Shown here one piece after another: positions 1 to 64,000 of a DNA stretch of 64,000 nt; position 1 is the first letter of the stretch, and each line of letters begins with the position of its first letter. Position numbers and translations under genes: made by a program. The notes under the pieces are model-generated. The model was not told where the DNA came from, did no database searches, and worked only from the letters and a program-made list of their open reading frames with translations. The stretch is from Oopsacas minuta. Taxonomy: Eukaryota; Animalia; Porifera. Where the stretch lies: positions 27,517-91,516 of the forward strand of contig JAKMXF010000019.1 in the NCBI GenBank assembly GCA_024704765.1. Direction: 5' to 3'.

Positions 1-86
1 GCACGCACTTCCCCTTGTAGCATTACGTCACGTTTGAACGTCCAGGGAATTCTCCAGTTTGATATTTGTAACTTACTCTATTTTAG

Positions 87-3000
87 AATGTCTCTCATAA
101 CAAGCAGAAAGAGACAGGAGAAGGCCTCACGAAGAAGGAACCCATGAAACAAGCAACAGACGTAATACACAGAATAATCTGGGACCCTGAGCTACCCTCC
201 GAATGCTTTATTATCGGATATCTCGATAGATTCGTGGGAATAATAGAAAGACCTTTCTCAGAGTTTAGCTGGGAAGATATAGCTACAGTAGACTTAGACG
301 TGCTTGCTATTCCTAAACATAGAATACAATACTTTAAGTATAAGAATGTAGTAGTCTGGGATAAGAACTTACAGTTGGATAAAGTGTATGGCTCTCGGGG
401 TACTAATATTACTATACAGGAGGTTATACAGGAATATGAAGCTAATAATCCCAAGAGTAAATCCAATGGTGAGAGCTTGTTATTGTTGTGATGATTTGTT
501 TGTTTGTTTGTTGTTTACCAATTAAAACACTTGTTTATTATCTGAGCTATTAAATATTGTTCCCGAATTTCCCATTACTGAAGTTAGGGCTTTGACACCT
601 TTCAATAACCTCACCACTCCAGTTATAACGAAGCTCAATGGGTCGCTATAATTCCTTTGATATAAGCGGGCATTTCGAGATAATAGGAGTTTAATGCATA
701 AAATCTACATATTTCATTACAGAACCCATTGCTACGGAGACAGTAACAGCTGATACAGAGGATATCTCCCCAGCTGAGGCAAAGATAGAGCTAATGATTG
801 AGGATTCAGATGATGAGAGTACTATTGATGACGTCAGTAGTGTTGCTAGTAACTTTAATGCTACAAGACTAGCTAACAGGAAAAGTCAGAATAAGGACAG
901 ACCCAATTATTTTCTGTGTTTTAAAGTAAGAATCCATGGTTCTTTTTCATAGATTTATTGGGACGAATTATTGTACTTTCTGTTGGCTAGTTGCAAATTA
1001 TTTTCAATATCTCTACAAATATTTATCTTTGTTATACACTTAGGTAACAGACACTGGTATACAGAAACAAGCAAGGAATGTCCAGAAGGGAGTACTAGCT
1101 AACTGTCCGATGCTAGAAGAGGCATGTCTTAACGTCAATAGACTACACGTAACGCTAGTTATGATACGAATAGATTCAGAAGATGAGATGTATAGAGCTA
1201 TTGAAGTTATTGGAAATTTTCAAAATGAGTTATGTAGGATTTTACCTCAGTTTAATAAGATAGAAATCAATGGTGTAGATTGCTTTAGAGATCAAGTAAG
1301 TTGTTTATTTGTTTGTTTGTTTCTTACTTGACGGGATCCCTTGATTGTCGCCGGTTTTAACTTCATATCCAGAGGGAAATGAAAACTGGATATTTTACTA
1401 TTTTTGCAATATTTTGAATATTTTCGGGTGTAATAAAGGAATAAATTGAAAATCTCTGCGTGTTAAATGATATATGTAGTTTATTTGTTTGTTTATTTGT
1501 TTGTTTGTTTGTTTGTTTGTTTGTTTGTTTGTTGTTTATTTGTTTGTTTGTTTGTTTGTTGTTTATTTGTTTGTTTATTTGTTTGTTTTTGTTGTTTGTT
1601 TGTTGGTTTGTTTGTTGTTTGTTTGTTGTTTGTTTGTTGTTTGTTTGTTGTTTATTTGTTGTTTATTTGTTTGTTTATTTGTTTGTTTTTGTTGTTTGTT
1701 TGTTGGTTTGTTTGTTGTTTGTTTGTTGTTTGTTTGTTGTTTATTTGTTGTTTATTTGTTGTTTATTTGTTGGGTAGATGAGTTGTAGTTTAATTGGCGT
1801 GTTAAAATATAATAATTCTATAATCTATAATTACAATCTCCATGATTTGATTGGTAAAATTGCTAATCAGCTGATTACTGGTTGCTAGGATGATATCATG
1901 GAATGTTAGAACTATTGGAATTGTTTGAGGAACAATCTTGTCCAGTCACGGGGTCTATCTTGGTACTTGTCCGATCCTGCATATTTATCAAGTTTTCTTT
2001 CGATGTATTTGTTAGAGTTTCAGCAATTTTCAGAGGGTTTATATTCATATTTTCACACCTTTTAACTTCCCTCCTTTTCACTCTATTCGTCCTCACGAAA
2101 AGCAAAACACTTACGTATATTGTCAATACAAATATAATTACATTAATACAAATAATACAAATAAGAATACACAATTGTATCAATTCATTTTCTCCAAATT
2201 CTAGAATACATTTCAAAATTCCCATTTTTGCCTAAAAATTTTCTCTTAAATTATTTTATAGTTTCAGTTCTGAACCCATACTGTACCTATAAGTTCTCTG
2301 TTGGGGATTCTATATGGACTTTATGTTCCGTATTCTATAGCAACACATCTGTGTAATAGATATTCTGTTATCTTGTGTTTCAATACGGGAAATATATGTC
2401 ACAGTTTGAAAAGCAACATTATCGGGTCACTTAGGGGTCTAGATTGCCCCCCTGTCCTCTGATTAATTAAGTTACTTAGCGAAATCACCCCTCGGGGTAT
2501 AGTTTATGCCAATGAGTCAACAATTCGTCAGCTACTCAAGCCAATACTTAAGGCTTCTTCTATTTCTGTATTTCATAACTCTGATTAATACATTAACTAT
2601 TTACACGAAGTTAATATGACTGTTTTGAATCATGGATGGGACTTTTATGGGACTTTTCCCCAGGATAGAGATTCGTATGCCTTACTAATGGAGTTGACGT
2701 CTTAACACGTCACAAGGGGATGTGATAATTCTACACGCTGTAGACTGCGCTTAATAAACCAACACCTTGATTCCGCTTATATGGGTCAAATGGTCTGATC
2801 CTGATGTGGTCCTATTAAGCGTAGTCTTCTGTATTTTCATCCTATAGGTAATATTCGCGTGTTTGAAAGCCAACTCTGCTCTAACGCGTGTTGCCAGTGC
2901 TCTGAAGATCAGATTTGAAGAGGCTGGTATCGGTACCCCTGGTAACCATGTCCCCTTCAAGCCTCACATGACGTTAATCAAATTATCCAGACCCTTGGCT

Positions 3001-6000
3001 AAGAAAATGAACATTACTCGTCTGAACCATTCTATATATTTTGATTTTAAAACTACTCATTTTGGGTTTCAATCGGTTGAGACACTAATCTTAGGAAGTA
3101 TGTTTGAGTTGAATGAAGAAGATGGATTCTATGTACACAAGTTTGTTATATCTAATCACATTTCTAGTTTGAGGGAGGGCTTATCTGAAGTCCTCCTGGC
3201 TCAAATTCTCAAAAATATTTGTGTCTCTAATCGGTGAGTTTTTGCTATACACTCAACTCCTGTTATGTCTAACACGGATATATAAACACATACGGGAGTT
3301 GACTGTATTTATAATTATCTCACTTTGTAGTTCTCTACCAGTCGTACAGATGATTGAAGATGTCATGAAACAAGATTTTGAGGACTCACATATGCTCGAT
3401 CGTCTCCTCTCTCTTATAATGCACTATGAGACCCCTGTACACGAGGGATATGACGTGATAATACTCCGTGGACTCCCTGGCAGCGGAAAATCCACACTAA
3501 TAGAAAACTCAACCGAATGCAAAAACGGGAAATTATCAATTTGCAGTGCAGATAGTTTCTTCACAGATAATCTAACTGGAGAATACAGATTTGATATTAA
3601 CAAGCTGAGTACTGCACATTCTTCTTGTATGAACTTGTATCTAGAGAATCTAATCGGGAACAAATCACTGATTATTATTGATAACACAAACTCTCAATAT
3701 TGGGAATATTCTCTCTATAAATGTTTGGCGAAGTGTTTTGGGTACAGCTGCTCGGTTTTGGAGTTAATCTGTCCAGATGAAGATGTTCTCAAAGTATACC
3801 ATAAACGGAACAAACACAATGTTGGTTATGAAGTGTTGGTTGCTATGAGGAACCGTTGGGAATGTGATAATACAAGTGTTGTTATTAACCCCAAAAAGGT
3901 AAACAACAATTCTCTACTGAGCTTAGTTAGAGGCACAAAAAGTAAACACAAACAGGACACAATTCCTAATCTTACAACCATCTTATTCGCAGCTGTTTTT
4001 CTAACTCAATATTCATATAACACCCTCATACAACAATTCCCAGCTGTTTTTACAGACATCAAAGCTAGTCACATAACTCTACAATATAGACCCACGAGTA
4101 CAGACATAAACGAGTATAAACTAGGAAGTAATGTTGAGTTTACTGTCTTAGGGTGTGTTCAGGACGATAAGGTGCAGACAGTACCAGTTAAACTGCCCTC
4201 TGATATCAAATCAGAGAATTCACACCCTCATGTGACCATAAGTGTGTCCTCTATTGGAGCTGCTAAAGACTCAAACAATCTCCTAAACAAGATAGCTCGT
4301 ACCAAAAATATAAACGATCTTCCTAACAAACCTGACAATTTGGTACTGCGTGGTACAATAGGCTTACAAGTAGAGACAGCTGACGGACATATAAGGCGGG
4401 TATTTAATAGAACTGAATTGAACAGAGAAACATCCAATACTCCTAAACCCAAACCTACCCTCCCCTCTATAGATATATACACAGGACCATCTGACTACAT
4501 TACCCAGTTATACATCTTTGATCTTGATGGGACACTCATTAACACCCCTGGTCCTCTAGAGGGTCCCGGACAGTATGAGGTGTTAACTGGGACTGTCTGG
4601 CCCTATAACAAGTTTGTTATATACCCTGAGAGCTTGATATACCCCATGAGTACTCATTGTACCCCGGGACCAGGCCTCTTCCAATTCTTCTCTCACAAAT
4701 CGAGGGCCCAGAGTCTGACAGTAGTAATGACAGGGAGACTTCAGTCTATTAGCAATTCTGTCAGAGAGATTTTATCTAATTATAGTATCATTCCAGACGT
4801 GTTGCTATGTAAAGAGGACAATTCTCCCCTCCATACTCCGGAGTACAAGGCTTTGGAGCTTAGGAAACTTCTAGAACAATTCCCTCATGTAAAATACATT
4901 AAAATATGGGAGGATTTGGCTGAGAACCTAGCAGCATTTGCAAATATTACCCCAGATTATTTAGATAAGGAATTCGAGTTTATTGATGTGATTAGTTTCC
5001 AACAACAGTCTCATAAAAAAAAAAGTACTTCTGTGACACAAAAGAAATCTAAAGCTTATCAAACTGTTCGTGTTTATGGGAAAATACAGAGAAGTTCGTA
5101 TCATGATGCTGTAGAGAATACCATTAGCCTGATCTCGTCGCTATGGGCGAGTTGTATCAAGTATCAAGGGAAACCAGAGGATCTAGCTCACCCATTTGGA
5201 TCTTACCCTCTGAAACGAATGAGTGACATTGACTTATGTCTTTATGCACCTAGCAAAATGACAGTCATCGAGTGTATCACCCGTATGGAACAGCTGTTGG
5301 TCCAATGTGGTATCAATTGTATTCACACTTCTCAGCACTCAAGGGTACCCAGAATCCGGTTCCTCTGTCGCTATATGGGAACAACAGAGATCAGTTATGA
5401 TATCATTTTTATGAGAATGAATGAAATGAATGAAATTCCTAGTAAATTGAAGGAATTGAGAAAACTGATTCCTCCAGAAGATATCCCTTCTGTTACTGCT
5501 CTTGAAGGATTGGAATTTGTTAATAGAGTTAAACAAACACTAATAAAAGGTAAGCAATAATATTATTTGTTTATTTCAGAGGTTCACAACCTTTTTCACT
5601 ACGTATACCAATGTTAACACCTTCTATGGACACCCTGCTGTCCTCTGTGGACCACCAAGGATTCCATGTATCCCAGATTGGGAACCACGTGCCAGCCAAA
5701 GAACATACGGGGCCAGACATTTATATTTAGGGAAATATTATTTTTCTGGGAAGTAACATATTTGTATTTGCCTGGCAACCAAAAACGCTGGAGAATTCCA
5801 CATTTTGCCACGTTCTGGTTGGAACATAACACTCAGAATGTGTCATAATAGTGGCACAATGGCAGATTATGTCACATTTTAAATACATTATGTGTAGGTA
5901 TCTCTGAAGAAGACTTTGCAGCTGTTATAGAGCTAATAGTATTAATTCTACGTAGCAAACATCAAAAGGGAAATGCATTCCATTGCATCAGAACATTCCA

Positions 6001-6865
6001 TTTACTCAAAATACTGCTTGACCTCATTGAAAATAAGAAAATATCCAGATCATGTCTAGGATCAGCTGATCAGCTAGCTAGAGCTCTCTTGGACCAACTG
6101 GCCCAGCTGACTACTGAGGAATGGTGTCAGTACTTAGGAGAGTTTGTACCAGTACAATATATTCCTATCTTACAGGTAATGGGGTGCTAAGTACAGTGGA
6201 ACACTGTCTGATAGAGACGTTTATTTATTTTGCAATTTTCAACTCATTTATATATTAAAATTTTTTTACAGAAAATATTCACAGAATGCTCCGTCATATC
6301 AAACTCGCCAACATTTCCATCAGTAGCTGTTTACCACAAGATGTTATCCCCTATAGCATTCCCGTTACCCAATCACGTTGCTATGGAAATAGAAATAGAA
6401 TGTCCTAACCTCCCTCTACAGTTCAAGTACGAGACTATTGTGGAATCAAAATTGGGATCAACTATTAGAAAGATGCTAGAGAGCGGAATTAACCTAATCC
6501 CTGGTCCATGTAGTGCAAACAGGATTTGTTTCAATATTCCAAATATCGAGGAGGAGATAGAGAAGTGTCACGCTACCCTCAAACCGTTCCTATTCGAGTT
6601 TGACACATTAAGACACGAGGTGACAATCAGCTTAATAAGCCAATCAAATATTGTTCTTGCAGCTGAACAACAAATAGTGGATTTGGAACCGATATACGCA
6701 GAAATTCTCGCGTTTAGATCGAGTGAAGAGAAATCGTTTCCACTCCCATCGACACTTAGCAGCCACCAGAGACTCTTGGTATACCAATTCTTAGAGAAAC
6801 AGGGCTTAAAGCATGTAACAAACACAGAAGGAAATGTGAAAAAGATTATTATTAAGAAAATTTGA
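87..6865 (+). CDS. Multidomain RNA end-healing ('Swiss-army-knife'/LENG9-related) protein; exons 87-468, 723-925, 1044-1295, 2848-3233, 3331-5549, 5898-6175, 6272-6865; possibly 5'-partial
   Basis: All six introns are GT-AG and the phases chain into one 4,314-nt frame (1,437 aa). Motifs: MKQATDVIHRIIWD..GYLDRF (MJ1316/DUF504); RPNYFL, LHVTL, PHMTL (AKAP7-like 2H); GLPGSGKST and IIIDNTN (N4BP2/PNK-like P-loop); SHITL and PHVTI (second 2H); DLDGT, MTGR, IWED (HAD); FGSY..SDIDL (pol-beta/PAP NTase); LSSHQRLLVY..GLKH (R3H-like). Confidence 0.82.
1480..1775. repeat. Degenerate (GTTT)n/(TTTG)n microsatellite in intron 3 of the RNA-processing gene
   Basis: About 300 nt of gttt/tttg/ttta units, directly visible. 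Confidence 0.95.
1896..2225 (-). CDS. Putative small single-pass membrane protein nested antisense in an intron
   Basis: 109-aa ORF with one long hydrophobic stretch (LCILICIICINVIIFVLTIYVSVLLFV) followed by a basic RVKRRE. A similar RVKREE follows the TM segment of ORF 27507-27749. Confidence 0.42.
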   Translation of the reverse strand: MGILKCILEFGENELIQLCILICIICINVIIFVLTIYVSVLLFVRTNRVKRREVKRCENMNINPLKIAETLTNTSKENLINMQDRTSTKIDPVTGQDCSSNNSNSSNIP

Positions 6866-7123
6866 ACTCTTTTTGTTAGGTAAAAGTATTTGTTTATGTA
6901 AATATTAGAAATATAATATATTGTTGACTCTTTTAAGTTATCACATAAGCTCGATGTCCGTATACTCAGCATCCAGTGTATTAGTATTAGTATATCAGCT
7001 GTTAATTAGTAATTAGCAGAACAAGATTCTTGTTTGTAACTGATAGCTATAGTATGTACATGTTCTATATATTAAGAATTAAGCTAATCATTCCTACTCA
7101 GTATTTGATTTGTATATTGTATA

Positions 7124-8539
7124 ATGGCAGAGAAGTTAACAGACTCAGAAGGGAGAGAGGACTTGGTCTACATAAAGACAGAGGATGGTAGCTACAGAGG
7201 CTGGAGGGTTGATTTGTTGATAGACAAGTTATCAAGCAAAATGGAAGAGAAAATATTGTTATGTAGCAGTTGTAAAGGAATGTTAAGAGATGCTTGTCTC
7301 TATGAAGGAGATTTGAGGTGTGGTGTGTGCATTCCTGAGGGTGTAGCATGGCAACCAGTAATAATGAACCGTGAAATTGTCTCTGATAAAATGGTAGTTT
7401 ATTTGTTGTTATTTACAAGTGTTTGTTTGTGTTTACAGATGAGTTATTTATTTGTAGATTAGTTGTCCCCTGAAGAAGAGAGGGTGTGAATGGAGTGACA
7501 CAGTGAGTACAGTAATACACCACCTGGAAGAATGTGAGTTCTTTCCTGTACTGTGTCCTCTGGGGTGTGTCTGTCTGGAAGGAGAGAGGAAGGGGAAAGT
7601 TTTGAAGCTGGAGAAGAGACGGATTGCAGAACACCAGAGAGCCTCGTGTCCCTTAAGAGAACTGGAGTGTGAATTCTGTATGAATAAAGTGAAGGCCTGT
7701 GAGATGAATCCTCATTTGGAGGTCTGTGAGCACTTTCCAGTTCCTTGTCCTAATAGATGTGTGATAGAAGGGGGGGAAGGGACCAGACAAGTGAAGAGGA
7801 GAGATGTTGCTGTCCATCTATCTGATGAGTGTCCTCTACAGAAAGTAGAGTGTCCTTATTGGGTCTATGGATGTAGAGAGGAGATAGAGAGGAAAGAGAT
7901 GGATCTTCATGAAAGAGAATTCGTACACATTCACTTCAGATTATCAATGACTGATATGAAACTGAAACTAATTAAATCCTCTCAAGAACAGGTCATAGCA
8001 AATACCAAAATCGAGAATTTAGAGAAACAAATTACTGAGAAGGATTCAGAACTGAAATCAATTAAAGAAGTACTCTATTCTCATACATCTCTATCTACAG
8101 GACAATTGGAATGGAAGATTGAAGGTGTTAAACAGAAGATAGAAAACAAAGAGTATACTTACAGTGATCCATTCTATGTAGGATTATACAAGTGTCAGGG
8201 GATATTCAATGGAATTGGTTGAATACAGATGAAGTAGGTGTTTTCATTTATATTATGAAAGGAGGTTATGATGATAAACTACACTGGCCTATCAGATACA
8301 AATATACGTTTATTCTACTCAATCACATTAACAGTAATAATAATTATGAATTCACTAATCAAATAACTAAGGAAGATTTGGAGAAATATCCTGAATGCTT
8401 CAAGAGACCTACTGAGATGAGAAATAATGGTTTTGGAAATTATTTCTTCATTTCAAACACTGAAATATTAGAAGCTAAATATTGTAAAGAAGACAGCATA
8501 ACTCTTCTAATTAAAATAGAATTGTTACCATTTTTCTGA
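7124..8539 (+). CDS. TRAF-like protein, copy 1 (degenerate RING, TRAF zinc fingers, short coiled coil, MATH); exons 7124-7393 and 7458-8539; 1-nt frameshift near 8190
   Basis: Motifs CSSC..CGVC, CPLKKRGCEW, CEHFPVPCPN, LEWKI..YSDPFYVG.YK, LHWP. The intron is a 64-nt GT-AG. Adding one G to the run in tgtcagggg restores the frame seen in copies 2-4. Confidence 0.88.
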
Positions 8540-9302
8540 CTTTATTTATATTTTTGTTTACTTATTATTCTTATTTATCCTTCACTCAATGTTTATCAGA
8601 ACAAGAGTTTATTTGTATTTTATAGATTGTATTGTTATGAAAACTATTTACTAACAACTATTAGATTTGTATGATAATAGACTAGGAGATGGAGCTGTTA
8701 TAATGTGATATATCCTCTGTTGATGTTCCATTTCCAAACCAAATCAATTTCCAGTTTCAAATAGGTGTTAGAATATGCATGAACCACTACATAACTTGTA
8801 ATTACTAAGCAATGTTCTTGCCAGAGCGAGCGACTGTATGAGTTGGCTCACCTCCAAGATCTTTGTCTCCCAGAAAATCATTTTACTAATGAGCTATATC
8901 TTGACATAGTTACTCTCATTATTCATAAATATATACAAACCTCAGTTTTGTTATTTTCTCTTAGTTCTAAGTTTAAAGGCATTGCTTATACAATTCTGGG
9001 GAATATGAGCAATATATTCCATGTTATTGCATTTAAGGATAGGTGTTAACAATTGGAACTTATTTACATCTATCTTAGAATAAATACAAATATTCTTTGT
9101 GAGTAGCAATTCATTTCAATAGATAATGTTTGTCATTTCTTTATGAAAATAAACTACGAAAGGTGTTGGTATATCTTTGATGGGATAAAAAACCAAAAAG
9201 CTTAAATACAAGTAAAGATATGTGATAATGCTAAGCCACATTAACCGTATCTTCTATGCATTGAAAGAGATCACAAGTTTAGACTGATCATCATTCCATA
9301 TA

Positions 9303-9706
9303 CAGTGAAACCTCTGGAATCAGGGCATGCGGGATACTAGGAAAATTTCTGACGCCCCGATTCTGGATTTCAGTGTGGTATTGTGTCAAAATCACCATTT
9401 TCCGTATTTATGTAGTTCATATTACGTCATACTATTGTTTCGTATTGCTAGTCACACTGTAGCGTTAAAATATCTCATTCTGCTACATAATTACCCTCAG
9501 AGGCGGATTGAGTTGATTTCTTGTTCACTTACGTAGCATTTATATTGTGTTTTATTCGATAGTTATTGCGAAAATAAAAATTTATTGTGTTGATTTCAGT
9601 ATTGATGCCCCGATTGCGTAGGGGATTTTAGTATTAGTTCTATGCAAGCTGAAAGAATTAGATTGTCAGGGTTTGCCCCGATTCCCCGATTTCAGAGGTT
9701 TCACTG
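9303..9706. mobile_element. Tc1/mariner-superfamily (pogo/Tigger-like) MITE
   Basis: TIRs cagtgaaacctctggaatc / gatttcagaggtttcactg (1 mismatch), flanked by TA on both sides; no ORF of note; absent from the other array spacers. Confidence 0.85.
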
Positions 9707-10250
9707 TATTCTATATCATATAACTATTCCCTTGCCCGGTCTACAGACACCTTCATTGTAGCATTCAGCGAATATTAGTCACAATAATTAATATACTTTG
9801 CTTGTCTAATAAAATGTATGTCTTACTTGCTTAAAGTGTTTTGGTATGTATTTAGTCGGTAAGATTAACAAATTAGTAATAATTCAATTAATTTGTTACT
9901 GAATTCAGTATTTATCAAACCTCTTACTCTTAAACTGTTACAATATATTCACTAATCTGGCTCATTCGTATTTTGGATCATTCCAGCTCCTACAGCCCAA
10001 TCTTAAATATGGAATATCCAATTTCTTAACGACATAATTCGATTTGTCTGTTATACGAACATTCTATGGAATGTCTGACGATGTCCGTATACTCAGCATC
10101 CAGTGTATTAGTATTAGTATATCAGCTGTTAATTAGTAATTAGCAGAACAAGATTCTTGTGTGTAACTGATAGCTATAGTATGTACATGTTCTATATATT
10201 AAGAATTAAGCTAATCATTCCTACTCAGTATTTGATTTGTATATTGTATA

Positions 10251-11910
10251 ATGGCAGAGAAGTTAACAGACTCAGAAGGGAGAGAGGACTTGGTCTACAT
10301 AAAGACAGAGGATGGTAGCTACAGAGGCTGGAGGGTTGATTTGTTGATTAACAGGTTATCAAGCAAAATGGAAGAGAAATTATTGTTATGTAGCAGTTGT
10401 AAAGGAATGTTAAGAGATGCTTGTCTCTATGAGGGAAATTTGAGGTGTGGTGTGTGCATTCCTGAGGGTATAGCATGGCAACCAGTGAAGATGAATCGTG
10501 AAATAGTCTCCGATAAAATGGTAGTTTATTTGTTGTTATTTACAAATGTTTGTTTGTGTTTACAGATGAATTATTTATTTGTAGATTAGTTGTCCCCTAA
10601 AGAAGAGAGGGTGTGAATGGAGTGACACAGTGAGTACAGCAATACACCACCTGGAAGAATGTGAGTTCTTTCCTGTACTGTGTCCTCTGGGGTGTGTCTG
10701 TCTGGAAGGAGAGATGAAGGGGAAAGTTATGAAGCTGGAGAAGAGACGGATTCCAGAACATCAGAGAGACTCATGTCCCTTAAGAGAACTGGTGTGTGAA
10801 TTCTGTCTGAATAAAGTGAAGGCCTGTGAGATGAATCCTCATTTGGAGGACTGTGAGCACTTTCCAGTTCCTTGTCCTAATAGGTGTGTGATAGAAGGAG
10901 AGGAAGGGACCAGACAAGTTAAGAGAAGAGATGTTCCTGCCCATCTATCTAATGATTGTCCTCTACAAAAAGAAGAGTGTCCTTATTGGGTCTATGGGTG
11001 TAGAGAGGAAATAGAGAGGAAAGAGATGGATCTTCATGAAAGAGAATTCATGCACATTCACTACAGATTATCTATGACTGATATGAAACAGAAACAAGAT
11101 GAAACATCTGAACTATTGCAAGACAAACTTGATACAGCAACCGAGAGAATAGCATTCATAGAAAATGAAAATGAAAGTAAGAGCAAAGAGCTATTAACAT
11201 TGAAACAGAATCAAATAGAAACGAATGATCAACTGGATAGAGCAACTAAGAAGATTGCTTTCCTACAAAATGAAAATGAAAGTAAGAGCAAAGAGCTATT
11301 GACATTGAAACAGAATCAAATTGAAACATCTGAAGATAATAGACTACTGGCAGAGAAACTGGAAAAAGCAAATACCAAAATCGAGAATTTAGAGAAACAG
11401 ATTACTGAGAAGGATTCAGAACTGAAATCAATTAAAGAAGTACTCTATTCTCATACATCTCTACCTACAGGACAATTGGAATGGAAGATTAAAGGTGTAA
11501 AACAGAAGATACAAAATAAAGAGTCTACTTACAGTGATCCATTCTATGTAGGATTATACAAGTGTCAGGGCTGTATTATATGGAATTGTTTGAATAAAGG
11601 TAAAGTAGGTGTTTACATTTATATTATGAAAGGAGGTTATGATGATAAACTACACTGGCCTATCAGATACAAATATACGTTAATTATACTCAATCACATT
11701 AACAGTAATAATAATTATGAAATCACTAATCAAGTAACTAAGGAATATTTGGAGAAATATCCTGATTGCTTCAAGAGACCTACTCAGATGAGAAATATAA
11801 GTTTTGGAACTCATTCATTCATTTCAAACACTGAAATATTAGAAGCTAAATATTGTAAAGAAGACAGCATAACTCTTCTAATTAAAATAGAATTGTTACC
11901 AGCATTATAA
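10251..11910 (+). CDS. TRAF-like protein, copy 2 (intact, 531 aa); exons 10251-10520 and 10585-11910
   Basis: Same exon structure as copy 1, open frame, coiled coil with a duplicated 105-nt unit, MATH domain ending LLPAL. Confidence 0.92.
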
Positions 11911-12224
11911 CTTTATTTGTATTTTTGTTTACTTATTATTCTTATTTATCTTCAATGTTTATCAGAACAAGAGTTTATTTGTATTTTATAGATTGTATTG
12001 TTATGAATAATTATTTACTAACAACTTTTAGCTTTTGTATGATAATAGACTAGGAGATGGAGCTGTTATAATGTGATATATCCTCTGTTGATGTTCCCTT
12101 GCCAATCCAAATCAGTTTCCAGTTTCCAATAGGTGTTAGAATACGCATGAATCACTACATAACTTATACATCCAATTAACCAATACTTGGAATATATCAG
12201 TCAGAGCTGAGATTAGTTAACCGA

Positions 12225-12661
12225 ATTATTTGGGTGTTTAAATCTTTCTAAAATATCAGTTAACAGCTGTAATTATTCCTAAATATTATCAATTGTCAAG
12301 TAGAGATCCCAGGGTTTTTGAACCGTGACGAATGGCCCCTTCAAGTCCTGACTCAAATCCTTGTGATTATTATTTATAGGGAAGGCTAGAGACACTAGTA
12401 AACAATAGATTCCACAACAACAGTATTCCAGCAGTAAAACGATCGTTAAAGTGAATTAGATCAGGATGAGGTCGCTCGGGCATGCAAATGTTTTCTCTCC
12501 AGACTTATAGATTGTCTGAAGGCCGGAAGGAATAGATTTGAAAACAAGTAGAGCCAATATATTTTCGTATATGATAGTTAGACATAATAGCATTTTCTTA
12601 ACAAAATATGAGTCTAGAATTACATTGAAATTTTGTTGCAGAACTTTTGAGGCATCCTGTA
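12225..12661 (+). mobile_element. 3' fragment of a Tc1/mariner (DD37D/maT-like) transposon, decayed
   Basis: Near-identical to 14895-15341 but with indels and stops; ends ttttgaggcatcctgta. Confidence 0.75.
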
Positions 12662-13116
12662 CTTTGCTTGTCTAGTAAAATGTATGTCTTACTTGCTTAT
12701 AATTGTTTGGTATGTATTTAGTCGGTAAGATTAACAAATTTGTAATAATTCAATTGATTTGTTACTGAATTCAGTATTCATCACACCTCTTACTCTTAAA
12801 CTGTTACAATATATTCACTAATCTGGCTCATTCGTATTTTGGATCATTCCAGCTCCTACAGCCCAATCTTAAATATGGAATATCCAATTTCTTAACGACA
12901 CAATTCGATGTGTCTGTTATACGAACATTCTATGTACTGTCTGACGATGTCCGTATACTCAGCATCCAGTGTATTAGTATTAGTATATCAGCTGTTAATT
13001 AGTAATTAGCAGAACAAGATTCTTGTTTGTAACTGATAGCTATAGTATGTACATGTTATATATATTAAGAATTAAGCTAATCATTCCTACTCAGTATTTG
13101 ATTTGTATATTGTATA

Positions 13117-14647
13117 ATGGCAGAGAAGATAACAGACTCAGAAGGGAGAGAGGACTTGGTCTACATAAAGACAGAGGATGGTAGCTACAGAGGATGGAGG
13201 GTTGATTTGTTGATAGACCCCTTATCAAGCAAAATGGAAGAGAAATTCTTGTTATGTAGCAGTTGTAAAGGAATGTTGAGAGATGCTTGTTTCTATGAAG
13301 AAGGATTGAGGTGTGGTGTGTGCATTCCTGAGGGTGTAGCATGGCAACCAGTGAAGATGAATCGTGAAATAGTCTCCGATAAAATGGTAGTTTATTTGTT
13401 GTTATTTACAAGTGTTTGTTTGTGTTTACAGATGAATTATTTATTTGTAGATTAGTTGTCCCCTAAGGAAGAGAGGATGTGAATGGAGTGACACAGTGAG
13501 TACAGCAATACACCACCTGGAAGAATGTGAGTTCTTTCCTGTACTGTGTCCTCTGGGGTGTGTCTGTCTGGAAGGAGAGATGAAGGGGAAAGTTATGAAG
13601 CTGGAGAAGAGACGGATTCCAGAACATCAGAGAGACTCATGTCCCTTAAGAGAACTGGTGTGTGAATTCTGTCTGAATAAAGTGAAGGCCTGTGAGATGA
13701 ATCCTCATTTGGAAGTCTGTGAGCACTTTCCAGTTCCTTGTCCTAATAGATGTGTGATAGAAGGAGAGGAAGGGACCAGACAAGTTAAGAGAAGAGATGT
13801 TCCTGCCCATCTATCTAATGAATGTCCTCTACAAAAAGAAGAGTGTCCTTATTGGGTCTATGGGTGTAGAGAGGAAATAGAGAGGAAAGAGATGGATCTT
13901 CATGAAAGAGAATTCATGCATATTCACTACAGATTATCAATGACTGATATCAAACTGAAACAAATTGAATCATCCAAAGATCATAAACTTCTCGAAGACA
14001 AACTTGATACAGCAACCGAGAGAATAGCATTCGTAGAAAATGAAAATTTAATTTTGACCAAAAAGCTATCAAAAGTTAAACACATAGAAGAGAACCTGGA
14101 TACAGCAAATACCAAAATCGTGAATTTAGAGAAACAAATTTCTGGGAAGGATTCAGAACTGAAATCAATGAAAGAAGTCCTCTATTCTTATACACTTTTA
14201 CCTACAGGACAATTGGAATGGAAGATTGAAGGTGTTAAACAGAAGATAGAAAACAAAGAGTATACTTACAGTGATCCATTCTATGTAGGATTATACAAGT
14301 GTCAGGGGAATATTCAATGGAATTATGTTAATACAGGTAAAGTAGGTGTTTTCATTTATATTATGAAAGGAGGTTATGATGATAAACTACACTGGCCTAT
14401 CAGATACAAATATACGTTTATTCTACTCAATCACATTAACAGTAATAATAATTATGAATACACTAATCAAGTAACTAAGGAAGATTTGGAGAAATATCCT
14501 GAATGCTTCAAGAGACCTACTCAGATGGGCAATAGAAGTTTTGGAATTGCTTCATTCATTTCAAACACTGAAATATTAGAAGCTAAATATTGTAAAGAAG
14601 ACAGCATAACTCTTCTAATTAAAATAGAATTGTTACCATTTTTCTGA
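13117..14647 (+). CDS. TRAF-like protein, copy 3 (intact, 488 aa); exons 13117-13386 and 13451-14647
   Basis: Same architecture; intermediate coiled-coil length; ends LLPFF. Confidence 0.92.
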
Positions 14648-14894
14648 CTTTATTTGTATTTTATAGATTGTATTGTTATGAATAATTATTTACTAACAAC
14701 TTTTAGCTTTTGTATGATAATAGACTAGGAGATGGAGCTGTTATAATGTGATATATCCTCTGTTGATGTTTCATTGCCAAACGAAATCAGTTTCCAATAG
14801 GTGTTAGAATACGCATGAATCACTACATAACTTGTACATCCAATTAATCAATACTTGGAATATATCAGTCAGGACTGAGATTAATTAACCGAAT

Positions 14895-15341
14895 TATTTG
14901 GGTGTTTAACACCTTTCTAAAATATCAGTTAACAGCTGTGATTATTCCTAAATATGATCAATTGTCAAGTAAAGATCCCAGGGTTTTCAACCGTGACGAA
15001 TGGCCCCCTTCAAGTCCTGACTCAAACCCTTGTGATTATTATTTGTGGGGAAGGCTAGAGACACTAGTAAACAATAGATTCCACATCAACAGTATTCCAG
15101 CAATAAAACGAGCGTTAAAGAAGGCTTGGTGTGAATTAGATCAGGATGAGGTCGCTAGGGCCTGCAAATGTTTTCTCTGCAGACTTATAGATTGTCTGAA
15201 GGCCGGAGGGAATAGATATGAAAACAAGTAGAGCCAAAATCTTTTCGTATATGATAGTTAGACATAATAGCATTTTCTTAACAAAATATTAGTCTAGAGT
15301 TACATAAGAATTTTGTTGCATTACTTTTGAGGCATCCTGTA
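14895..15341 (+). mobile_element. 3' fragment of a Tc1/mariner (DD37D/maT-like) transposase plus right end
   Basis: ORF 14902-15231 contains WPPSSPDSNPCDYYLW, matching the third catalytic-Asp motif (SPDLNPxDY), and C-terminal KAW..L; terminal ttttgaggcatcctgta. Confidence 0.82.
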
Positions 15342-15666
15342 CTTTGCTTGTCTAGTAAAATGTATGTCTGAGTTGCTTATAATTGTTTTGGTATGTATTT
15401 AGTCGGTAAGATTCACAAGTTTGTAATAATTCAATTGATTTGTTACTGAATTCAGTATTTATCAAACCTCTTACTCTTAAACTGTTACAATATATTCACT
15501 AATCTGGCTCATTCGTATTTTGGATCATTCCAGCTCCTACAGCCCAATCTTAAATATGGAATATCCAATTTCTTAACGACACAATTCGATTTGTCTGTTA
15601 TACGAACATTCTATGGAATGTCTGATGATGTCCGTATACTCAGCATCCAGTGTATTAGTATTAGTG

Positions 15667-15916
15667 CACTCCCTGGCCAAAAGTATTGGAACACCATACC
15701 ACTAATGACACATGTGGCATATGGAACTTTGTGAAAATATATGCATTGAATAGTCTGTGGATATATCAGAAAAGGCGATTGTAATGATAAAATGAATGAT
15801 AGAATTAAGTTCACAAATGTTTGAAACTATCTTCAGCCTATACAACTAAAGCAAATGCATATTTGTGCCAAGTGTCAATTGTGGCCGAGTGTTCCAATAC
15901 TTTTGGCCAGGGAGTG
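15667..15916. mobile_element. Tc1-like MITE inserted in the upstream region of TRAF copy 4
   Basis: Perfect 28-bp TIR cactccctggccaaaagtattggaacac. The empty site (ttagta/tatcagctg) is visible upstream of copies 1-3. Confidence 0.92.
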
Positions 15917-16049
15917 TATATCAGCTGTTACTTAGTAATTAGCAGAACAAGATTCTTGTTTGTAACTGATAGCTATAGTATGTACATGTTCTATATATTA
16001 AGAATTAAGCTAATCATTCCTACTCAGTATTTGATTTGTATATTGTATA

Positions 16050-17709
16050 ATGGCAGAGAAGATAACAGACTCAGAAGGGAGAGAGGACTTGGTCTACATA
16101 AAGACAGAGGATGGTAGCTACAGGGGATGGAGGGTTGATTTGTTGATAGACAAGTTATCAAGCAAAATGGAAGAGAAATTCTTGTTATGTAGCAGTTGTA
16201 AAGGAATGTTAAGAGATGCTTGTCTCTATGAAGGAAATTTGAGGTGTGGTGTGTGCATTCCTGAGGGTGTAGCATGGCAACCAGTGAAGATGAATCGTGA
16301 AATAGTCTCCGATAAAATGGTAGTTTATTTGTTGTTATTTACAAGTGTTTGTTTGTGTTTACAGATGAATTATTTATTTGTAGATTAGTTGTCCCCTAAG
16401 GAAGAGAGGGTGTGTATGGAGTGACACAGTGAGTAAAGCAATACACCACCTGGAAGAATGTGAGTTCTTTCCTGTACTGTGTCCTCTGGGGTGTGTCTGT
16501 CTGGAAGGAGAGATGAAGGGGAAAGTTATGAAGCTGGAGAAGAGACGGATTGCAGAACATCAGAGAGACTCATGTCCCTTAAGAGAACTGGTGTGTGACT
16601 TCTGTCTGAATAAAGTGAAGGCCTGTGAGATGAATCCTCATTTGGAGGACTGTGAGCACTTTCCAGTTCCTTGTCCTAATGAATGTGTGATAGAAGGAGA
16701 GGAAGGTACCAGACAAGTTAAGAGAAGAGATGTTCCTGCCCATCTATCTAATGAATGTCCTCTACAAAAAGAAGAGTGTCCTTATTGGGTCTATGGGTGT
16801 AGAGAGGAAATAGAGAGGAAAGAGATGGATCTTCATGAAAGAGAATTCATGCACATTCACTACAGATTATCTATGACTGATATGAAACAGAAACAAGATG
16901 AAACATCTGAACTATTGCAAGGCAAACTTGATACAGCAACCGAGAGAATAGCATTCATAGAAAATGAAAATGAAAGTAAGAGCAAAGAGCTATTAACATT
17001 GAAACAGAATCAAATTGAAACGAATGATCAACTGGATAGAGCAACTAAGAAGATTGCTTTCCTACAAAATGAAAATGAAAGTAAGAGCAAAGAGCTATTG
17101 ACATTGAAACAGAATCAAATTGAAACATCTGAAGATAATAGACTACTGGCAGAGAAACTGGAAAAAGCAAATACCAAAATCGTGAATTTAGAGAAACAAA
17201 TTTCTGGGAAGGATTCAGAACTGAAATCAATGAAAGAAGTCCTCTATTCTCATACATCTCTACCTACAGGACAATTGGAATGGAAGATTGAAGGTGTTAA
17301 ACAGAAGATAGAGAACGAAGAGGATACTTACAGTGATCTATTCTATGTAGGATTATACAAGTGTCAAGGGTATATTCAATGGAATTGTTTGGATACAGAT
17401 GAAGTAGGTATTTTCATTTATATTATGAAAGGAGATTATGATGATAAACTACACTGGCCTATCAGATACAAATATACGTTAATTCTACTCAATCACATTA
17501 ACAGTAATAATAATTATGAAATCACTGGTCATGTAACTAAGGAAGGTTTGGAGAAATATCCCGATATCTTCAAGAGACCTACTCAGCTGAGAAATAGAGG
17601 TTTTGGAATTCATTCATCCATTTCAAACACTAAAATATTAAAAGCTAAATATTGTAAAGAAGACAGCATAACTCTTCTAATTAAAATAGAATTGTTACCA
17701 TTTTTCTGA
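16050..17709 (+). CDS. TRAF-like protein, copy 4 (intact, 531 aa); exons 16050-16319 and 16384-17709
   Basis: Same architecture; doubled coiled-coil unit as in copy 2; ends LLPFF. Confidence 0.92.
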
Positions 17710-18628
17710 TCTTATTTGTATTTTTGTTTACTTATTATTCTTATTTATCTTTCACTCAATGTTTATCAGAACAAGAGTTTATTTGTATTTTATAGATTGT
17801 ATTGTTATGAATAACTATTTACTAACAACTTTTAGCTTTTGTATGATAATAGACTAGGAGATGGAGCTGTTATAATGTGACAGTCTCAGCTTACACATAT
17901 TGGGTAAGCCCTCAAATCTGAAGTCGACACATTAGGAAGAGGTGGTCCGATTATCTAGCACACTCAGGGGGGGGTGCAAATGCCCCCTTGGCTTTGTCAC
18001 CTCCTTCCCTCCTAGACCACCACTTGCTGCGAGATGCTTTATTAAAACCACAGATATAATAGACTCAAATATGTAATATGAAAGATCAGTAATTTAATTA
18101 TCCGTAGATAGCACAACAAGCTACATACAGGAGTATATATAGAAATCTTACAAAGTTAATATTAGCTAATGACTACAGAGTGTCTAATAACGTGTGTGTA
18201 AAAGCGCGTGTTACTATAAATGGATAAGATACAGGGATAAATGGGGCATTGCATCTTTATGACGTCACTGGTTTATTGCTTCTTGAATTCTATAAGAAAG
18301 AGAGTTTGGTTAACACAGGGGGCCTAGATAAACCTTTGAAGGGGTCCACGGATGAAAAGGTTGGAAACCGCTGTGTTAATGCATAGCTATGCAGTCGAAT
18401 AGTAGCCGGGGTGATTATTCATATTTTAGCACCCTTGGACTGGGAACATAATATATACATGAATATATTCACCAACTCCCCTAATGTGCTTCTGTAAGGT
18501 GTTATATCCCAGTTTCCATGGTTACCTCGTTGGTATTTAGCTACTATTCGAGAGGCTTTATACGTATGATTAAACATATTTTGACACATTTTTAGGTGTC
18601 AAAATACAGATTTATGATACTAACCTTG

Positions 18629-29909
<11,281 letters not shown>

Positions 29910-31828
29910 CGAAGCTTTGTGGAGAAGTTATCAAATATGAAACCAAAATATAATAGTTCAGAGAGGGGTACTCGGTAAATTGGTTAGCTAATACCCATAT
30001 TTCGGGTCCCTGGGAGAACATTCCCCTCTTGACAGCCCGTAAACATTCACTAAAGGAGTGTATCACGTCCCGGATTAAAGTAATCGACGAATATCACAAT
30101 TCCCCTTCAATGGAGGCATTTTACTATCAGGATAAGACATCCTTGGAAGAATAACGTCGAAAATGTGTGTACAGAATCCCCGTGTTCTTATATCCTGCAT
30201 CTCCTGTAGTTTATACATTAGATGTCGGTTATAAGAACACTAAGTCCAGTTGCCGACGGTGTTCTTATAACCGACATCCACTGAATTCTAACTATAAGCT
30301 CTTTAGCGTAAAATTGCTATTTTGTATAGAAAACCATTTGTAATTATGGAATGTAATAGGCTGGTTATAAACACCTCAAGGTTTAGAGAGAAAGGCATAG
30401 CACAATCTTTCTCATAATTGAGCGGGAAAGTGTCGCGAGGCCGGTATCTATCCATTAGGAAATATAATTAGATCTAGCATATTCGTGTTGAGTTCACAGC
30501 GGGACAATTACTCACAAACTTCCAGAAGAAGCATGACTATATGGGAAATGTTAGGCTTTTGTTCTCTTAAATAAATGAGGGAAACAATTGTATAATTAGC
30601 ATAGGAATGAAGGGAAACAGTTACAATATCTGAGATTCAATAGTCTAGTGCTTTATAAGGCTGTAAGAAGAAGCATACAATAACAACATATAACGAGCTA
30701 GACTAGATATACCACAAGGAAACATGGCGACAATGAGAGTGTCTTTTGTTTATAAACCATGGATATCACAAGTTATTGAGATGTTGAATTTGAGGCTTTA
30801 TGAGTAAATAAGATCCTCAACGAAGCTTAGAGGTTTTTATGCGGAGAATAAAATGAAAATTTGTAGTAGCGTAGTTGCATACATGCAAAACTCTAGAGAT
30901 CAGTAATTCACAACGCATAGGGAGTTATGCATTAAGTTATAATTCAACAAATAGCTTATACAAAGCTCAGCTAATACTGTAGTACAGTTTTTGTGTATTA
31001 GCTTTTCTATCTTCTAGGAAAGGTCATTTTCGGAATAATGAAAAGTCACCTTTCCAAATGAGGGTATGGTGTTTTTGTATTGCAAAAAAACTGTACTATA
31101 CTAGAGCTTAGCTAAGCTATAAGGAATCTCATAATTCAAAGCTCAAGGGGCAACGTAAGAAATGTATGTTTTGACTTTGAGTCAAGAAATTTGACTATAA
31201 GTACATGTACGTACTATTGGAGGGGGTTTTGGTATAAAGTGAGACCTGAGCCTGCGTTGTGCAATCTTTTACCTTATATGATATCATTAGCTGAAGTCTC
31301 CTCCGGAGGACACGAATATACGCTGGAACAACATCCAAGGCAAATTCACACAAGAACTAAAATAGTGTGTTAAGACAAGTGACTGATATACGTTGGAAGT
31401 AGCTAACCATCAATTACTGCAAATATTGTGTCTCAATAACATTGGATTTTATTTATTCAAATGAGATTCCTTTCGTTTCGATTTGAACAAAGAAAACATG
31501 AATAATTGCTTACAATACTAATTCTACTGATAATGTATTTATGTCTACAAGTTATTATCTCATAATTACGATAAATAAACAAATCATTAGCAGTTTAAAT
31601 AAACAAATATATTTCTATATTTATGATTAATACAATCAATAAACACAGCAGAATCTGTTTAATGACAGATTAGACATTTCCCTGAGAGTTTAATTATTTT
31701 GTTATATTATTAATAATACAAATAACAGCTAAGTAATATTTACAGAATTCTTATAATCATAGCAATGCTATGAATGAGCAAATAAGTATACAAACACTAA
31801 ATATCTTTTCAAGTTATATACTATACTT

Positions 31829-34800
31829 TTACAACTGTCCACCCCTCTCGATCTCATCCTTGTACGTCTGAACGAATGACACCACAGCTTTGTTGGGCCT
31901 GAGGTCCTTCTCATCTAGCTCCTTATAGGAGTATGGGTCATAATTCTTACCGGTCCTCAGGTGCTCTAGAATGGCCTCCTTCTCGTATGTCTCCCCATCT
32001 GGGGTAATTACTGGGTCAACGAATAGATCAAGGGTCAAGGGACACACTAGGTGCTTAGGGTAATTAACTTGTACCTCTTGGTCACTCCCTAGTAAGTCAA
32101 TACGTACATCTCTCTTGGTCCTAACACGTGCATTAATATCTGCATGGTCAAATGCCTTTTGAAGGTACATGTCTCTATGACACCTCAGCTCTGTAGCTTT
32201 CACACTATCTAGCGGATCATCAGGCTCCGCATCTATCAGTAATCCGTACACGTGGTTGAAGATATCTCCTATCCTGACACCTGGTGCATAGAACCTATCA
32301 AGAATAGTATGACATATTCTACCAGCACTGTTTATATTACAGTGATATATAGGAGTAATGAATCTTATGTTTGGAGGCTTGGATGGGTAATCATCTTTGA
32401 ATTCTACAAACAGCTCAAAGGTTGCTTCCTTATAAGGAGTGCCATCCGGACCGGACATGATGATCCTCCAGAAGTCTACGCTCTCCTCACAGGGGAACAC
32501 TTCAAATGCTGGATGTGGATGAAGATTGATAGTAGGAGAGCTCTTGGAGAATTCTTTTCGTAAAATCTGTGTTTATATTGCAAGCTAGGTGTTTATTGAT
32601 GAGTGCACGTGCTAAACATTTCTGAGCTGTTTGTACGGGTAAGTTTAATTTATCAGGGAGTATGTGATCCAATTGGGTATCAATAGGTTCTGCTGCCTGA
32701 GCTTCAAGGTTGATATCCTCTCCTGTCACATAAGCAGGTATACAATTAAGACGACTGTTCATTGATAGCATAGGTTCTTCTTCAAATATGTTAAGGAGTT
32801 CTTTCGTGTCTGTTGGTTTGAAGGAGTATCCTCCTGTAGCTTTCGCTATAGCATGGGTATCTACTACTTCTTCACATAGAAGGACACAGTCCATCGTCAC
32901 TTGGCTATCAATTAGCAGCTGAGCAGCCTCATCAGCTGTTACAGTGGAGTTGTTATCATAACCATCTGTTAGACACAAGATCCTCTTTGAAACGTCATGT
33001 AACTCAGGGTGTCGTGACACGAATTTATTCATTCTTTGTACTGCGAAACGTATCGCGTTATAGACAGATGTACTGTTACCAGGCGGGAATGAAGTGAATT
33101 CGCTGTTGAAGGCTCTAAAATTTTCTGATATGGGATATTGTAGTTTAGAATCTGTAGCGAATAAAGTTAATCCAATCACGTGTTTCAGATCGTAAGCAGT
33201 AGTCCTATTGCAAAATGCTTCAAAAGCCTCCACAACAGAATGGAACTTAGCTTTCCCGTCGAGATAAGGGAAGGTCATTGAACCGCTGACATCTAGCACC
33301 ACCATAATGATCTCCACGGGATCTCGGGTGATACCCTCCATCCCATGACTCATAACATTTGTCAAGGTTTTCAACTTCCTGAAACAGACTGGAGGATTTT
33401 CTTTGATCTGTCTATCCATGTCATCAGCGTCGAATAAGATAGATACCCCTGTTGTCACCTGGAAGTATACATGTGGTTTGTTTGGGTCTTTAGATGTGTC
33501 GATGTAAACACCGATATGACCATCATCTGTTGTTATCATTGTTGATTTCCTGCATTGTGGCGCCTTCACATTTAGGGGTGCTTGTACACATAATACGGAG
33601 TACTTGTCGGTTTTCCTTTCAAGGTTTTTCCATTCTCCGGTGAGGTCTATCCCACAGGTAGGAGCAGCTGTACATCTCCAGACAACAGCCTCGTCAGTAA
33701 TAAATGATTTTACCATACGTTTATAGTTGTAGAGATATTGTATCATTGTTAGCTCTGTTGATTCATTAAGTATAGATTTCTCTACGTAATGATCCATCCC
33801 GTTATTATCACGGACCTTTACTGGATCTGTCATACGCTGATGGGTCTCTGAGCAGGTTAGAGGGTATTTGTCGTACTTTTCTGTGTTCTGGTGGCCTGGT
33901 TTCGCGTGGTCTATGAAGTATACCCAAAAATAGTTTGAATATTCCGTTACCTGACTCGTTTCTATGGTTACCGTTCCAGGCATATGCAATTTAGGGGTTT
34001 TAGGTTTGATAACTTTGAAAATTTGTACTAAACATTCCTGTATAGCAACACGATGAGGAAGAGATAGGGCCTCCCTCGTGAAGAGGAGATGGAGGGAATG
34101 AATCAATGGGGGACACCCTGTGATACCCCTGAGGTGTCCTAAGGTGTTAAAAGGTATACCATTCCTGACCTGTTCTTGTTCCACCATCCAATCAGATAGC
34201 GCGTAAAGACAACTGAAGAAGAAAGAGGCCCCGTATGAACTCTGTTCCTTGTACCATGTTGGTTTGCATTCAGAAATATTAAAATTCTTATCTTTTCCCA
34301 AACTCCAAAAGTGTTTATTTGGTCTTATCTCTAGCGCCACTTGGTTACCAATATTTAAGTCACTCAGAACCACATCATTAGAAGAATACACTAGCGTATC
34401 GTCTCGATACAATTGTATCAAATGTCCCGGTATGCCAGTCATGTCCTGTATCCGTTTAATCAGCTGATAATACGTTGCTATGCTACAGTCCGTTTGTATA
34501 CCTCTTGGTTCTAATCCACATTCCTTATTCCTAATTAGAATAGTATCATTCCCTCTACACAATGTATCTGCCTGTGTGTACCTTGCTATCTTATCACTAT
34601 AGCATATTAACCTAGGGATAGCATAGACCATTGGAATGTCTGGGTATTCCTCCAAGCACCAATCAGATAGCTTGCTGATATAAGATATAGGCCTTGTTGC
34701 TAATGGATACCCCTCACATGTGTATAGTTCTACGGTCAAATCGTCCCCTAACTCATTATGCTCCTGCATGCAGATACGGTTAACTAGATCACAGTACAGA

Positions 34801-35469
34801 GTTTGGTTCGTGTTAAGAGGGCCTATAGTTCTCTTATCCGGGGTCTGGGTGGTTAGCAGCATATACTGGATGTCTAATTTCTCCCTACGAGTTTGCATTC
34901 TGTAAGCTTTATCGTTCATTTCACTCAGATCAGGCTCGATCTGGCTTAGACTTGGCGCGAAATTATTTACCTAAAATGGGTTAATTCATAACGTCATAGG
35001 AACAGATTCTAGTATTTTCCTGCAGCATTGTATACCGTGCAAGTTGCCTTGTTGTATACAATAAAATTACATCACGTATGGAGGACTTAATAGATTGAAT
35101 CTTGTCATTTGAGATCCGCTATCAACAGACTATGATTTCCCCTGACTGTTCAGATGTTAACTATCTATTTCAAATATGGATTTGAGACCGCCACTACGTA
35201 TGCGTATAATTTGCAAATATGTTCTTAATAAATATGATACTTAGTTACGCACTCACCTTTCCTCCAAACATTTCAGTGAGCTTTCTAAGGAATCTCTTCG
35301 CCTCCAGCTTTGTCATACAGATATCCTCTGTTAACATATTTAAGTCAAAGTCCACCAGATCGTCCATATTCCTAGTACCGACGAGTTTAAATGTATCCTC
35401 GTATTTTTCTAGCCCCTGAGCCTCAAGGAATTCCTTTAGGCCAACACCTCCTTTAGTATTAGTTGCCAT
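31829..35469 (-). CDS. SAM-Ubl-Ubl-helical-vWA-UBC(E2)-U-box protein A; exons 35257-35469 and 31829-34970; 1-nt frameshift near 32522
   Basis: SAM-like LKEFLEAQGLEKYEDTF..DLVD splices in phase 0 into ORF 32502-34919. Ubl-like LIKRIQDMTGIPGHLIQL; vWA VLDVSGSM..LTDG; E2 GPDGTPY..YPSKPP..YHCNINSAGRIC; U-box CPLTLDLFVDPVITPDGETYEKEAI. Confidence 0.82.
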
Positions 35470-35646
35470 AGAATTGATAGAATAATTACAAATCGATGTA
35501 AATCACATTTAAATAGGATGGCCTAATACCTGGAACTTGATATGACGCTATATTTAGTGTATATGTCCTGTGGGAATACTCACATTACTCATCTCATATC
35601 TTTCTGAATAGTTAATACATTGAAATTAAATGTTATTCCTGCATTC

Positions 35647-38600
35647 ATGGATAAAATCGATTTATTTTTGGAGAAGGTACGTCTCACTGAGTATAGAGAG
35701 AGGTTTATACCTCAGGTCAGTGATGTGTTTGAGTTTAGAAAGTATTTAAAGGATCCAGAGTCTCTGAGACAGCTCGTAGGGCTGTCTAAGCTTGAGGTTA
35801 AGAGGTTTGTGAGACTATGTGAACCAACTCTTCAGGTTAGTGACATACAATAAGCTATCTTAACACATGTATGAACCATCTGGTATTTGTGTCTACTGCA
35901 TATGACGAATAGTAGTTTGTTAGAATGTTAACAAATTCATTCAATTAATATTAGTACTGTTGTTTGTAGGAAATGAATGTACAAACTATTTCAACTGATC
36001 CTCCTCCCCCTATCACACCTGATACTCATGTTACTACAAACACCTCAGAGGTGTTATATCTAAACATTAAACTCTTGGATCTAGAAGGTGTCATCCTTGA
36101 TAAGAGGTTCCCTATACAGGTTAACAAATCAATTCTCTATTATCAGCTGGTTGATAGTATTCATAAGGTGTTAAAGAATGAAACTAATAAAATTAGCTTT
36201 AGAAGTATTGAAATATATTCTAAGACAGGTTACCCTCTTGCTAACAGTCCAATGGTGTTTGTGAGACCAATTTCTGAGTGGTTCCTGCAACAAAATGAAT
36301 TATTGTATGTTTACCAAAAGGTGTTAAGTCATAAATATGAGTTTGTGAGTGATGTAGATGCTAAGGGGACTGTAGTGACCATCCAGCTAAGAAATAGTAC
36401 TTCTAAATTCTCATTCAAATTCTATCAGGAATTCGTATTTGTTTGTGATTTGAAGACAGCTCTGTCGCTTGAATTACACATTCCTTATGATTCATTGACA
36501 ATCTGGGGGCTCAATGAATACACAAATATCGAAGAGGAGGTAGTCGAGAATGAAGAAGTAAAACTGAGCACTATTCCCCAACGTAAACTACAATTCTCTA
36601 TAGCGAGTGAATATAACGGAACTGAATTTCTAGATAGTTTTAATACTAAACTTTACTCATCTTGTACTTCTAATTACCTCGCTCACTTCAACATATTCAA
36701 TTCACGTCTGTTGTATCTGGTGAAGGAGCATGTGCATACAGGGGATAGAGATAGGTTGAAACAGAGATTAGGACTTATTAGAAAGATCTCATGTTCTCCT
36801 CCTTTAGTCTATGCTCTCTTTCTGTTATTCTCTGAATCAGCTGTAACTCTACCTCATAGAGTAGCCATTAATGAAGGGATAATAACTACAGTATCCTTAC
36901 TGGATAGTAAAGTGGATCAATCTCCTATCTCACATTTCCCAGAGCTTTGGTTACATATTGAAGAACATGTAGAGGCTAACCACGCTATCTCTGAGAATTA
37001 TGAGACTACTTTCATTTCCAAACGGACTAGAGAGAGTCCTAAGGACGATGAGATGCGTCGACTTATCGGGGCCTTCCCTCCCAACCAAGAGACTGTAATT
37101 ACATGGAGAGACATCTCCACAGTCCATGAGGCTTATAGCTACATTCCTAAGACACAGTTACACCATTTCTCATCTGAAGTTTTATCAAGATTCCCGTTAC
37201 ATCATCCTATGGAGTTATACAGGAAATATATTGAAGAGAAGGTCCCTTATGGATTAATGTTACCTCTAATTAATGGGTTAAGTAATCCCTGTGTGTTCCT
37301 AGGAAGGACTAATGGTAAATACGGATACTTTGATTATTTCTCTCCAGAAGATGGTATCTGTCATTCCTACAATCCTTATGATATTACGATAGCCAAAAAA
37401 TTAGAGATTTCTAACACTAAGCAACACCCTAAGATTATAATTATCCTGGATATTAGTGCTGATATGAATTTATTCTTTGAAGAATACACACAGCCTAAAC
37501 ACGGTGAACCTAATCTTGTCTTATCACAAGTTGATGCTGCTCTATTCCTTATAGAGATGCTTGTCAACCGTCTTATAGGATTGGAATGCAAGTATTTACT
37601 AGGTGCTATGGTCATGTCTAATGATTACGAGTTCCCCAATGGGATCTTCGAGTTACACAAACCAACCTTTGAGTATGTTTCTGTTTTGAATAAACTGAAA
37701 GAAGCTGTTAATAAATACAAACCAAATCCAATTCCAATAAGAAGGCTCCCTAATGGCATAATAATGAATGCATTGGAATTCTGTATTGACAACTATTATA
37801 GTCCCAGTAAACACCTCCAAACTAAGATATATCTATTTACAAATGCTGCTACTAACAATAAGTATTATGGAGCGAAGACTAACTCATTTGAACGAAAATT
37901 ACAAAAATCTTATTGTATGCTAAGCAGCATAGTTATGTCACGCGATTTCGCACACAATCTGGCAAGACTTTCCAAATTATCTAATGGCCTCCTTTTAAAC
38001 TTTCCTACCTTAACTAAACATATTTCAACAACAGGTACAGGGAGTATTACAACTCATCTATGTTTGGAGTATGGTTCATATATCGAGGATAGATTATTAC
38101 CTATGACAGAGATACAGGACTCTACATACAATAAACTTTCAATTCAACTCTCTAACAAGCTAATAACAACAGAAGAATTTTTCGAAACTTCACAACAACA
38201 AAGACAGGAATATGAAGAAATGTTCCATCACGGTAATTTGTATAGCTTACACATTCTACGTAGAGTGAGTGCATACGCCAGGAGTCCTAATCCTTATTGT
38301 AAAATATACACAAAACACGACAATATATTAAATTGGTTTATATTCATACAAGGACCTAGTAACACCCCTATGAGAACAGTGTTCTTATTTTAGAAATGGT
38401 TTTTGGAGAGAGATTTCCACTTTTCCCGCCTAAACTGAGATTTCTAACTATTCTCTATCATCCAAATGTGACCACTTCTGGTCTTGTGTGTCATCCAATC
38501 ATATTTGAGGATTACACTACTGACGTCACATTACGTCAAATAATTGACAGCATTTATTCAATGCTAATTGAACCAATCAAAAGTCATTCTGTGAGAAGTA

Positions 38601-38983
38601 AGGTGTTAGAAATAGCTTTGATGTATAAACAGCTGTACAAACAAACAGTCAGTAATTTGTTGTTAATTACATGTCTGACTGACAGAAGTATTGCAACAAT
38701 TGAGGAAGATTTCCACGTCAAATCTAACTCTAAATCTGTAACACATCCTCCCGCGTTAATGTGTACCCTTACTACTCAGTTATTCGACACCCCAGTTATC
38801 ACTCCTGATGGTAACACCTATGAGAGACTAGCTATACTACAGCATATCAAGGACAAGGGTACAGATCCTATTACTAACACCGATCTGGACCCTCAAGATT
38901 TGCTACCTAATCCAGCTATAGCTAACGCTGTGCTTAAATATAAGCGGAAGATATTTGCACGTAGTTATTGGTGGGAAGATTAG
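35647..38983 (+). CDS. SAM-Ubl-Ubl-helical-vWA(degenerate)-UBC(E2)-U-box protein B; exons 35647-35835 and 35970-38983; 1-nt frameshift near 38368
   Basis: SAM-like IDLFLEKVRLTEYRERF; shares GYPLA and PPL..LFLLF..LPHRVAI.E with A; E2 QGPSNTP(Y)E..FPPKLRF..YHPNV..GLVC; U-box CTLTTQLFDTPVITPDGNTYERLAI. One added C in aacacccc restores the frame. Confidence 0.8.
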
Positions 38984-39480
38984 TGTTATGTATGTATGTA
39001 TCTGCTTTTGTATTTATTAACTATTTGGAGTTGTGATAAACAATATTATGTACTTAACAGCTGTGTTGATGGTATGTCCCACTTTTTTCTTCACTCAAGT
39101 TGGCAAGTACACAATTCAATCAACTCTCACTACACGAAAATATACAAATACCCGCTTATATCGTAGTGTAAAATTGGGCCAATATGGTTCCTTGAGCTTA
39201 GATATAACAGGAGTTAACTGTATAAACTATTCGTGTAATCACAAACAACATTCTATAGATTTACTAATTACAATTCAGATAATATCAAGAGAGGATTCAA
39301 CAAATTCCACTTAATGAGCTGTTATAGACAGTTTAAGCGCTAGAATGAGACAAAATACTACATATATGGAAATCTATAAGGCGAGGCAAAGTGGAAACGA
39401 AGTGTGAACTAAGCCAACTAGAATTCAAACAAATTGATATAACATGAAACAAAGTAAAAAAACAATAAATAAAGTTTAGA

Positions 39481-39712
39481 AGGAATAAATAATCTTTTTT
39501 GTATAATAAGGTGTCGGGTAGACACCAAGGCATAGAAGCCAACTTACCTGTAAGTTTTTTTATGAAGAATTTGTAGTTAAGTTTGTAAAGCAAATAATAA
39601 GTAACTAATCTACCACTTATATCTGATTCTGAGTATAATGTTATGGGTATATTATAATTATATATTAAGCTAGTTAGAAGACAACCATAATCATATTATA
39701 TTGAATATTCAA
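39481..39712. repeat. Dispersed ~230-bp repeat with an inverted partner at ~54477-54710
   Basis: Reverse-complement match visible over the whole length (e.g. atctgattctgagtataatg / cattatactcagaatcagat); contains a ggtgtc..gacacc hairpin. Confidence 0.85.
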
Positions 39713-40333
39713 TGCATTGAATTTGCTTATTTCTGTCATTCAATATTACATATGCTACAAAATAGGGAATTTGGCACATAATGGCAGTGTGGCACTATTG
39801 TCTGACTAGCCATAATATGTTGTGTCAAATCGGGAATTACCCCATAATTTTATCCTGGCCATGGTCGCCCCGGCCCTGGGTATCCAATCCTAAGAGTCCC
39901 TGCCAGGTGATCTATTTTTACGTCGTAAATCATAGCCCGATTAGGAGGATTGCAACCTGGTCATATGGTCAGATAGGTGTTATGTAGCTAGAGGGGTAGC
40001 TATGGCCGCACGATGGTGCGGCACATGTGGAATGTTCTCTACTCTGGCTACTTCTCTATGTAGCACTCAAAAATTCATCATAACTTGCACCTGTAGCCTT
40101 TTTCACCAGTTGATCCCCTATATTAACTTTCGCACATTCCGTGTACCCCTCCCATGAGACCCTGTGGACCTGTATTCGTCCGTAGGCCTATGATAATCCC
40201 ATAAACTACTTCATGGGCTAATTCAGGTAGTTGTGAACCATTCTCCTGTCTCCCTAATTGGTCCTTCCCTCCTTGAATTTACAAATTTTGTTTCCTGAAT
40301 TTGATAATAAAAATTATTGTTGCGAACAGTCAT

Positions 40334-40729
40334 ATGGACCTAGAGACTTGTCTAGCTAACATATTCAATCTCATAGAGGGTTTAGAGTCGATAACGATAT
40401 ACGATACACAATCTTACGAACTACTCACTCAAAAATCTCCCACAAGCAAAAACCAATCCCTTCCCCCTCCTAAGACCTCTCTAGCTGAGGTGTTCATAAG
40501 ACAGTGCCAACATGCCCAACTACTCATGAGCAATGAACAACAGGCCGCTCCGCCCCGCTTAGAAACACTTGTCACCTATTTCAAAACTCGTCAGGTTTTA
40601 CAGTTGAGTTTCCAATTTGATAACGAATATCTTGTCTTCAATGTCGTTGCTAAGATAACAGCTAAGACCGCAATTATTATTGATTTATTTAGAAAGGATA
40701 TCATTCCTAAAATACAGAATGCTATTTGA
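40334..40729 (+). CDS. LAMTOR3: Ragulator subunit LAMTOR3 (MP1)-like roadblock protein
   Basis: IEGLESITIYD and LVTYFKTRQVLQ..LVFNVVAKITAKTAIIIDL resemble human VEGLHAIVVSD and IICYYNTYQVVQ..LVVSFIASSSANTGLIVSL as recalled; size fits. Confidence 0.7.
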   Translation: MDLETCLANIFNLIEGLESITIYDTQSYELLTQKSPTSKNQSLPPPKTSLAEVFIRQCQHAQLLMSNEQQAAPPRLETLVTYFKTRQVLQLSFQFDNEYLVFNVVAKITAKTAIIIDLFRKDIIPKIQNAI

Positions 40730-41278
40730 TTGTTTGTTTGTGTTTGTTGATATTATAAACAGGGGTAAATACAATTGACACATATTGGGGGGAATTCATG
40801 TTCCCTGTTTTCTGGACCATTGGACTCGTGTACCCATTCCTTATACCTCTTACATGGGTGTAATCAGTGATTTATACAAGAATTTCTGGGTCGGCGCTCT
40901 TTCTTGCAGGTCCTCTCTTGGGAGGGTAACATATCGATCCTGTATTGAGTCTCACGGTTGGCACATTGTGTCCTTTTGGGTACTGAACTGGCTCGTAGAC
41001 AACCTCTGGGTGTAACTGTGTTGGAACAAGGGAGTACATATCACTAAAGAACCGGGATGATTTTTATTACAGCTGATTTCTACAAATTTCCAGATGTTAA
41101 GACTCAATGTATATGTCCCCTTGTTTGTATGAGTTCATGGTTGAGGAACCTCACGGGTCCGCTCGAATAAGGGGAACATGTTTATAACGGCCACTATTTA
41201 GGTGTTAGTTCCAGATAGATTATATTAATTAAGTCAGCTGTTATATTCGTTATTAGATAATCTAATTAGCTATTAATT

Positions 41279-44200
41279 ATGCCTACAAACTCTAAGAAAG
41301 TGTTATATTTGGGGAATTGTGTTGAGGACCTCCATAAGCTAGGAGAAGTCGATATCCCCCGGGATTCCGACCCTGAGAAACACCTGAAAGTGGCAGAGAA
41401 GGCTTTCAGTAAAGCAGAAGAGCTCTGGATAGAAGGAGACGAGGAGAAATCATTCGTCCTGTTTATGCGATATATTAACTCAGTTGAAAAATGTAAAAAA
41501 ACATATAATTACTCAAAATCACCTTCCAAGTTTAATCAGCTGATATCAATAGAGAAGTTTATGACATCAATTGACAGGTGTGAAGGTCTAAAGGTTCAGT
41601 TACAGAAGAGATATAAGGAAAAGAAATCATCTCAAGAGAACCTGTCCAAACCGGCTCTAACACCGAAACCAGCTGAGGTCCAAGAGGAGGTGAAGGGTCC
41701 ATTTGTTACCCCGAGTGATGCCTACTCGCTTCTATCAGCTAAGCCCCCTCTAGCTGTTGTTATTGATTGCAGAAGTGTCAAAGACCGGAACCAAGGGATT
41801 ATTATCAAGCTACCAGTCATATTCCTTCCAACTGATAAGCCTTTATTATCTACTTCCCTATCTTATATCAAACTGGAATTATCACGTATCAATATGAAAC
41901 TAAACAGTGTCCTGTTGGTCCTGATGGATGCAGACTCACAGGAACTAACAGCTGGTGTTGATAAACCAGTACTAGAACTAAGAGACACTTTATATAAATT
42001 CGATACAAATAATGAACTTAAGGAGGCACCAAGGATATTAGATGGAGGATATGAATCTTGGAAATTACATTATCCAATGTTTTCAGATGGTTCCAGTTCC
42101 AAATTGGTTGATATATCTACACCAAATGATGAGGTAATATTTCCTACGATTGATTCGCCAACTCGTAAACAGTGTGAAAATATTTTCACACCAGAAGTGT
42201 CAACAAATGGTGATAATTCTATTGATGAATTAGCCAATGAAATTAGAGACTCTTTGTTACCTACTCAAAATGTTGTTGAATCAGATTTAGTTCCAGTTAA
42301 TGACACCTCACCTCCTACTATCCCACCTAAACCATCTCACCTATCAGCCAATAAGATTCCTCCTTCTACAGTTCAGAATATTTTAGCTCCAGAACCAATT
42401 TCATCTATAGTTCCAGAACCAAATTCATCTATAGTTCCAGATGTAACCAATCACATCCCTCCCTCACTAGATATCCCTAATCCCCGGGTATCAATTGGTC
42501 CCATTCCTAGTCCGCCTTCATATGAGACAGCTGTCTCTCTACCCCGTGCTTCCGTGCCTCCTGTCCCCCTACCTCCTCCAATATCACGTCCTCCTGATCC
42601 CATACTAGCTCCTATTCCTGTCATACCAGAACCAACAGTAAGAATTCCTCCAGAAAATCAGCTGACTCAAGAATCAGCTATTACTCCACAACAGCTGGAA
42701 GCTAATAAGGTGTCAGAACAGATGGAGATAGAACTCCAGGAGAAGGAGATGAGACTCAGGGCCCTGGAGTCTGAACTAGCCAGGAAGGACCTATTGGAGG
42801 AGAAGGTACGAGTCCTTGAGCAGCAGTCTGGGGCTGAAGCAAGAGACATCGAGTTACAGAAACGCCGAATGTTAGAGGAGATCGCTAACGAGAAACAGAG
42901 AGCTGATCAAGAGCTAATAGCTAAACAACATCAACTAATAGCTCTGGAACAACAAACAAAACAACAACTGAGACAGGAAATGGAGAGCATAAATATAGAA
43001 AAGGGGAACATCCTACAGGAGAAGACAAAACTGGACATGGAGAAGAGACAGGTCGCAGAGGGTAAAATGCAATTGGAAAGAGAAAAATTCGAATTTGAGA
43101 GAGTGAAGCGATTAGTTTTAGAACAACAAAAGCAGGCACAACAATCACAAGCATCTAATCCCTCTCACCACTTCACACCTGAGCAGACTACCGTTCCTCA
43201 GATGCAATTAAATCACGGACTCCCCGTCGGCTGGAGGAAACTATTCGACTCTCCGACCGGACGGTTCTACTATCAAGACGACACAACTAAAACGACACAT
43301 TGGAACCCTCCAACCTCTTGGATTGTGTCACAACAGCCCAATATTATGCAGGGAAAGACCAAAGGAGCTTTATTGAGCTCTTTCAACCAGAACGACACAA
43401 TTAAACACACACCCGCATCAGGTCAAACCCCCGTATTTGATAGGTCAACTAAACCAACACCTAAGACACCGGAAATACCATCACGTGCTACAAAAAACCC
43501 CGCACTTTCAAATCCTTACTACCCACAAATCCTCGCTCGCATCCAATCGAAATCAAAATCTCGAGCCTTCGATCCTTCCTATGGGGGCATGGGACAAGCA
43601 CTCACGGGTCTTAAGAACCTGGGTAACACTTGTTTCATGAATTCTATAATTCAGTGTCTGTCTGCCGCATATCCACTAGCGGAATACTTCATATCTCTGA
43701 GGTTTATTCAACATGTCAATCCTGTCAACCCCCTTGGAATGGGAGGCGAGATAGCAGAGGAGTTCGCCTTCCTTGTTCAAGCGCTATGGAGGGGTAACTA
43801 TAAGAGTATCGCCCCCAAGGACTTTAAGAGGGTGCTGTCTAAGTTCGCCCCCCAATTTTCTGGTACACAACAACACGATTCTCAGGAATTCCTTGCATTT
43901 CTATTGGATGGATTACATGAGGATTTAAATAAGGTGTTAAGAAAAGAGTATATATTGGAACAGGACAATCAAGGGGTGCCAGATGTAAAGGCCTCCCAGA
44001 TTTCCTGGGAGAACCATCTCAAACGAAACGATTCCATAATTGTCGACCTCTTCCAAGGACAGTTTAGATCCACTTTAACTTGTCTAAAATGTGGATTTTC
44101 TTCGGTAACTTTCGAGGCATTCATGTACTTATCTGTCCCAATCCCTGGTTCAGCTAATGTAACGCTAATAGATTGTGTGAAACAATTCACAAAGGTGGAA

Positions 44201-44626
44201 AAGGTGTCAGGTAGTAACAGCTGGTTTTGCGCGCGTTGTAAAACACACAGGGAGTCAGCTAAACAGCTGGAGATATGGCGCCTACCTCCTGTCCTTCTTA
44301 TACACCTCAAAAGATTCTCATACGTCGGAAAATGGAAACAGAAATTGGACACAAACGTTAATTTCCCCCTATCCGGTTTGAATTTAGCACCCATGACACT
44401 TGGACCTCTTAAACCCACAGAATACCAACTATTCGCCGTATCAAACCATTCAGGGAACCTTGAAGGGGGACACTATACCGCGTACGTGCGTCATGCGTCG
44501 AACAAGAAGTTTTATACCTTTGACGACAGTGTAGTGCGAGATATGTCCACCTCCAGTGTCCTGACAAAGAACGGATATATGTTATTCTACACCTCAGTAG
44601 ATTTCACACCTAAGTTGAAATTGTGA
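41279..44626 (+). CDS. USP8: Ubiquitin carboxyl-terminal hydrolase 8 (MIT, rhodanese, Pro-rich, coiled coil, WW, USP), intronless
   Basis: GDEEKSFVLFMRY (MIT); VIDCRS..ILDGGYESW (rhodanese); GLKNLGNTCFMNS (Cys box), QHDSQEFL, NHSG..GGHYTAY (His box). Confidence 0.95.
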   Translation: MPTNSKKVLYLGNCVEDLHKLGEVDIPRDSDPEKHLKVAEKAFSKAEELWIEGDEEKSFVLFMRYINSVEKCKKTYNYSKSPSKFNQLISIEKFMTSIDRCEGLKVQLQKRYKEKKSSQENLSKPALTPKPAEVQEEVKGPFVTPSDAYSLLSAKPPLAVVIDCRSVKDRNQGIIIKLPVIFLPTDKPLLSTSLSYIKLELSRINMKLNSVLLVLMDADSQELTAGVDKPVLELRDTLYKFDTNNELKEAPRILDGGYESWKLHYPMFSDGSSSKLVDISTPNDEVIFPTIDSPTRKQCENIFTPEVSTNGDNSIDELANEIRDSLLPTQNVVESDLVPVNDTSPPTIPPKPSHLSANKIPPSTVQNILAPEPISSIVPEPNSSIVPDVTNHIPPSLDIPNPRVSIGPIPSPPSYETAVSLPRASVPPVPLPPPISRPPDPILAPIPVIPEPTVRIPPENQLTQESAITPQQLEANKVSEQMEIELQEKEMRLRALESELARKDLLEEKVRVLEQQSGAEARDIELQKRRMLEEIANEKQRADQELIAKQHQLIALEQQTKQQLRQEMESINIEKGNILQEKTKLDMEKRQVAEGKMQLEREKFEFERVKRLVLEQQKQAQQSQASNPSHHFTPEQTTVPQMQLNHGLPVGWRKLFDSPTGRFYYQDDTTKTTHWNPPTSWIVSQQPNIMQGKTKGALLSSFNQNDTIKHTPASGQTPVFDRSTKPTPKTPEIPSRATKNPALSNPYYPQILARIQSKSKSRAFDPSYGGMGQALTGLKNLGNTCFMNSIIQCLSAAYPLAEYFISLRFIQHVNPVNPLGMGGEIAEEFAFLVQALWRGNYKSIAPKDFKRVLSKFAPQFSGTQQHDSQEFLAFLLDGLHEDLNKVLRKEYILEQDNQGVPDVKASQISWENHLKRNDSIIVDLFQGQFRSTLTCLKCGFSSVTFEAFMYLSVPIPGSANVTLIDCVKQFTKVEKVSGSNSWFCARCKTHRESAKQLEIWRLPPVLLIHLKRFSYVGKWKQKLDTNVNFPLSGLNLAPMTLGPLKPTEYQLFAVSNHSGNLEGGHYTAYVRHASNKKFYTFDDSVVRDMSTSSVLTKNGYMLFYTSVDFTPKLKL

Positions 44627-45028
44627 TCTGTAGCATTATCCATGGTGTATCTATTCATTTGCCATATCTGCATGTATTATTGAATTATTTGTTTGTTTGT
44701 TTGTTTATTACTAATTGTTTTGTTGTTGTTTTCATAATTAATTAGTGTCATTCATGATGAATTTGTTTATTTACTTATTTGTATTAATAATAGCTCCCCA
44801 GTGCGGACTGAAGGAAGGGATTTGTTATTTAACTTCACCCCAGGTGTTGATCTGATTATCCGGAGTAATGTATTTGTATACTTCTCTTTCTGGTGACCCG
44901 ATTAACCAGTGACCCGATTAACCAGTGACTCTATTAAGCAGAGTCTCTTGTATATTAACACATGTTTATGTATATATTGTGTGAGATATAAAATAAATAA
45001 CAAACTACAAACAAAGTTAAGAAATCTA

Positions 45029-46359
45029 TCATAATTTATCAAAGAATATTCTCACTGTTGTTAGCATATCTAATTTATTCAATAAACGTGCCCCCTCGTT
45101 TATCCAATACTCATCTCCTACTTTAAGCTGTGTATCCTTCTTAACAGATTTTATATTATACTTAATGTTATCAGATAAATTAACATAGTAGAGGTGTATG
45201 TATGTTATAGTTAATGAGTCTATGACGTCATCATTATCTCCCTTCAGTCTCGTTACACAATAATCAGCATCATACTTTGTGGACGTGTGCAGATATAACT
45301 GCCTTCCAACAAGATGTATTCTGAGTTTACATTGTCCCAGATAGAAGATTGGTCCATAAACTGCTCCACCTTTTCGATACGCGTGTGTCCATTCTAATTC
45401 CTTGTAGTGTCTTACCTCTATCTGCTATGTATTCAGTAATAAAAACGAGCTGTAGACATTAGAGACTGAATAGACTGTTCATGTGACTGAATAGACTGTT
45501 CATGTGACTGTATAAACTGTTCATGTGACTGTATAGACTGTTCATGTGACTGTAAATACAGATTGTTCGACCGTATAGACTGTTCACGTGACTGTAAAAA
45601 CAGACTGTTCGACTGTATAGACAGTTCATGTGACTGTATAGACTGTTCATGTCTCTCATTAGTAACTCTCAGCTGTTCATTATCAGCTCTCAGCTGTTTG
45701 TTCTCAGTTCTCAGCTGATTCAATTCATGTAGCAATAATTTCTGGTGACCAACCACATTCTGAGTTATATGTGTCTCTAAATTCTTTCTTGCTATTTCAA
45801 TTGTGTCACAACCCACTTCCATATAAGGACATGTAACAACCCCATCTGGATGGTGTTCACATAATCTAATGTGTTCGTTTGCTTGGTTTGCTCTTACATT
45901 CTCTTTACAGTACTCGCACTCTTGAATTCGGAAGGAACACTCTTTCTGGTGGTCTATTGTGTCACATTTTTGTAACACCTCCCCACATCCTATCTGACAT
46001 TTTATTTTCACTTTATCACAACCATTCATGTGTTCCTCAATATTGTGGAGCTTTCCTGACCAATCACAACCTCGTGTTGATAGAGGACATCTGCATTTCA
46101 GTTCCCTTACAAGCCCGTCTACTCTCCCATCAACTTCCCCGCCTCTGCCCTCTGTACAATTTCTACAGAATGTCTTGCTTTCTGTAATTTTAGTTTCTTT
46201 ACTGATTCCATCACATTTTGAGCAGATTATGAACTTCCTCATAGTCTCAGAGACCTGTTCCTTGAGTAGGTCTGTTCGATACCCTCCTGTCTCTCCCCTC
46301 ATATCCACGTAGATGAGAGTACTTATAGAGTCTGGTGTTACAGCTTCTCTCTCTGCCAT
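45029..46359 (-). pseudogene. Divergent TRAF-like gene (RING-like, zinc fingers, 21-nt heptad repeats) whose MATH-like C-terminus is cut off by a frameshift and an in-frame TAG
   Basis: GYRTDLL..IICSKC..FCRNC..CPLSTRGCDW parallels the array copies. After the stop at 45433, another frame reads FLLLNT-stop-QIEVRHYKELEW..GPIFYLGQCKL to a stop at 45029. Confidence 0.65.
45466..45655. repeat. Coding 21-bp tandem repeat encoding HEQSIQS heptads (about 9 copies)
   Basis: Repeating gactgtatagactgttcatgt on the plus strand. Confidence 0.9.
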
Positions 46360-47000
46360 GTACCCACTTGTTTACTTGTTTGTTAACACTATCACTTATC
46401 AGTTAGTTACAGTTTTGTTCTGTAATTCAATAGCTATTACATAGGAGATATATCTCAATAGTTATCAACGAATTCATGACTGCTTGTGAATATGAAACGC
46501 TCTGCAAGGTGTGAAACATGATTAAACATATGATAAACATGATCATGTGTATATTCCTAGCATACATCAGGTTAAATACCTTGAAATGTATTAAATTACA
46601 AATACAAATACAATTCCCCAAAACCGATGCTATAAATAGGATTTTCCTTCTAACATTCTACGGATGAAAAGGGTTGGCCCGCTATTCTGTATAATAATAT
46701 ACAACCATGAGGTGTAGATATGTTACCATATATCTAACTGCCACTTCATAAAAGTTACTAGCATGTGGCGCAATTACTCAGCTGTTTAGATGAGTATGCG
46801 TTACACATGCTATAAACAGAAGACCAGACAAAAGTAGACCAATTGGTCCACTTTTCAAAGTCTCTCATATATTTAACGAGTACCTATTGTACCCATGGGA
46901 ACATGGGTAACATTAATAATAATTACCTACGTCAATGCTAGACATTACTAAATAATTCCCTACCAAACTAATGCGAATTCTATTCAACTAATCATTCAAC

Positions 47001-48644
47001 CTATTTCTTGGGTTCGACTGCCTGTTCCACTTTTTCTTTTGTGTCTTTTACTTGTACCTTTGGCTCGGCTGGTTTGTCGGTGGCCTTTTTGGGGACAGTT
47101 TTGGGTTTATGCTTCATTTTGGAGAGCAGAGCTTTACGTTTAAGGGTCTTAGCGTATGGGTTTAGCTTGAACATAACTAGATCATTCTTAAGCGGATTTT
47201 TCTTGTGACTATCATGAGGCTTTGGAAGTCTCTTAGGTCTCAAAACTCGCTGAATTTCGTCCGAGTTAATTATCCTTCCAACATCAGCATTAGTCATCAT
47301 GGGACGGGGTAACCTGTACCCCTTCTTGAGGACAGACCTCTTCTTCTGGGTACCATACAGCTTGTCTAACTTCTCAAAAGCTGATTGGGTCCATATGCAA
47401 AAACGACCCAGATGAGCACCTAAAAATAACACCTCATTAACCAATCAATTTATAGTTATAAGAATCAGTTTCATCAATACAATATCAATCGGTAAATCCA
47501 CAAATCTGATTTGTCGACATATTTGACACCTTTTCTCAGAGATATGTGAGGGATTGCTTAGTAATTTGGATATGTTTTAAGATGAACCACTCTACACACA
47601 AGTGACAAATTTCAAGTCCATAGCTCTTAGCAGTTCGACAATATCATTGACTTAAAAATATAAGAATTTAAATGGACTATGGATGAGTACATAAACTAAG
47701 GAAATATTACCTGGAGCAAGTTGCAATAGATTCAACCTATCTACTGACAACATATCAACACCAGGAAGGTTCCTAAAGGCACGGCTTACACCCTTATTCT
47801 TGTTATAAATAATAAGAGGACCCCTCCTTAGTTTGTGTCGCCTGTTACGGGACTTTCCTTTGCCAGGCCGTATCTTTTTTGTGACTTTTACTTTGTCCAC
47901 GTCACTGTATGCACCTATTCCCTTAAGGAGTTGTACAGCTTGTTTGGTTTTCTCCATTGTTTGTACCTAAGATATACCTATTAATAGCTGATAACTGATT
48001 GGTTGAATTGATAGAGAAATACAGTAGTTTATTTGTGTATTCAACCAATCAGGATTGTGGCTTAGTTAATTGATTTGGTAAACTTACATCGTCGCTAACA
48101 ACCAGAGGTACTTCAGGAATTTGCTGTATTCTGTGACCGCGGGCCATAACGAGGGCTGGAAGAGCTGAGGCAGCAAGTGCTGAAGTCATGGCATAACGTT
48201 TCTGGTTGACTGCCACTTTCCTGTGCCACCTACGCCATATACGAGTGGGAGCAAACATTCTACCACCTCGACACATATTGCCATAAGCTGCTTGTCCAGA
48301 CCTAAAAATTTAAATATTCAAACATTAAACTTCGACACATTGGCCCAAAATGGGACCCCTCAAAAGTATGGATCCTGCCCTCACCTGTGTGTTCCGCCCC
48401 CTCGCACCCTTGGTATCCTTGCAACAGCCCGCCCAGTCCCCCAGGACTCGGCACTTGTCTGGTGACCTGCCCTGAAAGAAACCGCATAAGGCTGTCGTTT
48501 ATTTTTCGCAATATTCGTGTGAACGAATTTAACGATATCGTTCCTAATGGGTGCAGAGAATACTCCCGGTAGTTTAGTTTGTCCAATACGCTGTTGGGCA
48601 TCCTCTGTGACACCGTAAATACCTACCATTGGACGTGACGTCAT
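47001..48644 (-). CDS. RPL4: 60S ribosomal protein L4 (uL4); exons 48385-48644, 48088-48301, 47711-47966, 47001-47419
   Basis: [46 protein letters not shown]; three GT-AG introns keep the frame. Confidence 0.97.
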
Positions 48645-49032
48645 CTTATAACGGGTACTAAATACAAATAATCATCTGGTAATCTGTTGTCAGTTTCATC
48701 GGGGAATGGAAAAATTATGGGTACAGCGGAACCTGTCATATATGCAACCATTTATAGGGGACACTTTAGGGTATCCCATGGGTAAGTGGTAATTAATAAA
48801 CTATACCCACGTAAAGGATCATAAGACCCACTTAAGGGAAGAATAAGACCCCTTTAAGAGGTCTAAAAAAGTGAACCCATAAATACAAATATTATAGGGA
48901 TTCTAAACAGAAATCCAAACGTGTTAAAATTCATTGGAAAAAATATAATAAAACAGTCAGTGGCTAGTAGTGCTAAAGTAGGCTTAATGGCTGTAATCTG
49001 ATAGGCTGATGACAGCTGTAATTATTTTCTTA

Positions 49033-50577
49033 TCAAAAGGTCTCGTCCATGGACAGAGAATGCGAATAACAGTGATTGGGTCGCCGATGAGAGCTTAGCT
49101 CCGCTTGGCTCGAGCTCTGAGGCCGCTGTCCAGGGTTCCTCTGGAGCTCAAAATCATCGAGGGAGAAAATCGAAAGCGTGTCGGGGAGCTGGAACACCTC
49201 AGTTCCGAGGGAATAAAAATATGGGTGGTTAAGCGCGTCACATGCACTGATACGCTTGGAGGAGTTATACAAAAGGAAGCTATAAAGGAGGGATAGCCCG
49301 GCTGGATCCAGACGAGGCGCCAAATGTCTGAGAGGCTCTGGCGGGTATTCAGGGAATTTCCCGTTTATGAACTCTTTATTTCTAGAAATCCCCGGCCAAA
49401 CATCTTCATTTGGCGTCCCTAAAATCCGCCAGATTAAAATAAGTTCTTCATCTACGCTCGACCCTGGGAACAATGGACGTCCTGATGTCATCTCACAAAA
49501 TATACACCCCACCCCCCACATATCAATCGATGAATCATACGTCACAGACCCAAGCAACACCTCTGGAGGACGATACCATAACGTGACCACTTCTGAGCTA
49601 TACGTTTTAGTTGGAACACTTTTCGCCCTGGCTAAGCCAAAATCTGCCAATTTCAAATCACCTGTTCTCCCAATGAGTAGGTTCTGCGGTTTCAAATCTC
49701 TGTGGAGGATTTTCTTAGAATGGCAATACTTTAGCCCGCGTAACAACTGAAACAACAACAACTGGACATTCCTCATGTTCATAAAATTCCCACATTCCTC
49801 AAGATACTGCTTCAGGTCGCGCTCTACAAATTCAAATACCAATGTCAACGATCGATCGGTTTGGACTTTATCATAAAGGGTGACAATATTCGCATGTTTG
49901 AGGTTTCTTAAGAGGGATATTTCTCTGATAGCCGTGCACGGCGCGCCCTCTTCATGTTCCAGGCGGATCTCCTTGAGAGCCACGATCCCCTGGGTGAGTG
50001 TACTCTTGCCCTTGTAGACGGTCGCATAGGTACCTTCGCCCAATTTCTCGAGTTTGGTGTAAGTGTCCAAACGTCCGAAACCCAGCTCCGTAAGTGAGGT
50101 GCGCCTCTGTCGACGGGACATCTGACGGAAGGAGGGATCGTTCCAAGGAGCGTTAGAAGATACGGACATAGGACTAACGGGGGCCGAGTCGATACCACTT
50201 AACGGGGACGGGGGCACTGAATGTGTGGATATGAGTCTATGTGTGTGTCCGGGACGAGCGGGAGACCCGTCTAGGATATGAATAGGGGTGAGGGGATGGT
50301 CTCGACATAGGGAAGAGGACAGGGACTGTCTTTTCTTATCACAACAAGTAGCATGCGAAGCGGACTTACTTAGAAAACGACGGTCCTTAGAACGCATGCC
50401 GGATCTAGACGGGACCGGGGTGGATTGATCGACACTAAGGGACCTGTCTGGGAATAGTTTGGGGAACATCATAGGGGTGGAGGGGAGTGGAGGATCAGAG
50501 AAACCCCCGGAAGAGGTCGAATTGTGTCGCGACTTGTTTTTAAATGGAAAATTAAAATGGCGTTTCAACTTCTCCAT
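49033..50577 (-). CDS. PCTAIRE-family cyclin-dependent kinase (CDK16/17/18-like), intronless
   Basis: [57 protein letters not shown]. Confidence 0.96.
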
Positions 50578-50830
50578 TAGAAACTAAAAATAACAGAAAT
50601 TAAAACTCGTCAGGGGAACAATAAGGTCCTGAAGGGGACAATTAAGACCAATAGGGTGCAGGAAATATGTCCTAATATCGTCCCACATTTTCGGGAACAT
50701 AATGAATGCTATGTCCCGCCAAAACGCGAAAAAAGTAGCGCTCATATTTATCCCGCTAAGTGAGTATCTTCCTTCCCGGTTTATTCATCAATTCGGTTGA
50801 CTAGTACATACTTACTACCCTTACAAACTA

Positions 50831-51730
50831 CAGAAGATGTCGGTTATAAGATCATGCCGGTTATAAGATCATGCCAGTTATAAGATCATGCCGGTTATAA
50901 GAACATGCCAGTTATAAGATCATGCCGGTTATAAGATCATGCCGGTTATAAGATCATGCCAGTTATAAGATCATGCCAGTTATAAGATCATGCCAGTTAT
51001 AAGATCATGCCGGTTATAAGAACATACCGGTTATAAGTACATGCCGGTTATAAGATCATGCCAGTTATAAGATCATGCCAGTTATAAGATCATGCCAGTT
51101 ATAAGATCATGCCAGTTATAAGATCATGCCGGTTATAAGATCATGCCGGTTATAAGATCATGCCAGTTATAAGATCATGCCAGTTATAAGATCATGCCGG
51201 TTATAAGATCATGCCGGTTATAAGTACATGCCAGTTATAAGAACACGCCGGTTATAAGTACATGCTGGTTATAAGTACATGCCGGTTATAAGTACATGCC
51301 AGTTATAAGAACACGCCGGTTATAAGTACATGCCGGTTATAAGATCATGCCGGTTATAAGTACATGCCAGTTATAAGAACACGCCGGTTATAAGTACATG
51401 CCGGTTATAAGTACATGCCGGTTATAAGTACATGCCAGTTATAAGAACACGCCGGTTATAAGTACATGCTGGTTATAAGAACTTGTCGGTTATAAGAATA
51501 TGTCGGTTATGAGATCATACTGGTTATAAGAACATGTCGGTTATGAGATCACAGGATACGATAACACATTAATGTATAACGTAGCCGGCAATACAGTAAT
51601 CTAAGCTATAAGAACATTTTTTGCTATCCCCAAGTGTGTTCCTATGAGGGATGCCCATTGTATACAACATGCCGGTTATAAGAACATTATATGCAATTCC
51701 TGACGATGTTCGTATAACCGGTATCCACTG
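50831..51730. mobile_element. TA-flanked MITE enclosing the minisatellite
   Basis: ta|cagaagatgtcggttataaga ... tcgtataaccggtatccactg|ta: imperfect TIRs (16/21). Related ends occur at ~22965, ~30220-30290, ~55800-56050 and ~59170. Confidence 0.68.
50840..51545. repeat. 17-bp minisatellite (gccggttataagatcat), about 40 copies
   Basis: Direct head-to-tail repeats with variant units (agtacat, agaacac) and no unique spacers. Confidence 0.97.
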
Positions 51731-51983
51731 TATTGGGAATAAAATGAATAACCTATTTCTCCATTTGGTTAGAAAATTGAAATAATTAGGAAACTATGCA
51801 AATATTTATGTCACAAGTCATAACTCTCCAACTTTTTGTGCTGGAGAGTTTAAGACAACTGATTCTGAAAAGAACATTAAAGGAGAGTGCTTCAAAGAGC
51901 GGTCCTTCGGATTCGGGATCTTATTTTGAGGCGCGGGATCTGGAGCGCGATCCGTAAAATGAGTAGCGCTTAATGCTCTGGAC

Positions 51984-52231
51984 CAGGGGTGGCCAAACTT
52001 TTTTCTGCGTGGGCCGGATTCTAATTCCAAATTTTTATGCGGGCCGTACTGACCTACGACTATGTTTCATGTTCTAATTTACTAGAGAAACTCACGAGCA
52101 AAATGTGAAATACACAATATAATGAGAGCAATGCAGCTGATTCTGCATTCTTATTAGTTTGTCAATTGGTTTTCTTGGTGATATACTCAAAAATAACTTA
52201 AGCCAGGCGGGCTGTAGTTTGCGCGCCCCTA
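51984..52231. mobile_element. hAT-superfamily MITE
   Basis: Ends caggggtggccaaact / agtttgcgcgccccta; 8-bp target-site duplication ctctggac / ctctgcac (7/8). Confidence 0.85.
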
Positions 52232-52687
52232 CTCTGCACTCATAACCAATATTAAGTTTTAGAACAAACTAATGAATTCCTGATTATGTCAGGAATTTAC
52301 TAAATGTGGTAAATTCAATTATAATCATATATCCAGTAGGCAGACTGTGTGTAACTTTATACATAGCCATATGGTACAGGTGGATAACATTCCAGAGATA
52401 TTCCTTAGTTACTTCCTATCCACATAGGTATTTATATAAGAATATATGTGTAGTTTAGGTATATTTCTTGAATTGTACTCAACAGTTGATTTTAGCGGGA
52501 TTTTATGGCGGGACATAAGCGCTAATATTCTATATGAGATGGAGCTGAGATTTTGATCCTGCTCAGGTCCCTTTCGAAGCCCAATGGGGTTTTTATTGCT
52601 ATGTGAGGATGCCAAAAAAGTGGCCTATTACCCCTGCTCCCTCGGTTTGGCGCCTATTTTACTTGCAATTTTTGTATTTAGCACCTA

Positions 52688-55600
52688 ATGTCAATTACTA
52701 AAGTGTTGGTGGTTTTATTCTTTGTGGTTTGTGTCCAATCACAACCACACCCTTTTAATGAGAACCTAGCGGAACAGGCCTTTGTATCGGTCTCATGTGG
52801 AGAGGACCCCTGTTCGTACCAGGATCAGACCCCCTCTCTGATTATTGACGGGGACGAAGAAACCTTTTGGCGGTCAGATGCAGGTGTTACTTCTAAGTAC
52901 CAGATTATTGTTACTCTTAGTCAGGTAGCTAACAACAAACAAACTAACTAACAAACAAACAAACGCACTAACTAACAAACAAATAAATTTCTAGGAATTT
53001 GAAGTGACAGGCATATCAGTAACATTCCCAGATTCCCTGATTTCATCCAACTGGTCTATTGAAATCTCACAAGATGGATACAACTATAATCAGATTGCAT
53101 TCTTCTCTCTTAACTGTGCAGCTGTTTCAATTCCATTTTGTGAGGAGATAAGTCGTTCTATGAGAACAGTAAGTTAGGGACTGGGGGCCTGGGTGGTGAA
53201 GGGGCTGGGACTAGGAGAGGGGAGCAGGTGTTAAATGTATTTCCGGATATTTGTATTTATTATTTTATTATTTCTAGGCTGATCTCTCCCTAGACGTCAG
53301 CAAGGTAATACACTGTAATCTCATTGGTTAAAAATGAATAGTAAATTATAACAAATTCCTACTCACTTCATTTATGAAACTAATTAATTCTTAATTAGCT
53401 AATAGCTGATAATCTATTGGTTAATAATTGTTATTCTTAACCTATCAGATTTGAGGGTTTATTAATTAATATTGTATTCGTCTAAATTATTCGTTTTTGT
53501 TTATTTTGAAAACAAAGTGCATTTATTGGTCAATTTTAGCCAATCAATGTCTCGCTATTATTTTCCAAGTAAAACACAAATAAATCGATTTTCTATCAGT
53601 AAAAACACCTTTCAAGTCTAACACGAATATCTTGAAATGCCCGCTTATATCAAAGTCTTAAATCATACAAATATGGCCTCTAACTCATACTTACCTACCC
53701 TTTGTAACTGTTTCTCTTAGTTTCTAATTTTCTATGCGAATAATACGATTTTTCCTCTTTTATGAGAAAGAAATGTCAAAACATATCCAATATTTTCCTT
53801 AACTCATTTTGCCAAATATATGCAAACTGTCAAAGTAACATATGTATCTCTAGTTATAGGGAACTCCGCTAATATCTAAGTAATTATCACGGTCCCTTAA
53901 GCTTCGATATAACAGGAATTGACTGTATTAATTAGTTTCATTCACAGGATAGAAGAGCTCAGTTTATTAGAATCAATCTTCTTAGCTATCAATCTGATCT
54001 TGAGCCTGAACAACAGGTATGTATTACATTCCTATTTATATAATATGTTGTCAACCATATTAGAATATGAGGGTGTAGTGTCGTTTTGGTCGCCTCAACT
54101 ACAAACATATCCCTACATTCCTCCCAAAATTCTGGTTGTCATATTAGTAATCAGAACTATAATTCTAACGAATTTAATTCACAGTTTCACTCGATATCAG
54201 AAGTAGAAGTATACGGACAGTGTTCTTGTAACGGATTTGGTAGAGACTGTTTCTTATTAGAGGACACTTCTACTGAGTATCAATGTACCTGTACCGGTAA
54301 TACCTGCGGGACACATTGTGAGGAATGTTGTGAGGGATATCAAATACTGGATTATGTCACAAGGACATCTGATCCACTATTTTCATGTAAAAGTAAGTTC
54401 TTAACACCTTCGTAACCAATTAAACTCGAGGAATAATCAAATAGCTCCCCAATATCATAGTAGTATAGTATTTTGAATTAATATTCAATATAATATCATT
54501 ATGGTTGTATTATAACTAGCTTAATATATAATTATAATATACCCATAACATTATACTCAGAATCAGATATAAGTAGTAGATTAGTTACCTATTATTTGCT
54601 TTACAAACTTTACTACAAATTCTTTATACAAAACTTACAGGTAAGTTGGCTTTTATGCCTTGGTGTCTTACCCGACACCTTATTATACAAAAATGAGATT
54701 ATTTATCCCTTCAATGTTCAACTATCTTGTAGAATTTGAAATGACTGCCACTTGTACAATATTACAACTTGGTTCATCAGAATGCTTTTATCAGTTCCTC
54801 AGCGAGTTTGTACTCCCTATGTTTCAATATGGGTATTAGATCTTGATTCGTTTTGTTGTCTTGGCGTCTTTCATGGGGGTTATTCTATACAGTAACTATC
54901 GTTCTTCCCATTGCCTTTTTTATATTTATCATCTACCTCCCCTGGAGCGACAGGTTTGTAAACTGATTTATTATTGTTTAGAATGTGATAACTGCACTAA
55001 CAGCCTCCTACAGCTCCTGGACTCTCACACAAACACTTTCAACTATACGGCTGATAGATTCGACTCTCTTATTCTAACAGTCCCTCTTTTCCTTCCTGCT
55101 ATCAGGAATTTCCTGTCCCAATTCGTTTCGCTATATTATGACGTCCGTGATTACGTGTTTGACACGTCTGCCATAGAACTTACTTTCCGCGGGAACAGCA
55201 GCAATTATTCATTTCCTGATCCTGTGCCTATTCTCACTTGTGTCCCCGAATTATCTGTACCTCCGTTGGAGGCTTATATGGAGATCAGGAGAACATTTGA
55301 GGATGCAATTATACTCGTAAGTACAGACAACTCCTGTTATATCGAAGTTCAAGGGGCCCCAATGGAAATATGTTAACTTTGACGAGTTGGGATCATTTTG
55401 TACAATTCACACTTCAATATGGCGGGAGTTGACTCATTTGTTTGTTTGTTTATTGATAAACTAATAAGAGCTACAAATTTGAAATTTGGCATGTAAGTGT
55501 AAAATGGTTCCTGAAGGATATGTTATAAAATCTGACCGATGAGGAAAGGTGACAAATGTGTCGGCCTATCAGATTTGAGGGTTTAACCTCTACATATACC

Positions 55601-57705
55601 TGATATTCCATTGGGCATATTTAATAGACACATTTCAACACCTAACTAAGAGTGTCAGCTGATTGTTTACTATTGTTTATAGCATTCAGAGCTAGTAGAT
55701 GGAAATGACGAGACCCTTATTCAGATAGTTCAACAACAACAAGAACTATTAGCTTTCTATCACACTCTAAACCAATTCAATATATCTCTTCAAGGTAGTA
55801 ATACAATGAATACCGGTTATAAGAGCATCGTCAGGAACTGTACGTAATGTTCTTCTAACCGGTATGTAGTAACAGTGAGTGCCGGTTATGAAAACATATT
55901 TGGAGGTATGACCCTTATTGAAATCGGTTCTCACATCTACAGTATAATAGATCCCGATTCTGCCAACATTCCGGTAATAAGAACCAATTTTATTACTACA
56001 CTAAGAGTATTCTTGAAACCGGTGTTTTTATATCCGGCTTTACTGTACTACAGTAAACTTTCGTTATAATGAATACTCTGGCTCTCGGTCCCATTTCTTT
56101 ATATGCAGAGTAACCCGGATATATTTAAGAGGTGATGACTCTTCGTTATGTTATAACAGGAGCTTATTGTATTGTCTAATTGCCCTGTGGGATGTTTTAC
56201 ATCCATAAATACCAATTAGAGCATTGTCAATTGTTTGTTTGTTATTGACTTTATATCCATATTTATCATATAGAACATTTTGACAGTCTTGTTACCAGTT
56301 TAAGAGCCCACCAGGAAATTGCTACTGAGATTCAATCTGGGACTCTGAGTGCAAAATCTAACTTCTCTGCAATAATCTATAATCACCTGTTCATTAGTGA
56401 GACGCGAATTAATATAATTAAGCTGTTGGCAGTTGTGGAACAGTGGAAGGATATCATTAACACTTCACTATTAGCTCTGACACAATTTCACACCAAGGCC
56501 GACACAATTCATGCCACATTTCGGACACTTTCAATTCAAATCGAGCTTTCCCTCGAAATCGCGAATAATTCAATTTTTCTGTTCACAGAAATCGAACAGT
56601 CACGATTGATAATACTAGATCTTATAACAGAAATAAATGTGATAGCTCTTAATATTTCATCTGTAGTCAGAGACCTCCAATTCCTCAATGTGACCATCTA
56701 CAACTTATTTGACGCCTTAACGGACCTTATAACCTCTCTAGAAGGTTGTCTATATCAGCTGACTAAGTTTAACGACTTGCTAAGCAACAGGAATAGTGTC
56801 CTTACAGAGGTGTTACGTAGCATTGAGGTGGATTTGAAAGCATTCTTGAATACTGACGAGATCCAGTCAGCTGATTTTTATACGCTACAGGCAGAGATTC
56901 ACGCGGAGGAGCTTGTTATCACCTTACAAGCGATCAATTCATTGGCTCGCTACATACCAAATACTTCTGTGATTCTTTCTCTTACAGAACAAGAAATCTT
57001 GACACCTATTGAGTCTGCAAGGGAAGTAATTATAGCTAGGGACCGTTTGAATATCTTTATTGAGAGAATACGGGCTGACACTATTTTCGACAGAATAGCA
57101 GAGTTGAGGTTAACTATAATTCAATTGGATGAAATAGCTCGTAACTTAATTAGAGAGTCAGCTGATGTGCTTAATAGTATAAATCCACATATTGATACAG
57201 CTAATCAGCTGAGTATAGATATATCAGAGTTGAGGAGTAGATTAGAGGAACTGTTGGTAAGAGCTGGTATCAAGTTTGCAGAAGGTTAGTAATATTTTAG
57301 TTCTGGTTTCAACCTGAGTACATAGACCCTTAGTACCTCATGGGTGATGGGGGATCTCAATTTCTCTTTTATATACAGACTAGCCGCAACGCAGCCCTCT
57401 GGGCGGATTTTTCTGCTAGTTCCTGCGGAATGCTTTTTTGGCCTTCGGGCCTCAGTATTGTCTTTTGGAGTTTGCGAACGCTACGCGTATTATACGAAGG
57501 AAGGAATCTGATTCGCCAACGTTGGCTAATCAGATTCCTCCGAAAATGCATCGATTTATATGGGCGAGGTGTGAAAAATTCACATATCTTGTCCAAAAAT
57601 GGTTCGATTCGAAAAATATTTCTTGATTGGAAAGGTTGAGTACCACTTAGTCGACACACAAAATTTGGTTCGAATCGGTCCGGGCATCTCTGAGAAAACG
57701 CGCGG

Positions 57706-57755
<50 letters not shown>

Positions 57756-60713
57756 TGTTTTATAGATTCATAATTTTGTTTACAGATGAATACACTATCC
57801 TTTCTCAGCTGCGTACAGACTTGGAGTTAAAGACACTGTCCCTGTCTGACCAAGAAGCTCTAGTGAATTCTACTATAACTGATATATTAGAAGCTAAAGA
57901 GTTGTTACCACAGATAGCATTCTATAATGCACAGACAGTAGAGTTAAGAGATATTATTGTGAACCAAAGTAAGTTGGCACAAACAGGGACGGATTGGACC
58001 GCAGCGACACTGGTGGACTAGTAAGTTTGTCAAATGGTGCCTCACACCCTGATCCATGTTTGTAGGTGTTGATGCAAGAGAAAACACATTCCAAATATCC
58101 GCAAAACTAAACAATCTCGCTTGGACAACAAACAATATTCAAACACGTAACTCAAATATCAGATCCCGTCTGGAGAAGGTATACTCCAGGTTATCCCGAG
58201 TACACAACAAATTACAACTCCCCAAGGCTCCGCTACGGTTAGATGGGTCCATGGTGGTCTCCTTACAACCTCCTCCCACTGAGCAACTTGAGAACGCTAC
58301 TTACTCGACAGATTTCAGTTTCTACTTCGAGCCAGTTAGAACAGGTCTTTCTGAATCGACTTTCTTGTTCTTTTACGCTGGGCCAGCTATACTCGACACA
58401 TCTGAAAATGTGTCCCCTCTGGATACAGAAGATTATATAGCTATTGTGTCCGCTAATTCTGTAATGGGGTACAGGGCAAGAATAGGGGGGACAGAGTTCT
58501 CAAAGAGTCTAGGAAGCCGTGAGACTATCCGCTCTAATTCTAAGTATACTGTACGCATTAAGAGGTATGTATCACCACTTCTAGGTGTGAAGTTTATGGA
58601 AGATATAAATATTCACATGAATTGTTTACTCTTTTATTTATTAATATTTATCTGTTTAGAGTGGGCAGTGCTTTCAGATTTGAACTTAAGACACCTACAG
58701 CAACATATACTACTGCTACTACATTATCAGAAGAGAGTTTGCATCATTTCGCATTCAAGCCTACTCCTAATACAGCTTATTATATTGGAGGACATCCTGA
58801 CGATGTTCTGGTAAGTTGTGTACTCATTACCCCTGCCACTTCCCAAACATCACACTTGGGGGCGTGTTAAGAGGTTAGAGATCCTCATAATTGGAGTAAT
58901 GATTCTTATCCCAGCAAATATAATGCAAACAGTGTGTAACCGCGTATGTGCGATTTCCGGTTAGGATTGCTGTGTTACACATGTTATTAAAAATCATATT
59001 CATTCTAAAGATAGCAACCTCTCTCCAATCCTTGGATAAGTTCAGAGGGTGTGTCTACCTAGCCCTCACACTCAGATGGAACCTGTACAGTCTCTGGGAC
59101 ACCAGATACCACACGAACTTCCTCACAGACCAGACAGGATTAGACTGTATCAGGTATGACACCTTTAAATACAGTGCATACCGGTTATATGAACATCCTT
59201 AGGAGTAGCAATACATGTTCTTATAGCCGGTGTTAATATACAGGAATATATGAGAACCGGTATCCAGAGGATGGTGCTTATAGCCTGTGTTATCATATCT
59301 TGCATCTGTACTTAAGCAAGTGATAATAGTAGCTATTTATTCTAAAAATAGACACTCAGACACTCAAGCAGACTTTGATGTAGATGGTCTCTCCTTCTAT
59401 GGTTATGGACACGCGTATATTCGTAATACCCAGAACTCCCCAATCGTTAAATTCACTGTTACGCCCCAAGAACATGATGGTCTCATTCTGACATCCTTTG
59501 GGGTGAGTATTGGCACCGATGGTTCAATGGTGTCCATGGATGGAACAACAGTGTAACCTCCACGGAACTCTAGAAACGGGGAACGGGGTAGCATTTCTCG
59601 GCGTTCCTCGCAGCCTGTTTTTGTAGTTTTCATTGTATTCTAATAGTGTGAAGTAGCTCCACTTAAAATGGGTTACACCATAGCCCCAAAGTGACCCAAT
59701 TAACACTTACATATCTTTATTGTTATGTTTGTTATTATTTTCTTTAGAAAAATAGAGGAGATAAGAAGTTCATTTACAGCTTCTACATAAGAGATAGAAA
59801 ATTCAAATTCGACATTGCTTATGATGGAGCTTCAAGAGTTACTTATACATTAGATCTTCTTATCAAGTAGGGTGTTAAATTTGTGGCACAACTGCCACCT
59901 TAAGTGGCTCACATTTATGATATTTTTGTTAGGGTATCTACACGTTATGATGTAGAACTAGAACTATTCCAATCAGGAGGTGTTAAAGCTATTATTAATT
60001 ATGATAACAAAGAAGCAGAATTGGTTACTGGATTGAGACGTGATTTATTCAAAGCTGATGTTCTACTATTTGGCGGTATATCTCGCATAGCTGTTGATGA
60101 AACGTTAGTTATACAGATTAATCATATATTGTCACCTCCAATTGTTGGACTCATCTCTTTAATGATAAAATTTTCGTGGGTGTTGGCGCTAAAAATGGAA
60201 ATTACACTCAGGGAGAGGCCAACTTCCCATGACCCCTACTATCTTTTCACGCACAAACTGTCCTGATCGCTTCTTATATATGGAACTATAAAGTGCTAAT
60301 TGACACAATAATAATATTTACATATTTTTACATATAGTGACTCAGATGTGCTCTCCTCCTGGACAACAGATTATTACAGGAATTTCACCGGCTGTATTAC
60401 TAATGTGATTATTCTGAGGACTACTATATCAGCTGTTCTACTTGATACTAGTTTCAATTTCAATTCTGGTGGGACCACTGGTGTTACTCTAGGTTGTCCA
60501 AATGTAAGTACCAATAGGGGGCATTTTTCCCGCCTAACTTATGGATCAATTGGCCCCCAAGTTTGCCTGATGGCCAATTGATCTTGACACCTATATTTAT
60601 GGTTCCAAATTCCATTCTATAGTTCCCTATTCCAGAATATTCTATCACAAAAACTGATACCACTGGATACCTTGACTTCGACCTGCTCGTACATGAAGGT
60701 TTGTTTATTTGTT

Positions 60714-60785
<72 letters not shown>

Positions 60786-62067
60786 AGCCTAACACTATAT
60801 ACATACATATAGGTGTAACAGGATCCTTTACACAGTTCTACCATGGTGAAAACAACTTTGAATTGTTACCAGGACCTGTGGGGACACTATCCAGCTCTCC
60901 AGTGGATTTTAGTAAGAGCTATTCTCTTGGTTTAATCGTTAGTAAGCCTTATACTATGAATCAGAAATCTGTATTGATTCATATATCTGATTTGGATCAG
61001 GTTGGTTGTTGAAATGTGTTAATACGTGACTACATGGGACCTGTACCCCTATGATTCCCTTGGGTGAGGGGTACAAAAGTTAGGACTCCTTATGGGGAAT
61101 CCTTTGGTACTAATAGCTTCGATATAAGCGGGTATTTCTATATAACGGGGAATTGACTGTAATTATTCTAATCAGCTGGTGTTCTATTTTTGAATAGGGC
61201 TTATCATTAGAAGTTTCCATAGACTCCTCCTATAACGCTACCCTAGAGATAAAGAGAGGAGATGTCTTGGCGAGTATCTCCTCTCCTCTTGATGTTAATA
61301 AGTATAGAATAATGCATTCTATTACGGTACACTCTATTGGAGAAAGGTAAGTAGAAATATGGTTGTGTTAGTTGAGGGTTTCAATCTATATTCTTTCTAA
61401 ATATTGTATTTATTATTGTTTACTTGTTTACTAGTGGTCTGGAGCTATATGTTGATGACAACACCCCCGTGACTCTACCTGGAGCATTCAACCTAGTCCT
61501 GCCTATTGAGCTCTCAGCCAATCAGAATCTGTTTGTGGGAGGTAATGAGATACCCGAATACTCATTCAATGGTTGTCTTAAGGAAGTTGCACTATATGAC
61601 AGGTAACACCTTCTTTTACATATACATAAACACTTTAGGATAAATAATAAACACTGCTTTCTATTATCACCCCCTCGCTGAGGGGTGAAGCTAAATACCC
61701 ACCAGGTAACCATGGAAACTGGGACATAACACATCACAGAAGCACGTTAGGGAATTGGTGAATATATTCATGTATAGAATGCTATGATTATGTGATTATA
61801 CGTTATGTCCCCCGTCCAAGGGTGTTAAAATATGAATAATCACCCCCGGACACTATACGTTTTATGAATATTCACCCTTTTAGTCTCCTCAATTTGGGTC
61901 TGGGCACCTTTGTAGCTACAGGTGATTCAACAGTTGGATCAGAGGGCATAGAACATGACATGTGTGGGTTCCATCCCTATAACGGTCTGGTTTACGGAGG
62001 TGCTCGTGCTCTCCCTCACCCCTTTGACTTTCAAGAGGCAGTGAGACTCTCTACTATTCCTAAGTAA
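52688..62067 (+). CDS. Compact laminin-alpha-like protein (signal peptide, short LN/discoidin-like domain, one LE/EGF, coiled coil, about three LG domains), multi-exon
   Basis: Signal peptide; IIDGDEETFWRS; SISEVEVYGQCSCNG (LN-LE junction); CTCTGNTCGTHCEECC; KCDNCTNSLL (start of coiled coil); long heptad exon 56274-57283; LG-type ends FRGCV, FTGCI, FNGCL; last exon ends at 62067. Some 3' exon boundaries are unresolved. Confidence 0.8.
55470..55592. repeat. Dispersed repeat family (agagctac..gaaatttg..atcagatttgaggg); related copies at ~17900, ~18870, ~47490-47630 (RPL4 intron) and ~53440
   Basis: Shared segments visible by eye; adjacent (tttg)n resembles DINE-1/Helentron-type non-autonomous elements (inference). 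Confidence 0.6.
57380..57766 (-). mobile_element. Non-autonomous Helitron-like element with internal (TG)n in a laminin intron
   Basis: On the minus strand it begins A|TC (57766) and ends CTAG|T (57380), with a gccc-aga-gggc hairpin 10 nt before CTAG. It is GC-richer than the flanks. Confidence 0.72.
60712..60784. repeat. (TTG)n microsatellite in a laminin intron
   Basis: Run of about 24 ttg units. Confidence 0.95.
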
Positions 62068-62587
62068 CATTTCTTTAAAACTTATTTTGGATTGTAAATA
62101 TTTGTTTATATCTTTTGTGTATATAAACTGTTTCTAAGGTGTGAATATATTCTATCCGCTAACCAATTAGAGCTATCAATTTTGGTAATACAGTGGGTCC
62201 GAAGCAGACGATTACAGAATTTGCAGTGAATAAGGATAGAGAGGACCTACTGTATGTATAGAGATATAAGGGGTGACATGAGTTTCAATTATTCATTTTG
62301 ATCAATAAAATATATGAGCCACTAAAGTTGGTCCCGATTGACAAATATTATCTGTATTAACTGTCCAAATGTTAATCTGACTAACCGGATTGTCTCCTAT
62401 AGTCATGAGATAGACAAATGGAACTAAGTTTAGTGATAGATGCTAACAGCTACTTTCCGTTGTCTCTTAACAACTTAGCTGTTTCCATTCTTGTAACTAT
62501 TTGATATGTGATAATTCAATTATCATTACTCAGGTTCCTCTTATTTATATAATAATTCTATTCAACAAAACATACATAGATTGTATA

Positions 62588-63984
62588 ATGGCAGAGAAGT
62601 TAACAGACTCAGAAGGGAGAGAGGACTTGGTCTACATAAAGACAGAGGATGGCAGCTACAGAGGATGGAGGGTTGATTTGTTGATAGACCCCTTATCCAA
62701 CAAAATGGAAGAGAAATTCTTGTTGTGTAGCACTTGTAAAGGAATGTTAAGAGATGCTTGTCTCTATGAAGGATTTTTGAGGTGTGGTGTCTGCATTCCT
62801 GAGGGTGTAGCATGGCAACCAGTAATAATGAACCGTGAAATTGTCTCCGATAAAATGGTAATTTATTTGTTGTTATTTACAAGTGTTTGTTTGTGTTTAC
62901 AGATGAGTTATTTATTTGTAGATTAGTTGTCCCCTAAAGAAGAGAGGGTGTGAATGGAGTGACACAGTGAGTACAGCATTACAACACCTGGAAGAATGTG
63001 AGTTCTTTCCTGTACTGTGTCCTCTGGGGTGTGTCTGTCTAGAGGGAGAGAGGAAGGGGAAAGTTCTGAAACTTGAAAAGAGACGGATTGCAGAACACCA
63101 GAGAGACTCGTGTCCGTTAAGAGAACTGTTGTGTGAATTCTGTGTGAATAAAGTGAAGGCCTGTGAGATGAATCCTCATTTGGAGATATGTGAGCACTTT
63201 CCAGTTCTTTGTCCTAATGGATGTGTGATCGAAGGAGAGGAAGGGACCAGACAATTGAAGAGGAGAGATGTTCCTGTCCATCTATCTAATGAGTGTCCTC
63301 TACAGAAAGTAGAGTGTCCTTATTGGGTCTATGGATGTAGAGAGGAGATGGAGAGGAAAGACATTGATCTTCATGAAAGAGAATTCATACATATTCACTA
63401 CAGATTATCAATGACTGATATGAAACAGAAACAAATTCAAACATCTAAAGATAATAAACTACTGGAAGATAAACTGGACAAAGCAAATACCAAAATTGAG
63501 ATTTTGGAGAAAATACTCTATTCTTATACACTTTTACCTACAGGACAATTGGAATGGAAGATTAAAGGTGTTAAAGAGAAAATAGAAAACAAAGAGGATA
63601 CTTACAGTGATCCATTCTATGTAGGATTATACAAGTGTCAGGGCTATATTAAATGGAATTGTTGAATACAGATAAAGTAGGTGTTTTCATTTGTATTATG
63701 AAAGGAGGTTATGATGATAAACTACACTGGCCTATCAGATACAAATATACGTTTATTCTACTCAATCACATTAACAGTAATAATAATTATGAATACACTC
63801 ATCAAATAACTAAGGAAGATTTGGAGAAATTTCCTGATAGCTTCAAGAGACCTACTGAGCTGAGAAATATAAAGGTTATGGAACTCGTTCATTTATTTCA
63901 AACACAGAAATATTAGAAGCTAAATATTGTAAAGAAGACAGCATAACTCTTCTAATTAAAATAGAATTGTTACCAGCATTATAA
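62588..63984 (+). CDS. TRAF-like protein, copy 5 (shortest coiled coil); exons 62588-62857 and 62922-63984; frameshifts near 63662 and 63868 (pseudogene or assembly error)
   Basis: Highly similar to array copies, with the same 64-nt intron; MATH is recoverable across two frame changes; ends LLPAL-stop. Confidence 0.82.
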
Positions 63985-64000
63985 CTTTATTTGTATTTTT

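Follow-up and report, generated by a model that had tools for sequence, protein, structure and literature searches.

A multidomain protein predicted to heal RNA ends, encoded by a single gene of ten exons in the glass sponge Oopsacas minuta

Cleavage of RNA by a metal-independent ribonuclease leaves one end with a 2′,3′-cyclic phosphate and the other with a 5′-hydroxyl group. Eukaryotic ‘Swiss Army Knife’ (SAK) RNA-repair proteins are a prediction from comparative genomics (Burroughs and Aravind, Nucleic Acids Res 2016, as cited in PMC6514570), and the MJ1316 domain is described as recognising 2′,3′-cyclic ends and as being fused to RNA-repair domains in many eukaryotes (PMC6514570). Pfam places the HAD domain of the gene discussed here under ‘Swiss Army Knife RNA repair proteins’ (HAD_SAK_1, PF10307; a 2H-SAK family, PF22547, also exists). 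As Pfam already names families after the architecture, the gene is a new member of a predicted kind: to judge by its domains, it belongs to a family that has been catalogued computationally and whose function is inferred. Its novelty was at first overrated, since orthologues of the same architecture stand in public databases as ‘uncharacterized protein’. We found no measured activity in the literature for any member of this family. The predicted domains bring together in one polypeptide nearly all the enzymes for cleaning the ends of cut RNA, a ligase being the exception.

The O. minuta locus is one ten-exon gene, expressed as spliced RNA, with a product of about 1,629 residues (~1,630). Seven exons lie on the forward strand of the window (the whole stretch of 64,000 nucleotides that was analysed), where they span positions 87-6865 and join in one frame through GT..AG introns with matching phases. 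The open frame within the window comprises 1,418 residues from M144, or 1,437 counted from position 87. The gene is larger than the ~1,440 amino acids initially annotated, with three extra exons upstream, outside the window. All ten exons are collinear with a related glass-sponge locus (L011) at 45-85% identity, and genome-wide scans identify the gene as single copy, being both the sole MJ1316 gene and the sole HAD_SAK_1 gene of O. minuta.

Splicing is documented by a sequencing run that is RNA-like (X4), exon depth being 10-40 times intron depth. Its contigs skip exactly 468/723, 3233/3331 and 5549/5898, and its loose ends are compatible with junction 925/1044, whereas none of its splice joints is present in the three DNA-like runs (X1-X3). 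The joint 3233/3331 is covered to a depth of 835, and its shorter side spans 53 letters. Junctions 1295/2848 and 6175/6272 were placed by collinear profile and homologue alignments rather than by RNA contigs. The initial annotation had proposed a single gene across these exons and had named 3233/3331 and 5549/5898 as the junctions on which RNA should decide; both are crossed by spliced contigs, and together with the single frame and matching phases this upholds the proposal. A two-gene arrangement, with transcripts stopping near 3237, is ruled out by the same contigs.

The splice acceptor at window position 87 lies inside the gene, which starts farther upstream. One X4 contig connects this site with an exon lying 2,059 bases before it: the contig has a 56-letter loose end ahead of 87, and 30 of these letters are identical to L004:7998-8027, where a GT donor follows. 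The three upstream exons (L004:7136-7316, 7566-7786 and 7854-8027) lie between 2,864 and 1,973 bases ahead of the first window position; the RNA contig covers the join into 87, and the two junctions among the upstream exons are deduced. These exons encode an N-terminal RWD domain. A family-specific profile matches residues 11-112 across the first splice at 45 bits, with the YPxxxP motif in ‘DYPMSSP’, and Pfam RWD matches the second upstream exon by itself at 14.7 bits. An RWD domain is likewise N-terminal in the Halichondria, Oscarella, Ephydatia, Hydra, Bryopsis and Aphanomyces proteins, and the RWD profile of the homologues matches those of RWDD1 (3e-15), RNF25 (1e-13) and GCN2 (1e-11), and IMPACT more weakly. 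A CCCH exon had also been suspected upstream. The pattern C-x-C-x-C-x3-H is absent in every frame from the 10 kb upstream and the first 200 window bases; the upstream exons contain no CCCH motif, nor does the Oscarella protein.

The domains follow in the order RWD, MJ1316, AKAP7-like 2H, polynucleotide-kinase-like P-loop, Trl1-CPD-like 2H, HAD_SAK_1, PAP/Cid1-like nucleotidyltransferase, ferredoxin-like module and R3H. Pfam was searched with exon translations, and motif conservation was taken from alignments of 17-22 sequences (21 homologues and the sponge gene). Profile searches, motifs and folds back each of the earlier domain calls, and the catalytic motifs are intact, being near-invariant in the alignments. 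The order first given for the window domains also stands; that list omitted the RWD domain, which is encoded outside the window.

Exon 4 (87-468) begins with a linker (87-143), which keeps the frame open and is conserved in L011, and continues with the MJ1316 domain (144-365; Pfam 95.3 bits). The next exon (723-925) encodes an acidic linker of low conservation and then strand 1 of the AKAP7-like 2H domain, whose start ‘RP..F.C’ is conserved in the alignment with 21 homologues. The rest of this domain is divided between exon 1044-1295 (first half, with the H-x-T motif HVTL at 1146-1157, conserved in 22 sequences) and exon 2848-3233 (second half, with the second H-x-T motif HMTL at 2965-2976), and the AKAP7_NLS profile is split collinearly between the two (profile positions 33-96 at 34.1 bits and 112-200 at 43.6 bits). 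All four H-x-T motifs of the two 2H domains are near-invariant.

Four modules are encoded by the large exon 3331-5549. The kinase-like P-loop domain (3434-3901; AAA_33, Pfam 46.6 bits) has invariant GLPGSGKS (Walker A, GxxGSGKS; 3470-3493), CSAD and DNTN (3674-3691) motifs, and among solved structures its profile is best matched by Pnkp1 (3e-7), mammalian PNKP (1e-6) and T4 PNK (1.9e-4). A Walker A of the form GxxxxGK[ST], the catalytic Asp and this profile similarity together mark it as a member of the polynucleotide 5′-kinase clade. The second 2H domain (3959-4426) is Trl1-CPD-like: tRNA_lig_CPD scores 24.6 bits against a cut-off of 23, and H38/T40 and H91/T93, in HITL (4070-4081) and HVTIS (4229-4243), are invariant or nearly so. 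In embedding comparisons it scores 0.97 to tRNA_lig_CPD clusters, and the anti-CBASS Acb1 family is among its neighbours at 0.89. The HAD_SAK_1 phosphatase domain (4484-4981) scores 36.9 bits against 25.6 in Pfam (window:4559-5200) and 36.3 bits in the genome scan. It has FDLDGT (DxDxT; 4517-4534), MTGR (4721-4738), the conserved Lys and the acidic pair in WED (4907-4918), with D13, D15, R85, K122 and D144 invariant and T83 nearly so among 17 sequences; its similarity to solved phosphatases is weak.

The nucleotidyltransferase begins with its palm at the end of the large exon (5045-5549) and continues with a helical central domain in exon 5898-6175, which has a conserved KGN..RTFH block (5966-6001), and at the start of the last exon. 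The palm shows FGS..DID (5195-5236), RVPRIRF (5342-5362) and a third Asp (5396-5410); the motif hG[GS]-x9-13-DxD with its third acidic residue reads FGSYPLKRMSDIDL and YDIIF, with conservation of 90% or more at F38, G39, S40, D48, D50 and D106. In Pfam, the MTPAP-like_central palm family stays under its cut-off of 27, at 19.7 bits, and in profile comparison with solved structures the domain matches URT1 (E 0.0014) and Cid1. A model of palm plus central domain from the Halichondria orthologue (pLDDT 92), which is 34% identical to the piece in the palm exon and 42% to that in the central-domain exon, resembles the poly(A) polymerases and Cid1 in Foldseek (query TM 0.62-0.71; 1f5a, 4e8f, 4fh3 and 1q78 at 0.62-0.70, probability 1.00), and the sponge domain is therefore predicted to have the two-lobed PAP/Cid1 fold. 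The CD-NTase CdnC is also among the Foldseek matches, at lower rank. The last exon (6272-6865, with the stop codon at 6863-6865) was modelled from the window’s own sequence (pLDDT 81). Beyond the end of the central domain it encodes a ferredoxin-like beta-alpha-beta module (about 6374-6643), with weak matches to ferredoxin-fold and ACT domains, and a probable R3H domain (about 6686-6862). The latter lies just below the Pfam threshold (26.5 bits against a cut-off of 26.8), and its model superimposes on the Smubp-2 R3H domain with TM by target of 0.70-0.82, rmsd 1.5-1.6 Å and 34-36% identity. In the R-x3-H motif the Arg is invariant; a Tyr takes the place of the His in this protein, as it does in the sister glass-sponge locus and in homologue P0012.

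What is known of the chemistry of the individual domain families leads us to infer an RNA end-healing enzyme without sealing activity of its own; this reading, with its substrates, step order, ligase partner and trigger, seems to us on balance probable, by a modest measure. MJ1316, whose role is a prediction carried in its Pfam name, would dock the cyclic end, a 2H domain would open it to a monophosphate, and the HAD domain would take off that phosphate to leave a 3′-OH. The kinase would convert the 5′-OH into a 5′-phosphate, the nucleotidyltransferase could then add nucleotides at the healed 3′ end, and R3H may grip single-stranded RNA or the 5′-phosphate end. The healed ends would finally be sealed in trans.

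That the gene and the window contain no ligase had been noted from the start, and the Pfam scan agrees, with no ligase family in any exon of the gene. PF09414 and RtcB are without a match on the gene’s own contig, their matches sitting on other contigs. The further step from this absence to tailing or decay is weakened by two observations. In oomycete orthologues an ATP-dependent RNA ligase is fused at the place where the sponge protein has R3H, and the nucleotidyltransferase is kept (in Aphanomyces P0229, RNA_ligase PF09414 occupies residues 1478-1637 and an FGS..DLD motif is retained at 1085); because these orthologues carry both, the transferase is no substitute for sealing. The O. minuta genome in turn encodes a stand-alone ATP-dependent RNA ligase of 227 residues, LOD99_1021 (PF09414, 87 bits); four ENA proteins, which presumably come from related sponges, match it with 78-85% conservation. 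Its named matches are otherwise only from protists and an alga (Naegleria, Symbiochloris), and include no homologue in other animals having the long protein. We think sealing in trans the more likely outcome and LOD99_1021 the best candidate ligase, because the homologous ligase is fused at the R3H place in oomycetes beside a retained transferase; the proposal is a single domain-fusion argument, in which LOD99_1021 aligns end to end with the fused Aphanomyces domain at E 6e-14 and 25% identity.

The main alternative is the one first preferred, namely that ends are healed and tailed for disposal: 5′-phosphates would admit 5′-3′ exonucleases, tailed 3′-OH ends would enter 3′-5′ decay, and fragments would be cleared instead of resealed. 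The missing ligase domain and the lack of a PF09414 or RtcB match on the contig fit such a role, and the transferase is nearest to the terminal uridylyl and poly(A) transferases URT1, Cid1, TUT7 and GLD-2, by which RNAs are marked for decay. In yeast no-go decay, 5′-OH fragments need phosphorylation by the Trl1 kinase before Xrn1 acts. To our knowledge RtcB is the only universal animal RNA ligase, and it needs unhealed ends; since this standard ligase could not use healed ends, decay stays a live alternative. We nevertheless consider disposal somewhat unlikely: the oomycete pairing makes the same transferase compatible with sealing, a homologous free ligase is present in the genome, and a cyclic-end reader, two 2H domains and a phosphatase would be elaborate machinery for clearance. 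A housekeeping role in healing ends for tRNA splicing or unfolded-protein-response mRNA, equivalent to that of the kinase and CPD half of Trl1 in fungi and plants, would explain the succession of a kinase and a Trl1-CPD-like 2H domain. It appears highly improbable, however, given that in animals RtcB serves both processes, that just one RtcB, well conserved (521 bits), is encoded in the genome, and that bilaterian LENG9 lacks the part from kinase to R3H, an absence that speaks against an essential housekeeping function.

The RNA ends might also not be the substrate at all, if the protein regulates 2′-5′-linked or cyclic oligonucleotide immune signals that its AKAP7-like 2H domain would degrade and its transferase make or modify. 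AKAP7-type 2H domains can cleave 2′-5′ oligoadenylate, sponges possess 2′-5′ oligoadenylate synthetases, and the CdnC match and the Acb1 neighbourhood of the second 2H domain point the same way. Against this, the best structural and profile matches of the transferase are RNA 3′-end transferases and not OAS or cGAS, the polynucleotide-kinase-type domain, MJ1316 and R3H all suggest polynucleotide ends, and the oomycete fused RNA ligase fits repair, not signalling; we regard the idea as very improbable. Finally, the gene model might have linked on paper what are two or more genes, or might reflect an artefact of read-through. The junction from the RWD exons to 87 is known from one assembled contig, and the 2,059-base intron leaves room for a shorter isoform starting at M144. 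With 3233/3331 and 5549/5898 spanned by spliced contigs, the frame at 87-143 open and conserved, and dozens of single proteins from other phyla running from RWD to R3H (among them RefSeq models from Halichondria, Oscarella and Hydra), this explanation is largely refuted and hardly credible.

Within the end-healing reading, the RWD domain might, by way of GCN1 or DRG, anchor the enzyme at ribosomes that have stalled or collided. GCN2, IMPACT and RWDD1 are reported to bind GCN1, and RNF25 acts in a GCN1-linked pathway on stalled ribosomes; the suggestion arises because the sponge RWD is nearest to those of RWDD1, RNF25 and GCN2. We offer it tentatively and think it unlikely. A ribosome-coupled end-processing machine of this kind would act on mRNA, tRNA or rRNA that quality-control nucleases or ribotoxins have cut in place, and bilaterian LENG9, the human protein included, would be what survives of that ancient machine, its ‘reader’ stump (RWD/CCCH, MJ1316, 2H).

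The full architecture is found, as the initial annotation had suggested looking for among animals, in other sponges and in cnidarians, and also in green algae and oomycetes; about 25 proteins of ~1,000-1,950 residues are collinear in their interior with most of exon 3331-5549. Kinship to the predicted SAK proteins is borne out by a HAD_SAK_1 domain above threshold and fused to several RNA end-processing domains: like them, the sponge gene joins HAD_SAK_1 to MJ1316, two 2H domains, a kinase and a nucleotidyltransferase in one polypeptide, the kind of fusion by which the class is defined, but it has no ligase, starts with RWD and ends with R3H. With Trl1 (the fungal and plant tRNA ligase, composed of ligase, kinase and CPDase) and vertebrate CNPase it shares a kinase followed by a Trl1-CPD-type 2H cyclic phosphodiesterase; in contrast to Trl1, it lacks the adenylyltransferase/ligase domain (no PF09511 or PF09414 match) and adds a phosphatase, a transferase, MJ1316, a second 2H domain, RWD and R3H. 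As in T4 Pnkp, mammalian PNKP and the bacterial Pnkp1 of Pnkp-Rnl-Hen1, a 5′-kinase and a DxDxT HAD-type phosphatase reside in one polypeptide, although here a 2H domain separates them and the HAD domain belongs to the SAK family. Cid1, URT1, TUT7, GLD-2 and canonical PAP have the same G-S...D-x-D palm, third Asp, ‘RVPxxK/R’-like strand and helical central domain; the sponge transferase differs in its sequence (10-18% similarity), in having no Pfam PAP-associated domain and in being embedded in a repair protein.

The proposed N-terminal kinship to LENG9 is supported by a shared domain order and 31-39% identity. Bilaterian LENG9 and LENG9-like proteins consist of RWD (in invertebrate members), MJ1316 and an AKAP7-like 2H domain in the same order, and the sponge gene carries both 2H motifs, HVTL and HMTL, after MJ1316. 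They correspond to the first third of the sponge protein only: at about 380-680 residues (most 420-570) they stop after the first 2H domain, without kinase, second 2H, HAD, transferase or R3H, whereas the sponge frame runs ~1,040 residues further; many of them also have a CCCH finger, which the sponge gene lacks. In a tree of the RWD/MJ1316/2H module, the bilaterian short forms make up one group nested among long forms, a topology with weakly supported deep branches that is compatible with a single lineage and one principal C-terminal loss. On this comparison, LENG9 looks like a shortened form of the long protein.

Seven stretches on the + strand of this AT-rich, eukaryotic DNA (87 or 144-468, 723-925, 1044-1295, 2848-3233, 3331-5549, 5898-6175 and 6272-6865) can be spliced at canonical GT..AG sites, in matching phase, into one open frame, which encodes 1,418 residues when read from M144 and 1,437 when read from position 87. 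The initial annotation had already observed these exons joined in one frame and had taken them for a single gene; the observation is confirmed and extends further upstream. Four public read runs, all from one sample, cover the stretch. Three of them (X1-X3) are DNA-like, with even depth through the introns. In the fourth (X4), exons are covered at 10-40 times the depth of introns, some stretches of which have zero depth; this run behaves as RNA, and RNA-seq was made in the same project as the Oopsacas minuta genome (PMC10280926). X4 contigs skip exactly 468/723, 3233/3331 and 5549/5898, all at GT..AG sites, and junction 925/1044 is fitted by the loose ends of X4 contigs. Junctions 1295/2848 and 6175/6272 are supported by homology and collinearity rather than by RNA joints, namely by alignment with 21 full-length homologues and by a related glass-sponge locus (L011); in addition, the AKAP7_NLS profile is split collinearly across 1295/2848 (33-96, then 112-200). 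A reading as two genes, with transcripts ending near 3237, is ruled out by the spliced X4 contigs: one of them crosses 3233/3331, and there is therefore one gene. The claim of a single gene thus stands.

The gene begins outside the window, and position 87, from which its span had been counted, is an internal acceptor. One X4 contig carries 56 loose letters before position 87, and the 30 letters shown match L004:7998-8027, in the DNA just upstream of the window, exactly and uniquely; a GT donor comes next, and the frame is continuous into position 87. Three upstream exons (L004:7136-7316, 7566-7786 and 7854-8027; 2,864 to 1,973 bases before the window) have canonical sites and fitting phases, with an ATG at L004:7136. 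Their last junction, into 87, is seen as an RNA joint, and the other two are placed by homology. These exons add 192 residues and window positions 87-143 a further 19, giving a total protein of 1,629 residues in which MJ1316 starts at residue 212 (∼190-206 in homologues). Two other gene starts were rejected: translation from the ATG at 88 would run into a TGA after 19 codons, and M144 lies behind an acceptor, position 87, that is joined to an upstream exon. A minor isoform may nevertheless start from M144.

The spliced N-terminus matches a profile of the homologues' RWD domains (45 bits, residues 11-112), across the first splice and with the YPxxxP hallmark included, and the proteins of Halichondria, Oscarella, Ephydatia, Hydra, Bryopsis and Aphanomyces have an N-terminal RWD in Pfam. 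L011 contains all ten exons, 45-85% identical and in unchanged order, and the residues encoded by 87-143 are among those conserved. The RWD domain is probably part of the ancestral architecture. Many homologues also have a CCCH finger between RWD and MJ1316, and an upstream CCCH exon had been suspected here; no such pattern occurs in the 10 kb inspected upstream, where the RWD exons were found instead.

Within the 1,552-base intron 3, ∼320 bases (1470-1790) form an imperfect (TGTT/TGTTT)n microsatellite, in which spurious Cys/Leu/Phe-rich ORFs appear in three frames and read contigs break. Intron 1 holds a short dispersed repeat (613-691; 60-75 bases, 78-87% identity, at least 20 copies on other contigs). 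Contigs from the DNA runs pass directly from 677 to 3291, with four letters inserted, and a related copy of the repeat (∼3291-3313) probably lies in intron 4. Single-base differences in coding exons separate the assembly and X1 from X2-X4 (275, 779, 913, 916, 1139, 4960-4981, 5056 and 5357) and presumably reflect allelic variation among the individuals sampled. The upstream neighbour (L004:3798-6503, + strand) encodes a 901-residue protein with a long Gln/Pro-rich repeat, and its counterpart in L011 has repeated ubiquitin and Rad60-SLD family matches. Downstream, a TRAF-type zinc finger and MATH gene (7124-8539 onward) starts ∼260 bases past the stop codon; in L011 three or more such genes are arrayed in the same place, and the order of Ubl-repeat gene, gene under study and TRAF array is kept.

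Pfam scores and conserved motifs bear out the MJ1316, 2H, kinase, 2H and HAD calls of the initial annotation. MJ1316 scores 95.3 bits, and the first 2H domain matches AKAP7_NLS over two exons with the motifs HVTL and HMTL. The kinase matches AAA_33 (46.6 bits) with invariant GLPGSGKS, CSAD and DNTN motifs, and its family profile, compared with solved structures, finds the RNA-repair kinase Pnkp1 (3e-7), mammalian PNKP (1e-6) and T4 PNK (1.9e-4). For the second 2H domain the call is based on Pfam (tRNA_lig_CPD, 24.6 bits against a cut-off of 23), on the motifs HITL and HVTIS, in which His and Thr vary little or not at all, and on embedding neighbours, which are tRNA_lig_CPD clusters (0.96-0.97) followed by 2H-SAK, Acb1, CNPase and LigT; its profile gave no sequence match to solved structures. 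When the second 2H domain was aligned to the first with hhalign, only the first H-x-T motif was aligned (probability 2%), and the two are, judged by sequence, distant subfamilies. HAD_SAK_1 scores 36.9 bits against 25.6, with the DxDGT, Thr, Lys and acidic pair conserved, and its profile finds only weak matches among solved structures, to class-B acid phosphatases and Pnkp1.

The nucleotidyltransferase call gains from motifs, profile and a modelled fold, although its Pfam score, 19.7 bits, is below threshold, and the R3H call gains from a modelled fold. An FGS..DID motif, an RVPRIRF strand and a third Asp are conserved in the transferase; the best solved relatives of its family profile are URT1 and Cid1, and a confident model (pLDDT 92) made for the Halichondria orthologue resembles poly(A) polymerases and Cid1 across the palm and central domain, with query TM-scores of 0.62-0.71. 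The last exon, modelled from the window's own sequence (pLDDT 81), forms a ferredoxin-like beta-alpha-beta module followed by R3H, which can be superposed at 1.5-1.6 Å on the R3H domain of Smubp-2. The Arg of the R3H motif is kept, but O. minuta, like the sister glass-sponge locus and one further homologue, has Tyr in place of its His. For the kinase-2H and HAD-transferase pieces, single sequences retrieved nothing useful from the solved structures, and profiles were required.

Searching exhaustively with the large exon (3331-5549), without a profile, gave dozens of matches below 1e-30, among them ∼25 proteins of ∼1,000-1,950 residues that are collinear over most of the exon, in the protein interior, and share the O. 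minuta architecture in Pfam. The same architecture, sought across animals, is thus present in other sponges (Halichondria panicea, Oscarella lobularis, Ephydatia muelleri and Geodia barretti) and cnidarians (Hydra vulgaris and Sanderia malayensis), as well as in green algae (Bryopsis and Cymbomonas) and oomycetes (Aphanomyces and Achlya). Database names of these long relatives are uncharacterized, hypothetical, or generic, misleading or automatic. Genome profile scans of O. minuta find the gene under study to be its sole MJ1316 gene and sole HAD_SAK_1 gene. On contig C188 (310800-311090, - strand, in locus L009), what looks like a decayed partial copy of the HAD part contains three in-frame stops and is 54% identical to residues 507-608 of the large exon.

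Kinship of the N-terminal part with LENG9, as originally proposed, is supported by a search with the CCCH-MJ1316-2H part and by a tree of this module. The search gave 325 shorter proteins, ∼380-680 residues long among the 120 listed; those listed that are named are bilaterian, except for one partial Nematostella and one partial oomycete model, and many of those listed are annotated LENG9 or LENG9-like, many invertebrate members having RWD. In the tree the bilaterian short forms are one group nested among long forms, and oomycetes and a green alga fall outside; the deep branches have modest support. On the simplest reading, LENG9 is a shortened bilaterian descendant of an ancestral long form, which, if true, would give a specific idea to test for a human gene whose function is unknown.

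The family RWD profile is nearest to RWDD1 (3e-15), RNF25 (1e-13) and GCN2 (1e-11), with IMPACT at 4e-5. GCN2, IMPACT and RWDD1 are reported to bind GCN1, a factor on stalled and collided ribosomes, and RNF25 to act on stalled ribosomes in a GCN1-linked pathway (PMC10931611). This kinship suggests that the enzyme may act in a ribosome-coupled manner and, if RWD is indeed ancestral, it offers a testable link to ribosome-stalling surveillance.

The absence of a ligase, also claimed initially, holds for the gene and for the whole contig in PF09414 and RtcB searches. Elsewhere the O. minuta genome has a single RtcB and one 227-residue PF09414 protein, the stand-alone ATP-dependent RNA ligase LOD99_1021 (contig C222:1580510-1581193, L005:1372-2055, + strand; 87 bits, lysine motif EKLDGGN), with 100% identity to the O. 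minuta database entry of that name, a hypothetical protein. Its closest relatives are four ENA-assembly proteins (78-85% identity), presumably from related sponges; its other named matches are from Naegleria and a green alga only, with no other animals. Oomycete orthologues carry PF09414 at the C-terminus in place of the animal R3H and keep the transferase motif, and LOD99_1021 aligns end to end with the ligase domain fused in the Aphanomyces orthologue (25% identity, E 6e-14). By domain-fusion logic, LOD99_1021 is a candidate partner ligase.

In T4 and mammalian PNKP a 5′-kinase is paired with a DxDxT 3′-phosphatase, and in Trl1 a kinase is accompanied by a cyclic phosphodiesterase of the 2H type; RNA 3′-OH ends are extended by Cid1 and PAP. 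From this established chemistry of the domain families, a cyclic RNA end would be docked and opened, its phosphate removed, the 5′-OH phosphorylated and the 3′ end extended or restored. The predicted products, a 5′-phosphate and a 3′-OH, would be the ends that ATP-dependent ligases use, whereas RtcB does not. According to its Pfam name and PMC6514570, MJ1316 reads 2′,3′-cyclic ends, and the Smubp-2 R3H domain was solved in complex with a 5′-mononucleotide, according to the title of the structure entry.

From the lack of a ligase the initial annotation had favoured tailing or decay as the outcome. Healing and tailing for decay would fit a gene that encodes no ligase, but in the oomycete orthologues the transferase coexists with a fused ligase, and for this reason we rank repair with sealing in trans somewhat higher, by a small margin. 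The ligase-bearing oomycete forms and the free sponge ligase together argue that the pathway can end in sealing. Of the earlier interpretation, the single gene, its domains and the missing ligase are retained, whereas the start is replaced by the upstream RWD exons and the preference for tailing or decay gives way, by that small margin, to sealing in trans. A probably ancestral RWD domain, a possible sealing outcome and LENG9 as a putative shortened form are new beyond that first reading.

No assays of MJ1316, DUF504 or LENG9 were found in the literature searched. The glass-sponge copy is compact, single-copy and expressed and retains all motifs, and is therefore a clean entry point for biochemistry. 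Pfam assigns the HAD domain to the 'Swiss Army Knife RNA repair proteins' and also has a '2H-SAK' family, and the authors of that classification describe diverse fusions of MJ1316 to RNA-repair domains across eukaryotes (PMC6514570). With these families and the public orthologues, the gene belongs to a known, computationally predicted kind, in which a predicted cyclic-end reader, two 2H esterases, a 5′-kinase, a phosphatase and a 3′-end transferase are joined in one chain, and which spans oomycetes, green algae, sponges and cnidarians.

What the first reader, a model, noticed from the sequence alone, without database searches (positions are those of the whole stretch)
31829..38983. Head-to-head pair of SAM-Ubl-vWA-E2-U-box genes: self-contained ubiquitin ligases
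Seen: two divergent paralogues (about 1,117 and 1,067 aa after frame repair) start only 177 bp apart, each with a SAM-only first exon and a phase-0 intron. Each has Ubl-like folds, vWA, an E2 with its catalytic Cys (HCN..RIC; HPN..LVC) and a C-terminal U-box. Known: E2 and U-box E3 are normally separate proteins, SAM domains oligomerise or polymerise, and vWA domains bind ligands via MIDAS. I recall vWA-E2 fusions only as uncharacterised proteins. Inference: a sensor-to-ubiquitination machine in one chain that probably works as an A/B pair, like head-to-head paired immune receptors.
Basis: partly seen in the sequence, partly recalled or inferred. Interest (0 to 1): 0.86.

Follow-up and report, generated by a model that had tools for sequence, protein, structure and literature searches.

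The report
Paired single-chain E2–U-box ligase genes
Two neighbouring glass-sponge genes, read outward from a shared 177-base gap, each encode one long protein that carries both a ubiquitin-conjugating enzyme and a ubiquitin ligase domain; the protein family proves widespread but untested, and the linked, unequal A/B pair is peculiar to glass sponges.

Summary
The window is Oopsacas minuta, a glass sponge. Gene A (minus strand, 1,117 aa) and gene B (plus strand, 1,067 aa) start 177 bp apart. Each has a SAM-type first exon, a phase-0 GT-AG intron and one long exon.

Both apparent frameshifts are errors of the reference. Read contigs from all runs that cover the sites drop one T at 32522/23 and add one base at 38364-38368, which restores both frames. 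Contigs of an RNA-like run join both SAM exons to the long exons.

The core is not sponge-specific. Full-length relatives occur in teleosts, lamprey, ciliates and other protists. One fish member is named "bifunctional E2/E3 enzyme R795", and a Hokovirus (giant virus) protein matches the N-terminal module. I found no experimental work on the family.

New here: glass sponges split the gene into an ancestral-like A type and a fast-evolving B type. B has a changed MIDAS, no internal U-box and an altered E2 loop, but keeps the catalytic Cys and the U-box. A and B stay adjacent and were duplicated together.

Physical A/B cooperation and an immune role remain untested. The scan noted a similar tandem pair elsewhere in this genome.

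The parts
35257..35469 (-). Gene A exon 1 (71 codons): SAM domain
   Evidence: Pfam SAM_1 E 6.2e-5 (23.7 bits, cut-off 23) and SAM_2 1.7e-4. It equals the first 71 aa of NCBI model P0001.
34971..35256 (-). Gene A intron, phase 0, GT..AG
   Evidence: Read directly from the sequence. An X4 contig joint runs 34970 to 35258 with one replaced letter. X4 depth falls to about 200 here against 1,000-5,000 on the exons.
31829..34970 (-). Gene A exon 2 (1,046 codons after removing the surplus T), stop at 31829-31831
   Evidence: The ortholog P0002 (72% identical) is uninterrupted.
34326..34877 (-). Gene A tandem ubiquitin-like domains (Ubl1 34608-34877, Ubl2 34326-34547)
   Evidence: AlphaFold model m6c4063f099c0, pLDDT 90.7. 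Foldseek matches linear di-ubiquitin and ISG15 at E 4e-6 and weaker. VIA-align gives Z 10.8, rmsd about 2 Å, for Ubl2.
33882..34238 (-). Gene A helical domain carrying the family's most conserved motifs (LGHxR, GCPPL, LPHRVAIxE)
   Evidence: No significant match to a solved fold.
33669..33881 (-). Gene A internal U-box/RING-like domain, absent from gene B
   Evidence: Foldseek probability 0.97 to the E4B U-box. VIA-align Z 5.0-5.8 to the Ufd2, CHIP and TRAF6 RING domains. hhalign against the family's own C-terminal U-box gives 96.9%, E 1.4e-10. The Chromera homolog has a Pfam U-box at the same place. B has 47 residues here against 77 in A.
33399..33572 (-). Gene A small beta-barrel (Tudor/CarD-like, tentative)
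   Evidence: VIA-align Z 4.5-5.2, rmsd 2.1-2.8 Å, which is weak.
32781..33308 (-). Gene A vWA domain with complete MIDAS (DxSxS...T...D)
   Evidence: Pfam VWA_2 6.6e-10 and VWA 1.2e-8. MIDAS conservation is shown. The vWA profile hits Rpn10 at 2.6e-7.
32522..32523 (-). Reference error in gene A: one surplus T
   Evidence: All four runs leave out one base here. The corrected reading equals ortholog P0002 across the break.
32153..32561 (-). Gene A UBC (E2) domain: HCN at 32336-32344, catalytic Cys at 32312-32314
   Evidence: Pfam UQ_con 5.7e-31. Closest solved structures are a Plasmodium E2 (3e95, 1.5e-25) and UBE2D3/E2.
31856..32059 (-). Gene A C-terminal U-box
   Evidence: Pfam U-box 1.4e-14.
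35470..35646 (.). 177-bp gap between the two ATGs; presumed bidirectional promoter
   Evidence: The orthologous pair in L001 has a 202-bp gap. The two gaps barely align.
35647..35835 (+). Gene B exon 1 (63 codons): divergent SAM-like domain
   Evidence: BLAST to A's SAM gives E 4e-5. Pfam SAM_TNK E 0.12 here, and 0.0017-0.006 in other B-type genes; all are below the cut-off. NCBI model P0047 starts with this exon.
35836..35969 (+). Gene B intron, phase 0, GT..AG
   Evidence: An X4 contig joint skips 134 bases with GT..AG ends.
35970..38983 (+). Gene B exon 2 (1,004 codons after adding the missing base), stop at 38981-38983
   Evidence: The ortholog P0050 (1,017 aa) is uninterrupted.
37422..38084 (+). 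Gene B vWA-like domain with an altered metal site (DxSxD...G...N)
   Evidence: No Pfam hit. hhalign to the A-type vWA gives 96%, E 3.4e-9. The substitutions are conserved across B-type genes.
38364..38368 (+). Reference error in gene B: one base missing in a C run
   Evidence: X1 and X3 insert a C behind 38364; X4 inserts a T behind 38367. Either change restores the frame.
38247..38653 (+). Gene B UBC (E2) domain: HPN at 38459-38467, catalytic Cys at 38489-38491
   Evidence: Pfam UQ_con 6.2e-19 on the part after the break. The loop after the active site has lost the canonical PDDPL motif.
38747..38944 (+). Gene B C-terminal U-box
   Evidence: Pfam U-box 8.9e-15.

Best explanation
Shown:
- These are two intact, spliced, expressed genes of Oopsacas minuta.
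- They belong to an old, patchily distributed eukaryotic family. Its core is an N-terminal di-Ubl/helical/U-box-like module, a vWA domain and a UBC domain with an HCN motif, usually followed by a C-terminal U-box.
- Sponge members carry a SAM domain in front of this core; in the one fish member scanned no SAM was found.
- Glass sponges duplicated the gene into two types. The A type keeps the ancestral features. The B type sits on a long branch and evolves about 2.6 times faster. It has a changed MIDAS, has lost the internal U-box and has an altered E2 loop, but keeps HPN, the catalytic Cys and the U-box.
- The two types have stayed neighbours through speciation, inversions and further duplications.

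Inferred mechanism:
- Each chain is charged by E1 on its own UBC cysteine. A tethered U-box, its own or that of a partner chain, activates the thioester. No separate E2 or E3 would then be needed.
- The vWA domain (through its MIDAS in A) and the N-terminal module bring in the substrate or an activating ligand.
- The SAM domain concentrates the chains into oligomers.
- The 177-bp shared upstream region gives co-expression of A and B.
- A and B most likely work in one assembly, with A as the canonical enzyme and B as a specialised or modulating subunit.
For: Integrity, splicing and expression:
- Read contigs correct both frame breaks and join both SAM exons to the long exons. In run X4 exon depth is 5-10 times intron depth.
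- The NCBI gene models agree on the SAM exons.

Domains.

Family breadth:
- 1,168 cluster representatives score E <= 1e-30. That count also takes in partial architectures such as vWA+E2 without a C-terminal U-box.
- Full-length matches include Coilia and Labeo (teleosts), Lampetra, Blepharisma, Paramecium, Trimastix and Nonionella.
- AlphaFold DB cluster representatives contain the same N-terminal module; the two that carry a name are UBC-core proteins.
- A Hokovirus E2 of 1,329 aa also matches.
- Among the wider hits scanned, 85 of the 130 E2 motifs found read HCN and 116 of the 120 MIDAS motifs found read DxSxS. A is therefore the ancestral state.

A/B history:
- The A clade (support 99) and the B clade (support 100, stem length 1.97) are sisters (support 96), and their subclades mirror each other.
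- A+B adjacency is seen in the window and in L001, L002, L003, L005 and L006.
- Fourteen contigs hold both an A-type and a B-type hit; for the eleven whose members are in the tree, the A and B subclades match.

Conservation in B: the catalytic Cys, HPN and the U-box are conserved across B-type genes.
Against: - There is no biochemical evidence for any member of the family. I found no paper on it.
- Whether the U-box can reach its own E2 could not be examined.
- E1 and U-box bind overlapping faces of an E2 (established knowledge), so a tethered U-box could hinder recharging as easily as help.
- B's E2 lacks the PDDPL loop that helps lysine attack in canonical E2s, so B may be a poor enzyme.
- Two of eight loci (L004, L007) show an A-type gene with no B within 8 kb.
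- The runs come from one sample and one study and are probably the data the assembly was built from.
- The splice joints rest on contig sides of only 27 letters.
Confidence: 0.6

Rival explanations
1. A and B are independent enzymes. They are neighbours only because they arose by local duplication in a compact, slowly rearranging genome. At most the shared gap gives co-regulation, and there is no joint complex.
For: Local duplicates are born adjacent. Some A-type genes stand without a B (L004) or beside another A (L007). The orientation of the pair is not fixed: head-to-head, tail-to-tail and tandem all occur. The intergenic DNA is hardly conserved between orthologous pairs. Non-sponge members apparently work as single genes.
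Against: The A/B split predates the divergence of Oopsacas from the sponge carrying the Vazella pourtalesii-type gene (L003). Adjacency nevertheless survives in several subclades and through inversions. The pair was duplicated as a unit at least once, with matching subclades on eleven contigs. B's coordinated losses (MIDAS, internal U-box, E2 loop) look like division of labour rather than decay.
Confidence: 0.3
2. B is not a working ligase. It is a regulatory or decoy subunit, a pseudo-enzyme comparable to an E2 variant, that tunes or inhibits A.
For: B sits on a very long stem (1.97) and has about 2.6 times A's branch length between the same two species. Three of its five MIDAS positions are changed. 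The internal U-box is deleted. The E2 loop after the active site has lost PDDPL.
Against: HPN, the catalytic Cys-His and nearly all U-box signature residues are conserved across B-type genes. That is not expected of a dead enzyme. B's substituted MIDAS residues are themselves conserved, which points to a changed function rather than a lost one.
Confidence: 0.25
3. The two genes are recent pseudogenes, each disabled by a frameshift in its E2 domain.
For: The reference sequence has one frame break in each gene. NCBI truncates A at 893 aa.
Against: Every run that covers the sites contradicts the reference at both places and restores both frames. The assembly is a PacBio/Illumina hybrid (PMC10280926). 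Apart from the single break each, no stop interrupts the 1,117 and 1,067 codons. The orthologs are intact. Both genes are transcribed and spliced.
Confidence: 0.03

Closest known systems
'Bifunctional E2/E3 enzyme R795' family (named after Mimivirus R795; database annotation, not experimentally characterised to my knowledge)
   Same: One chain carries vWA, a UBC core and a U-box. The fish protein P0106, which bears this name, is a full-length hit of the family profile (E 8e-144) with the HCN motif and an intact MIDAS. A Hokovirus E2 of 1,329 aa shares the N-terminal module.
   Different: The sponge genes add an N-terminal SAM domain. They exist as two differentiated types, A and B, kept side by side. 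I could not fetch R795 itself, so the link rests on an automatic name and on the Hokovirus structural match.
UBE2O and BIRC6 (E2/E3 hybrid enzymes)
   Same: A UBC domain is embedded in a large multidomain chain that recruits substrates itself and needs no separate E3 (abstract of PMC12818219).
   Different: According to that abstract they act E3-independently, whereas these chains carry one or two U-box domains. These proteins also have vWA, di-Ubl and SAM domains. No sequence relationship beyond the UBC fold was seen.
Plant RGLG1/2 (copine-type vWA plus RING E3)
   Same: An intracellular vWA domain is coupled to a RING-superfamily E3 domain in one chain (papers listed; otherwise from my own knowledge).
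   Different: RGLG proteins have no E2 domain and a RING rather than a U-box. Homology beyond the domain classes was not tested.
WDSUB1 and sponge SAM-U-box proteins (Marín 2010, PMC3087547)
   Same: SAM and U-box occur in one animal protein. Sponge variants with SAM plus U-box are described, as is a Monosiga vWA-plus-U-box protein.
   Different: Those proteins have no UBC domain, no di-Ubl module and a different domain order. Their relationship to this family was not tested.
Engineered E2-RING fusions used in structural work (for example RING1B-UbcH5c 4r8p, BRCA1-UbcH5c 7jzv)
   Same: An E2 is covalently tethered to a RING-type domain. These entries appear among the closest solved E2 sequences.
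   Different: They are artificial constructs. Here the tether is natural, about 25-30 residues long, and conserved across eukaryotes.
Head-to-head paired immune receptor genes (paired NLRs of plants)
   Same: Two diverged paralogues share a short upstream region, one conservative and one fast-evolving (analogy only, from my own knowledge).
   Different: There is no homology and no evidence of immune function or of physical pairing. In other glass-sponge loci the orientation is not fixed.

Membership tests
Ubiquitin-conjugating enzyme (UBC/E2) superfamily | UBC fold recognised by a profile | tested here: met
   Pfam UQ_con: A 5.7e-31, B 6.2e-19. A's UBC/U-box part has its closest solved relatives among UBC enzymes (3e95, 1.5e-25).
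Ubiquitin-conjugating enzyme (UBC/E2) superfamily | Catalytic cysteine downstream of an HPN motif | tested here: met
   A has HCN...RIC, keeping His and Asn with Pro replaced by Cys. B has HPN...LVC. Both are conserved within their types. HCN is the commonest form in the family: 85 of the 130 motifs found.
Ubiquitin-conjugating enzyme (UBC/E2) superfamily | Thioester formation with ubiquitin after E1 | not testable with these tools
   This needs an in vitro charging assay.
U-box E3 ligases | U-box domain recognised by a profile, with the signature residues | tested here: met
   Pfam U-box: A 1.4e-14, B 8.9e-15. The CPLT...DPV...G.TYER.AI...DP...L.PN pattern is conserved in both types.
U-box E3 ligases | Stimulates discharge of an E2~ubiquitin thioester | not testable with these tools
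   This needs a biochemical assay. Inter-domain geometry was not available from the structure tool.
vWA domains with a metal-ion-dependent adhesion site | vWA fold recognised by a profile | tested here: met
   A: Pfam VWA_2 6.6e-10, and the A-type profile hits Rpn10 and bacterial vWA structures. B: no Pfam hit, but hhalign to the A-type vWA gives 96%, E 3.4e-9.
vWA domains with a metal-ion-dependent adhesion site | Complete MIDAS (DxSxS, Thr, Asp) | tested here: inconclusive
   Met in A (DVSGS...T...TDG). Not met in B, which has DISAD...G...TN, three of five positions changed in a conserved way. Metal binding itself was not tested.
SAM domains | SAM fold recognised by a profile | tested here: inconclusive
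   A: SAM_1 at 23.7 bits against a cut-off of 23, so met. B: only sub-threshold SAM hits (E 0.12; 0.0017-0.006 in other B-type genes) plus BLAST E 4e-5 to A's SAM.
R795-like bifunctional E2/E3 family (vWA-UBC-U-box) | vWA, UBC and U-box in this order in one chain, with the shared N-terminal module | tested here: met
   Pfam shows the same order in fish, lamprey, ciliate and sponge members. The N-terminal module recurs in AlphaFold DB cluster representatives, two of them named UBC-core proteins, and in a Hokovirus E2. The named fish member P0106 is a full-length profile hit.
R795-like bifunctional E2/E3 family (vWA-UBC-U-box) | Direct homology to Mimivirus R795 itself | not tested
   R795 could not be fetched. 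The viral-contig scan returned only stand-alone E2 genes.
Papain-like or USP-type deubiquitinases (considered for the middle module) | Fold match above noise and a conserved Cys/His catalytic pair | tested here: not met
   VIA-align Z is only 5.0-5.8 and Foldseek probability <= 0.09. Cys62 is Ser in B and absent in about half of the other lineages. His82 is Gln in most non-sponge members.

The most novel reading that the evidence does not exclude
In glass sponges the A and B chains form an obligate hetero-oligomer, held by their SAM and/or U-box domains. The fast-evolving B chain, with its remodelled vWA site, acts as the specificity or sensor subunit, and the conservative A chain acts as the ubiquitin-writing executor. 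On this reading it is a two-gene, self-sufficient ubiquitination switch, analogous to paired immune receptors and wired to TRAF-type signalling. Three things point that way: TRAF genes lie nearby in this window, a TRAF gene lies between B and A in L005, and a B-type N-terminal module is fused to TRAF zinc fingers in P0080.
Probability: 0.15. Interest if true: 0.85.

Novelty: new variant of a known kind. Interest (0 to 1): 0.6.

Why it matters
E2 and E3 are almost always separate proteins, and the known natural hybrids (UBE2O, BIRC6) are described as acting without an E3. A conserved natural tether between a UBC domain and a U-box is present in lineages as far apart as ciliates, lampreys and teleosts, yet has never been studied. 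It would give a minimal system in which one polypeptide, with E1, may write ubiquitin.

The family also poses a direct question about how a tethered E3 domain coexists with E1 recharging on the same face of the E2.

The glass-sponge A/B pairs add a natural experiment. One copy kept every ancestral feature. The other remodelled its metal site, lost a U-box and changed its active-site loop. Even so, the two stayed linked and were co-duplicated, which invites a test of division of labour.

On a practical level, the work corrects two frameshift errors in the O. minuta reference that truncate or distort both gene models.

Tried and rejected
1. Pseudogenes: rejected, because read contigs restore both frames.
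2. Short introns at the frame breaks: rejected, because the UBC sequence is continuous across both breaks and matches the orthologs.
3. A protease or deubiquitinase fold for the conserved middle module: only noise-level matches, and no conserved Cys/His pair.
4. A talin FERM-like reading of the N-terminal module: TM-score 0.13 and rmsd about 25 Å, caused by the Ubl parts only.
5. A solved relative of A's vWA by single-sequence search: none. The A-type profile did find Rpn10 and bacterial vWA domains.
6. The B-type vWA profile against solved structures: only insignificant BABAM1 hits, E 0.45.
7. Full-length giant-virus homologs in viral contigs: only stand-alone E2 genes of 150-270 aa came back.
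8. A conserved promoter element in the 177-bp gap: the orthologous gaps barely align, and the bacterial-type promoter scan does not apply.
9. Literature on the architecture: seven full-text searches found no study of it. They did find Marín 2010 (a Monosiga vWA+U-box protein) and the UBE2O paper.
10. The reviewed-UniProt (Swiss-Prot) AlphaFold library: only polyubiquitin matched.


Full report
**What is in the sequence**

The window is from the glass sponge Oopsacas minuta. The 822-aa product of the long minus-strand exon, together with a 71-aa upstream exon, equals NCBI protein LOD99_10138 (P0001, 893 aa) exactly.

Gene A lies on the minus strand. Exon 1 is 35469..35257, a GT-AG intron spans 35256..34971, and exon 2 is 34970..31829. 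Gene B lies on the plus strand. Exon 1 is 35647..35835, the intron is 35836..35969, and exon 2 is 35970..38983. Both introns are phase 0, and the two ATGs are separated by exactly 177 bp.

A and B are distant paralogues. They are 21% identical over the N-terminal 800 residues and 33% over the C-terminal 200. Their first exons are weakly similar (E 4e-5).

**The frame breaks are reference errors**

Each long exon changes frame once, inside the UBC domain. I laid the contigs of four public runs from one O. minuta sample on 32450..38449.

- All four runs leave out one T at 32522/23.
- At the run of C's at 38365-38368, X1 and X3 add a C behind 38364, X4 adds a T behind 38367, and X2 does not cover the site.

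Both changes restore the frame. For A, the corrected reading across the break is the same as in the 72%-identical ortholog P0002. The genome paper describes a PacBio/Illumina hybrid assembly (PMC10280926), so leftover indels are plausible.

These runs probably include the data behind the assembly. Because they contradict the assembly, that lack of independence does not weaken the point.

**Splicing and expression**

Run X4 behaves like RNA. Its depth is 1,000-5,000 on exons, about 200 in A's intron and about 390 in the gap. X1-X3 are flat. X4 has contig joints at 34970|35258 (one letter replaced) and 35835|35970 (GT..AG), exactly the predicted junctions. The flanks of those joints are only 27 letters. 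However, both NCBI models also begin with the SAM exons. A Vazella pourtalesii Trinity transcript (P0033, 1,150 aa) carries SAM through U-box in one open reading frame.

**Domain anatomy**

Pfam finds SAM, vWA, UQ_con and U-box in A. In B it finds only UQ_con and U-box.

An AlphaFold model of A's region between SAM and vWA is confident (pLDDT 90.7, pTM 0.90).

- *Ubl domains.* Two beta-grasp domains match linear di-ubiquitin and ISG15 (Foldseek E from 4e-6; VIA-align Z 10.8 for the second).
- *Helical domain.* It holds the family's most conserved motifs.
- *Internal U-box-like domain.* A second model of the remaining 325 residues (pLDDT 89.6) has no significant whole-module match. Residues 143-201 are U-box/RING-like by two aligners (probability 0.97 to the E4B U-box; Z 5.0-5.8 to Ufd2, CHIP, TRAF6 RING). 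A profile of this segment matches the family's own C-terminal U-box (96.9%, E 1.4e-10). In the Chromera homolog the same position is a clear Pfam U-box (3e-17).
- *Small beta-barrel.* It follows the internal U-box and resembles Tudor/CarD domains only weakly.

A's full order is therefore SAM, Ubl, Ubl, helical domain, internal U-box-like domain, beta-barrel, vWA, UBC, U-box.

Weak papain/deubiquitinase-like matches (Z 5-6) are at noise level. The candidate Cys and His are not conserved outside the A type, so I reject a protease reading.

**The family is old and wide**

A profile of 59 full-length sponge sequences was searched against 1.84 billion cluster representatives. It found 1,168 proteins at E <= 1e-30, including partial architectures such as vWA+E2.

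- Full-length matches with vWA, UQ_con and U-box in the same order come from teleosts (Coilia, Labeo), a lamprey, ciliates (Blepharisma, Paramecium), Trimastix and a foraminiferan. Further O. minuta paralogues also match.
- AlphaFold DB cluster representatives contain the same N-terminal module; two of them are named UBC-core proteins (best E 2e-26).
- The Atlas has a 458-member cluster with this architecture.
- The Labeo protein is named "bifunctional E2/E3 enzyme R795" after a Mimivirus protein. A 1,329-aa Hokovirus E2 shares the module.
- HCN in place of HPN, and an intact DxSxS, are the family norm (85 of the 130 E2 motifs and 116 of the 120 MIDAS motifs found).

Seven literature searches found no functional study. 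The nearest items were a Monosiga vWA-plus-U-box protein noted by Marín (PMC3087547) and the statement that UBE2O and BIRC6 are the only two E2 enzymes known to act without an E3 (PMC12818219).

**What is special in glass sponges**

In a 64-sequence tree the hexactinellid A-type genes (support 99) and B-type genes (support 100, stem length 1.97) are sister clades (support 96). They stand apart from the vertebrate, ciliate and other sponge members. It is a quick-search tree with some long branches, so deep placements are provisional.

B-type genes differ from A-type genes in a consistent way:

| Feature | A type | B type |
|---|---|---|
| MIDAS | DxSxS...T...D | DxSxD...G...N |
| Internal U-box-like segment | 77 residues | 47 residues |
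| Loop after the active site | PDDPL | lost |
| E2 motif | HCN | HPN |
| Catalytic Cys-His | kept | kept |
| C-terminal U-box signature | kept | kept |

B's vWA-like region is still homologous to A's (96%, E 3e-9). Between the same two species B has diverged more than A: 55% against 72% identity, and path length 0.80 against 0.31.

**Linkage**

| Locus | Arrangement of A and B |
|---|---|
| Window | head-to-head, 177 bp |
| L001 (ortholog in another sponge) | head-to-head, 202 bp |
| L002 (O. minuta LOD99_14351/14352) | head-to-head |
| L003 (Vazella-type) | tail-to-tail |
| L005 | same strand, with a TRAF gene between |
| L006 (LOD99_725 and its neighbour) | tandem |
| L004, L007 | no B within 8 kb |

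Fourteen contigs hold both an A-type and a B-type hit. For the eleven whose members are in the tree, the subclades match (A-i with B-i, A-ii with B-ii), so the pair was copied as a unit. I conclude that linkage has been maintained, most simply for co-regulation. Physical cooperation is a reasonable but untested next step.

**How it most likely works**

- *Shown:* both chains carry an E2 core with its active-site residues and a U-box with its signature residues. The two domains are joined by a linker of about 25-30 residues. A has a complete metal site in its vWA.
- *Inferred:* E1 charges the UBC cysteine. A U-box, in cis or from a neighbouring chain in a SAM-driven oligomer, activates the thioester. 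The vWA and the N-terminal module select the target or receive an activating ligand.
- *A known constraint:* E1 and RING/U-box domains use overlapping faces of an E2. A permanently docked U-box would therefore block recharging. That favours either a dynamic tether or action in trans, for which an A/B assembly would be a natural setting.

I put 0.6 on [quoted passage not shown]. I put about 0.3 on A and B being functionally independent. I put about 0.15 on the strong sensor/executor, immune-type reading.

**Limits**

- There is no biochemical evidence.
- No inter-domain or multimer prediction was possible.
- One sample supplied all the reads.
- The taxa behind most ENA proteins are unknown.
- R795 itself was not retrieved.

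Noticed in passing
window 35705-35741 (inside gene B exon 1): In the three DNA-like runs X1-X3, contigs stop at 35741 or start at 35705, and at least 255 letters continue that do not match the window. This could be a second haplotype with an insertion, or a rearrangement in the SAM exon of B. The RNA-like run crosses the area.
   Followed up: no
window 38364-38368: The base that restores B's frame differs between runs: C in X1 and X3, T in X4. That gives Pro or Leu at this codon, possibly two alleles.
   Followed up: partly
window 41279-44626 (+): The next gene downstream of B is a 1,115-aa USP8-like deubiquitinase (USP8 dimerisation domain, WW, UCH; E 1e-75). A ubiquitin eraser thus sits beside two ubiquitin writers.
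   Followed up: partly
window 10630-11910 and 16429-17709 (+): Two 426-aa TRAF genes (TRAF zinc fingers plus MATH) belong to an array about 18 kb from the pair. A TRAF-zinc-finger gene also lies between the B-type and A-type genes in L005.
   Followed up: partly
protein P0080 (ENA contig of 105,677 bp, another glass sponge): A single 690-aa ORF joins a B-type N-terminal module (40% identical to window B over 330 residues) to TRAF-type zinc fingers, in place of vWA-E2-U-box. The module is therefore portable and linked to TRAF-type signalling.
   Followed up: partly
L001 2895-3711 (-): An extra fragment with A-type similarity (about 180 bits) lies about 2.5 kb beyond the B gene of the orthologous pair. 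It is probably a remnant of another copy.
   Followed up: no
O. minuta contig JAKMXF010000044 (L002 and nearby): LOD99_14356 (P0095, 1,153 aa: SAM, ubiquitin, vWA, UQ_con, U-box) lies a few genes from the LOD99_14351/14352 pair. It belongs to a different, non-A/non-B branch of the family.
   Followed up: partly
window 24274-25398 (-) and 49033-50577 (-): A cathepsin L-like cysteine protease with propeptide (E 2e-64) and a 514-aa protein kinase flank the region. There is no evident link to the pair.
   Followed up: no
internal U-box-like domain of family members P0126 and P0147 (and, in the alignment, P0124 and P0158): In some non-sponge members the internal domain carries paired CxxC motifs, as a zinc-binding RING or SP-RING would. 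In sponge A-type genes it is U-box-like, without them.
   Followed up: partly
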